Positions 1-64,000 of a DNA stretch of 64,000 bases are shown piece after piece. The stretch lies in NCBI GenBank assembly GCA_026770705.1, contig JANJGN010000026.1, positions 682,001 through 746,000 on the forward strand, written 5' to 3'. This DNA is from Isurus oxyrinchus. Taxonomy: Eukaryota. Below the pieces are notes generated by a model. That model was not told the origin of the DNA and made no database searches. It saw only the letters and a list, made by a program, of their open reading frames with translations. The position numbers and the translations under genes were made by a program. Positions within the stretch are counted from its first letter, which is position 1, and each line of letters begins with the position of its first letter.

Positions 1-1624
1 AACTTAGATTGTTATCATTAGCCGATGTGAACAAACAGATTTGGGGTGAGCTGATGGACAACTTCATCATACTCCGACATTTGATATCAGGAATGATTTG
101 AGTGTGGCCTCAATTCTATTTTGTTCTCTACCACTGTAACCTATAAATCCGATTATGTCAGAAAATTATGTTTGAAAATATTTCCACATAAAGGTACAAA
201 ACCATATTGCTCTATGAACATGAAAGGTAAAACAGGTTATCGATAGCAGTTAACAAACACAACTTGGACTTACATTATCTTCAGCGCAATGAAACGTCCA
301 AATGTACTTCAGAGGAGTCTTAAGAGACAAACTGATAAGACATGTAAGGCGATAATTAGGAGAATGGCCAAAAGTTTTGTTAAAACAAAACCAGTGGATA
401 AATGTTGAAGTTTAAGGGGGTTGTTGGGGGGGGGGGGGTTGGTGGTGTTCCAAGCTTAGGTCCTCATCAGTTGAAGGCACAGCCACAGGCGTGGATGAGG
501 GGTGGGTGGGGGCGGGGGGCGGTTGTTGGTGGGGTGGGGGGGGGGTGGCGGGCAGTGGTGTGGGGATGCAATTTAAATCGGAGAAGATTTATTTGGCAGG
601 CACACATTTTTGGAAAGATTTGTTGATGGATGAGTTTACAGGGTGTGGCATGTACTAGACCATGAGTGGATGGGAATTTAAAAATCAATGCTTTGCTTGA
701 CTGGGACACAATGTTGTTCAGCAATCACATGGTGATTGGTGAATGGTACTTAGCACAATGAATAAACCGGCAGCGGTTTTGGATGACCTAAAGTTCACTG
801 AGGATAGAATATGGGTTATTGCTACAAGAGCATTGGAATAGCCAAATCTAGAGGGAATGAAAGTATGAATAAGGCTGCAGCGTAGAATGTGGCAAAGTGT
901 GAGCGGAGAGGGGAGATCTTCCTGAAATATAAATAGACTGAGCAATGGAGCAAATATATGGTGAGAAACTGGTCTTGCGGTCAAATAATTACACAAAAGT
1001 AGCATAGTCTGATGCAGCCTCAGCCATTGACAGGCAGAAGGGTGTAACCAGCATCAAGGGAATGGAATGTGCAGCTGGTTCTGAAGATCACAACTTCCAC
1101 ATTCCCGATATTTTGTTGGAGGAAATTATTATTAATCTAGCACTGAATGTTGGGCAAACCGTCTGACAATTTCATGACATTGGAGAATTCGATTGAGTTG
1201 GTGGTGGGGTAGAATTCAGCATCATCATCATATAGGTGAAATTTAATGGTGTGGTTTCAGATAACATCTCCGATGGGTAGGGTTTAAAAGGGAAATGGTA
1301 GAGAAAGAATCAACATACGTTCAATATTTGACAATCACTACTATCAGGGCAAAAGTGAAGAAGTATTGGACATACGGCACTGACAACAATTCAGTCATAA
1401 ATTAACAATTGCTGACAATCAGGGTTTGTCGCAGGTCAACCCACAATGCTCAATACACACGTTCAGACTCTTAAATTTCTATGCGCTATAAGATTGGCCT
1501 TATCGTAAAACCCCTAAATCGGGCCCGACAAAATTTGCTCTCTATGTAAGCTTGACGCTTGTGCATCCTCCACGGCAATGCCTTTACCAATCGGCATTTT
1601 CCAACCAATCAGTAATCTCTTATG

Positions 1625-2135
1625 AACAAAACAACTAGGAGCAGGAGCAGGCTACTTGGCTCCTCAAGCCATTCAATAAAATCATGGCTGATCTGCCCCA
1701 GGCCTCAACTCCTCTTTCGTGCCGGCTCCTCATAACCCTCAACTTCCCGATATTGCAAAAATCGATCCATCTCCTCATTAAGCACTTTCACTGACCTAGC
1801 CTCCACAATACTCTGGGAAAGAGAATTCCAGACATTCACTACCCTCTGAGAGAACAAATGCCTTTGCATCTCAGTTTTAAATGATTCTCCCTTTATTCTC
1901 TAAACATGTTCCCTAGATTGAGATTCCTCCAGTGGTGGAAATACCTTCTCAACACCTACCCTACGAAGCCCCCTCAGGATTTTGTGCGTTTCAATAAGAT
2001 AACCATCACTCTTCTAAACTCTAATTGTCAAAGGCTTAAACTGTTTAGCCATTCGTGATAAGTCCATCCCTTCAACCCCTGAATCAGCCCAATGAATATC
2101 TTTCGAACTGCCTTCAATGCTAGTACTTCCTTTCT
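1625..2135 (-). mobile_element. CR1-type LINE 3' fragment
   Basis: Reverse complement of the CR1 3' end seen at 6600-6950 (aggagcaggag, aatcatggctgatctg, gaattccagacattcact). Confidence 0.75.
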
Positions 2136-2139
2136 TAAA

Positions 2140-3245
2140 TCTGTTGAATGAATACTTGTCATCTGTCTTCAGCCAAGGGAATGAGGATGAGGATATCGAA
2201 CTCTGGCAGAGAGATTGCGAGGTTCTTAAGCAAATTGACTTAAGGTTTGAGTTTTTGGCAGGCTTAAAAGTGGACAAATCTCGAGGTCCAGATAATTTAT
2301 GTTCCAGACTGCTGTGGGAACCAAGGGAAGTGATCGGAGGGGCTCTGACCTAAATCTATAATTCCTCTATGGCCACGGGGGAGACTTGGGCAGAGAAATG
2401 GCAAACGGAGTTTACTCTGGACAAATGCAAGGTAATGCATTTTGGAAGGTCTCATACAGGTAGGAATTATACAGTAAACGGCAGAACCTTAGAGTGCATC
2501 GACGGGCAGAGGGATCTGGGCATACAGATCCACAGGTCACTAAAAGTGGCAACGCAGGTGGATAAGGTAGTCAGGAAGGCATATGGCATGCTTGCCTTCA
2601 TCGGCAGGGGTATTGAGAATAAAAGCCTGGAAGTCATACTGCAGCTGTATAGAACCTTGGTTGGGCCACACTTGGAATATCACGTGCAATTCTGGTCACC
2701 ACATTACCAGAAGGATATGGAGGCGTTGGGGATGTTGCAGTGGAGGTTTGGCCGGATGCTGCCTGGTCTGGAGGTTATTAGCTATAGGCAGAGGTTAGAG
2801 AAACTAGGATTGTTCTCATGACAGCGACGGAGATTGAGGGGCGACCTGACAGAAGTTTACAAAATTATGAGTGACATAGACAGAGTAGATAGTAAGAAGC
2901 TTTTCCCCAGGTAGGAGAATCAATTGCTAGGGGACATAGACATAAGGTGAGAGGAGGAAACATTAGAGGATTAAAGCAAAAATTTTAGAGGAGTTGTGTG
3001 GGGTAAGTTTTTTACTCAGAGAGTAGTGAGTGTCTGGAATTCGCTGCCAGAGGAGGTGGTGGAAGCATGTACGATAGTGTTGTTTAAGAGGCAGCTTCAC
3101 AAATACATGAATAGAATGGGAATAGAGTGATCAGACCCCGGGAGTGCCAAATGTTTAGTTTGACAGGCAGTATGAGTGGTGCAGGCTTGGAGGGCCGAAG
3201 GGCCTGTTCCTAGTGCTGTAGGTTTCTTTGTTTTTTGTACTTTGT
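2140..3245 (+). mobile_element. CR1-type LINE, 3' part with internal deletion
   Basis: ORF 2369-2821 WAEKWQTEF..DKCKVMHFG...RPHLEY-like...QFWSPHYQKD; typical 3' UTR and short tandem tail. Confidence 0.9.
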
Positions 3246-3727
3246 TATATAGCACCCAGATCCATCTGTGCTGCACGTTTTTGGAGCCTCTCTCAATTTA
3301 AAAAATAGTCTGACTTTTGCTTCTTCCTACCATAGTGCATAACCTCACAATTTCCTGCAGTAAGCTCCATCTGCAAGTTTTTTTTCCCACTTACTCAACA
3401 CATCTATATCCCTTTGTCGATTCCTTATCGATTCATCACAGTATGTCCTCCCACCTATTTTGTATCGTCAGCAAATTTGGATATATCACACCCTACACCG
3501 ACTCCAAGTAATTAATATTTATAGAAAATAATTGAGGCCCTAGGACTGAACTTTGTGGTTTCCCAACCTGAAAAAAAATTATTACCGATTTTCTGTCTTC
3601 CCTGTGAAAGTCAATCCTTAATCCATGCTAATACATTACCCCCAATACCTGATCTCCCATCTTGTGCACCTGTTTAGTCATACAGTATTAATATGTCGTT
3701 TACCCTGATATTAGTACTTTCTTGCGA

Positions 3728-3765
3728 ACTATCTTGATGAGTGCAAGACGAAAAGCTTCGACCAA
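3728..3765 (+). ncRNA. Degenerate minimal hammerhead ribozyme motif (Penelope-like element terminal repeat)
   Basis: tTGATGA-G(tgcaaga)C-GAAA-agct-TC: hammerhead core with a 1-bp stem II and palindromic AAGCTT. The conserved C3 is T here. Confidence 0.55.
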
Positions 3766-4951
3766 AAAATGCCTTTTTCAGTAATATTTGAATTCCTATT
3801 CATGACCTGAGTTCCTTTATGACAATTCTCATGTGCTGCTTATAAGAGGCTGAGTGGGAGCAGATATGGAGCTGACCGCAGGAATGTTGGGTGGCATCCT
3901 GTTTTTCATTCTGCTGGCCTGTAGGTATAAGGGGACCACTGCAGCCACCTCCATACCTGCTCCCAGGCAGCTTTGATAAGCAGAAGTATAAAGTGCAAGC
4001 GATAATACTGCATCATTGTCATATCTGCTCCGACTTATCCCTTTCCACCAAAATGTACTTCTTATAAAATAGCTTGAGAAAAGTTCCAATTTCCATAGCA
4101 ACCTGCAACAGGCGCTGGTGATAAATTATTAAAATAAATTTCAGATAGATACTAACGGTGTGTGGATTCCATCCTGAGCAGACTCCACGCCCGCTAATAT
4201 CGGCCCTAAATAAATAAATAAACAGCTTACTAAGTTCCAGAAACACAGCCAAATTTCCATGATTACAGGGTCGGGTGGGATCGAGGATATGGACTCTTGC
4301 CGAGCCCTTGGAGGCGAAATGCAACTTCCTGATTAGAGCATACATTGACTCCCAGTAGTTGAGGTTCAGTTCCCTCCCGCTAAAGCGGTGAACATCTCAT
4401 AGGTGTGCCGAAATGACGGAAGAAAATTCAAGGCAATTGTATTTTATTAGGTGAATTTGCAATTGCAGTTATTAAAATAATAATAATAATAATAATCTCT
4501 GATCTGTTCTCCATTTATGTTGCACCTGGTGCAGACCAGGGCCGCAAGTCAATCATATTATCTAAAGAATCAATATCTGGCCTCCATTTTTGAAAAGAAT
4601 TAGGGTGGTGTCAAATTCTATTGCAGTGCTACCATAATAGTACAAATCTCAATTAACCAAGCGCAAATATTCCAATACATAAGTGAGGAGAAACTTGAAT
4701 TCCTATTGCGTCTTCTAGGTCCCCAGATCACCGCATAGCGCCTGACAAGCTATGAGATTATTTTTGAAGTGTAGACACCACTGTGTTGTCAGAAACCCAG
4801 CAGTTAATTTGCTCAAATCAAACTCCTATAATGAGCCTTTAATTGCAACACCTGATTCGATGGTGGCCGACAGATAAATACTGGTCGAGACATGGTGGAA
4901 ATGGTTTATCGTTATCTTAGAAAAGAACAAAGATGTTTCTTTTAATTTTAG

Positions 4952-5266
4952 GTCTGACACCTCCAATAATCAGTCTCTTCTACCTTGCAACTTCTCAACT
5001 GAGAGCAAACGGTTTTGTGGAACTGCTTTGCCTCATCAGCGACTTCAAGCCAGAAAGCATTGGGGTGACTTGGCAGAAGAACGGAAACAGCATACGCTCT
5101 GGCTTTACCACTACACCCCCAGCTAAAACATCAAAAGGAGACTTCAAATCCACGAGCCACCTGAAAGTGCCTCTTCAGGAATGGAGCAGCGGTTCCGTGT
5201 ACAGGTGCAAAGTGACCCATTCCGCAACAAATACTAACAAGCAGAAAGAAATTAGATCAACGTCAG
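4952..5266 (+). CDS. IgNAR: IgNAR heavy chain constant domain C1 exon
   Basis: Acceptor ttttaattttag|GT at 4951/4952 and donor G|gtgagg at 5266/5267, both phase 1. Translates (G)LTPPIISLFYLATSQLRANGFVELLCLISDFKPESIGVTWQKNG...LKVPLQEWSSGSVYRCKVTHSATNTNKQKEIRSTS, with C1-set Cys/Trp/Cys. Closely resembles nurse shark IgNAR C1 as recalled (…LKVPLQEWSRGSVYSCQVSHSAT…KEIRSTS). Confidence 0.96.
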
Positions 5267-5689
5267 GTGAGGAAATCTAACCAATTCACACGGTTTGCAG
5301 ATGACAAACATGGTTACTTTAATAGTATCAGATTAACTGGGATGTTATTGCAATAATTTATCTTTTCGGATTCAAGGTCCTGCAACGGGCAACACTGAGT
5401 GTGATCAGTGACAAGGCCAGATGCAGTGAAACGCTACAATAAAAGTTGTTGGAAGAGTTTTAGCAGCACTGACAACTGTATATGATGGTGCTTTTTGAAA
5501 GTGCGAAAGAGTGTCATGAACGGCCGAATGGTCTCCTGCTGCTCTCTAGCATTATCTGTTGCACTGGCAATGCCTGAAATTTGGATGGTGCTCACAGTTA
5601 GGCGAATTTTGCAAAAGGCATTTCCATATCGCTTTCTGATGAATGTCATGTTACAGTTAATGTGCACATTGAACATATTGAGTTGAGCA

Positions 5690-6950
5690 TATTGAGTTCT
5701 TTGAAGATGTGACAAGCAAAGTGGACAATGGTGATCCTGAAGATTTAATATACCTAGACTTTCAGTAGGCCTTTGATAAGGTGCCACACAAAGATTATTA
5801 CACAAAATAAGATCACACGGAATTAGGGGTAATATATTAGATTGGATAGAGGATTGGCTAATCAACAGAAAGCAAAGAGTCAGAAATAAATGGGTCTTTT
5901 TTCTGGATAGCAAGCTTTAACTAGTGGGGTGCCACGGGGTTCGGTCCTTGGGCCCCAACTATTTACAATCTATGAAAATAACTTGGATTCAGAGTTAGAA
6001 GGTACTATAACTAGGTTTGCAGATGACATCAAAACAGGTCGGAAAGTAAGTTGCAATGCAGAAGTAAGACATTTAAAAATGGATATGGACAGGTTAGCTG
6101 AATAGGATGAAATTTCGCAGATGGAGTTTAAAGTGGATAAATGTGAGGTTATCTATTTTGGTCGAAAGAATAAAATGGCGACTTATTGTTTAAATGGAGA
6201 GAAACTTCAGAATGCCACCGTGCAGGGGGACATGGGCGTCCTCGTGCATGAATCGCTGAAAGCTAGTGTGCAGGTACTGCAGGTGATAAGGAAGGCAAAT
6301 GGAATTTGTTGGCATTTATTGCTCAAAGAATAGAATATAAAAATAGGGAAGTGTTTGTTGCAACTGTACAAGGCATTGGTGAGACTGCACCTGGGGTACT
6401 GTGCATAGTTTCCCCTTTACTTGAGGAAGGATATAGCTGCACTGGAGGCGGATCAAAAGAGGTTCACTGGATTGATTCCAGAGATGCGGGACTTGTCTTT
6501 TGAGGAGAGATTGAGCAGTTTAGGCCTATACTCGCTCGAGTTTAGAAGGAAGACAGGAGATCTAATTGAGGTATATAAGATTCTAAAGGGGAAAGGAGAA
6601 GTAAACAAGGAGGGGGTGTTTCCCCTTGTCGGGCATTCGAGAACAAGAGGCCGTAGTTTTAGTCTAAGGGGTTGTACTTTTAAATCAGAGATGAGGAGGA
6701 GTTACTGCTCTCAAAGGGTGGTGAACCTGTGAAATTCACTATCTCAGAGTGCAGTGGAAACCGGGACACTGAATAAATGTAAGGAGGAGATAGACAGATT
6801 TTGAATAAGTAACGGGTTGAAAGGTAATGGGGAGAGGGCGGAAAATTAGAGTTGAGGCCAAAATGAGATTGGCCATGATCGTATTGAATGTCGGGGTAGG
6901 CTCGAGGGACTGAATTGCCCACTCCTGCTCCTAGTTCTCATGTTCTTATA
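5690..6950 (+). mobile_element. CR1-type LINE RT fragment
   Basis: AFDKVPH, GVP.GSVLGP and FADD motifs, followed by the C-terminal ORF2 pieces (6121-6732) and the 3' tail. Confidence 0.92.
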
Positions 6951-7232
6951 ACCTGTTATGATATTACCAGAAACAAATGTTGAGCCACCCTACCCAGAGA
7001 ATTCACCAAATTTCTGCAGGCAAAATAGAACAGAGTGATAGGGCAAATGGATATATTTTCAGTGAAATGGGTCAAACTATATATCCTCGTTCAGATAACT
7101 ATTCCAATTGCCGGTGTGGATTCTATTTGCTGCTGGGTATTGGTACAAAAGTTTACAAGTAAGATGAAAAGGACGAATGGAGCTGAGAGAAAGCAAGGAC
7201 ATTGAAAGAGACAGTGGAAGTCACCTGTCACC

Positions 7233-8337
7233 GGCAGGACGTTCCAGGTCAGGAGATGCCCACACTGTCAGCCGAAGAATCAGGGTGAGGTGTAGGGGCT
7301 GGGTGGGTTGTTGGGGAGCGCGGGGCAGGGGAGCTTTGTAGTTGGATCACATCCCCACTAATTGCAGCAACCCCTGAAAGAGGAGCATTAATTTGCTCGA
7401 ACCAGACTTGTGTCACGAAATCAGGTGGATGTTCCACCAGGGAGCTGCTAACCAATCTGATTGGCTGGCAGCACTGTTTTCCCAGCAGCACCAGTGGCAG
7501 CAGTGGTCAGGACACAAAATTTCCACCGACTCTAAATCTCGGACTCCAGGGTCATATAAGTGTCAGGTGTTTCACCGCTGGCAGGGGAGATGATGCCACT
7601 GGTATGCAGAAAAGGTTAAGCCATCCTTATGCAGAGTCTGGGGTGGAAGCAAGCGAGCATCCGTAGTTGGCAGGCTTTGGGAGGGCGTCCGATGTAGAAA
7701 AGACATACTGGTGTTAAGATAGTGTCATGGAGGGTAATCTCCTTGGGACGTGTCATCCAATGTAGAAACGGGCGACCCAGGCCACACTTGAGGAATTGTG
7801 GAACGGGTTTTGCTTGCTGGGGATGACTCACAGCACGGCACCTACTTCATGACTCTGGGTCCCAACACCAGCCACTAAGTGCCTTGAAGGAGGCGACCTG
7901 CCTCCGTACAAGATAAATTGTTCTGCACGCCACATGGTGACAGGTCTGCCTACAGCTCTGTTCATACCAAAATCCTTAAGTGATTATTAATTTCTCATTT
8001 AGTGGTCTCAATTGGCAGAGAGAAGAGAATGTTGAACCCAACCATTCCGCCCTCAAGCAATCAGGTTGAAGGCGGGGCTTTTACCCACTACCTTCCCTCT
8101 AGATTAAAGGCCCTCCGCACCTCAAACCACCTCACTCGAGAGGGGACAAGGTTCCATCCAACTGGTCAGTAATAGCCACTTAAAGGCCTCAGTTCGGGCG
8201 AGCGCAGGCCACTCTCCCCAGCAAATTTGTGAACACTTTGCTTGCAGGCGGGAGGGCGGTGGGAAGGCAAGACGGGTGAATTGTTACCCCTTCCTACACT
8301 GTCTGCAAACTTGCCAGTGGGGGTTGAAAATTCTGCC
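7233..8337. mobile_element. GC-rich non-autonomous DNA element(s) / MITE-like
   Basis: Degenerate terminal inverted ends ggcaggacgttcc ... gaaaattctgcc, similar to the ends of 40817-41421. No coding capacity. Confidence 0.45.
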
Positions 8338-8474
8338 TTACTTCTCACTTTCTGCCTATTTCTCCTTTTACCCTCCTCTAGGCTGCCTCTCTTCTTTATG
8401 CCTCATCCGTTTTCTCTGATATTTTGCTCCTGTATCTGGCTAAGACAGATTTTTATCTGCCTGTGTTTCTGCTT

Positions 8475-8552
8475 CCCTTCCTCTCTCTCTCAATTCTCTC
8501 TCTCTCTAATCTCTCTCTCTCACTCTGTCTCTCTTGCTCTCTCTTTCTCTTT
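8475..8552. repeat. (CT)n microsatellite
   Basis: Interrupted ctctct tract upstream of the C2 exon. Confidence 0.85.
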
Positions 8553-8813
8553 GTGTTAAGGTTGACAGTCTTCCAGTAACTCTGTATTTTTCCCCTGCTC
8601 CTAGACACTCAGTCTAACTGAACAGTTCAAAGTGTGATTCATGTCAACATCCACGTAAACAGCACAATTAGAGGTTAAGTTCAACAATCATCAGTGAAAA
8701 GCCTGATTTGTCAAACTAACGATTGTCACTTATATTAAAATTCATGTAGAATAAGTAGAATCTTCAACATTAAAGCCTCCTCGAGATTTTAATTCCTTGT
8801 TTCTCACTTATAG

Positions 8814-9119
8814 AGGTCACAGTGCTTCTCAGAGATCCCTCACTTGAAGATATTTGGATCAAGAAAACTACCACCTTAGTGTGTGAAGTGCTGTCCAAAT
8901 TTCTCACTGAGGTTGTGATCACCTGGAGGGTGAATGGAAAGGTGAGGACTGAAGGTGTTACAAGCGAAACAGGTACACAAGATGGTAACCTGTACCTGAT
9001 CATCAGCCGCTTGACAAGCAGCGTGGAAGAGTGGGAGAGCGGGGCTGAATACTCATGTTCAGCAAACGACAATCTATCATCGACTCCGGTATCAAAAGGC
9101 ACACGGAAGGGAAAAGTAG
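8814..9119 (+). CDS. IgNAR: IgNAR constant domain C2 exon
   Basis: Acceptor ttctcacttatag|AG and donor G|gtaagt at 9120, phase 1. Translates EVTVLLRDPSLEDIWIKKTTTLVCEVLS...TWRVNGKVRTEGV...SRLTSSVEEWESGAEYSCSA...TRKGKV. Confidence 0.95.
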
Positions 9120-9230
9120 GTAAGTTTATATCTATATATAAAATATCAAGTATCAACATGCTCACACATATTGCCTTGTTTACGAACGGCAATGGAGTTA
9201 ATGCTAATAATGGTTTAACTTTTGTTACAG

Positions 9231-9548
9231 TCGAGCCGGTGAAGCCAAATCTCCGGCTCTTGCCTCCATCACCAGAAGAAATTCAAAATGCCAAAGCCGC
9301 AACCCTCACTTGTTTGATAAGAGGATTCTACCCGGACAAAATAACCATTTCCTGGGAGAAGGATGGAGCTGCTGTGAGATCGAACATCACTAGTTTCCCC
9401 CCGGCCCTTGAACAGGACCGGACCTTCAGCACAAGGAGCCTCCTCACTTTACCTGAAGCGGAATGGAAGTCAGGAGCAAGATACACCTGTGCCGCCTCAC
9501 ATCCACCTACACAATCCACAGAAAATAAGTCCATCAGCAATCTGAAAG
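9231..9548 (+). CDS. IgNAR: IgNAR constant domain C3 exon
   Basis: Acceptor tttgttacag|TC and donor G|gtaaaa at 9549. Translates VEPVKPNLRLLPPSPEEIQNAKAATLTCLIRGFYPDKITISWEKDG...ALEQDRTFSTRSLL...EWKSGARYTCAASHPP...NLK. Confidence 0.95.
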
Positions 9549-10874
9549 GTAAAAACGGTTTCTCAGTTTGTATTTCCACAATCAGGGTTTGTGCTTAAGT
9601 CGATAGCAACACCGCGGAAAACGCAAAGGTTGCAGGGACTAAAAAATGTATCACAACCAATTAACGTGCCCTAAACTCCCAGATAGCACCGAGATGGTGC
9701 AATACTCAGCGCTCAATATGTCCACCTCCACATGCAATTTGAAAATACAGTATTGATAAGAGACAGGATAAGAATGTCTGGGACTTTACTTCACCGTATT
9801 CTGCTAATGAGCACTTTATTTAGATGGTGCTAAGCACACCCTAAGGCACACTGTGTTCCACACTGTGTTGATAAGGCTTTGCGTGGTCCACTTCACTCTT
9901 TACTTTCTGCTTTAACAAAGCACAACAGAGATTGCTTTTCAGCAGTGAATTCAGAAGCAGAAACAGCCAGTTACTAGGGAGTTAAACAATTGAAGTAGTT
10001 TTGTATAATTCTAGTCTTGAGACCAACTGGAACAAATGTATTCGAAGTCACAGGACTGGACAGAATAACATCTTCATGGACTGAACCTAATCAAGTTTAT
10101 TTATTTTTATGAATTTAATTGCCTGTGATAAACATTTTCATTTCTGGTGGTATAGACACATTTTGGTTGAAGACAAAAACAATTCTGCACGATGATTTAC
10201 CCAAATCCTCAGTGATAAGGCCGGGAATATTCAGATTTCCTAGGAGGCTGGATCCCAGCACTTTGCTGAGTTCGTTGATCTTGATATTTAGTGACTGGGT
10301 CCTGATAATTGGCCTCAGTACCTCTACAATTGGGCAGTAGCAATATTATATGGTTTGATTCCCAATCTAAGTTAACTATTCATGCGCCAATTTGGAATGA
10401 AAGGGGGCAAAATTGGGTGCGATGCATTCAGGGCATAATAACGTGCTGGTACTTTCTGAATATGCAGGTTCATGGAGATGAACTATTGGCTTATGTTCGA
10501 GAGCTGTCGAACAGAACTCAATAGTGAGCAATGGCATTAAAGGAGTAAATACTGCGACTGACGCAGCCCCACTCTCTTAAATCTGGAGCCCCATTAGATC
10601 ACTGAACATCTCTGCATTGCAATATCAATCTACTCATAATAATGTTCCCTAAGTCAGGCTGTTTTTCCTTACTGGCTTAACCAAACTGAACCGGTGGCTC
10701 TTAGAACTTACAGTGGCCTGGGCATATCTGGTAGAAGAGAAGGGACCCTTCATTTGCTCCTCCTACGACCTGAGGAGGCATCGTCGGTGTCGACATATTT
10801 GCACATCTGTTGATGGCACGAGTGGACGAGGCTCGTGATACATTCACAGTAAAGTAATTCACAGAGGAGTTTTA

Positions 10875-11345
10875 CCCGGTGGCTGCCTCTCTGGAGGTTA
10901 TTAGTTATGAGCAGAGGTTGGAGAAGCCTTCGGATTGTTCTCACTACAGCAACGGTGATTGAGGGGCGACTTGATAGAAATTTACAAAATTATGAGTGGC
11001 ATGGACAGAGTAGATAGCCAGAAGCTTTTTCCCGGGGTGGAAGAGTCAATTACTAGAGAACATAGATTTAAGGTGAGAGGAGAAAACTTTAGAGGAGATG
11101 TGCGGGGCAAGTTTTTTACGCAGAAGGTAGTGAGTGTCTGGAATTCGCTGCCAGAGCAGGTGGTGGAAGCAGCTACCTTTGTGATGTTTAACAGGCACCT
11201 TGACAAATACATGGATAGGATTGGAATAGAGACATACGGACCACGAAAGTGCAAAATGTTTTGGTTGACGGGCAACATGATCGGCGCAGGCTTGGAGGGC
11301 CGAAGGGCCTGTTCCTGTGCTGTACTTTTTTTTGTTCTTTGTTCT
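10875..11345 (+). mobile_element. CR1-type LINE 3' end
   Basis: RGDLIEIYKIMSGMDRVDSQKLFP...FFTQKVVSVWNSLP; near-copy of 2755-3245. Confidence 0.9.
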
Positions 11346-11391
11346 AAAATAGGCTGCTGATGCACTTTCTCCTTGCTGACCCACTCACAAC

Positions 11392-11780
11392 GGGATGTGA
11401 TCTTCGCTGACTGGGCCAGCACTTATTGCCCATCCCTAGTGGCCCATGAGAATGTGGTGGTGAGCTGCCTTCTTGACCGCTGCTATCCATGTGATGTATG
11501 TAAACCAACAGTGCTGTTAGGAAGGAAGCTTCAGGGTTTTCACCCAGTGGCAGTGAAGAGAAGGCAACTTAGTTCCAAGACACAATCCAGAGCTGGAAAT
11601 ATATTTATAGTTTCTGTCACTGTCATTGGGTCAAAATCCTGGAATTCCCTTCCTAACAGTGCTGTGGGTGTACCCACACCACATGGATTGCAACGGTTCT
11701 AGAAGGCAGCTCACCATCACCTTCTCAATGCCAATTATGGATGGGCAATAAGTGCTGGCCCAGCCAGCGAACCCACATTC
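11392..11780. repeat. Inverted pair of LINE/SINE 3' ends forming a ~390-bp imperfect palindrome
   Basis: ctgggccagcacttattgcccatcc (11411-11435) is the exact reverse complement of 11739-11763, and similarity continues inward. Confidence 0.85.
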
Positions 11781-13506
11781 TGAGGACGAAAAGCAATGGA
11801 CATTTGACAGGGACACTCAAAGTGACATTCCACGTTGGATCTTTTACCTTAAAATAATGTTTATGTGATACAGTTAAACGTGCCATGTTGGTTCATTTAA
11901 TTACAAGGAAACCGTTAGAAAATAACCTGAAACATTCCATTTTCTTTGCTGGAAGGATGATCGGAGCATTGCAGTGTTGAAATCAGCCCCTTTCAAACAC
12001 AGGGACTTTTTTTCTGTCAAATTGTTGCAAAATTCCTTCTCGTGGATAATCGGTTTGCTGTTTAGAGTTATTGAGATGGCTCGTTTTATTACACTCAGTC
12101 ATTATTATTTTTTTCATTTCCTCATTCCCTCTAAATATTTTCTTTTGCTGCCAAATGAGGAGAGAATATATAAACTAAAGGCTGCAATTCCGAAGGGGTT
12201 GCAGGAACAGAGAGACTTGTCCTTCTATCTGTGCAAATCATTGATGAGCGTGGGGAAACTGGAGACAATGGTTAAACAATGAGAACCAGGGCTGTACAAA
12301 CAGAGGCAGAGAGTTCCAAAACAAAGAGATTATGTTCAAACTTTATTCCAGTTTAGGTCAAATCAGTATTTTATAATGTGTCCATTTCTGGGCACCACAA
12401 CTCAGGAAGAATATGAAATCTTTCGAGAGAGTGCGGAAAGGAATTGTGAGAAACATTTCAGGGTTACGGGAATCAATTACGTAGGTAGATTCTGAAGGGA
12501 AGGGCTGCTCTCTTTGGATAAGAGGAAGTTGAAAGGAGATTTGTAAAGTGATTAAATCAGACACCCCAACAGGCAAGTAAGTGGTCACATCTGACAATCT
12601 GCATAAATGTTGCTCTTTCAGGGAATCAAAGGATATGTATAGTGGGCGGGGAGCTGGAGATGGAGGCGAAGGTCATGATCATAATGAATGGCCAGAGAGC
12701 CTTCAGGGATCGAGTGGCCTGCTGCTGCTCCGAATCTTTATGTTCTTATTTCCCTGACCAGAAGCAGAATTTTATTTTTTTAAAAACTATCCCCCCCCAC
12801 TCCCTCATTTTTGTTGGTAACCCTGTTATTGCAGTCAATGCACAGATAGTATAGAAGTATAAACTTTGAGTACCTCTGGGCCAGGCATATCATGGTAAAC
12901 TGATGCATTTCCGCACATTAGATTCTGCAAAACAATTGTTTGCTTAAACTCAAAATTCCAGCGGCGCTCCTTCCAAACTGGATGGTATTTTACTCTCTCT
13001 AAAACATTCCACTCTCCAAGTCAGAGAGTGAACTTGGTGTCAAATAATGCAGAACATCTACAAAGTTTTGTTCAGGGAACGCGTCCGCCCTTTGATCAGT
13101 CCTGGGAAAATTAATTTCGGGGCAAAACATTGGGTCATAAATAGAGGAAACTTTTAATCACGTTACATGAGTGGGAAAAGAATTCGGCACCTACAGGCCA
13201 CTAGACAGTGTTCGACCTCCACTATCAGTGCAAATAAAATAAAATATTCAGTCCCTGTCAGAGTAATTGATGAGCCGTGGAAACAATTGCAGAGAATATT
13301 ATTCAGAACATGATCCATGGAAGCCATAGGGATGAAAACAATAAGTCTAGTAGAGCACAGCATCATGTTATCTCAACCAGCAACAGGATAATAACAACAC
13401 AATCACATTTCAGTAAGTACTGGTTCACAGTTTTTAGCATTCTGCAGTGGTTGTCATCCGTGATTTCAACATGACAAATTAAACAACCATTCGCTTTTCT
13501 TTCCAG

Positions 13507-13827
13507 CTGATTGCCCTGAGCAAGACTTTTCTGTCAATATATTGAACCCTCCGTTTGAAGAGATATGGGTTCGAAAGACAGCGACCATTGCTTGTGAAAT
13601 CCTTTTCAGTGAGTTAGAAAACGTCAGCGTGTCCTGGCAAGTGGATGGGAGAATTCGAACGGAAGGAGTTGAGACCCAGAATCCTGAGTGGAGTGGAAGC
13701 AATTCGGCCATCGTGAGCAAACTGACGGTCACTGCGGCAGAGTGGGACAGTGGGGTGGAATATGTCTGTGTCGTAGAAGGAAGTGAATTACCAACACCAA
13801 AGAGACGCTCAACCAGGAAATTAAAGG
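13507..13827 (+). CDS. IgNAR: IgNAR constant domain C4 exon
   Basis: Acceptor cttttctttccag|CT and donor G|gtaagc at 13828. Translates ADCPEQDFSVNILNPPFEEIWVRKTATIACEI...SWQVDG...GVETQNPEWSGS...EWDSGVEYVCVVEGSELPTP. Retains the extra N-terminal Cys (D-C) used for the interchain disulfide in IgNAR. Confidence 0.95.
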
Positions 13828-14270
13828 GTAAGCAGGGATAACTCTCGTTCACGGGCTGATCCAATTGCCAATGGCCCCAAACGAAAATAAAAAGCAGGCC
13901 AACCGTTAAATGCTAGTATAATCAATGAAATACAGTCCCGGGTCCTACCAGTCACCATGTTGATGAAAACTATGGTAAAGAAAATGTAAGAAATGTGAAA
14001 CTGCTGCTCCCCCCACCCTCAACAGTGTCAGAATTTTTTAAAGTGCTTTCTCCAACTCTTTGGGAAAAAATCGGGCCACAAAGCAAACAATAAAAAGAAA
14101 AACTATTAATGACAGCCATTTGCAAGGAACAAGATCTTTAAACCTCAGAGATAGAAAATATTCCAAATTTCCAAATACATGGTATTTCTAAGAGAAGAAA
14201 ATGGTTAGTGAAGACCAAAACAATATACAGAGTCAGATTCAAACGTATTTGTATATTTCTCTCTTTACAG

Positions 14271-14653
14271 CTGGCACAATGATTAGTCCCAAAGTCTACA
14301 TTCTGCCTCCATCAGAGGACGAGATCGGCACTGAGAATACGGCAACACTGGTGTGTCTCGCCACCGGTTTTTATCCTGCTGAGATTTACATCGCTTGGAT
14401 GGCCAATGACACCCTTCTGGATTCAGGTCATCCGAGCCAACCGGAGAGCGAGAAGGGAAATGGTTCCAGCTTCTTAGCCAGCAGATTGAAACTCACCGTG
14501 GCCGAGTGGAACACTGGCACCACTTACTCCTGTTTAGTGGGCCACCCGTCCCTCGAGAAGAATTTAATCCGAAGTATTAATAAATCCCACGGTAAACCTT
14601 CTTTAGTTAATGCTTTGCTTGTCCTAACTGACAGTGTTAAATCATGTACATAA
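14271..14653 (+). CDS. IgNAR: IgNAR constant domain C5 exon plus secretory tailpiece
   Basis: Acceptor ttctctctttacag|CT. Translates AGTMISPKVYILPPSEDEIGTENTATLVCLATGFYPAEIYIAWMANDTLLDSG...YSCLVGHPSL...NKSH, then tailpiece GKPSLVNALLVLTDSVKSCT* with a penultimate Cys. Internal donor G|gtaaac at 14591/14592 for splicing to TM. Confidence 0.96.
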
Positions 14654-14896
14654 TCTGCCATGATTGACGAGGCCTTTCCTGTAGAAATGTCACTGCTGTG
14701 TGTTTCCTAATTATTTCATCATCGGAATCAGCAAATCTCCCAATCATCTGACCTCACAATCACCCTCCAGGGCTGCGAACAATTGTTCGCATTTTATACA
14801 AGTTGCCATATTATCAAAAATCTCATGAAGGGTTTAGTGACGCTATTTGATATACATAACAGGGTTGGTTTGTCTGTATGTGGCAGAACTGATTGC

Positions 14897-14952
14897 AATA
14901 AAAGCAAAATGAAAACTGGCTGCCTTGCCTATTCATGGTTTGTGTGTGTGTG
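14897..14952 (+). terminator. Secretory-form polyadenylation signal
   Basis: AATAAA at 14897-14902, ~245 nt after the stop, followed by a GT-rich downstream element (ggtttgtgtgtgtgtg, ~14937-14952). Confidence 0.8.
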
Positions 14953-17900
14953 ATCTCTTCGTGGTGATCATTAATAATTTGAAGCAAATGTATAACATAT
15001 ATATGCTCTAATATCCAAAATGTGCAACACGCCTTTAGAAATACCTGTGGTGCCTTCAAGCAGATTACACAAAGCATCAGCGTTCTTTCGCAGATCCTGT
15101 GATTTACTCTTTGGCAATGAGGTATTTACCCAGAGGGTGGATTGAATAAATTGGAGGAAGGTACGCTCAACCTATATAGTGACCAACATTCAACAAAACT
15201 GATGTTTGAAAGTTTTCACTCTGATAAATCAATTCTAGCCGGACAATCACCTACAATTGAGCGTCTTCTAGCTTCTGAGTATTTACTCGTCTTCTATATT
15301 TCAACCCGATGATGTCCCTCAACTGTATCATTCGAAATCGCAATTCTTTATCCCACTTAGCAGCTGAGAATGGGCTAACTCACTGGCCATTCTCTGCATT
15401 CTCCACTGCCTCTCACTTTTGCGCTACATGTCTGACAGTCAATACCAGTGAGTACAGGTTGTCTCCTCGAGGATCGCAAAGTTATTGCTTTTGAAGCCCG
15501 CCATACATTCCATTCCCACGCTTCTGCTTCCAAACAAAAATCATCGAAAATTCTTAACCAGTGGCCCAATTCAAGGCATGTCCCCAGTTAAGCGTCACTC
15601 TTGTGCTGGCTTCAAGTCAAATAACTACAAAGTTTGAAAATTCTTATCCCTGTTTTTAAATACCTGCATGGCTTCTCTCCTCGATCAACTGTTTCTTTTT
15701 ATAGTACTCATTCGGGTAGTTTTCGTGTCGCTGGCAAGGCCATGCTTCATCCCTAATTGTCCTAGAGAATATGGCAGCGACCATATTGAACCATTGCAAT
15801 CCACGTGGTGTATGACACGCACGATGCTGTAAGGGATTACAGGATTTTGACCCAGAAATAAAGATGGTGTGGAAATTGGAGGGGCTTTTTCAGATGGTGG
15901 TGTTCCCGTCCATCTGTTGTCCTATTCTTTCTAGATTGTAGTGGTTCTGCTTTTGGAAAGTGCTGTCAAAGTAGCGTTAGGGAGTGGCTGGAAGATCTCT
16001 TATAGATGGGTCACACTATTGGCACTGTGCGTCGGGAGTGAAGAGAAAAATGTTTAAAAAGTTTAACATGTTGACGACGAAGCGGAAAACTTTATCCTGT
16101 CTATAGCTCCAGTCAGCCTGCCCTCCCGGATCTCCAAGTGCCTCCAATTCAGATCTCGTGAGCATGGTCAATTTTCTTTCTTTTCTCCTAATTATTTCAT
16201 GTGATATCGCTGGCAACGCCAGCACTTGTTACCGAATTGCCCATGAGCTGATGTGTCTCGAAGCCATGGTGGAGGGCAGTTTAAAGTCAACGAAACTGGT
16301 GTGTCCTTGAGTCACACGTAGACCGGACCATGTAAGGGTGTCAGATTTCCTTCCATCAGAGATATTAGTTCAGCGCATCTGGTTTACAGCAGTCGGTGGT
16401 AGTTTTGCGGTCACCATTACTAAGGCGATTTATACAATTACTTGCTCACTGACATCACTGTTATGCCACCAGCTCCCCATGTCCACTTATAGAATATGGG
16501 ACGTCAGCTGCCCAAACACTAAGCTCTACAAATGCTTCGTTAAACCTGTGCGCTACTTCAACCTATCTCTGCTACTTCAAGAAGTGCATTAAAGCAATGT
16601 TATTTTACAAAGATTTGGTTACTTGACCTGATTGGATCTTACTTGACCAGGCATCAGGTGCTGTCTGATTTTGCTCCTATAAAGCACCTCGAGGCTTTTT
16701 CCCCAGGTTTATCGTGCTGCAAAACTGATGTTGATGTTGTTGTGCAATGAACGATCGATATGTATAATTTCCAAAGATCGCATTTGGAGATGAGCATTGA
16801 CTTTGAAATTATCCCCATATTTTTAATTTAATTACAGCGGATATCATTAACAGTTTGCTGGCTTTTGAATTAGAAGGTTGTGGGTTAATCTCCTTTCCAC
16901 AATTCTGGCACTTGATCGAGGCTCATATTGCAGTCGAACAGTGTGAAGGGTACTGAAGTCTCAGTGCTGCTGTTTTTCATTTGAGAGGCTTATTCTTGAC
17001 CCGATCCGACAGTTCAGGCACATGTTGAAGACTCCAAGGAGAACTGCATGAACAGTGATATCTTCCAGAGTCTGCTATCTCTATTATGTCCAAAAGCAGC
17101 ATTGTTTAGACTGGTTTCCTATTTGCTCCTTTTGTTTTCTTTAGGGGTGTTATTGAAGTTTAACTTCCTGCAGACTCAAAGACTAAAGTATTTAAATTAT
17201 TGAAAAATTATTATTATTTCCCTGTGAAGTATCTGGGAAATCCTAAATCAGTGAAAGGTGATCTACGAAGCAGGGTATGACTTTGTTGCCACCATCGTCA
17301 ACCTTGTTCAACTCATACAATTTAACACACAGCACACAATCTGTCCGTATGTACAATGTGAAGCGGACGCACCAAGAACTGATTTTTCAAAGAGAATCTC
17401 AATCTGCAGTAAATCAACTGGTAGCATTATTGTCGCCAATAGTTACCCTGTTTTTTCTTCCCCCTTGTTTACGTGCATCAGGCCGCTATTCATTGTGCCC
17501 TGTTGAAAAGCACACTAAAATTAAAGGCGCAGACTGGAGAGTTTGTTGGTAGGTCGCCTAACAAGGCAGTCCACAAACATCCTCACAATCTGAAAAAGAC
17601 CCGTTAAAGTTTTGATGGGCAAAACAAAAACATGTCAACCACGGATCATTGCACATTTCACTTCCTGGACAGTGCATTCTGGCATAACTTTCTGTTATAC
17701 TGGGTTTGCTAGGTGAGAAACATAGCAGGAGTACAATACTTCATCCATTGTTGATCTGAAATCTCAGCCATGTCATGGAAAAATGTATGCATGGTCATAT
17801 AGAGAATATTTGTCCAGATGAATGTCTTGATGTACCTGCCATGACTGACTGACCCAGATTCAGCAAATGTTGCTGAGTCTTTGAGCCTCCAATAGTTGGA

Positions 17901-19333
17901 GCTCCTCTTTTATGTGTTCTGGGATCTCTCCATGCTGGAAAACATCTCGCTGAGTGAAGGAAGTAATCTTCTAAAGGGACTGGCAGCTATATTTGTTGAA
18001 AGCTCATAGGGTGGCAGTTATCCAGGAAAACAGCTGGTCTTACTCTAGTACAGATATTTCTGTAGATCGCCACGCATCATCAGCTCATAGAGACGAAGGG
18101 CACATGGCCTGGTATAATTCAGGGTAGAGTAGGTATTGTAGGATCAAAACTCGCTTTTGAGTTGTAAAATTGGAAGGTCTTGTTTGGTTGTCTAGAAAAC
18201 GAGGCCTGTCAGTTCATTCAACTCTCATAGAGGGGGAGCCAGCATTTGATGAGAACTGTGAACTTGATAAAATATGACAATGTTTATTCTGTTGTCGTGC
18301 AGGTACTCATAAAATTACGATGCTTCTGCATTCACTTAAGCCACCTGCGCTCAAAACAAATCGAAATATCGGCCAGGAGATGTACCATAGGACAGCATAC
18401 AGAATTAGAGAGTTGATAGTAGTGACACATTCAGGGGATTGAGGGAATTGTTAACGTCCTTTTTAATCCAGCCGCTCACAGTTCTATACCACAGGGTAAC
18501 CATCCCTATGGGGTTACTGTGACATAATGCTGGAGCTGCCATAGGGAAATATATGAAACAATGTATTACAGAATTCACAGGACCTTAGTAACTGACTAAA
18601 CAGAGAATTGTAACCATAATATATTGCGATAGTCATAGCGAAGATGACGATACTGCAATGCTGATGTCATCAATAACAACATAATCTAATGACATTGGGT
18701 AAAGATAAACGCCACTGTTCAGATTATAATGTCAATATATATGCACGTTAACTGGTTTAAATACCGTGGAATCATTTGTTTGTACCAACGAGTGACCTTT
18801 GCTGTAAAATGTCAGTAACTTCTGAGAGGCGAACATAAACTGCGCCGATCAGGCACAGCTCAATCTTGAGCTAAAATCTGCATCCGCCCCCATTTTCCTG
18901 ATGATCTCTTAGGTTAGTTTAGCCTGTGAACTGCAAGCGATCAGAGCCTGAGTCCACCCTTCTATTCATAGAGGGGCCGAATTCACCTTCTAAATAGATT
19001 TTTGATTATTTTGGTTTTTTCGGCTGCTAAAAGAGTAAAAATAAACTTCAATCACATGTGATTGATCATCTCTCATGAAAAGGTGCAAATGATGCACACA
19101 TTATCATTTAAAATAGCTCCTCTCTCCTATGTGCCCTGTATGACCTCGATTGTTACCACTCAATAAGCATCCCTGTGTTTTCCTAAAGTTACTTGAATCA
19201 ACTTAAGGTCTTTTCATGTTCCGTTACTTTGACTTCCAATGCTGCATAGCCCTGCCAGCTGTCGCTTTTGTGTTATATGTGGTCTATGTTCAACCTGATC
19301 TCATTTATAACACACTCCGTTTATTTATTCTAG

Positions 19334-19491
19334 AACTCCCTCAAATAATGGAAGGTCTGAACGACCAATTGGTAGAGGAAGACGGATTAGAAAACTTCGA
19401 TGAGGATGTAGGCACTGCATCAACAGTAGTCGCTTTCGTCACTTTGTTCATTCTAAGTATGATATACAGCTCATACGTAACAGCCCTTAAG
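19334..19491 (+). CDS. IgNAR: IgNAR membrane exon TM1 (acidic spacer + transmembrane helix)
   Basis: Acceptor ttatttattctag|AA (phase 1) and donor AAG|gtaatg. Translates ELPQIMEGLNDQLVEEDGLENFDEDVGTASTVVAFVTLFILSMIYSSYVTALK, with the antigen-receptor TM pattern F..LF.LS..YS..VT. Confidence 0.92.
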
Positions 19492-19625
19492 GTAATGATG
19501 GCTCACAATAGTACCGTGAAATTGTGTAACTTTATTCAGAAGTTGAGTTATTCCTGAGATATAGCAAACGTATTGTTGTAGAACTAAATATTTCAATATA
19601 TGCATAATTTCAACCTTTCCCACAG

Positions 19626-19646
19626 CGTCAGGCTGAACTTCATTAG
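19626..19646 (+). CDS. IgNAR: IgNAR membrane exon TM2 coding part (cytoplasmic tail RQAELH*)
   Basis: Acceptor cctttcccacag| at the end of a 134-nt intron after TM1. Six codons then TAG. Acceptor and stop position are conserved in the second copy (RQVEFQ*). Confidence 0.7.
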   Translation, partial: RQAELH

Positions 19647-22600
19647 TCATTTCCAAAGGATTAATTGCCATATTTTATAAGCGTCCCTAGTATGAGCTTT
19701 GAGGAGAAGACTAAATGTGTAGAAATATTAGAGGCACATAAAGGAGGGTAATATATCAATAATGAAAAAAAAAAGATGCACCGTTCCGAGATTCTGGATC
19801 TTTAGGCCAATGATCTGGAAAAGTTGGTGATGTGATGGCAAATTCCGTGAAGCATTGAGCATATTTCTGAAGTCACGAGAACTTTTCTCTGAAGGAAAGG
19901 GGAACGTACAAGCAAAGCGTTTGCATGTAAACCTGGATCACTGTAAAGAGATGAAGAATGTATTGATTGCAGATTGATGAGAGATGGATCAATGTCAATA
20001 GATGAGAAAATCATTTATTATTATTGCTGGGAGGTGGAATACAGTGCCGGTTGAGGAAAGCACTAGCTCATAAGGCTGTGAAGTGAATCACTGTGAAGTG
20101 ATTAAGAAAGTGTAACCTATGAAATGATGGGAAATGGATCACTGTGGAGAAACAGGGAAAACAGTGACTATGGAAGGAGGTGGTGTGGCCATTGGAGAGA
20201 TGAAAACAAACATTGACTATGGAAGATTACCAAAATGGAACATTGTTAACAGGTGAGTAGGGAATTTACTACAGAAGAAGTGGAGAAAATGTTAGCTTTA
20301 AATCGATAAGCAAATGATAAAAGATGAAGGTTGGTTGGCACAAAAATCCACAATCATAGAAAAATAAACTTTAGATGTAGGATTCAATTGTAGCAAATGA
20401 AAACAGTTAAGGTTAGGATTAAACCGAAGTGGAAAGATTATGTCAAGAAGAATACAAAGGGAAATTTGACAGCTGGGTGCTCACCCTCCTCCGCTGTTCA
20501 TTCAGATTGTGGCTGGTCTGTGCTTTAGTGAATGAAGCACATCTTGCCTTCGTGTTTATTAATATTCCTAACTAACAAAAGTCTTTCACACGCAGTTGTA
20601 AGCATTTAACTTGGCATCCAACCTCAACATTTTTATTTCCATTTTGGCTGAGGGGAGATTGTTAGATTGTGTCCAGTCAATATGTAAAGAAGTGTTCCCT
20701 GGATTCGTCCCTGAAATAACTAACTCTACTTCTAAGGTTTTTTCCACGTTGTTGTCGTATGGTAGATTTTTGTTTTTAAATTATTACTATATTAACAGCC
20801 ATATAAATTAATTATTTCAGCAACTCAATTAGATCACTCTGTAATATTCATGGCAACACAAGCCGAATGTCAAGATCATGCTGGCATAATTTTAACCGTT
20901 TTATGACCGGTGTCATTCTGGTGAATCTCTGTTCCATCCCTTCATGCACTTCCTGATTTGGGCTTCCCAGAACTGAACACAGTAACAGGAGCTTTGTACA
21001 ACTGAGACAAGACATCTACCCTTTTATATTCCACCTACCCCATGGCCAGGGTTTGAGCCAACTCTCCATTTGCTTCTTTAATTATTTGTTTTCCTTTCCC
21101 ACTCACTTTGAGGATTTCCACAGTTGGAACGCTAATTATTCGAGATGGTCGATAATTATAATTGTCTCATTGTTAGAAAATAACAATCGTATATCTTCCT
21201 TAGTTTCAGACTAGATGACCTCACGTTTCCACAGGGCACTTTACCTATCATTGTGCAGAGCCTACCCCAATCCCCCATTGATTTAATTTTAGAAAGACCA
21301 TTCGCAACTTTCTACTCTTTGCTGTGCTGCTTAAATGAGCATTGTCAGCAAACTGAGGTGTCCGGCTCTCTATTCCGTCGTCTCAAACCGTTGACAGGCA
21401 TCGCAGAAAATGTACATCCCAATTCAGAGACCCTCCTTCCAGAGACAATTAGCCGACAATTGCAACACTGTCAGCTGTTCCATTATTTACGAAAATCTAC
21501 TCATGATCGTTTCTATTCTAACATCCTATGTTTACCAGTGCCTCCACATAACTAACTGTTTTATTTCTGGTGCCATTCCAGTATTTCTTATTGCTACTTT
21601 CGCTAAGCCTTTACATCCTGAAGGGTAGTGCTCAGAACTGGAGACAATACTGATCTATGGTTCCTGGAATATCCCCCAACACTGGAGAGAGGGGAGCAGA
21701 CGTGTCAGTCAATGGCATAATATTATCCTTTTCTGGACAGGATGCGTCATTGATAAGCTTCCATTCCCCTGTAACTAGACCCATATTAAAGCAAAACTGC
21801 AACGTTGTGTCCAGACTATTTGTACTTGTAATCCGTACTTCACTAATCCATTTTGGATGTATCTCATCCAGCTGGGTGAATTTTTAACTTTGCGCACCGG
21901 CAGAACATGAACTTCTTCCCTTGCATCTGTGCTTCTCCTCTCCGTTTTTTCTTTCCAGTGCCACCTCCTGAATGTGACATTTGCAGCATTATCTTCTTCC
22001 CTGAAGTCATATGCAAAGTATTAACTTAATGCCTAAGTCGCCCCCTCTGCCTCCAGAACAGAGTTCCCTTTCGCTTTTTATTCGATTCACCCTTATTTTG
22101 ACTAGACGTTTTCTCTTTACATGATTAGAACAGAGGTTTAGACTCACCTCTCTGTTACCTGATAATCTATTGTCAAATGCTCTTTGCCACTTTCATTTAA
22201 GCTCTTAACTCTCCCTTTGTGTGCTTTGTGTAACCAAACTATCACCACTCAGAGAGCCTCCTCTTTTTCACTTAGTGTTTTGCTTAAAGTCTTTCATTTC
22301 AATCCATCTGGACCACATCACCTTTCCATTCAGCGAACTTACTGCCACCTCCGTTGAATATTTTCACATATGATTATTCCTTCGAGGAACCCATATGCAC
22401 TTTAAATATAATGAGATTATCATTATTTCCCGTATTATCTCCAACTGCTACATGCTGCACTTAATTTCTTAGAGCTAGATACTCCACAGCTTCCTTCGTT
22501 GCTGGGATGTAAAACACAGTGACCATGAGAACTATCTTATCTACATTGCAGGAGTTCCTCCATGTCTTTTTGTTTGATACTGTTTCATTCAGCCTTGTAT

Positions 22601-25600
22601 AAGAAATGATGCCCCCTATCGCCACTACGCTGGATTTCTCGCAGATTTCTGTGATGTTCCTGTAGTTTTGCTCCTCCATTTGCTCCCCATTATGTTTTGG
22701 TCCAAAGTATACTCTTAGCACCTAATAGTTTTTCTGGTATTCATCAGTTCTACTGAAACAAATTCCGTTTTTGAACTCTTAAGTACACCAACACTTTCTT
22801 GTGCTTACATATTATATTTGATCAAAGTGCCACCCTTCCTCTTTTTTTCCTTCCTCATCTTTCCTGAAAACATTGTCGACATGATTACAAATTCTTCCCT
22901 CATTTCATCTAGGTCTCCGTTATTGCCTTTACAACATGATGCTATGTGGCCTCTAGTGTCTGCAGTCCAATGATGTTAATGAACATTTAGCAGGAATTGA
23001 CACACATGGACAGAATGTGATCTTCGATTGTTATGAAATTCGCCCTACCTTAGGCATCCTAACTCTGAGCTGTTCTTCAATCAAATCCAGTTTGTTTCTT
23101 TAAGCTCTCTGTGCAACTCTTCTCTGACATCTCGTTCTTCATCTGCTGTCTGAGGTGTGCCTTCTCTGCCATACTCATTTAAAGTCTCTGTCACTACATG
23201 GTTAACATTCCTGTGACGGCATTGATTCCAGTCCTCTTTGTGGGCAAAAAATCAACCTTGTACAGGTCCCAGCAACGCCTCAACTGACCCCAGTGGTCCC
23301 GTAATTTAAAGCATCTTCTGAACAGTTTCACCACCCGCTCATTAACCTAATTAATGTTGTTGCTTTTGCACTAACTGTCCTGTACCACTGGGACTAATCG
23401 AGAGATTGCCAACATGAAGGTTATGCTATTGGTGCTTAAACTACTTGTGTTGCACCTCAATCTTTTCCCTACCTACATTATTGGTTGAAACGTGGACTGT
23501 GACGTTTGGTTGTTCCCCTTCCCTTCCTAAAATCTCCTCCATCTACTCAGTGATGTAACTGACTTTGGCACTATTGAGGTAAAGCGAAACTCATGTTGCT
23601 GTTGGCAGAAGCGCCGGCCAATTCCCCGGACTATCGAGTTACCTAAGGAACTGCAATCCTCCACATTGTGATTCACCGAAGTGTTTCATTCTGGCCCATA
23701 GTGCCGTGGATGATAACGGGACAGCTCTAATCAAAGCCCTGCAATCCGATTTGAATATGTAACAATCCTGGAGGATTCCTGCACTGTGAGCATTTCCTTA
23801 ACCTATTGGATGGCCAACTACTTACTAACCTCCTGAACACTGGTTGGCAGGATGAAAACCTCCTGGGATTAATGCACTTCAGGAGATTCTTAGCCCCGCA
23901 GTAACTCCAACTGCTCCTCAATTAATATACACGAGTTGTTTGAGTTCCTTTGCACGTTACTCATGTTTATTATTTTATTCATGTTGGAAACATGATGGTT
24001 ATTTATGAATTTTGATCCGGGTAATTTTGATTTCCTCTACCGTGGGACCGTAAACGAAGTCCCGTTTCCTTCATCAGAGAGAAGCAAACGATCCTTTGAC
24101 ATTACTTCGAAGAAGGGTGGAGAGGTTCTCCCGAAACCCTGTGAAATATTTATCACTCAGTCAACATCATGAAAAGGAGATTATCTGGTCATTATCACAG
24201 TGAGCTTTCTGGTAGATTGTTGAGGGCAAATAGACTGCTACGATCCGTACATTACAAAACTGATTACAGCACAGGAAGATTTCACTGGCCAGACAGCGCA
24301 CTGGACGTTCTGTGGTGGTGAATAGCACTCCATAAATGCGATTCTTCCTTTTTTTAATTAATATTTCTCTCTCTAATCTAATATCATTTTCCAGCTTTCT
24401 GTCTATCTACTTATTGATCTACCATTTTTAATAAAGACTTATTCCCTGGATTGCACTTGGTTTTAGACCCCTATGTATAATCCAGTAGGAGAGCGACACA
24501 TTGATACAGAGTTGGAGACAACGGATATGTCTCAAGTTAAACAAGTTGTTAAAGTTCAAATTCTGAGCAATTACACGTTCAAGTGTGAACAATTATTTTG
24601 TTTCTCTCTCACACTTGATATGTTTCATCATCTCTCTGGTTTTCTATCTCTCTTTCCGACTAACCATCTCCCAACCTGTCATCTTTCTGTTTATATCTGT
24701 ATGTACTTAATAATATTCCTCTCATGTACGCAAACATGCACACACACACCAGAACATCTGTAGCATTGCACAGGGAGTATCGGGAGCAAGGATTGCTTTC
24801 ATATGTAGAAATCAAAGGATAATGAGAGCAAGGACATTATTCAGTTCACATTCCAAAGTCATTTTCTCAGTCCTTATTCCCCCCATAGAATTATAAATTC
24901 CTAACTGCACATTTGCAATGTAGATTGCGAACATTCGCTTATTAGGTAGTGATTACAAACAGAAACTAACAACAATGTTGTTTTCAGCATTCCCATCCTC
25001 TCTGACAATCGCAATCTTTAGTTCAACCAACTGCACTTCTCTCCTCCCAAAACTGCTGTAGGTTTAACCATTTAGCTAAAATATTCTTCATGTAACATCA
25101 ACGTATTTTCTAAATCTTATGTCATGATCCATGATATTAAAATGGAGAATGCAGATACTCACCTGGTGAGATTATACTGAAAAACAATTCACTGGAATTC
25201 GAAGGAACAGAGGAGAGCATATGAGATCACTGACAATACTAACAGAGAGGGTGCATTAGACTTTGAACAGGACATGGCAGTACAATAGAAAGCAGTTTAA
25301 TTTAGTCTTGCGGGTAAATGAATGACAATTTATGTGCACACAGAGACCAAGTGAGGACCTGTTTTTTTGTGCGTAGGGATGGTCAACGGAACTAATGCGG
25401 AAATGGGAAAGTTCTGAACAGATACACATGAATAAAAGAATTTGTTGTCCAGGTCAATATTTCATTGAAAGCTAGCAGGTGATCAAAATACTAATGGGAT
25501 GGTGTTTTTCTGGTCCAAACATATTGAGTAAGCAGCAATTAAAAAAAAAGACCATCGTTAAAATCTCATTTGGAATGCAATGTTCAGATCATAGGAACTG

Positions 25601-27074
25601 CAGATGGACCACGTTAGGTGTGCTAGGAATCAAGCAATGATTCACAAGCATCGGCACATTTGTTTCTGTAAATTGTATAATTATTCTGGGGTATTTAAAA
25701 TAAGATAACAAATAATTCACTTTTCATTTATACGATCAAGAAGACACATGACAAGTGAGATTTTCTGTACTTAGGGTTCTGAATGTTGATGGCGGGGGGT
25801 AATTACCAAGACCTAGAAAGATCTTTATCTTTCATGATAGTTATCGATAATATTGTTGTTATTGTTGCAGTTGTTGTGTACTCCGGACTTTTCAGTTGAA
25901 TTGCACAGCATCTTTCTCATTTCGTTACTCACTAGTTTTAATGTTATGCTTTTTTTCACTGCAGGTGGTATAGCAGCTGCTTGACCAGAGGGCACTTCAG
26001 CTTTATATTCAAAGCTTGTTGGCGAAGTTCTCTTGGGGACAGATTGTGTTACTCTATCAGCGTTAGCAGATGCTCCATTAGACCACTTCACCTTGTGGTT
26101 GCTGCACAGCCTCAGCCAATCCATGGCAACTCTGCTTAATTTAGCTCTATTAGCTCATTATTTAACGCTACCTTTCTTAAACAGCAGCGCTAAATCGAAT
26201 TGTGCATCATTACAACAACCCTGTATGTTCGGCAAATCCCACAGAATCAATTAAAATAAATTGAGAAGAAAACATTGAATGCCGCTATGTGTAAGTACTA
26301 CTTTTGAAATAGTAGGTTTGTTTCTTGTCTCAGTCATTTGTTAATTATTTCATGACAATTTGAATTGGAAAATTAACAAGAAAAAGGCCCTTACCACTTC
26401 AGTGAGCTCGCAGACAACCCACCAGGCTTGTCGAACCTGCCCTTGTCCTAGGATGAGTTAAGACTGGCCGACAGTTAAAGAAGGGGCAGGCATTCCCTAT
26501 AGGAAATGAAAACACACACGTGAATAATCCCAAACATACATCCTTGAAACAAGATCTGCAGCAATAGTAAGCATTCATCTGGTCACCGCCTATATTAATA
26601 ATCCTATTTTGTTAAGGAAATACTTTCTCTACTGGCATTTGTTCCAGAGTTGTTAATGGGCCATATCTGAATGTGGAAATTATTTAATTAGTGCTGCGTA
26701 ACTGAGCAAATTTTCAAAAGGTTTTGTACATATCTCAAATAAAGCCCCCAGAGGATACAGCGTTGCATCTTCGCTTACTAGCGTCATGTGAATAACATAG
26801 ACATTGTTTTCTGGCATAGTGGCACGGGTTTACATCCTTGTAGAGACCCAATGGAAACTGAAAGCGGACCTGACTGCTTGTTAGCTACACAGGTACCTGA
26901 AACATATGTTTAAAAACAAAACCCTTGTTTCAACACATGCTTGTGAATTCCTCTGGAGGCTTGTTGCTCTGAGATCCCTGATGCCTCCAAATCAATTCCT
27001 CTGAAGATCTATTTCTGGCCAAATTTTAACATGTTTGACGAAAATCCGATAAGGGTACAAGAAGGGAGAACCTA

Positions 27075-28500
27075 TATCACAGAATCACAAAATCATAATG
27101 GCACAGAAGGAGACCATTCGGCCATCGTGTCTGCACCAGATCCCCAAATGAGCATAATGAACTAGTGTCCTTGTCCTGCATTTTCCCCGTACCCCTGTGC
27201 ATTGTTTCTATTCAAATAAATATCCAATGCCCTCTTCAACCTCCATTGAATCTGCTTCCTCCATACTTCTAGGCAGTGCCTTCCAGACCCGAACTACTGT
27301 TTTGTTAAAGCATTGTCTCTCACGGCACATTTGCTTCCTTTGCACATCACGTTAAGTCTGTGTCCTCACGTTCATTATCCTTTAACGACAGGCAATAGCT
27401 TCTCCTTATCTAATCTATTCAGGTTCCTCGTGATTTTGAACATCTCTATCAAATCCCCCCTTAGCCTTCATCTCTCCAACTTCTTCAATCTATCCACATA
27501 ACTGAAGATTCTCATCCGTGGAACTATTCTTGTAAACCTCTTCTGCACTCTCTCCAATGTGTTTACATCCTTCCTATAATGTTGCGCCCAGAACTGTACA
27601 CAGTACCCCAGCTGAAGCCTAGTGAGTGTCGTATATAAAATCAGCTAACCTCCGTGCTCTTGTACATTATGCCCCTATTAACAATGTCCAGTATATTATC
27701 TGCTGTGTTAACTGCTCTCTCCACCTGTCCTGCCACATTCAATTATCTATGCACATCAACACCACAGGTCTTTCTACTCTTGCACCCTCTTTAGAATTTT
27801 ATCCCTTATTTTATACTGTCTGTACATGTTCATCCTATAAAATAGAACACTCACACTTCGCCGCATTGAACTTCATCACCTACCTCCCCAGTCCACCAAC
27901 TTGGCTATGTCCACTGTGCTCCTTGCTGTTTACAACAATCCTAAGCTGAGTATCATCCGCAAGCGTTCAAATTCTCCCCTGCACACCAAGATTTAGATCA
28001 TTAACAAATATCAGGACAAGCAATAGTCTCAATGCCGACCTCTGGGGAACTCCACTGCAAATCTCCATCAAGCCGGCAAAATATCCATTGACCAGGAGTT
28101 TCTGCCTCCTAGTTTTTTGAGATAATATTGCACCGACATTGTTACAGTCCCCTTCATTCCATGAGCAATAACATTTCTCAAAAGTCTGTTGTTTGGCACT
28201 GTATCAAATGCCTTTTGAAATTCCATGTGCACCATGTAAACCCTCATTGACATTTTGTGTTGCCTCTTCAAATAACTCCAGCAAGTTCGTTAAACACGAT
28301 TTCTCCCTGAGAAATCCATGCTGTTTCTTGCTTAGCAACCATTATTTTTGCATGTGACTGCTAATTCTATCCATAATATTTTTTTTCTAGAATCTTGCCC
28401 ACCACTGAAGTTAAGCTGACTGGTATTTAATTACTGAGCTTATTCTTACAACCTTATTTGAACCAGGGTGTAATGCTTCCAATTCCACAGCACTTTCCAT
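27075..28500 (-). mobile_element. CR1-type LINE fragment (paralogous copy at ~46035-47500)
   Basis: Minus-strand EFQKAFDTVP. The paralog encodes PDNYRPVSLTS...SQHGFLRGKSCL.NLLE.FE. Confidence 0.85.
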
Positions 28501-29449
28501 AAAACATCGTTGCCCAAATCTAGAATTTGAATTCTCTCCATTATAAAATTTCGGATACAAACACTGACATTTGATGTTCTCAACAATTACGAGGTAAATT
28601 GAGTGACAATTATAATATATACGGGTAGGGCTTTATTGGCATTCAGTTAGATCATGGCTGATGAGCACCTTAACTTCGTTGTTCCGCATTGGCTCAAGAT
28701 CCTTTCTGACTTTATCTGTAATGGCAATATTTGCAGCGATTTGTCTAAATGAAATGTTAGAAACAATGGGAACTTATGCTCATTGCTAGTCATGTGGAGA
28801 TTGCATGTTCTCAACAATACAGTTAATATTCACTTTTGTTTTAAATTTTGCTACAGTGTTATTATTTAGTCACCATTTTATGCTCTGTACACGCAAAGCC
28901 TTAGAATATAATAAAATGAACTGTGTGATACCGAAGCTCACCGCTGTTTTTTTTTTTAAATGAGTGTCCCGCAATTATTTCTAACGTTTGTTTTGCTTAT
29001 ACACTTTGTTCAAGTTTTCGTTTGCTCCAATAATTAGGCTAATGAAACTCACCCGTAAATATCATTAATTATAAAACATCAACAATAGAAATAATGAGAG
29101 GTGCAATTCAATTGAACAACGAGCTTTCAATCTCCATTTATTATTGCAGCTTTTTAAATGACTAGAGCAACATGGGCTTGGGTGGATGAAGGGAACTTGA
29201 GAAACAATCTGGATCATTTAGTACATCTAATTATTCAGCAGTATATCAGATATTTAAAAACTGTACACGTATATTCTTAGTTATTGAGTATTAATTACTT
29301 TAATTAACTGAGTTCTGTGGGAACACGGCTTGAGACGAATAGGCCGTTGTACAACAAGGGACGAGAGATTAGTCCCGAACTTGGAGCAGATAGGAATCAT
29401 TGATTTATGCATGGCAAGTTGGCGACTCTGGTTATGCCAGTTATTATTG

Positions 29450-31470
29450 ACCACCCAAAATTGCCCTTGAAAGGTGGTGATGTGTAAAAGCATTTATGTC
29501 AGGAAGGCACTGAGAGGGCTTTGGGCTAGCAGCATTGGTGGAACGGCGACATATTTCCAGGTTAGTGTGGCGTGTGGTTTGGAGGGAACTTACAGTTGGT
29601 GATGTTCCATTTCATCTACAGCCTTTGTCCTTCAAGGTGGCAGATTTCACGGGTTTGGATCGTGCTGTCGATGGAGGCTTGGTGAGTTGCTGAAGTTCAT
29701 TTTGTGTGATACATACTGTTCTCATTAACTGTCGCTGAAGGAGGGAATAAATGTGTAAGGTGGTGGATAAGGTGCCATTGAAGAGGGCACCATTTCGCGG
29801 ATGCTGCCGAGTTTCCTGAGTGCTGTTTGAGCTGCTTTCATCTGGGCAAGTGAACGATATTCCATCACACTCCTGACTCGTGCCCTGCAGATCGTGGACA
29901 GCTCTTGGGGGGTAATGAGGTGAGTTTTTCACTGCAGTGTTCCTAGTCTGTGAACTGCTCCTTTCTCCAAATTATTCATCTGGATGGTACAGTTCAGTTT
30001 CTGTCCAATAGTAATCCCCTCAATGTTGTTCCCCAATGATATTGGGGAATTCCGTGATAGTCATGTCATTGATTGTCAAACGGAAATGTTTAGATTCTCT
30101 TATTTTAGGGATGGCCATTACCTAAAAATGGTATTTAACGACTGTTAGTTTCAACTTATCAGCCCAGGTCTAGATGTTATCCTGTTCTTGCTGACCAAAG
30201 TCAAGAGCTGCTTCAGTATCTGTGGTGCAGATTTTCGTGTTGAACCTTGTACAATCATCAGCGAACATCCCCACTTCTGACCTTAAGATGGAAGGAGGGT
30301 TATTCAGGAAGCAGCGGAAGATTTTTGGGCCGAGATCATTACCCTAAGGAACACTTTAAGCAATATCCTGGGACTAAGATGATTGTCCTTCAAAAATCAT
30401 AATAATCTTCTTTTGTGTTAAGTATGACTCTCACCAGTTTCCCATTGACTGCAGTTTTTTTAGGGCTCCTTGATGCCACACTCGGTAAAATGGTGCCTTG
30501 ATGTCAACAGCATTCACTCTCACCTCGACTCTTGAGTTTATTCCTGGTTCATATTTGGATCAAGAATGTAATGGCGTTCAGAGCTGAGTATTGATGATGC
30601 AACCCAAAATGAGCGTCAGTGAGCACCTGTTTATGACACTGTTGAAAACACCTCCCATCAGTTTGTTGATACCCAAGAGTAAACTGATGGTGGGGTAATT
30701 GGCCGGGTTGGATTTTTCCCTTCATTTTGTTCCCGCGCTCAAATTGGGCAACGTTCTGCTTTCCAGGGTATATGCCAGTGGATCATCTTGGTTAGGGGTA
30801 TAGCTAATTCTAGAGGACAAGACTTCAGCACGATTGCTGGAATGTTGTCAGGGCCCCAAACCTTTGCAGTTTTGAGCGCCATCAGCGGTTTCTTCATGAA
30901 GTGGGGTGAATCGAATTGGCTGAAGGCTGGCTCTTCTGATGCTGTTGACATCAGAAACAGGGAGAGGTCAACCATCCACTGGGAATTTCTGGCTGAAGAT
31001 TGTTGCAAATGATTCAGCATTGTCTTTTGTATTGATTTGCTGGGCTCACCCATTATTGGTGATGAGAATATTTACGGATTCTCGTTGTCTTGTTAGTTGT
31101 TGACTTATCCAAGCCCTTTTATGACTAGATGTGGCAGGACTACAGACCTTAAAATGATACGTTTGTTGTGGGATCACTTACATCTTTCTCTCTCGCATGC
31201 TGTTTCTGCTGTTTGGCAATCAAGTATCTTGTGTTCTCACTTCGCCATGTTGTCACCTCAATTTATGGTCTGTCTGATTCTGTCCAATCCATGACATCCT
31301 CCATTCTTCATTCAATCAGAGTGAATCCACTAATTTGATGGTAGTGGTGCAGTGGACTATTTGCCGGGCCTCGAGGTTATAGATTGTGGTGCCTCATGAA
31401 TGTCCAGTTTAAATTGCAAGATGTGCTGTAAACCAATCCCAAATAGCACGGTAGTAAGTGCCATACAAGA
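29450..31470 (-). mobile_element. LINE (CR1/L2 superfamily) ORF2 fragment (paralogous copy at ~48490-50530)
   Basis: KTAKVWGPDNIPAIVLKSC..ELAIPL motif; same family as 35810-37140 and 59188-59950. Confidence 0.8.
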
Positions 31471-32699
31471 GGAATCTCTCTGCTAAGTGTTTTGCAAGAT
31501 AGAATTTAGATTAGCAGTCACTCTCTGATCTGAAACCTAGGCATGCTAGTTAAGAAGCCTAGTTAACAGAAACGCCTATGTCACTTTCAGTTATCAGTCA
31601 GCCAACTGAAAGGTGCTACGTGAATAGATGTTACTTACTCTAGCAGAAAGCTGACTCAGCAGCTGCATCTTGGTTTGAGCCATCTGCTCTCGAGAGAAGT
31701 ATACAGAGTGAGACGACAAAGTGAGGTGACAAGCCTTGCCTGCGACGAGGAACAAATGCCAATTTTGGAATTTGGTGTAAGTGGGAAATCGGTGCAAAGG
31801 GCGAAGGAGGTGTCCGTTTTGTACCATACTAGGACCTTCAGTAGCTGGTAGGTTTTTTTTTTTGCCAAAAAGCTATGGGGCATAGCTTTCTATTAGTTCA
31901 GTTGTATCAATTAGTATCTAATTGAATTTTTAATTAAATAAAATTATTCAGACATGACAGTGATGCTTGCGTGCCGTAACTCAAAAACGTCAGAATCTGT
32001 GGAATGATTGCAATTGCAAAAAAATAAATCTGTGGCAATTGACATCGCCTCTGATCTGTTGAGCAATGTTATGGTTTCTGCAGTACACAGATACCTCAAC
32101 CAAGAAGATTGGAAACACAATTATGTGGGCTCTTTTATTTCAAGGGGTGAAACCACATGCACCAATCTCTGCAGGTCCTGTCTCTCGGACTGCTCATATC
32201 ATCAGCGTGATAATTAATTGAGCATACACATCACAAACTCTCTGATGTGTACAGTAGTTTTAGATACGCTCCTTAAAGGCATTCCACAACAAGCAGCTGC
32301 CAGAGTCCCAGACTTTGCGTAGCGTCAGAGAGGGGGGATTGCTACCCGGACATTGTGTTTCAGGAGGCACTCTCGCCCCTTTAGGTCAGGTAGAAAGTTA
32401 GAGTCTTTCAATGACCAGGGACAGCGGGTTATGAATGTGAAATAGGCAGGGATCAGGATGCTGTGGATACTGATGTTGGGTGCTGAGCCCATGAATTTGC
32501 CCAAGGGACCGAGGTTCTTGTGACCTATTTGAATGATCAGAAAGACTGCAGTTTGCAGAACAAACGGATGATGGCACTAGAATGCAGGATAACATTCAGT
32601 GGGTGTGGGGCTGGTAAGGGGCAGCGGAGTGGGGTAGTGGAAATAAATGTAGTACAAAGTACAGTTAGGTGTAGACGCTGTCATTTGCAGCTTCGGCTT

Positions 32700-33955
32700 G
32701 AAGCTCAGAAGGTTGTGCTTATTCTCTGAGGGAGTAACATGTACTGTCGATGTAGGTAAACTAGTGAATATACTGTACTCAGATTTGCAGAAGGCATTTG
32801 ATAAAGTGCCAGATCAATTATTATTGCGTAAAATAAAGGCTCTCATGGTATAAGGGATAACATATTGGCATGGGTAGAATATTGACTAGCTAACGGGAAG
32901 CAGAGAGGAGGCATAAATGAGCCTTTTCAGCTTGGCAGAATGCAACGAGTGTTGTGCCACAGGGGTCAGTGCTGGGAGTTCACCTGTATATAATTTTATA
33001 AACATGACTTCGATGAAGTGATGGGTGGGAATGTTGGCAAATTTGCTGATGCTACAAAGATAGGTCAGAAACTCAGTTGTGAAGACGACATAACGAGGCT
33101 ACAAAAATACAAATAGGTTAATTGAGTAGGAACAGATCTGGCAAATGTAGTATAATGTGGGAAAATGTGAAATCGTCCATTTTGTCAGGAAGAATAAAAG
33201 AGAGGCACATTATCTAAATGTTGAGAGACTGTAGAACTTTGAGGTGCCGAGTGATCTGAGTGCCTTAGTGCATGAATCACAAAAGGCTAGTATGCAGCAC
33301 ATCAAGGAATTAGAAAAACTAACAGAATGTTATCAATAATTGGGAGGGAATTGATCACAAAAGTGAGGAGGTTATGCTTAAGTTATTCAAGACACTAGTG
33401 ACACCAGACCAGGACTGCTGTACACAGTGTTCATCACGTTTTTTTGAGGAAGGATGTAAATATGTTGGAAGCAGTTCAGAGAAGGCTTACAGGCTAATAC
33501 ATGGAATGGGAGGGTTATCTAATGAGGATATGTTGCAAAGGCTACGCTTGTATCCGCTGAAGTTTAGAAGAATAAGAGGCGAATTGGCTGAAACATAGAA
33601 TGTCCTGAGGGGTCTTGACAGGCTGGACGTGGAGAGGATGTTTCCTCTTGTAGGAGAATCAGTAACCCAAGGTAACTGTTAAGAAATAAGGAGTCACAAA
33701 TTTCAAATGGAGATGAAGCGATTATTATTTTCCTCCAGAGGGTCATGCGACTTTGGCACTCTCTTCTGGAAAAGGCGTTGGAAGAAGAGTATTTGAATAT
33801 TTTAAAGGATCTGGTGGATAGTTGGTTGGTAAGCATGGGGGCAGTTGGGATACAGTTTTGAGGTTACAATCAGATCAGTCATTGTCTTATTGATTGGCGG
33901 CGCAATTTCAAGAGGCCGAATAACCTACTCCTGCTCCTTGTTCTTATGTTCGCAT
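32700..33955 (+). mobile_element. CR1-type LINE RT/3' fragment
   Basis: DLQKAFDKVP, VPQGSVLG and KFADA motifs, plus 3' tail. Its paralog in copy B is truncated at 52279. Confidence 0.88.
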
Positions 33956-35809
33956 GACAGCCAGATCCCAGGGGGAGGGACAGGGCCTCGCGCCTTCAGG
34001 CAAAGGTGGAGTGGTGGCGATGAGGGCTGGGGAAATGGGGAGATCCAGTTACTGCAATAGAATTAGGGATCATATTCTTAAGAGATCAGTTAGCATCGAA
34101 ATTAAAAAGCAGAACATCAAAGCCAATCTGACTGACATGATATTAGCATAGGTACAAACAGAATAGAGAATTCATTTCCTGGCCCAAAGAATTGTGTGTG
34201 AATAAGGGGTCTCAATTCATGGGCTAGCGGCACAAGCACTCATTAAAGACAGGATTGTTCAATTGGCACAGGCTCTGCTGAAACAGGGCTCGTGGCAGTG
34301 TCATGGTGAACTGTATAACTAGGGTTTCTGGTAGATCGTCAAATGTAGGGTGGGAGCAGATCCGTGTGAAGGGAGATATAAAAATGTGAAGATAATGGAA
34401 GGCAATGGAACAAACTAAAAACCAGAAGAGCGCTTCAGGAAGGTGCAAAGAGTTGAAAAGTAATCCTGCATCAGAAAGTGAAAAAATAACTTTCAAGCAA
34501 TAGTAGCCAACATGAAATTAACTTATCCTTATCAGAATGCAGAAAAACAACCACAATAGGATAAGTCGATGAGCTACTGTCACAAATCGAGATAAATGAT
34601 TAACAGCTATCCTTCAATTCAGAAATATAGCTGCACAGTGAACAAGGTTGTGGAATAAATATTCCGGGCTACGCAATATTTCTAAAATGCAAACCGAATT
34701 GCCAAGGGGGACTGATAGTAAATGATGACAAAAGGACCTTAGTGAGCAAGGGCCTTGGATCAGAAGACCATGCAGGGGAAACTGGTTAGGTAAATATTTT
34801 GGACAAAGAGAGTTAGTAAACGCTGGTAGGAGGAACTGAAACATCGAGGAGGAGAAGCTAACAGTTGCACAGAGCATTAAACAAGAAATTATTGGAACGT
34901 GTCACAAAGGCAATTTAATAAAACTGAGGAACGTTAATCCTCATAAACATAGGGCATAACAAAGTGACAAGGGTCGTCAAGAAGATGAGTATTTCTTGGA
35001 ACAATGCTTTGCAGAAAATGAGACAAAGTTAACTTGTAATCTCGTTGTGAAAGAACCGCTGGGAGCTCGTGATCGTAATGCAGTTAACTTCCACGTTACG
35101 CATGAGAGCGACATATTGAACCAAACAGTAATATTCAATTTAAACAAAACCAATTCTTTAGGAATGATGAGAGGGCTGGATAAGTGTGGTTGGGAAATAA
35201 AATTTCAGCTATGGTAGTAAATAAACAGTGGGAACCATTTCAAGGAACAATTCAGATTTTTGGACAAAATTTATTCTATTACAAAACTAAAACCTTAACA
35301 AGAAAAATCACATCCAAGTAGTACTCGGGAAGTTAAGATAGTATCAGATTAAAAAGAAAAACTTAAGATGTTGCAAAGAGTAGGAGGAAGGCTGAGGATT
35401 GAAATTGTACAACAAAGCATGAAACGGTCAGCCGAAAGTTGTTAAAAAGGGGGGAAAGCATTCAATTTCAGAGAAACTAGAGCATAAAAACAGATTGTAA
35501 AAACTTTCACAAGTTAAAAGAATGAAAGTAGCTGAAGTAAACACTAGTGTCAGGGGAAATTGTTATAAGGAATGATGAAATGTCAGAGTTACTGAACAGA
35601 TAGGTTGTGCGCTGCTTCACAATGGAAATCACAAGATGCTCACAAGAAATATTGGTTAACACAAGTGCTTATGAGAATGAAAAAATTAAGGTAATTTATA
35701 TCAACAGAAAAATTACTGAAGAGAAAAAAACGGAAGTCCGACAAGTTCCCAGGGCCTGATGTCTTATAACCTAGGCACCTAAAAGAGACAGTGGATGACC
35801 TGGCATTTA

Positions 35810-37150
35810 ATTTTCATTCACAGGATGTGCGTTTCGCTGGCTGGGGCAGCATTTATTGCCCATTCCTAAATCCCCTTGAACTGGTGAGCAGCTTTATGGA
35901 AACTCTGCAGCCCACAGCTTATGTGCTTGGAAGGTGCAATCGAAGGAGACTTGTTGCATTCCTGCAGTGCATCTAGTAGATGGTGCACACACCTGCTACT
36001 GTGCTGTAGCGGGTAAATGTTCACAGATGTGATGCCAATTAAGTGGGCGGCTTTGCCTGGATGGTCTCCAGCTTCTTGAGTGCTGTGGGAGCTGCACTCA
36101 TGCAGGCAAGTGGAGAGTATCCAATCACACTCTTGATTTGTGCTTTGTAGATTGGTGGACTGATTTTGGGGAGTCAGGAGGTGAGTTTCTCGTCTCAGGA
36201 TTCCTAGCCTGTGGCCTGATCTTGTAGTCAAAGTATTTATATGCCTATTCCAGTTCAATTTCTGGTCAATGTTAACCCCCAGGTAGTTGATACCTGGGGG
36301 ATTCTGCTATGGTAATGCCATTGGTAATGATTGGTGGCTAGATTCTCCCTTGTTGCAGATGGACATAGCCTATCATTTGATTAGCGCGGTTGTATCTTGC
36401 TACTTGTCAGTCCAAGCCAGCTTACTGCCCAGGTCTTGCTACATATGGACACGAACTGCTTCAGCATCAGAGGAGTCACGAATTGTGTATTAACATTGTG
36501 GAATCATCAGCAAACACCCCCACCTCTGACCTTATGATGAATGGAAGGACATTGATGAAGCCGCTGAAGATGGTTGGACTGGGATCACTACCCTGAGCAA
36601 CTCAGTGTTGTAGATTAACTGGAACAGCTTGACTAGTAGCATGGCAAGTTTTGGAGTACGAGTCTTCAGTACTATTGACGGAATATAGTCAGGGACCATC
36701 GCCTTCGTATAATCCAGAGCCTTCAGCCTTTTCTTGAGATCACGTGGAGTGAATCGAATTGTCTGGAGACTGGCATCTGTGATTATAGGGACGTGCAGAC
36801 GAGGCCAAGATGGGTCATCCACTGGGCACCACTGGCTGAAGATTGTAGCAAATGCTCCAGCAGTATCCATTGCACTGATCTGCTGGGCTCCTCCATCATT
36901 GAGGATGGGAATTGTTTGTGCAGCCTCCTCCTGCAATGAGTTGTTTAATTGTCCACCACGATTCACGACTGGATGTGGCAGGACTGCAGTAATTAGATCT
37001 GATCCATTGGTTGCGGTATGGCTTAGCTGTGCCTATCACTTGCTAATTATGCTGTTTGGCACCCAAATAGTCCTGTGTTTTAGCTCCCCCTTGTTGACAC
37101 CTCTTCTTTAGATGTGCCTGGTACTGCTACTGACATACCCTCCTGAATAC
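35810..37150 (-). mobile_element. LINE ORF2 fragment
   Basis: TIPILNDGGAQ...IRFTPRDLKKRLKALDYTKAMVPDYIP and a C-terminal WNRHINT..RSGHRLGILRR. Confidence 0.85.
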
Positions 37151-37607
37151 TTCTCTGACTCCGCCCCCATTTTCCTGATGATCTCTTAGGTTAGCTTAGC
37201 TTCTGAACTGCAAGTGATTCGAGCCTGAGTCCACCCTTCTATTCATAAAGGGGCCGAGTTCGCCTTCTAAATAGATTTTTGATTATTTTGGTGTCATTGG
37301 CTGCTAAAAGTGAAAGAGCAAACTTCAATCACATGTGATTGATCATTTTTCATGGAAAGGTGAAATTGATGCATGCATTATCATTTAAAATAGCTCCTCT
37401 GTCCTAGGTGCCATGTATGACCTCTATTGTCACCCGCAACAAGCATCCCCGTGTTTTCGGAAAATTACTTGAATCGACTTAAGGTCTTTTCATGATCCGT
37501 TACTTTGACTTCCAATGCTGCATTCCCCTGCCAGCTGCCGCCTTTGTGTTATATCTGGTCTATATTCAACCTGATCTCATTCATAACACACAGTTTATTT
37601 ATTCTAG

Positions 37608-37765
37608 ACATTCCCCAAATATAGGAATCTCTGGAAGACCAATTTGAAGAGGAAGACGGATCAGAAAACTTCGACGAGAATGTCGGCACTGCATCAACAG
37701 TAGTTGCTGTCGTCACTTTGTTCATTCTAAGTATGATATACAGCTCGTACGTGACAGTCCTTAAG
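37608..37765 (+). pseudogene. IgNAR: Second IgNAR TM1 exon with premature stop
   Basis: Same 158-nt length and splice sites as 19334-19491, with 21 differences counted. Translates DIPQI*ESLEDQFEEEDGSENFDENVGTASTVVAVVTLFILSMIYSSYVTVLK. TAG at 37622-37624 replaces ATG. Confidence 0.88.
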
Positions 37766-37900
37766 GTAATGATGGCTCACAATAGTACCATGAAACTGTG
37801 TAAATTTACTGAGCAGTTGAGTTTCTTCCCGAGATTTAGCAAAGATACAGATGAAGAACTGAAAATTTCAGTATTTGCATAATTTCAACCTTTCCCACAG

Positions 37901-37921
37901 CGTCAGGTTGAGTTTCAATAG
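37901..37921 (+). pseudogene. IgNAR: Second IgNAR TM2 exon (RQVEFQ*)
   Basis: tttcccacag|CGTCAGGTTGAGTTTCAATAG, paralogous to 19626-19646. Confidence 0.65.
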
Positions 37922-40816
37922 TAATTTCCAACGACATATTTTATAAGCCTCCCTAATATGAAGATTGAGGAGAAGACATGATGCATAATAATATTATTGC
38001 CGCATTAAGGAGACGAATATGTCAATAATGAAAAAAAGATGCATTGTTTCTAGATTCTGGATCTTTAGCCTAATGATCCGAAACAGATGCTGATGTGATA
38101 TCAAATCCCTGAAAGCATTGAGCATGAGTTTTCTGAAGTCACGAGACGTTTTCTCTGAGAGAAATGGTTTGCATGTCAATCTGGATCACTCTAAAGAGAT
38201 GAAGAAAGTATTGATTGCAGATTGATGGGAGATGGATCAATGTGAATAGATGATAAAATCATTTATTATGATTGCTGGGAGGTGGAATACAGTGCGGGTT
38301 GAGGAAAGCACTATCTCACAAGTATCTGAGGTTAATCACCGTGAAATGATTAGGAAAGTCTAACCTCTGAAATGATGGGAAATGGATCACTGTGGAGAAA
38401 CGAGGTAAACAGTGACTATGGAAGGAAATGAGGTGATGTGGCCGTTGGAGAGATGAAAACAAACATTGACTATGGAAGATTACTGAACAGGAACATTGTA
38501 AACAGGTGAGAAGGGAATTGACTACGGAACTAATGGAGAAACTGTTAGCTTTAAATCGATAAGCAAATGATACAAGATGAAGGTCGGTGGGCACAAAGAT
38601 CCACAATGATAGAAAAATAAATTATAGATGTCGGATTCAATTTTAGCAAATGACAACTGTTAAGGTTAGGATTAAACCGAAGAGGAAACATTATGTCAAG
38701 AAGAAGACAAAGGGAACTTTCACAGCTGGGTGCTCACCCTCCTCCGCCATTCATTCAGATTGTGGCTGATCTGTGCTTTAGCCAAGTAAGCACACCTTGC
38801 CTTCGTGTTTATTCATATGCCTAACTAACAAATTTCTGTCATACGCAGTTGTAAGCATTTAAATTGGCATTCAACCACAACATTTCTATCTCCATTTGGG
38901 CTGACGGAGAGAGTCTGAGATTGTGTCCAGACAATGTGTAATGAAGTGTTGCCTCGATTCGTCCCTGAAATACCTAACTCTACTGTTAATGTTTTTTCCA
39001 CGTTGTTGGTGTATGGTAGATTTTTGATTTTGAATTATTACGATATTAACAGCCATATCAAGTAATTATTTAAGCAAATCAATTAGATCACCCTGTAATC
39101 TTCAAGGCAACACAAGCCGAATGTGAAGATCATGCTGGCATAATTTTAACCGTTTTATGACCGGTGTCGTTCTGGTGAATCTCTGTTCCATCCCTGCACG
39201 CACTTCCTGATGTGGACTTCCCAGAACTGAACACAGTAACGAGAGCTTTGTACAACTGAGACAATACATCTGCTCCTTTCTATTCCACCTACCCCACGCC
39301 CTGGACTAATTCCAACTGTCCATTTGTTTCTTTAATTATTTGTACTTCTTTGCCAATAACTTTAAGGATTTAGTTGGAAAGCTAATTATTCGAGATGTTC
39401 CATTGTATTAATCGTCTCCTTGTTAGAAAGTAACAATCGTCTATCTTTCTTAATTTCAGACTAGATGACCTCACGTTTCCACAGCGACCTTTAACTATCA
39501 TTGTGCAAAGACTACCCCAATCCCCCATTGATTTAATTTTAGAATACCACTTGCGACTTTCTACTCTTTGCTGTGCTGCTTAAATGAGCAATGTCTGCAA
39601 ACTGAGGTGTCCGGCTCTCTATTCCATCTCAAACCGTTGACAGGCATCGCAGAAAATGTGCATCCCAATTCAGAGGCCCCCCTTCCAGAGACAATTAGCT
39701 GACAATTCTAACACTGGAAGCACTTTCCATTATTTACTAAAATCATTTCTATTCCAAGATGCCAGGTTTTCCAGTGCCTCCACATAACTGAATGTTTTAG
39801 TCCTTGTGCCATTCCAGTAATCTCATTGCTGATGTCTCCCAGACTTTACATCCTGAAGTGGAGTGCTCAGAACTGGAGACAATACTGATCTATGGTTCCT
39901 GGAATATTCCCCACCTCTAGCGCGAGGGGAGCTGGCGTGTAGGTCACTGGCATAATGTTATCCTTTTTTTTGAACAGGGTGCATCATTGATAAGCTTCCA
40001 TTCCCCTGTAACTAGACCCATGTCAAAGCAGAACTGCAACGTTGTGTCCAGACTATCTGTAATTGTAATCCGTACTTCACTAATCCGTTTTGGATGCATC
40101 CCATCCAGCTGGGTGAATTTTTCACTTTGTGCACTGGCAGAACATTAACTTCCTCCCTTGCATCTGTGTTTCTCCTCTCCGTTTTTTCTTTCCATTGCCA
40201 TCTCCTGACTGTGACATTTGCAGCGTTCTCTTCGTTCCTAACGACATCTTCAAAGTATTAACTTTGTCCCTAAATCGCCTCCTCTGCCTCCAGAACAGAG
40301 TTACCTTTCGCTTTCTAATCAACTCACCCTTACTTTGGCTACACGTTTTCTCTTTATAGCTTTGGAAAAGGCATTTAGGCTCACATTTCTATTACCCACT
40401 AATCTATAGCCAAATGCTCTTTGCCACTTTTATTTAGTTCATAGCTCTCCCTTTGTGCACTTTCTGTAACCAAACTATCGCCACTCTGAGAACCCCCCTT
40501 GTTCATTTACTGTTTTGCTTGCTTTCATTGATTTCAATCCATCCGGAGCACATCACCTTTCCATTCCCCGAAATTAACAGCACCTCCATTGAATATTTTC
40601 ACATATGATTAGTCCTTGTAAGAATCCATGTGTACTTTAAAACTAATGATATGATCATTAGATTCTCATATTATCTCTGTCTGCTACATGCTTCACCCAA
40701 TTCCTGAGAACTAGATCCGTCACTGCTTCCTTCTTTGAAGAGGGATAACATACCGTGACCATGACAACTATCTTATCCATATTGCAGCAGATCCTCCATG
40801 ACGTTTTGTTTTATAC

Positions 40817-41421
40817 CAGCCAGGACTTTCCCCTCGGCGATTTGGGGGCGTTGCCCAGTCGCCGAGGTGAAAATTATGCAGGATGACGTCGGGAGGATTC
40901 CCCGATGTCCTCCCGGTCCATTTAATTTTTTAGGAAGGCGGGTGGAGAACGAAATCAGCTGTCCACCCACCGACCTTCCAATGGGCAATTGAGGCCTTTG
41001 ACAGGCTGGTTTAAGTAATCAAAGATCTGCCCCTCCAACCTTAAGGCTGGCGGGCAGGCCAGGAGCCCGAGCGGGCTCCAGATTATTGATGAAACTTCAT
41101 CCACTGGACGGATGAAGTTTCATATCCGTATTGTAAAAGATTAATAAAGTGTATGTGGGCTTTATTAACATGTCCCATCTCGGATGACATTGTCACATGA
41201 GCGGGGCATGTTAATATTTTTTTAATGTTTCGAATTTTAAAGTGTTTGACACTGTCAGTATTCTCCCTGAGACAGAACATTGCCTCAGAGAGAAGTGACA
41301 GTTGCGGATTCCCTCCCACTTAAAATGGCGGCAGGCCTCGTTTCAGTGGCGGGGGTCGGCTGCACGCCCGCTGCCATGCTGGGGGGATCCGCCCACCATC
41401 CAAGGGCAACATCCTGCCCAC
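40817..41421. mobile_element. MITE-like insertion specific to copy B
   Basis: Absent from copy A (empty site gatactgttt near 22576-22585). Imperfect TIRs gccaggactttccc / gggcaacatcctgccc and internal hairpins. Confidence 0.8.
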
Positions 41422-43558
41422 TGTTTAATTGAGCATTGTATAATAAATGATTCCCCTATCGTCATTACGCCGAATTTCTCGCAAATTTCTGTGATGATCC
41501 TGTAATTTTGCGCTCCTCCATTTTCTTCCCACTATTTGGTGCTCTGTAGTTTACACCTAGATCCTAATAGTTTTTCTGCTATTTATCAGTTCTACTGAAA
41601 CAAATTCCATTTTTGAACTCTCAAGGACACCAACATTTTCTCATGTTTACACATCATATTTGATCAAAGCGCCACCCTCCCTCCATTTTTTCTTTCTTTA
41701 TCTTTCCTCACTACATTGCGACATGATCACAAAGTGGCCACGTCGTTCTTCATTTCATCTAGGTCTCTGTTATTGCCATTACAGCATAATGCTATGTGGC
41801 CTCTAGAGCCTGCAGTGCAATGATGTTAATTAACATTTACTGGGAATTAATATGCATAGACATAATGTGATCTTGGATTGTTTTGCAATTCTCCCTGCAT
41901 TAACCCTTCTAACTCGGAGCTGTTCTTCAATCAAATCTAATTTGTTTCTTTAAGCTCTCTCTGCATCTTTTCTCCGTCCTCTAGTTCCTCATAGGCTGTC
42001 TGGGGGTGCGCCCGCCTTCACTGCCATACTCATTTAAAGTCTCCACCACCACATGGTTAACATTCCTGCGACGGCATTGATTCCAGTCCTCTTTGTGTGC
42101 AAGGCGTCCACCTTGTACAGGTCCCAGCAACTCCTTAACTGGCCCCACTGGCCCCGTAATTTGAAGCATCTTCTGAACAGTTTCACCACACGCTCATTAG
42201 CCTGGTTTATGTTGCTGCTCTTGCACTAACTGTTCTGTAACACTGGGAATAATCGAGAGATTATTAACATGAAGGTCAGCTCTAGGTACCAAAACTAATT
42301 CGGTACCACCTAAATCCTTTCCCTACCTATACCATTGGCTGAAAAATGGGCTGTGACGTTTGGTCGTTCCCCTTCCCTTCTCAAAATCCTCTCCATCCAA
42401 TCAGTGATGTTACTGACTTTGACACTATTGAGGTAAAGTGAAACTCATGTTGCTGGTAGCAGAAGCACCGGCCAATTCCCTAGACTATCGAGTTCCCTAA
42501 GGAAATGCAATCCTCCACTTTGTGATTCACCGAAGTGTTTCAATCTGACCCATAGTGCCGTGGATGATTACCAGACAGCTCTATTCAAAGCCCTGAAAAC
42601 CGATTTGAATATGTAACAATCCTGGAGCATTCCTGCACTGTGAGCATTTCCATAACCTATCTGATGGCCAACCATTTGCTAACCTCCTGAACACTGGATC
42701 GGCAGGATGACAAACTCCTGGGATTAGTGCACTTCAGGAGATTCTCAGACCTGCAGTAGATCCAGCTGCTCCTGAATTAACATATACGTGTTGTTTGAGT
42801 TCCATTCGACCTTATGCATATTTATTATTTTTAACATGTTGTAAATATGATGTTTGTTACGAATTTTGATTTGGGTAATGTTGGTGTCCTCTACCATGGT
42901 ACCGTAAACCGAAAGCCCATTTGCTTCCTCAGGCAGAAGTAAACCATCCTATGACATTATTTCGAAGAAGGGTAGGGAAGCTCTCCCCGATGCTCTGGTA
43001 AATATTTATCACTCAATCAATATCATGAATAGGATCTGGTCATTTTAACAATGAGCTTTCTGGTAGATTGTAGTGGGCAAATCGACTGCCGGGTTCCTGC
43101 ATTATAAAAATGGTTACAGCTCAGAAGCATTTCACTGGCCAGAAAGTGTGCTGGGTGTTCTGGGGTGGTGAATAGCTCTCCATAAATGCAATTCTTCATT
43201 TTTTTAAATTAATATTTCTCTCTCTTTTCTATAATAATTTTCCAACTGTCTGTCTATTTACTTGTTCATCTATATTTTTGAATAAAGGCTAATTCCATAG
43301 ATTGCACTTGGGTTTAGACCCCTCTGCATAATCCAAAAGGAGACCGACAAATTTATACAGAGTTGGAGACAACGGATATGTCTGAAGTTGAACCAGCTGC
43401 TAAACACTAAATTTTGAACAATTACATCTTCAATTATGAACCATTTTTTGTTTCTCTCTCGCACTTGATATGTTCCACTCATCTCTCTACTTTTCCATCT
43501 CACTTTCTAACTAACCATCTCTCCACCTGTCATCTACCTGTCTATATCTGTATCTGCT

Positions 43559-43743
43559 NNNNNNNNNNNNNNNNNNNNNNNNNNNNNNNNNNNNNNNNNN
43601 NNNNNNNNNNNNNNNNNNNNNNNNNNNNNNNNNNNNNNNNNNNNNNNNNNNNNNNNNNNNNNNNNNNNNNNNNNNNNNNNNNNNNNNNNNNNNNNNNNNN
43701 NNNNNNNNNNNNNNNNNNNNNNNNNNNNNNNNNNNNNNNNNNN
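43559..43743. other. Assembly gap (185 N)
   Basis: Run of n. The paralogous site in copy A (~24700-24775) contains a short CA repeat. Confidence 0.99.
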
Positions 43744-46700
43744 GAGGATCGGGAACAAGTTCTGCTTTCACATGTAGAAAGCAATGGATAATTAGAATGT
43801 GAATTCAGTTCACATTCCAAAGTCATTTTCTCAGTCCTTATTTCCCCCGTGGCAATATAAATTTCTAACTGCACATCTGCAATATAGATTGCGAACATTC
43901 ACTATTAGGAAGTGATTACACACAGAAACTAATAACAATGTTTTTTTCTCTTAGCATGCCCTTCCTCTCTGACAATGCTGTAGATCGCAGTCTATACTGC
44001 AAACAACACCACTTCTCTCCTCCCGAAACTGAACAAATTTAACCATTTAGCGACAATATTGTCCATGTAACATCAACGTAATTTTTCAATCTTATGTCAT
44101 GATCCATGATATTAAAATGGAAGGTAAGTAAGTATATACTTAACTTGTGAGATGATACTGCAAAACAATTCACTGGATTTCGAAGGAACAGAGGAGAGCA
44201 TATGTACAATCACTGACAATACTAACCAAGAGGGTGCATTATACTTTGAGCAGAACATGGCATTGCAATAAAAAAGTAGCTTAATTTAGCTTGCGGATAA
44301 ATGAATGACAATTTATTTGCTCGTAAATACCATGTGAGTACCGGCTTTTTGAGTGTAGGGATAATCAACGGTAATAAACTGGAAATGGGAAAGTTCTGAA
44401 CAGATACACACGAATAAAGGAAATTGTTGGCCAGGTCAATATTTCATTAAAAGCTAGCGGGTGATCAAAAATAATAATGCAATGGTGTTTTTTCTGATCC
44501 AAAGATATTAAGTAAGCAACAATTTTTAAAGAAGCGCCAATCACATCTCATTTGAAACCCAACAATCAGATCAGAGGAACAGCAGATGGATAAGTTAGGT
44601 GTGCTAGGTGTCAAGCAATGATTCACGAGTATCTTCATGTTTATTTCTGAAAATTGTATAATTTTTGCTGGGTATTTAAAATCAGATAATAAATTATTCA
44701 CTTTTCATTCATAAATTATGAAGACACATGGCAAGTGAGATTTTCTGTACTTAGGGTTATGAATGTTAATTGTGGGGAGTAATTACCAAAACCCAGAAAA
44801 CTCCCTATCTATCACGATAGTTATCCATAGTATTGTTGTTGTCGTTATTGTTGTGTACCCCGGAATTTCCAGTTGAATTGAACATCATCTCTCATTTCGT
44901 TACTCACTGGTTTTAATGTTATGCTTTTTTTCACTGCAGGTGAAATAGCAGCTGCTTCACCAGAGGGCACTTCAGCTTTATATTCAAACTTTGTTGGCGA
45001 AGTTCTCTTGGGGATGGATTGTGTCACTCTATCAGCGTCAGCAGCTGCTCCATTGCAGCATTTCACCTTGTGGTTGCTGCATAGTCTCAGCCAATCCATG
45101 GCAACTCTACTTAATTTACTTCTATTAGCTCATAAATTAGCGATACCTTTCTTAAGCAGCAGCGCTGAATGCAAGTTTTCATCATTACAACAACCCTGTA
45201 TGTTCAGCAAATCCCACGGAATCAATTAAAATAAATTCAGAGGAGATCCTTGAATACCGCTATGTATTAGTATTACTTTGAAAATAGTAGGCGTGTTTCC
45301 TGTTTCCGTCAATTCATGACGATTTGAAATGGAAGTTTAACAAGATTAACGCCCTTACCACGCTCGTAGATAATCCTCCATGCTTGGAGAACTTGCCCTT
45401 GATCTGGGATAAGTTATGCCTCGCCGGCAGTTACAGAAGGTCCAGTCATTCCCTATAGGAAAATAAATAACAACACATGTGAATAATCCCAAAAACACAT
45501 CGTTGAAACAAGATCTGCAGCAACAGTAAGCTTTCCTCTGGTCACCACTTCCATTAATAATTCCATTTTGTTAGGAAAGATTTTCTCTTCTGGCATTTGT
45601 TCCAGCATTTTTAATAGACCATAGCTGAATGTGCAAATGATTTAATTAGTGCTACGTAACTGAGCTAATCTTCAAAAGGTTTTGTGCATATTTTACATAC
45701 AGCACCCAGAAGAGCAGAGCATTGCATCTTCGCTTACCAACGTCATGTGAGTAACATAGACATTGATTCCTGACACAGTCGCACGGTCTTACATTCTTGT
45801 AGGGATCCAATGGAAACTAAAGGCCCACCGAACTGCTTGTCAGCTACACAGATACCTGAAACATATGTTGAAAGATAAAACTCTCGTTTCAGCGCATACT
45901 TATGAATTCCTCGGGACGTTTGTTGCTATGAGATCCCCCTCCCGCATCTCTCCAAATCAATTCCTCAAGTTCTATTTCTGGCCAAATTTCTAACATGTTT
46001 GAAGAAAATCCGTTAAGGACTGAAGACGGGAGTACCTATATCACGGAATCGCAGAATCATAATGGCACAGAAGGAGGCCATTCGGCCCATAGTGTCTGCA
46101 CCGGCTCCCCAAATGAGCATAACGACCAAGTGTCATTGTCCTGCCTTTTCCCCTACCCCTGCACATTGTTTCTATTCAAATAAATATCCGATGCACTTCT
46201 GAACCTGCATTCAACATGCTTCCACCATATTTCCAGGCAACGCATTCCAGAGCCACTCGTTGTTTGACAGCATTTTCGCTCACGTCACATTTGTCTCGTT
46301 TGCAAATCATTTTAAGTCTGTGCCTTCTCGTTCTTCATCCTTTTACGACCGGCAATAGCTTCTCCTTATCTAATCTATTCAGGTTCCTCGTGATTTTGAA
46401 CATCTCTATCCAATCTACCCTTAGCCTTCATCTCTCCAAGAAGAACAGTCACAACCTCTTAAATATATGCACAAAGCTGAAGATTCTCATCCGTGGAGCC
46501 ATTCTGGTAAACCTCTTCTGCACTTTCTCCCATGTGTTTTCATCTTCCGATAATGTTGCGCCAAGAACTGTACACAATACTCCAGCTGAGGCCTAGCGAG
46601 TGTCTTATATAAAATCAGCTGACCTCCGTCCTCTTGTACATTATGCCCTTATTAGCAAAACCCATTATACAATCTACTTTATTAACTGCTCTCTTCACCT

Positions 46701-49700
46701 GTCCAGTCATATTCAATTATCTATGCACATATAGACCCCAGGTCTTTCTCCAACTACACCCTCTTCAAAATTTTATCCCTTATTTTATACTGTCTGTACA
46801 TGTTCATCCTACAAAAGACAACACTTCACACTTCTCCATATTGAATTTCATCTGCCATCTACCTCCCCAGTCCATCAACTTGGCAATGTCCTCTTGAAGT
46901 TCAGCATTGTGCTCCTCACTGTTTACAATACCCCCGAGCTGAGCATCATCCGCAAGCGTTCAAATTCTCCCCGGCACACCAAGGTCTAGATCATTAACAT
47001 ACATCAGGAAAACCAAGGGTCCCACCGCCGACCCCTGGGGAAGTCCACTACAAATCTCCCTCCAGCCGGAAAGATATCCATTGGCCATTAGTCTCCGCCT
47101 CCTATTTTTTAAAGATAATTTTGCATGCACGTTGTTACTGTCCCTTTTATTCCATGAGTAATAACTTTTCTCACAAGTCTGCTGTTCTACATTGTATCAA
47201 ATGCCTTTTGAAATCCACGTGCACCACTTCAAAAGCATTGCCCTCATTGATTTTTTCTGTTACCTCTTCAAATAACTCCAGCAAGTTCTTTAAACACGAT
47301 TTCCCCCTTAGAAATCCATGCTGGCTCTTGCTTATCAACAAATATTTTTGCATGTGACTGCTAATTCTCTCCGTCACAATTTTTTTTCCCAGAATCTTGC
47401 CCATCAATGAAGTTAAGCTGACTGGTCTGTAATTATCTGGCTTATAATTACAGCCCTTTTTTGAACATGGGCATAATGCTTGCAATTCTCCAGCCCTTTC
47501 CATAAAACCTTGTTGCCCAAATCTAGGAGGTGAATTCTCTCCATTATACAATTTCAGACACAAACGCTGATACTTGATTTTCTCAACAGTTACGACATAA
47601 ATTGAGTGACAATTATTAGATATATGGATAGGTATTTTTTTGCATTCAGTTCGATCATGGCTGATGTGCACTTTAACTTCGGTGTTCCGCCTTTGCTCAA
47701 GATCCTTTGTAGACGTTATCTGTAACGGCAATCTTTGAGGTGATTTGTCTAAATGAAATGTTAGAAACATTGGGAATTTATGCCCATTGCTAGTCATGTG
47801 GAGATTGCATGTTCTCAACAATACATTTAATATTCATCTTTGTTTTAAATGTTTCTCCAGTTTATTACATAGTCACTATTTTATACTCTGTACACGCAAA
47901 CGTTTCGAATATAATAAAATAAGCTGTGTGAACTGAGTGTCCCGCCTTTATTTCTAACATTTGTTTTGCTTTTACACTTTGTTCAAGTTTCCGTTTGCTC
48001 CAATTATTAGATTAATGAAACTCACCCGTAAATATCATTAATTATAAAACATCAAAAATAAAAATAACGAGAGATGCAATTCAATTGAACAATGAGGTTA
48101 TTAAACCCCGTTTATTATTGCAGCTATTTAATTGACCAGAGCAACATAGGCTTGGGTGGACAAACAGAATTTGGGAAATAATCCAGACCATCTATTAGGT
48201 CTAATTATTCCACAGCATATCAGATATTTAAACACGGTCCACATATATTCTTAGTATTCACTCTTAGCAGCTATTTCTAGATAATTATTTTGTTGAATTA
48301 GCATTCATTAATTTACTGAAGTAACGCTTATGATTCAATACAGTTAGATTTATTAACTGTGTTCTGTGGGAACACGGCTTGACTTGAAAAGGCGGTTATG
48401 CAACCAGGAACGAGAGCTTAGTCCCGAAGTTGGAGCAGCTGGGAATTATTGATTTATTCATGGCCTCTGGCTAGCTAGTTATTATTGACCATCCGTAATT
48501 GCACTAGAAAGGTGGTGATGCGCCGCCTTAATGAAATCCTGTTGCCCACGAGGTTTATGTGCAAAAACATTTAGTCAGGAAGGCAGTTAGAGGGCTTTGG
48601 TCCAGCAGCAATGCTGGAACGGTGACATATTTCCAAGTCAGGGGGGTGTGGTTTGTAGGGGAACTTGTATTCGGTGGTGTTCCGTTTCATCTACAGCCTT
48701 TGTCCTTCAAGTTGGCAGAGGTCACGGGATTGTACCGTGCTCTCGATGGAGGCTTGGTGAGTTGCTGAAGGTCCTTTTGTGTTGTACGTACCGCTATCAC
48801 TACCTGTCACTGATGGAGGGAGTAAGTGTTTAAGGCGGTGGATAAGGTGCCATTGAAGGGGGCATCATCTCCTGGATGTTGCCGAGTTTCCTGAGTGCTG
48901 TTGGAGCTGTATTCATCTGGGCAAGTGGAAAATATTCTACTACAGTCCTGACTTGTGCCTTGTAGATCGTGCACACTTCTACGGGGTAATGAGATGAGTT
49001 TCTCACTGCTGAGTTCCTAGCCTGTGAACTGCTCTTTTCGCCAAATTATTCATCTGGATGGTACAGATCAGTTTCTGTCCGATAGTAATCCCCACAATGT
49101 TGATATTGGGGGGATTCGGAGATAGCCATGTCACTGATTGTCAGACGGAAATGATTAGATTCTCTCATATTGGAGATGGAAATTGCCTAATAATTGTATT
49201 GAATGAATGTTAGTTTCAACTTATCAGCCCACGTCTAAATGTTGTCCTGTTCTTCCTGCCAAAGGTCAGGAGCTGCTTCAGTATCTGGTGCGGATATTCA
49301 TGTTGAACCTTGTATAATCATCATTGAACATCCCCACTTCTGACCTTATGATGGAAGGAAGGTCACTGATGAAGCAGCGGGAGATTTATGGGCCGAGATC
49401 ACTACACATGGATCACATCCAGGAATATCCTGGGACTAAGATGACTGTCCATTAAAAATCACAATGATCTTCTTTTGTGCTAAGTATGACTCTCACCAGT
49501 TTCTCATTGACTCCAGTTTTTTTAGTGTTCCTTGATGCCACACTTGGTCACATGATGCCTTGATGTCAACAGCATTCATGTTCACCTCACCTCTTGAGTT
49601 CAATTCTCGTTCATGCTTGGATCATGAATGTAATTGCGTTCAGAACTGAGTAGCGATGATGCAACACAAACTGAGCGTCAGTGAGCACCTCTTTATGACA

Positions 49701-52442
49701 CTGTTGAAAACACCTCCCATCACTTTGTTAATAACCAAGAGTAAATTGATGGTGGGGTAATTGGCCGTGTTGGATTTGTCCCTTCATTTTGTGCACACTC
49801 TAAAATTGGGAAACGTTCTGCTTTGCAGGGTATATGCCAGTGTTCCAAATACACTGGAACAGCTTGGTTCGGGCTACAGCTAACTACGGTGGACCAGACT
49901 TCAGCACGATTGCTGGAATGTTGCCAGGGCTCGAAACCTTTGCAGTTTCTTCATGAAGTTGGGTGAATCGAATTGGCTGAAGTCTGTCTCTTCTGATGCT
50001 GCTGACCTCAAGAGCAGGGAGAACTCAACCATCCACTGGGCATTTCTGGCTGAAGATTGTTGCAAATGATTCAGCTTTGCCTTTTCACTAATGTTCTGGG
50101 CTGGCCCATTATTGGTGATGAGGATATTTATGGATTCGCATCGTCTTGTTAGTTGTTGACTTAGCCAAGCCCTTTTATGACTGGATGTGGCAGGACTGCA
50201 GACGTTCAATATACTATATTCGTTGCAGGTTCACTTACCTCTCTCTCTTGCATGCTGTTTCTGCTCTTTGGCAATCAAGTAGCATGTTGATCTCACTTCG
50301 CCATGTTGTCACCTCAATTTTAGGCCTGCCTGATTCTGCCCAACCCATGTCCTCCTCCACTCTTCATTCAACCAGAGTGATTTGATGGTAGTGGTGCAGT
50401 GGGCTATTTGCTGGGCCTCGAGGTTATAGATTGCGGTTGAATAGAATTCCACTGCTGCTGGTGGTCCACATTGCCTCATGAATGTCTAGTTTAAAGTTGC
50501 AAGATGTGTTGGAAATCAATCCCAAAAAGCACGTTGGTAGGTGCCATACAACAGGAATCACTCTTCTAAGTGTTCCACAAGATAAAATTTAGATTAGCAG
50601 TCCCTCTCTGATATGAAACCTAGGCATTCTGGTTAAGATGCCTAGTTAACAGAAATGCTTATGTCACTTTCAGTTATCAGTCGCCAACTCAAAGTTGCTA
50701 CCTGAATAGATGTTATTTACTATAGCAGAAAGCTGACATAGCAGTTGCATCTTGGTTTGAGCCATCTTCTCCCAAAAGAAAAGTATACAGAGTTAGACGA
50801 CAAAGTGCGATGACAAGGCTTGCCTGCGACGAGGAACAAGTGCCAATTTGGTGTAAGAGGGAAATTGGTGCAAAGGGAGAAGGAGGTGCCCTTTTTGTAC
50901 TATTCTGGGGCCTTCAGTAACTGGTAGAATTTTTTCTGCCAAAAAGCTATGGGGCATAATTTGCTATTAGTTTAGCTGTATCAATTAGTATCTAATTGAC
51001 TTGTTAATTAAATAAGATTATTCAGACATGACAGCGATGCTGGTATGCCGTAACTCAAAAACATCAGAATCTGTGGAATGATTTTAATCCCAAAATCGGT
51101 GGCAAGTGACTTCGCCTCTGATCTGTTGAACAATGTTATGGTTTCTGCGGTGCACAGATACCTCAACTAAGAAGATTGGTAACACAATTATGAGGGCTCT
51201 TTTATTTCAAGGGGTGAAACCACATGCACCAATCTCTGAAAGTCCCTTAACAGGTCCTGTCTCTCGAGATGCTCATATGTTCAGCGTGATGATTAATTGA
51301 ACATAGACAAAAAAATCTCTCTGATGGTGTAGAGTAGTTTTAGATATGCTCTGTAAAGGCATTCCACAACAAGCAGCAACCAGAGTCCCAGACTTTGTAT
51401 GGAGTCAGGAAGGAGGAATTGCTACCAGACATTGTGTTTCAGGAGACACTCTCGCCCCTTTAGATCAGGTAGAAAGTTAGCATCTTTCAATGACCACGGA
51501 CAGCGTGTTATGACTGTGAGATAGGCAGGGACCAGGATGCTGTGGATACTGATGGCGGGTTCAGAGCAGTTCATTTTGGCCAAGAGACCGAGGTGCTTGC
51601 GACCTATTTGAATGAACAGAAAGGCTGCAGTTTGTGGAACAAACTGAGGATGGCACCAGGATGCAGGATAGCATTCAATGGGTGTGGGGGTGGTAAGGAG
51701 GAGTTGGGTAGTGGAAAGAAATGTCGTAGTACCAGTGTTAGAGTGTAGACGCTGTTACTTGTAGCTGCGGCTTGAAGCTCAGAACTTTGTGCTTATTATT
51801 TGAGGGAGTAACATGTGCTGTCGATGTAGGGGAACTGGTGAATATACTGTAGTTAGATTTGCAGCAGGTATTTGATAAAATGCCAGATCAGGTGTTATTG
51901 CATAAAGTAAAAGCTCCCATGGTATAAGGTAGAAGATTGGCTGGCTAACGGGAAGCAGAGAGGAGACATAAATGGGCCTTTTCATCTTGGCTGGATGTAA
52001 CGAGTGTTGTGCCACAGGGGTCACTGCTGGGTGTTCAACTGTGTACAATTTATATTAATGATTTCGATGAAGTGATGGTGGGAAGGTTGGCAAATGTGCT
52101 GATGCTGCAAAGATAGGTCAGAAACTCAGTTGTGAAGAGGAAATAAGGAGCCTACAAAAATACAAATAGTTTAAGTGAGTGGGCAAAAATCTGGTAAATG
52201 TAGTATAATGTGGGAAAATGTGAAATTGTCCATTTTGTCAGGAAGAATAAAGGAGAAGCACTTTAACTAAATATTGAGATATTGGTCCTTAAAGGTGGTG
52301 CCTTCGAGATCGCTTTATTTCCCCCATTGTTATTTGAAGTTTCATTTCGAGTGAGAGTTTTAAGTCGTTAAGTTATGGATACAAGAATATAAAAACATAC
52401 CTCTAAATGTATGCTTGTTTGTGTGCCAAGAAGCATTTGTAT

Positions 52443-54272
52443 AGAACCATATAAAAGTTACAGCACAGCAGGAGGCCATTCTGCCCATCTTTTCCATGCC
52501 AGCCCGAGGACATCCAGGTGCCCTTTCTAATCCCACCTTCCTGCACCCAGCCCATAGCCCTGCGGCTTACAGCACTTAAGGTCCATATCCAGGTACTTTT
52601 TAAAATAATTTATAGTTTCTGCCTCTACCAGCAACTTGGGCAGCGAATTCCAGACACCCACTAACTTCTACACAAAAAGTTCTTCCTCATGTCCCCCCTA
52701 CACCTTCTGCCACTTATCTTGAATCTATGTCCCCTGGTTCTAGAATTCTCCACCAAGGAAAACAATTTTATCATGTACAATCTATCTATTTCCCTCATAA
52801 TTTTGTACACCTCAATCAAGTCACCTCTCAGCCTTCTTTGTTCCAAGTAAAATAACCACAACCTATCCAATCTCTCCTCGTAGCTACACTTTTCTAACCC
52901 TGGCAACATTCTTGTAAACCTCCACTGCACTCTCTCCAGAACTTTTTCGTCCTTCCTGTAATGTGGTGACCAGAACTGCAGACAATACTCCAGTTGTGGC
53001 CTCACCAGTGTTTTATACAATTCCAACATTATATCCTTACTTTTATATTCTGTACCTCTGCCAATGAAGGAGAGCATTCCATATGCCTTCTTTACAACTT
53101 TGTCAGCTTGAACTGCTGCCTTCAGGGACCTGTGTACTTGTACGCCAAGGTCTCTCGCTTCATCTACCCCTCTTAGGTTATTCCCATTTATTTTGTAATG
53201 CCTGTAACTGTTTGACCTCCCTAAATGTATGACCTCACACGCCTCTATGTAAAGATTGGAAAATCATCCTCAGAGCAGCTGTTATATCCTCCCTGACTTC
53301 CTTCAGCAGCCTCGGAAACAATCCTGGTGACTTATAACTTTTCAAGGATTTCAACCCTTCGAGTACTTCCTGTCTCTTTATGACTATCCTGTCCAATATC
53401 TCACAGTATTTCTCCTGGACTACCATATCTACATCCCCCCTTTCCTTTGCAAACACGGAGACAAAATGTTCTTTCAAATCCCTTCCCACAGCCCCTGCAT
53501 CTGCGCAGAAGTTTCCATCTTCATCTCTGATATGTTCTTTAACTTCTAAGGTATTGGTAAAACATCTTTGGATTATCTTTGACTTAATTTGGTAAGCTGT
53601 TTGTATGCCCTCTCTTTGATTTCCTTATTTCCCTTTTACTACTTCCCTACACTTCCTATATTCATGTAGGCTATCTGCAGTACTTAATTCTTTGTGCCTA
53701 TCATTTGCTTTCTTTTTCTGTTTGATCTTCCCGTGTATTCCTCTAGACAACCAGGGAGGTCTAGATTTAGCAGTACCACTCTTATTTTTGTCGGAGACAT
53801 GTCTATTTTGTACTATTACGATCTCGCTTTTTAGTGCTTCCCACGAGGTTTCCACCGTTTTATCCTCCAGCAGTGCTGTCCAGTCCACCTGAGCCGAGTC
53901 CCTTCTCATTTCTGCAAAATTTGCCTTCCCCCAGTTCAAGACTTTTACTCCTCCCTTATCTCTGTCTTTTTCCATGGTAATGCTAAATCTGACTGAATTG
54001 TGATCACTCTCCACGATATGGACACGAACTGTCACATCACCCAAATGCCCATTTTCGTTCCCCAAGACAAGGTCTAGAATTGCATCTCCTCTCCTTGAGT
54101 TTGTCACTAACTGCTTGAAAAAGAAAATACTGCACACACTGCATGAAGTTTTCTCCCTCAGTGCCCCTTATATTGCTTGAATCCCAGTTGATATCATGAT
54201 AGTTGAAGTCTCCTACTATTATTGTCCCCGTGTTCTTACAAGCAGAAGTTTGCCTACATATTTGTGCTTCTC
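52443..54272 (-). mobile_element. Relatively well-preserved CR1 LINE with internal deletions, nested in the ERV region
   Basis: Minus ORFs: endonuclease end (RGDAILDLVLGN...ESDHNSVRF) and C-terminal LYKTLVRPQLEYCLQFWSPHYRKD. Confidence 0.92.
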
Positions 54273-55939
54273 ACATATATGAGTTTTAATTCCGTAAATT
54301 GTCATTTGTATGTGTAGTTCAGCACTGTTGGGTTGAAAACCACATGTTAGTTTAAAGGAAAAGTACACTAAAACATTCCAAAGTTTTGACTATAAAGTTT
54401 GAGTTGAGATTTCTGGTAAAAATGATCGCAGTTTGAAGATATCATGATGCTAGGCAAGGTTAGATGAACCAATCTTTGTACCTACCACCCCCTTGCAGAC
54501 TAGCATCACCAGCTTCCACGCTGATTGGGATTGATACAGACGAGTTGCTTTAACTCATACAAGTTCGTATTATAAATTCTGAAGGACAAAATGGTTACCT
54601 GAATTTCAAGGAATTCTAGGAAAACCAATAGTCATAAACACACGGTATAAGTGGTTCCATTGGATAAAAAGGGGTTGTCTTGAAGAGATGAATTCAATAT
54701 GAAAAGGAATCTGCAATCCAACACACTGTTACTTGAAGTTGGGACAACGCTTGAGATGTAAAGTGCAGTGCAATTTAACAGGTTACTTCGAATAACGAGG
54801 ATGCTATCCAAAGATAAAGAATGTGTCGATAAACCTATGGGAATTATAGCTCTGATGCAAATACATACGCATAAGAAAGAGGTAGTTTTAATTTTGATAG
54901 CGTAAATTAGGTTTTTTATAAAATTTAAAATGTTGTGGTTTGGTTCCTGATATCTTCTCAAAAGGGAATTTTCATTTTAAAACGTTTGACTACAATTGTC
55001 ACTAATTCAAATGCTGCAAGCTTTCGTATCTGTAAGTCTGTTCCCAAAATATGAAGCTAAGCTCAACATCTTGACAAAGTTTGGCAGAGACACAATTTTG
55101 GCCTAGTTAATGAGTCTGGAATAATTCTAAGAAACGGGTCAGACACAATTTAGTGGGTTACATTTGAGTCAATAAAATGTTGTTTGAGAAGAAGATAAGG
55201 AACATGTCAATGCCTGATTTCTGTTTTTAAAACTGTTATTTTTTATTTATTTTAAAGTCTCTCCAAGCAACATGAACTAGATAAGACTGTAGCTGTTGCA
55301 TGTGTAAAATGGCATGAGGCAAGTAGAAGAAAGAGTTAGGGAAAGAGGACACCATATATAAACAGTTTTAAGGGAACTGAATTTGATAATCTGGCCATCA
55401 AGTGAGACATTGGAAACGCACAGTGCGAGATAAACAAAGACTAGAGACAAGGATCCTCGGTGACATGGAATAGTTAATATGGCCTAAAGAGCATGGAAAC
55501 ATTACAAACGGTCAAGGTAATAGAGAAACTGACATCAAGAGAACCTTATGATGATCCTGGTCAGGGGAAAAAAACTTAGAGGTAAAACAATGTGGAATCT
55601 AAAGTTCAGGAATTGAAATGCAAGGAGAATTAATACTTAACAACAATATACCACAAGGGTACAGGTAAAGGGAAAGCTGTAAAAAATGCGAAATAGATGC
55701 ATTACTGATTGTATTAATGTACCTTTGAACTACAAAAAGTAAGACCACAGGATTAACCCCAAGATGACAGGCAGTTAATCGGCTCCTAGAGACAACTGCC
55801 ACTAGGAGTGAAGATACTGAGCCATTGAAAGAAAGGATAAGAACGTGCACTGTAGAGTTCTGTAGGCAGTTTAAGGAATTGAGGGCCGACGTGGGACAGC
55901 GGCAGGAGACAGTAGGTTGGAAGGAGTGGAGAATGTGTA

Positions 55940-56525
55940 ACCAGATGGACTCAGATCATGGAACTCATTTCACAGGAAGAGCTATTAAAGAAATGTATAA
56001 ATTTCAATATAAACAGAAATTCCACACTCCCTACCAGCCCAGGAGTTCGGGGATGGTGGAAAGGATGAACTGAACTTTAAAAAAAAACATCAATCACAAA
56101 AGCAATTCAAGAGACAGAGAACAGCCCAATATTCTAATGCGCCTGAGGGCTACCACAAGCAGGACGGCCAGGTTCACCCCAATTTAAATAATGACAAGGG
56201 GAGCAACGCAGTTACCCGAGGGAATCATAGTAGGAGTGGGAGTTGTAGGGCCATTAAAAGGAAGGATGCAAGACTGTGTGAGGGAAATAAGTAACCAATT
56301 GCATGTGTTAAGGAAGGAAGTCAGAAATCGACAGGTGATTAAGGACATGGAAACAGGCAAATCCAAAGAGCAACAATGGACCAATTGGGGAATAAGATGA
56401 TGGTTAACATGAGCCCGGAGCGTACAGGCATGGACCATACAAGGTAGGTATGACAGGCGATGCAATTGCACTTGTAGACATGAGAACGGGAGGTAAATGG
56501 AGGCATTACACAGAGCTAAAGAGAC
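55940..56525 (+). pseudogene. pol: Retroviral integrase remnant (catalytic core and C-terminus)
   Basis: DSDHGTHFTG...KQKFHTPYQPRSSGMVERMN*TLK (second D and the E of DDE), then ILMRLRAT...MTRG..QLPE and a GPYKV motif near 56433. Contains stops and frameshifts. Confidence 0.88.
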
Positions 56526-56587
56526 ATGACAATTAACCAAGTGGCAACCCAGAGAATGGGAGCCGATGTTAATGTCTCCACAGATCT

Positions 56588-58380
56588 ATGATCCTGGTCA
56601 TGGGCGTATCAGTACTGGCAACAAGGTCAGGGATCATAACTGCTCATCCCGCACCGCAGGAGGAACTTTGGTACAGCACGGACAGTGCCGAATGTGACAC
56701 GTAACAGGGAATCATAAATGTTACAGTAGGAGAACAAGTGCTTTTGAATTGTAGTAAGGGTGTGCTTCAGATCTTGCTTGAGTGGTCCTCCCAAAAGTAG
56801 AGATTAGTACCACTACTCAGCCACCTCCCACATCTACTTCCACAGTCCGAGTAGAGATAATTGAAACCTCTGAAATCACACCAACTGACCCACCTTGTCT
56901 GACTATGCATCCAGGACCGACGAATGGCTAGGTACTGGTTAATCAGAAGTTTTGTATGATAACATACACCATGACCCGTAGTCTTGAACATATCCGGGAT
57001 TTCCCCGGCCCCGTGGTGCTCAACCCATATCCGAGCACTATATATGGCTCTAGTGGGCCCCTTGATGACTGACGCATCTCAGTTGAATGGCGGGATGCGA
57101 TCAGGCTTGGGAGAGCACCGCTTTAAGTGTAGCCTGACATATGATGCCTCTACGATATCCAAATTAGGGATATCAGTGTTTGTCTGGACCCTGAGCTTTA
57201 CGGTGAAGGAGGTTCAAGAGTGGGGACAGAGAATTCGTAACACCCAATTAAACACAGACCAGGACATCACAGGATTAATTCACAACCTGGCTACCGTGCT
57301 CAAAAGTCACGCAGGGACAATCAACAAACTGATTAAAATAGGGAAAAATATTTCAGACGAAGCAACCAGAAATTATGTTTCCAGCACCTATGGATCTTGG
57401 GCACTGCAACAAGCCCGAGAGAATTTAAGACAGTTTAATGGAAGAGTAGTTCCTTTATTGAACATTTATGTAGTCTTTCACGACAACACAAGGATCATAA
57501 CTTGACCGGTTGCCATCGCAGACGTTTAACACGCATATATAGGATGAATGTTGAATGTATAGTGAATAGTAATATGCTAATAGGCATTGTATTAGTAATA
57601 CCTCTCATACCTATGTCAACACCCGGCAGGCCATTATATAAAGTAGAACATATTGGGGTTATACGGGAGGATTTTTATATTAGGTATCATGACATTCCAC
57701 CATATGTAGTAGACAAAGAAGGGATTATTGTTAGCACCATATTAGGAAAGTGTAGGATAGAAGCCACCGCAGTAGTATGCCCACCCAATATAATGAGACA
57801 GATGTAGCTTAGTGGATTTAAAACAGCAGCAAACTGTATAATGGAAAATGTATGGGCTGCAAAAGAACCGACCCATGTTGCATACACGGGGAATGGGAGA
57901 TATTGTATAACCACGTGGCGGCAAAGATCCAGTACTGGAACAACCACATATGCCCCATCCATAATCATTCAGTGTGCCTACACCCACAGGCGCCAGCAAG
58001 GGTAGGAAGGTGGAACTGGTCGAAATATACAAGAGAGGAACTATTACTATTCAGGTCAAGGAAAGCGTTAAAAAGAACCTGACAGCATTCAAACCAATTC
58101 TCCTATGAAATTCCCTTATTACCTGAACACCTAACCACTATTCATAGACAGGCTCAGCAGATGTACAGAACTCACCATACACTGCAGCAACATGTTAGAG
58201 CCTTAAAAGAGGATATCGAGACAAAGGGTTTCTCCACATGATGGTGCTGGAACCGGGGCTCAAACGTTAAGATACGCCCCTGGATTCGGATTATCTCCAA
58301 TACCCTAGTTATACTTCAACAGATATTATTTATCTATCAAACACACTTGATTCATCCCACCTGGAAGTCACAGAAAATGT
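56588..58380 (+). pseudogene. env: env-like gene resembling paramyxovirus/pneumovirus class I fusion (F) glycoprotein
   Basis: Acceptor tctccacag before an ATG and hydrophobic leader. Contains F2-like WCSTHIRALYMALVGPL, a degenerate furin site RFK(C), heptads, IPPYVVDKEGIIVSTILGKCRIEATAVVCPPN, a C-terminal heptad, a Trp-rich segment and a hydrophobic anchor. Several stops and frameshifts. Confidence 0.75.
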
Positions 58381-58572
58381 GGCGCTGTGGGCATTTTAAC
58401 AGGTAGAGAAGGAATTTGACAAGTTAGAGCTTTAAATTAAAGGGCCAGATGATACAGATGGTCCGGCCAGTGCTTTCTATGCACCAAAGCTGGATACCTA
58501 GCCTGGTTCAATGGTTGGCAGTACATAAAGAGGGCGGACAGCACCACTGTAGTTTGGGCTAGGCCAAGGGCC

Positions 58573-59187
58573 AAAAGAGGGGACTGTAAGGGCGGAATAT
58601 AGCGGTACATTAAGAACTTATTGAAAGGGAGTCGACTACTTAAAATATCCAAGCAGTCAACGCCGGCAAGGGTAATTAAAATCCAGGCTGGACAGGGAGG
58701 AATCTGAACCTTGCACACCCTCAGAGCCTGTGACCATCAGCAAGGCCAGGCCGAGCAGAAAGGAAGCAAATGTGATAGACTGGGTGTCTTAGGAGTCCGG
58801 CCGGCGCCTTAGGTTGAAAAACAACCAAGATTGGGTCTGTTTATACCAGATAGGGAAAGAACAGATGGTCCTAGTAGAGATGGGAGGGAAGGTTTCCGCT
58901 GGGGGTGAAAGTAGGGACAGATGATGCGTCTAATTTGGTACCTTTGTTAAGAGAGAGATGACTATTTAATCTAAACCTATCTGTTGACGAGATTGGAATC
59001 TGGAAACTGTTCTTGTACGTGATCAATAGTGCATAAATATGGTGAACACTTGTGGTTTAGCAGAGTTATATCTCAAGATGCATTGGGACGGTTCTTTCCT
59101 TCCAATTGCTCGAATAAACGATCGTGACCTGTACCTGAGACTCTTGTGGTCCCTGTGTCAATGTGACAGCAACAATGGGTATCCTCA
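58573..59187 (+). repeat. Polypurine tract and 3' LTR
   Basis: PPT aaaagagggg(ac) directly before TG at 58585. TATA-like cataaat near 59032, AATAAA at 59113-59118, ends ...atcctCA at 59187 where LINE sequence starts abruptly. Confidence 0.7.
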
Positions 59188-59950
59188 ATGTGAAAGACGG
59201 GCTTCGTTTCCACAACAACTGTGATGGTCACTCTTACCGACACTCTCATAGACAGATGGATCTGCGACAGGCAGGTTGGTGAGGATGAGGTCAGGAACAT
59301 TTTTCCCTCTTGTTGGTTCCCTCCCCACCTGCCACACTCCCAGTCTAGAAGATTTTTTTTTTAAGACTTGGCCAACTCGGTCAATAGTGGTACAATCCCC
59401 ACACTCTTGGTCATGGACATTGATGCCCCACACCCGGACTACATTTTGCACTGTTGCTACGCTCAGTTCTTCCTCCATGTGGTGCTCATCATGGGGGAAG
59501 CACTGATTCATCAGCAGGACATCTCCTTGCCCATGTTTGACCCAATGTCATGAGATCTCATGGGGTCTGGAGTCAACGTTGCGGACTCCCAGGCAGCTCC
59601 CTCCTGACTGCACACCATTGAGCCACTAACTTTGCTGGGCTTGTCCTGCGGTGGGAAATGACATATCCAGGGCTGATGATGGTGGTGTTAGGACATTATC
59701 TGTAAGATAAGATTCTGTGAGATTGATTATGTCAGGCTGCTGCTTAACTAGTCTCTGAGACAGCTCTCCCAATTTAGGCTCCAGTCCCAAGATATTAGTA
59801 AGGAGGACTTTGCAGGGTCGACACGGCTGAGTTTGCCATTGTTGTTTCCGGTGCTGAGCTGAGATCGATGCCAACTGGTCCGTTCGGTTTCATTTCTGTT
59901 TGGTCTTTGTAGCTGTTTGATAAAACTGGGTGGCTTGCTCTTTCAGTGGG
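59188..59950 (-). mobile_element. LINE apurinic endonuclease (5' ORF2) fragment
   Basis: LLTNILGL...QPDIINLTESYL and EPTRGKNVPDLILTN...GKSDHH. Confidence 0.85.
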
Positions 59951-60229
59951 AAGTTAAAAGTCAATCTTATTTCTGTGGATCTGGAGTCACCTGCAGGACA
60001 GCAAACGTTCTTCTCTTGACGGCATTAATAAACCAGATGAGTTTTTGCAACAATCCGTTTTATTATGGTTTAATTTGACGTTTAATTCCAGGTTTTGTGT
60101 TGAATTCAAATCCCACCATCTGCCGTGCTGGACTCAAGCTCGGGGCCCCAAAGCATTATCTTAAATCTCGGAATTAATGGTGCAGTGACCATACTACTAC
60201 CCCATTGCCTCCCCTTTAACTATAAGTTT

Positions 60230-63200
60230 TCATAGCTCCAGACATCCACGAATGGTTCCAACATATTGGAAGGTAGCAAATGCAGCAGTGATTTTCAAAA
60301 AATGATGGAATGAGAAAACAGGGCACGACAGGCAAATTGATATGAGGTAAAAATACACCGGGGAAGTGCTGAAATCTAGTAAAAAGGAAATATAAATAAA
60401 GGAGAGCTAATAAGCGTAGCACACCAGGAATTTCAAAAGAACTTATTTAACATGACGCACAAAAGAATAATATGCACAAGAAGCACACTTGGAGTTTGCT
60501 GTAATATTTTACAATGGATAGAAGATTTGTTAATGGTGGGTAAGTGGTGAGTAGGCATATATGGAGCAATTACAATTTGGCAGGTTGTGCCCCGTGGATT
60601 GCTGCAAGGATCATTGCTGATGCCTCAGCTTTTGCAACCTATTTTAATAATGTGGGCGAAGACACAGTGAATTATGCATCTACGTTTGCTTACCATACAA
60701 ACCTAGGAGGAAATGTAAACTATGAGGAAGTCACGGGGAGACTGTAAAGAAATTTAAACAGGGTAAGTGAATGCACAAGATAGCAGATGGAGAATAATGT
60801 GCTGAATGCGATGGTCGTAAGATATTAAAGCAGATTTTTTAAAACGGCGTGAACCCTATACATTTTGATGTGCAGAAATACTTGGGTGTGCTCCCACAAG
60901 GAACACAGGAAGTTATAATGTAGCTGAATCAAGCAATTAGGATGACAAATGGCACGTTTATCTTGCTTGCAAGAGCATTGTGATACATGAAAAAAGAAGT
61001 CTTGCTACAACTGTACCGGGTGTTCTTGACACCATACCTGAAATATTGTGTGCATTCTCCGCCTCTATATTTAAGGAAGTATATCCCTGCATTGGAGGCA
61101 GTAAAACAAATGTTAACTAAAATGGGCCCCCGGAATGCCAAGGTTGTCCTCTGAAAAGAATTCCAGTAAATTGAGCCTTTGTTCTCTTAGTTTTGAAGAG
61201 CATGGGGTGATTTCATTTAAACGTACGATATACTAAAAGTGTTTAACACTGAGAGATTGTTTCAGCTGATTGGAGAACCTAAATCATGTTGGCATAGTCA
61301 CTGGATAAGGAGTGATCGTTTAAAATGTAAATGCGGAGAACTTTCTCCATTCAAATTTTTCTCAATCTTGGGAACTGTCGTTAATTCTCTATAGTTGCAC
61401 ATATTTATGGTTAGCATATGCAAATTGTTGGTCTCTCTGGAGATTGAGGTATGTAGGCAATGGGCAGGAAGGTGGAGTTGAATCCAAATATCTGTCATTA
61501 TCTTACTAAATTGCGGATCAGGGTCGACGGAAGGTATGGTCTACCCCTTCCCCTAACTCCTGTGTTCTTGATCGCTTGATCGCTGTTGGGAGCTACTGTT
61601 TGTGATATTCTACTGCAACGGTTTAGCCCTTTTGTGTGAGGTTCCTTTGTTTTCTGAATTCAAACCTTAAGCCATTTCATGTAAACAGGTTCTGCCTCCA
61701 TGGAACAATATTCAAAGATTTCACAACAAAATATTGCTGCACTGATATCACAGTACACAACTTTCCAATGACACACACCTAACATAAGCGGAATGAATAA
61801 AGTTGTTAAATAAATTCATGGTATCACAGAATGGTTACTGCATAGAAAGGGGCCCTTCGGCCTCTCATGCCCACACAACCCTCTGTATGAACAATTGAGC
61901 GAGTAAAGCTCCTCTTGCTTTCATCTGAGTGCGTGCATGTTTCCCGTGACACAACATAATCCAATTCTCGTTTGAAAGGCAGAATTATTATTGCATCTAT
62001 CTCACTCTCAGGCAGGATATTACAGACCCTAAGGCCACACTTGGTGAAGAAAAACTTCCTCATGGCGCCATTGCTTTCTTAGCCAATTATCTTCATTAAG
62101 TGCCCTCAGTTTCTCGATCCCGTCAACTATGGGAGCTGCTCCTCCTTATCTACTCTATCTCGAACACTCATGATTCTGGAAACCTCTATAAAGTATCCAC
62201 AAAACATTCTCTACACGAACAATAATACCACCACCTTCTGAAGTGTCCCTATGTAAATGACATTTCTTTATGACTGGCTACATTCTCAAAATGTTTTCTC
62301 GATCCTCTCCAATGCCTTCAAATTGTTCATTAATTGTGGTGCCCATAACTGGAGGCAGTACTGCAGCTGAGGCCAAACCAAAGTTTTACACATGATACTC
62401 TAAGTTCCGTGTTGTTGTACACTATGTCCCAATTGATGATGTTCAGGATCCTGTATACTTTGCTAAACACACTCTCAACCTGTCCTGTCTACGTCAACGA
62501 TTAGAGCACATGTACTCCAAGGATCTTCTGTTCCTTAATTTGTATGGCCTTTCCAAGTTCTTCTAACCAAAATTCGTCATACCAAAATTCTCCGCATTCT
62601 CTTGCATCTACCACTTGTCTGGACATTGTACGAACCTGTGTATGCCCTTTGAAGTTTAATACAAATCACCTCATAATTTAGAATGCTTCCAGGTTTTGTG
62701 GCATCCGCAAATTTTGTAAGTGTGCTCTGTTAGCCAATGTCTAGGCGATTAATATACATTGAAGAGAGCGGGGGCACTAACGCGGACTGCTGGGAGCCCC
62801 ATTCTAAATCCTTTTCCTGTCACACAGCCAATTTCGTATCCATGTTGTTATTTTTAATTTTACTCCTTCAGCTCTAAATTTGCTCACTTGTCTGCTGTGT
62901 GGCACTTTATCAAAAGCATTTTGGAGGTTCATGTACACCACATCAATCATATTATCCTCATATACCCTCTATGCTACCTCACGAAAAAACTCAAATAAGT
63001 TAATTAAACAAATCTATACTGGCTCTGCTTAATAAAACATTCTGTTAAAATTCTCCTGAATCGAAGGATCTCAGTTCCTCCCGTCATTTAAGTTAAATTG
63101 ACTGGTCTGTTTTTGCTATGTTTGTTCTTATTCCAAATACCGTTATGTTGTTTACAATTCTCAAGTAACCTGGCACGACACCTGCATCGAAAGGGGCTTA

Positions 63201-63300
63201 AAAGATTATGACAAGTGCGTCTGCAATCTCCACTTTTGCTTCTCTCAATGTTCTTAGACACATCACATCTGGTGCTGTTCAGTTATAATTTTTAAATAAG
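60230..63300. mobile_element. Two old CR1 fragments (+ ~60230-61570; - ~61820-63300)
   Basis: Degenerate RT/C-terminal motifs and 3' UTRs, oriented tail to tail. Confidence 0.7.
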
Positions 63301-64000
63301 CTTATCTATTGCCGGTTCATTATCATTTTTTTTTTAAATCAATTGTTCCTTCCCTCCCCTTCTTACTCGGTAAAAACAAATGGAAACAACTCAGACACTC
63401 CCTCAAACACGCTGATGTATGTTATGACGTAGATGATGATGTAACACTGACATTCTTCAGGCACGTGTTAGGCTTTCTCAAGCAAGAATGGAATAATATC
63501 TATGAGATTCCTATCTAATCTATAACCTGTTCAGAAGTGGTACCAATGATCAATTATTAAGCAGACACCAGAGTGTGTCTATAGTATGCCTAAGAACAAA
63601 GTCCCACACGAATAATCCAAGACAGAAGGACCCGGTCTCGGAACAGAGGCTTGCTTGGAACTACTCCTGGTTTTCTAACTTTGACTGAACGTCTAATGTT
63701 ACGCCGGTCGGGCCACAGCATGTTGCAATGAAATTCCCTGCATGCAGTAGTTTCACTGTTTTGGAGGAATTGTGCTTGAGAGCTATATTGGTGCAAGCAG
63801 CACAGTTGACAATTATTCGGCTCACATGGCATCTGAATTTGCATTTCTAAATGTGCTGAGAAAACACCGGTACAATAGTAGCCTATGGAGTAAATAAAGT
63901 TCCAGAAAACAATTAAAGGTGTAAAGTCAAGCCTAAAATCTGAAGGCGATGCAATTCCAGCCTTGGCACAGCGGTATAGAATCCAAAGAAAGATGTTGTT

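Follow-up and report, generated by a model that had tools for sequence, protein, structure and literature searches.

The window, by which we mean the whole stretch of 64,000 nucleotides of Isurus oxyrinchus DNA analysed here, contains the remnant of an endogenous retrovirus (ERV). A broken env gene (56588-58390, + strand) is flanked by an integrase remnant on its 5′ side and by a polypurine tract and a 3′ LTR on its 3′ side. The integrase remnant (55939-56560, +) comprises the second half of the core and the C-terminal part, with stops inside, and is recognized by the Pfam family rve_3 with an E-value of 0.004, which is below the curated cut-off of Pfam. The polypurine tract (58573-58583, +) is evident from the sequence and lies in the same place in other copies of the family, and the 3′ LTR of about 590 nt with TG...CA ends (58585-59174, +) matches both LTRs of the family copies. 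The first-pass annotation had placed an env gene between a retroviral integrase and a polypurine tract/LTR, and this arrangement is indeed found. Upstream of the integrase remnant is the non-coding internal region that the deleted subfamily carries in place of pro, RT, and RNase H (54279-55938, +; 79-87% identical and collinear with family copies), the 3′ end of which is, as judged by eye, apparently a decayed second copy of the 3′ part of integrase. The collinearity is broken by ORF pieces on the opposite strand (52600-54270, −), likely a LINE fragment inserted in the element; the label is based on the look of the translation, and a Pfam search of this segment gave no family. A detached piece of the internal region (52285-52442, +) aligns by blastn to a two-LTR family copy at 84% identity. 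The LTR and gag further 5′ are absent from the window copy, which has one LTR only.

The env gene was delimited with the aid of a natural copy in the same genome (L016), in which the env frame is open for 727 codons. By tblastn, the window env aligns with L016 as seven pieces that are spread over all three frames and are 58-76% identical, and env is therefore assigned to about 56588-58390 as a broken gene without most of its N-terminal domain. The start thus lies near 56588, not at 56970 as annotated earlier. In order, the gene encodes a signal peptide, a stub of the N-terminal domain, a Pro/Thr linker, an F2-like part, a degenerate cleavage site, and an F1-like part consisting of heptad A, Cys-rich β domains, heptad B, a Trp-rich segment, and an anchor; the fold is taken from the open-frame relative. 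The F2-like Cys/Tyr helix, the heptads, the Trp-rich segment, and the anchor, all proposed in the first-pass annotation, align to the open-frame copy in the same range of 58-76% identity, and the peptide at 57694-57789 shares one frame with the IGIVLVIPLI..LYKVEHIG before it, as claimed. As to the furin-type site proposed there, R-x-K-R is found at the cleavage position of the open copy, and the window copy is degenerate at this position. The gene has several frame changes and stops in addition to the loss of most of the N-terminal domain, and no ORF of 60 aa is present on the + strand between env and the LTR. The window copy is a dead, 5′-truncated insertion that is ordinary in itself and likely makes no protein.

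The surroundings of the element are also duplicated. A large tandem duplication (about 18900-33200 versus 37150-52280, 82-90% identical) has its second copy end at the start of the element remnant, and this may be how the 5′ end came to be lost. A run of N occupies 43559-43743. The segment 48815-64000 is 99.8% identical to G000:C38 (loci L024 and L025) over the 15.2 kb compared; either the segment was duplicated recently in the genome, or the assembly contains it twice.

A search of the 4.98-Gb genome with an 88-residue piece from the window gave at least 150 scored matches (of 1398 candidates). The two-LTR copies are about 7 kb long and consist of an LTR, gag, a non-coding stretch, an integrase remnant, env, and an LTR, with no RT; this commonest form of the family is without protease, RT, and RNase H. 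Among the 20 loci L026-L045, no RT of the family's own was found, the non-coding stretch gave no pol match, and 19 lack the central part of the N-terminal domain of Env, which is missing from the window too. These loci were chosen as the best matches to the window, and the counts therefore describe the window's subfamily. In L032 (1424-2706 and 9639-9989) and L084, the family copy sits within the pol of another ERV family, and the RT found there is foreign.

Searching with the deleted N-terminal piece led to copies that retain pol (L016, L143, L147, L150, L154, and L156). Domains of RT, tether, RNase H, and integrase are assigned by Pfam in the RT-bearing members (tether and RNase H in L154 and L156); the combination of tether and RNase H is common to retroviruses generally. 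Of the loci L026-L045, 13 of 20 yielded LTR pairs, with K2P distances of 0.027-0.104 (12 of the 13 at or below 0.065), and five pairs among L141-L160 give 0.018-0.177. Distances of 0.03-0.065 correspond to about 7-15 million years at a mammalian rate, and to tenfold older ages at the rate that PMC4422223 assumes for sharks; they date pairs of the family, the window copy having a single LTR. A genomic tRNA matches the primer site with its 3′ end; it is tRNA-Ser(AGA) in one of two loci checked and is called Phe in the other. Sharks provide the closest Env proteins in the databases (48-52% for horn shark), followed by skate and frogs, which by itself points to a shark host.

The sequence evidence for an F-like Env comes from profiles. 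Single-sequence searches of Pfam and the PDB gave no F family for either the window pieces or the open copy, and Fusion_gly was never assigned by Pfam to any shark Env. A profile of 55 natural pieces matches the F0 protein of human parainfluenza virus 3 (hPIV3) with an E-value of 0.004 over 215 positions, slightly behind two TLE1 coiled-coil chains, and pairs the P-x-Y..C..C motif of the family with that of hPIV3 F0, in line with the earlier claim that the motif is F-like. With a 103-row Env profile, a henipavirus-type F chimera ranks first, at an E-value of only 0.025. The ESM Atlas neighbours of Env are clusters of Gypsy env, Baculo_F, and Fusion_gly at 0.93-0.95, with the recognition value under the threshold of the tool. 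A gamma-type Env is not indicated: the family Env has no TLV_coat match in Pfam, and CX6CC, stated to be missing in the first-pass annotation, is absent from the open copy. Env begins with an ordinary signal peptide. The pattern R-x-K/R-R fits the cleavage position in 17 of 56 fetched family stretches that span the site, some loci overlapping, and the fusion-peptide region is only mildly hydrophobic. Peptide patterns found no relatives of Env in viral contigs.

The structure of the natural open-frame relative was predicted by AlphaFold2 from the 103-row alignment. The mean pLDDT is 62, mostly 60-90 over residues 200-724, compared with only 35 from the single sequence. The model contains the nested F2/F1 core, namely a β sheet spanning the cleavage site, a helical bundle, and Cys-rich β domains between the heptads. 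A Foldseek search of the PDB, performed along the lines of the structural check suggested in the first-pass annotation, places F of respiratory syncytial virus (RSV) at the top (E 3.2e-8), followed by Hendra and Nipah F, and all rows listed are paramyxo- or pneumovirus F. In the VIA search, hPIV3 F gives a Z-score of 8.9 (314 residues aligned, rmsd 15.6) and foamy Env 7.4, and all 50 of the 50 rows listed are F proteins or foamy Env. The TM-scores are low, at 0.2-0.35; these values and the high rmsd likely reflect a monomer model between conformations. In the BFVD, Foldseek matches Env of walleye epidermal hyperplasia virus 1 (WEHV-1; E 4e-9), Env of walleye dermal sarcoma virus (WDSV; 2.5e-7), and feline foamy Env (1.3e-4), which sit among lispivirus, baculovirus, and paramyxovirus fusogens; the second-best fold match there is A0A384ZVF2 (E 5e-11, 928 aa). 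Four methods agree in predicting a paramyxovirus-F-type (class Ib) fusion protein, and the claim of an F-like envelope is supported by profile, language-model features, and the predicted fold of the natural relative. The observation of an F-like env in the window is real; the interpretation attached to it is partly supported, as described below.

The N-terminal domain (residues 14-193) is at a pLDDT under 50, and nothing usable was obtained from the model for it. It has neither a structural match nor a PDB profile match, and reaches only 0.76 in the Atlas. An Ig fold was considered for this domain and is unsupported by the PDB profile search or the Atlas value; weak Ig hints come from relatives only (Ig_3 with E 0.011 in a sister family, V-set with E 0.045, and one UniRef name).

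The Env profile of the family reaches well beyond the sharks. In pairwise comparisons by hhalign, it matches the Env of lokiretroviruses at 97.5% (E 7e-12, 388 columns), WDSV Env at 96.3% (E 1.5e-9, 342 columns), SnRV Env at 90.8% (E 1.2e-6), and, weakly, foamy Env at 82.7%, with a control protein that carries the gamma-type Env family PF00429 at 0.2%; all are pairwise values. The HMMER scores are 48 bits for lokiretroviruses, 33 for WDSV, and 16 for SnRV, against 1-3 bits for the best of 100 shuffles. The SnRV score (15.6 bits) also exceeds the best of 200 shuffles (4.7), and foamy Env and the gamma-type control are no better than shuffles in HMMER. In the Env tree, 3 of the 12 inner branches are starred and long branches meet, and the order of the groups is not given. 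The genome holds at least three further ERV families with homologous Env at about 25-35% identity (L046-L085 and L086-L140), two of which show Env behind gag-pro-RT-RNase H-integrase. Frogs also carry homologous Env (the P0065 cluster, P0036, P0058, and P0055); of the 15 members listed from Mantella, 12 are full proteins of 677 aa, which suggests a young expansion. Env pieces fused into predicted shark host proteins (P0002, P0003, P0046, and P0057; fbxo15, Niban-like, and cadherin-like) are either exon captures or gene-model errors.

The placement of the family was based on RT-bearing members and on integrase. The SnRV reference is a 10,688-nt viral record whose RT matches the SnRV row in the supplement of PMC7947760 and whose length is as given in PMC12193657; the lokiretrovirus references are three metagenome loci matching the RT rows published in that supplement, and WDSV is represented by one record matching the WDSV RT row. 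RT trees were built from 64 rows (rooted on Gypsy) and then from 37 rows, after 27 of the 64 that were short, redundant, or delta had been dropped; the trees are without fish foamy-like, ERV-L/S, beta, alpha, and lenti references. In the 64-row tree, lokiretroviruses form the sister group of all remaining retroviruses (100/97), in agreement with PMC7947760. The family (100/100) groups first with a teleost clade (97/95), and the two together join SnRV with shark, frog, and coelacanth ERVs (94/86); the join of the family to the teleost clade is flagged by the tool as long branches meeting. In the 37-row tree, the family branches from an open fork that lies within the retrovirus clade (100/98). 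In the integrase tree, the window remnant groups with the integrases of its own family (97/99). A lokiretrovirus integrase (L163, L172) groups in this tree with the SnRV-like integrases of frog and coelacanth (P0007 and P0008, 99/96), which carry NYNRIN-like database names; lokiretroviruses may have acquired this gene from an SnRV-like virus, and perhaps their env as well.

According to the first-pass annotation, the element may be a chondrichthyan member of the lokiretroviruses. The best match of the Env profile is indeed lokiretrovirus Env, and the dual RNase H and R-x-K-R are as in lokiretroviruses. However, the approximately unbiased (AU) test rejects joining the family to them for RT (p 0.0093) and for integrase (p 0.0075). 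The RT motif of the family is of the SnRV type and differs from every lokiretrovirus row compared from the supplement of PMC7947760, and the exact lokiretrovirus RT pattern has no match in the genome or the viral contigs, exact matching being blind to decayed copies. In addition, PMC7947760 lists chondrichthyan genomes without matches in its own screen. We conclude from the RT and integrase tests and this screen that the family is not a lokiretrovirus; that reading is largely refuted and now highly improbable. Also unlikely, though to a lesser degree, is a position outside the SnRV clade proper, with the family as either a basal retrovirus lineage of its own or a foamy-like virus of fish. The open fork at which the family and the teleost clade stand in the 37-row tree would agree with such a position, as would the F-like nature of foamy Env described in PMC11468914 and the shark foamy-like ERVs reported in PMC5512871. 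Contrarily, grouping with mammalian foamy viruses is weakly rejected (p 0.035), the two rows of fish foamy-like viruses compared have other RT motifs, and the signal peptide of the family Env is an ordinary one.

The envelope could also have a history of its own, either captured independently by this lineage, as the first-pass annotation offered as its second option, or swapped in from a lokiretrovirus. F-like fusogens do move between groups, judging from 10.1101/2023.10.26.564294, the Viro3D preprint, and the BFVD matches, and the Env tree fixes no order of groups while lokiretrovirus Env scores highest. Yet in this genome three or more RT families are followed by a homologous Env, which is also found in frogs, SnRV, and WDSV; an independent capture is not needed, the Envs of SnRV, WDSV, lokiretroviruses, and (weakly) foamy viruses matching the same profile, and we regard capture or swap as a minority reading with perhaps some chance of being right. 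A Gypsy/errantivirus-type retrotransposon with an F-type env has practically no probability left. Errantiviruses carry such an env (10.1101/2023.10.26.564294), and the top Atlas neighbour has the Gypsy env family in 46% of its members, but the RT tree places the family inside Retroviridae, and tether and RNase H are present. The window element is thus, with good probability, a dead copy of a polymerase-less ERV whose RT-bearing relatives belong inside Retroviridae, likely near the SnRV-like group, and whose Env is predicted to be of the F type. The family is best filed, though not firmly, as SnRV-like in a broad sense, the exact branch being unstable.

Since the Envs of SnRV, WDSV, lokiretroviruses, and, weakly, foamy viruses match one profile, an F-like Env is no hallmark of lokiretroviruses and may be ancestral. 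The simplest reading is an F-type Env in the retroviral ancestor with later replacement: the class Ib type would persist in lokiretroviruses and foamy viruses, in the SnRV clade and walleye epsilonretroviruses, and in a radiation of shark and frog ERVs, with gamma/beta-type Envs as its later replacement. We give this reading an even chance. The occurrence of an F-type Env in shark and frog ERVs within Retroviridae, and in SnRV and the walleye viruses by profile and predicted fold, favours it among the scenarios for the origin of retroviral Env, four of which are left open in PMC7947760. Orthoretrovirus Env is filed under class Ia in the foamy Env structure paper (PMC11468914). If the ancestral reading is true, SnRV and WDSV, two replicating orthoretroviruses, would carry class Ib fusogens. 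The findings in SnRV and the walleye viruses make the question of the ancestral Env testable on viruses already growing in culture. A literature search, with most subscription papers outside its reach, found no description of the Env of SnRV, an epsilonretrovirus, or a shark ERV as F-like, and the text of the Viro3D preprint, as far as accessible, names no epsilon or snakehead virus.

By analogy with F proteins and foamy Env, furin would cut the Env trimer at R-x-K-R, and the F2-like strands would stay woven into the β core after cleavage. Heptad A would then extend and heptad B zip back, resulting in membrane fusion. The variable N-terminal domain on its Pro/Thr stalk is a likely receptor binder. 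The loss of RT and most of this domain in the window's subfamily suggests spread by helper enzymes within cells; the enzymes would have been borrowed from complete relatives, and the spread was likely within germ cells and not by reinfection.

Compared with known systems, the family shares different features with different groups. WDSV and WEHV-1 (Epsilonretrovirus) match its Env by profile and Foldseek BFVD, but their RT is in the gamma/epsilon clade, far from the family. Foamy Env (PDB 8rm0; PMC11468914) has the same structural core, as seen in the VIA comparison, whereas its profile match is weak, its HMMER score is at shuffle level, and the family RT does not group with mammalian foamy viruses. 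The F proteins of RSV, hPIV3, Nipah, and Hendra agree with the family Env in its predicted fold and in the order of domains from about residue 208 to 596, and the Cys motif aligns, but the identity is 8-14%, and the family Env adds the N-terminal domain and the Pro/Thr stalk in a retroviral context. Lokiretroviruses, as described in PMC7947760, are alike in the F-like Env, R-x-K-R, and tether and RNase H; the family RT and integrase are outside their clade, and their Env lacks an N-terminal domain ahead of the F2-like part. Some lokiretroviruses also carry an smc gene. Relative to SnRV, the N-terminal domain of the family is shorter, its cytoplasmic tail is short (136 residues in SnRV), and no accessory ORF is seen; the join between SnRV and the branch of the family is not firm, and the window copy is without RT. 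SnRV and the ERVs of its clade nevertheless resemble the family in the type of RT motif and in a homologous Env, and SnRV groups with sister families of the same genome (98/92 in the 64-row and 89/92 in the 37-row RT tree). SnRV-like ERVs have already been published for the elephant shark as CmiERV lineage I (PMC4422223 and PMC12193657).
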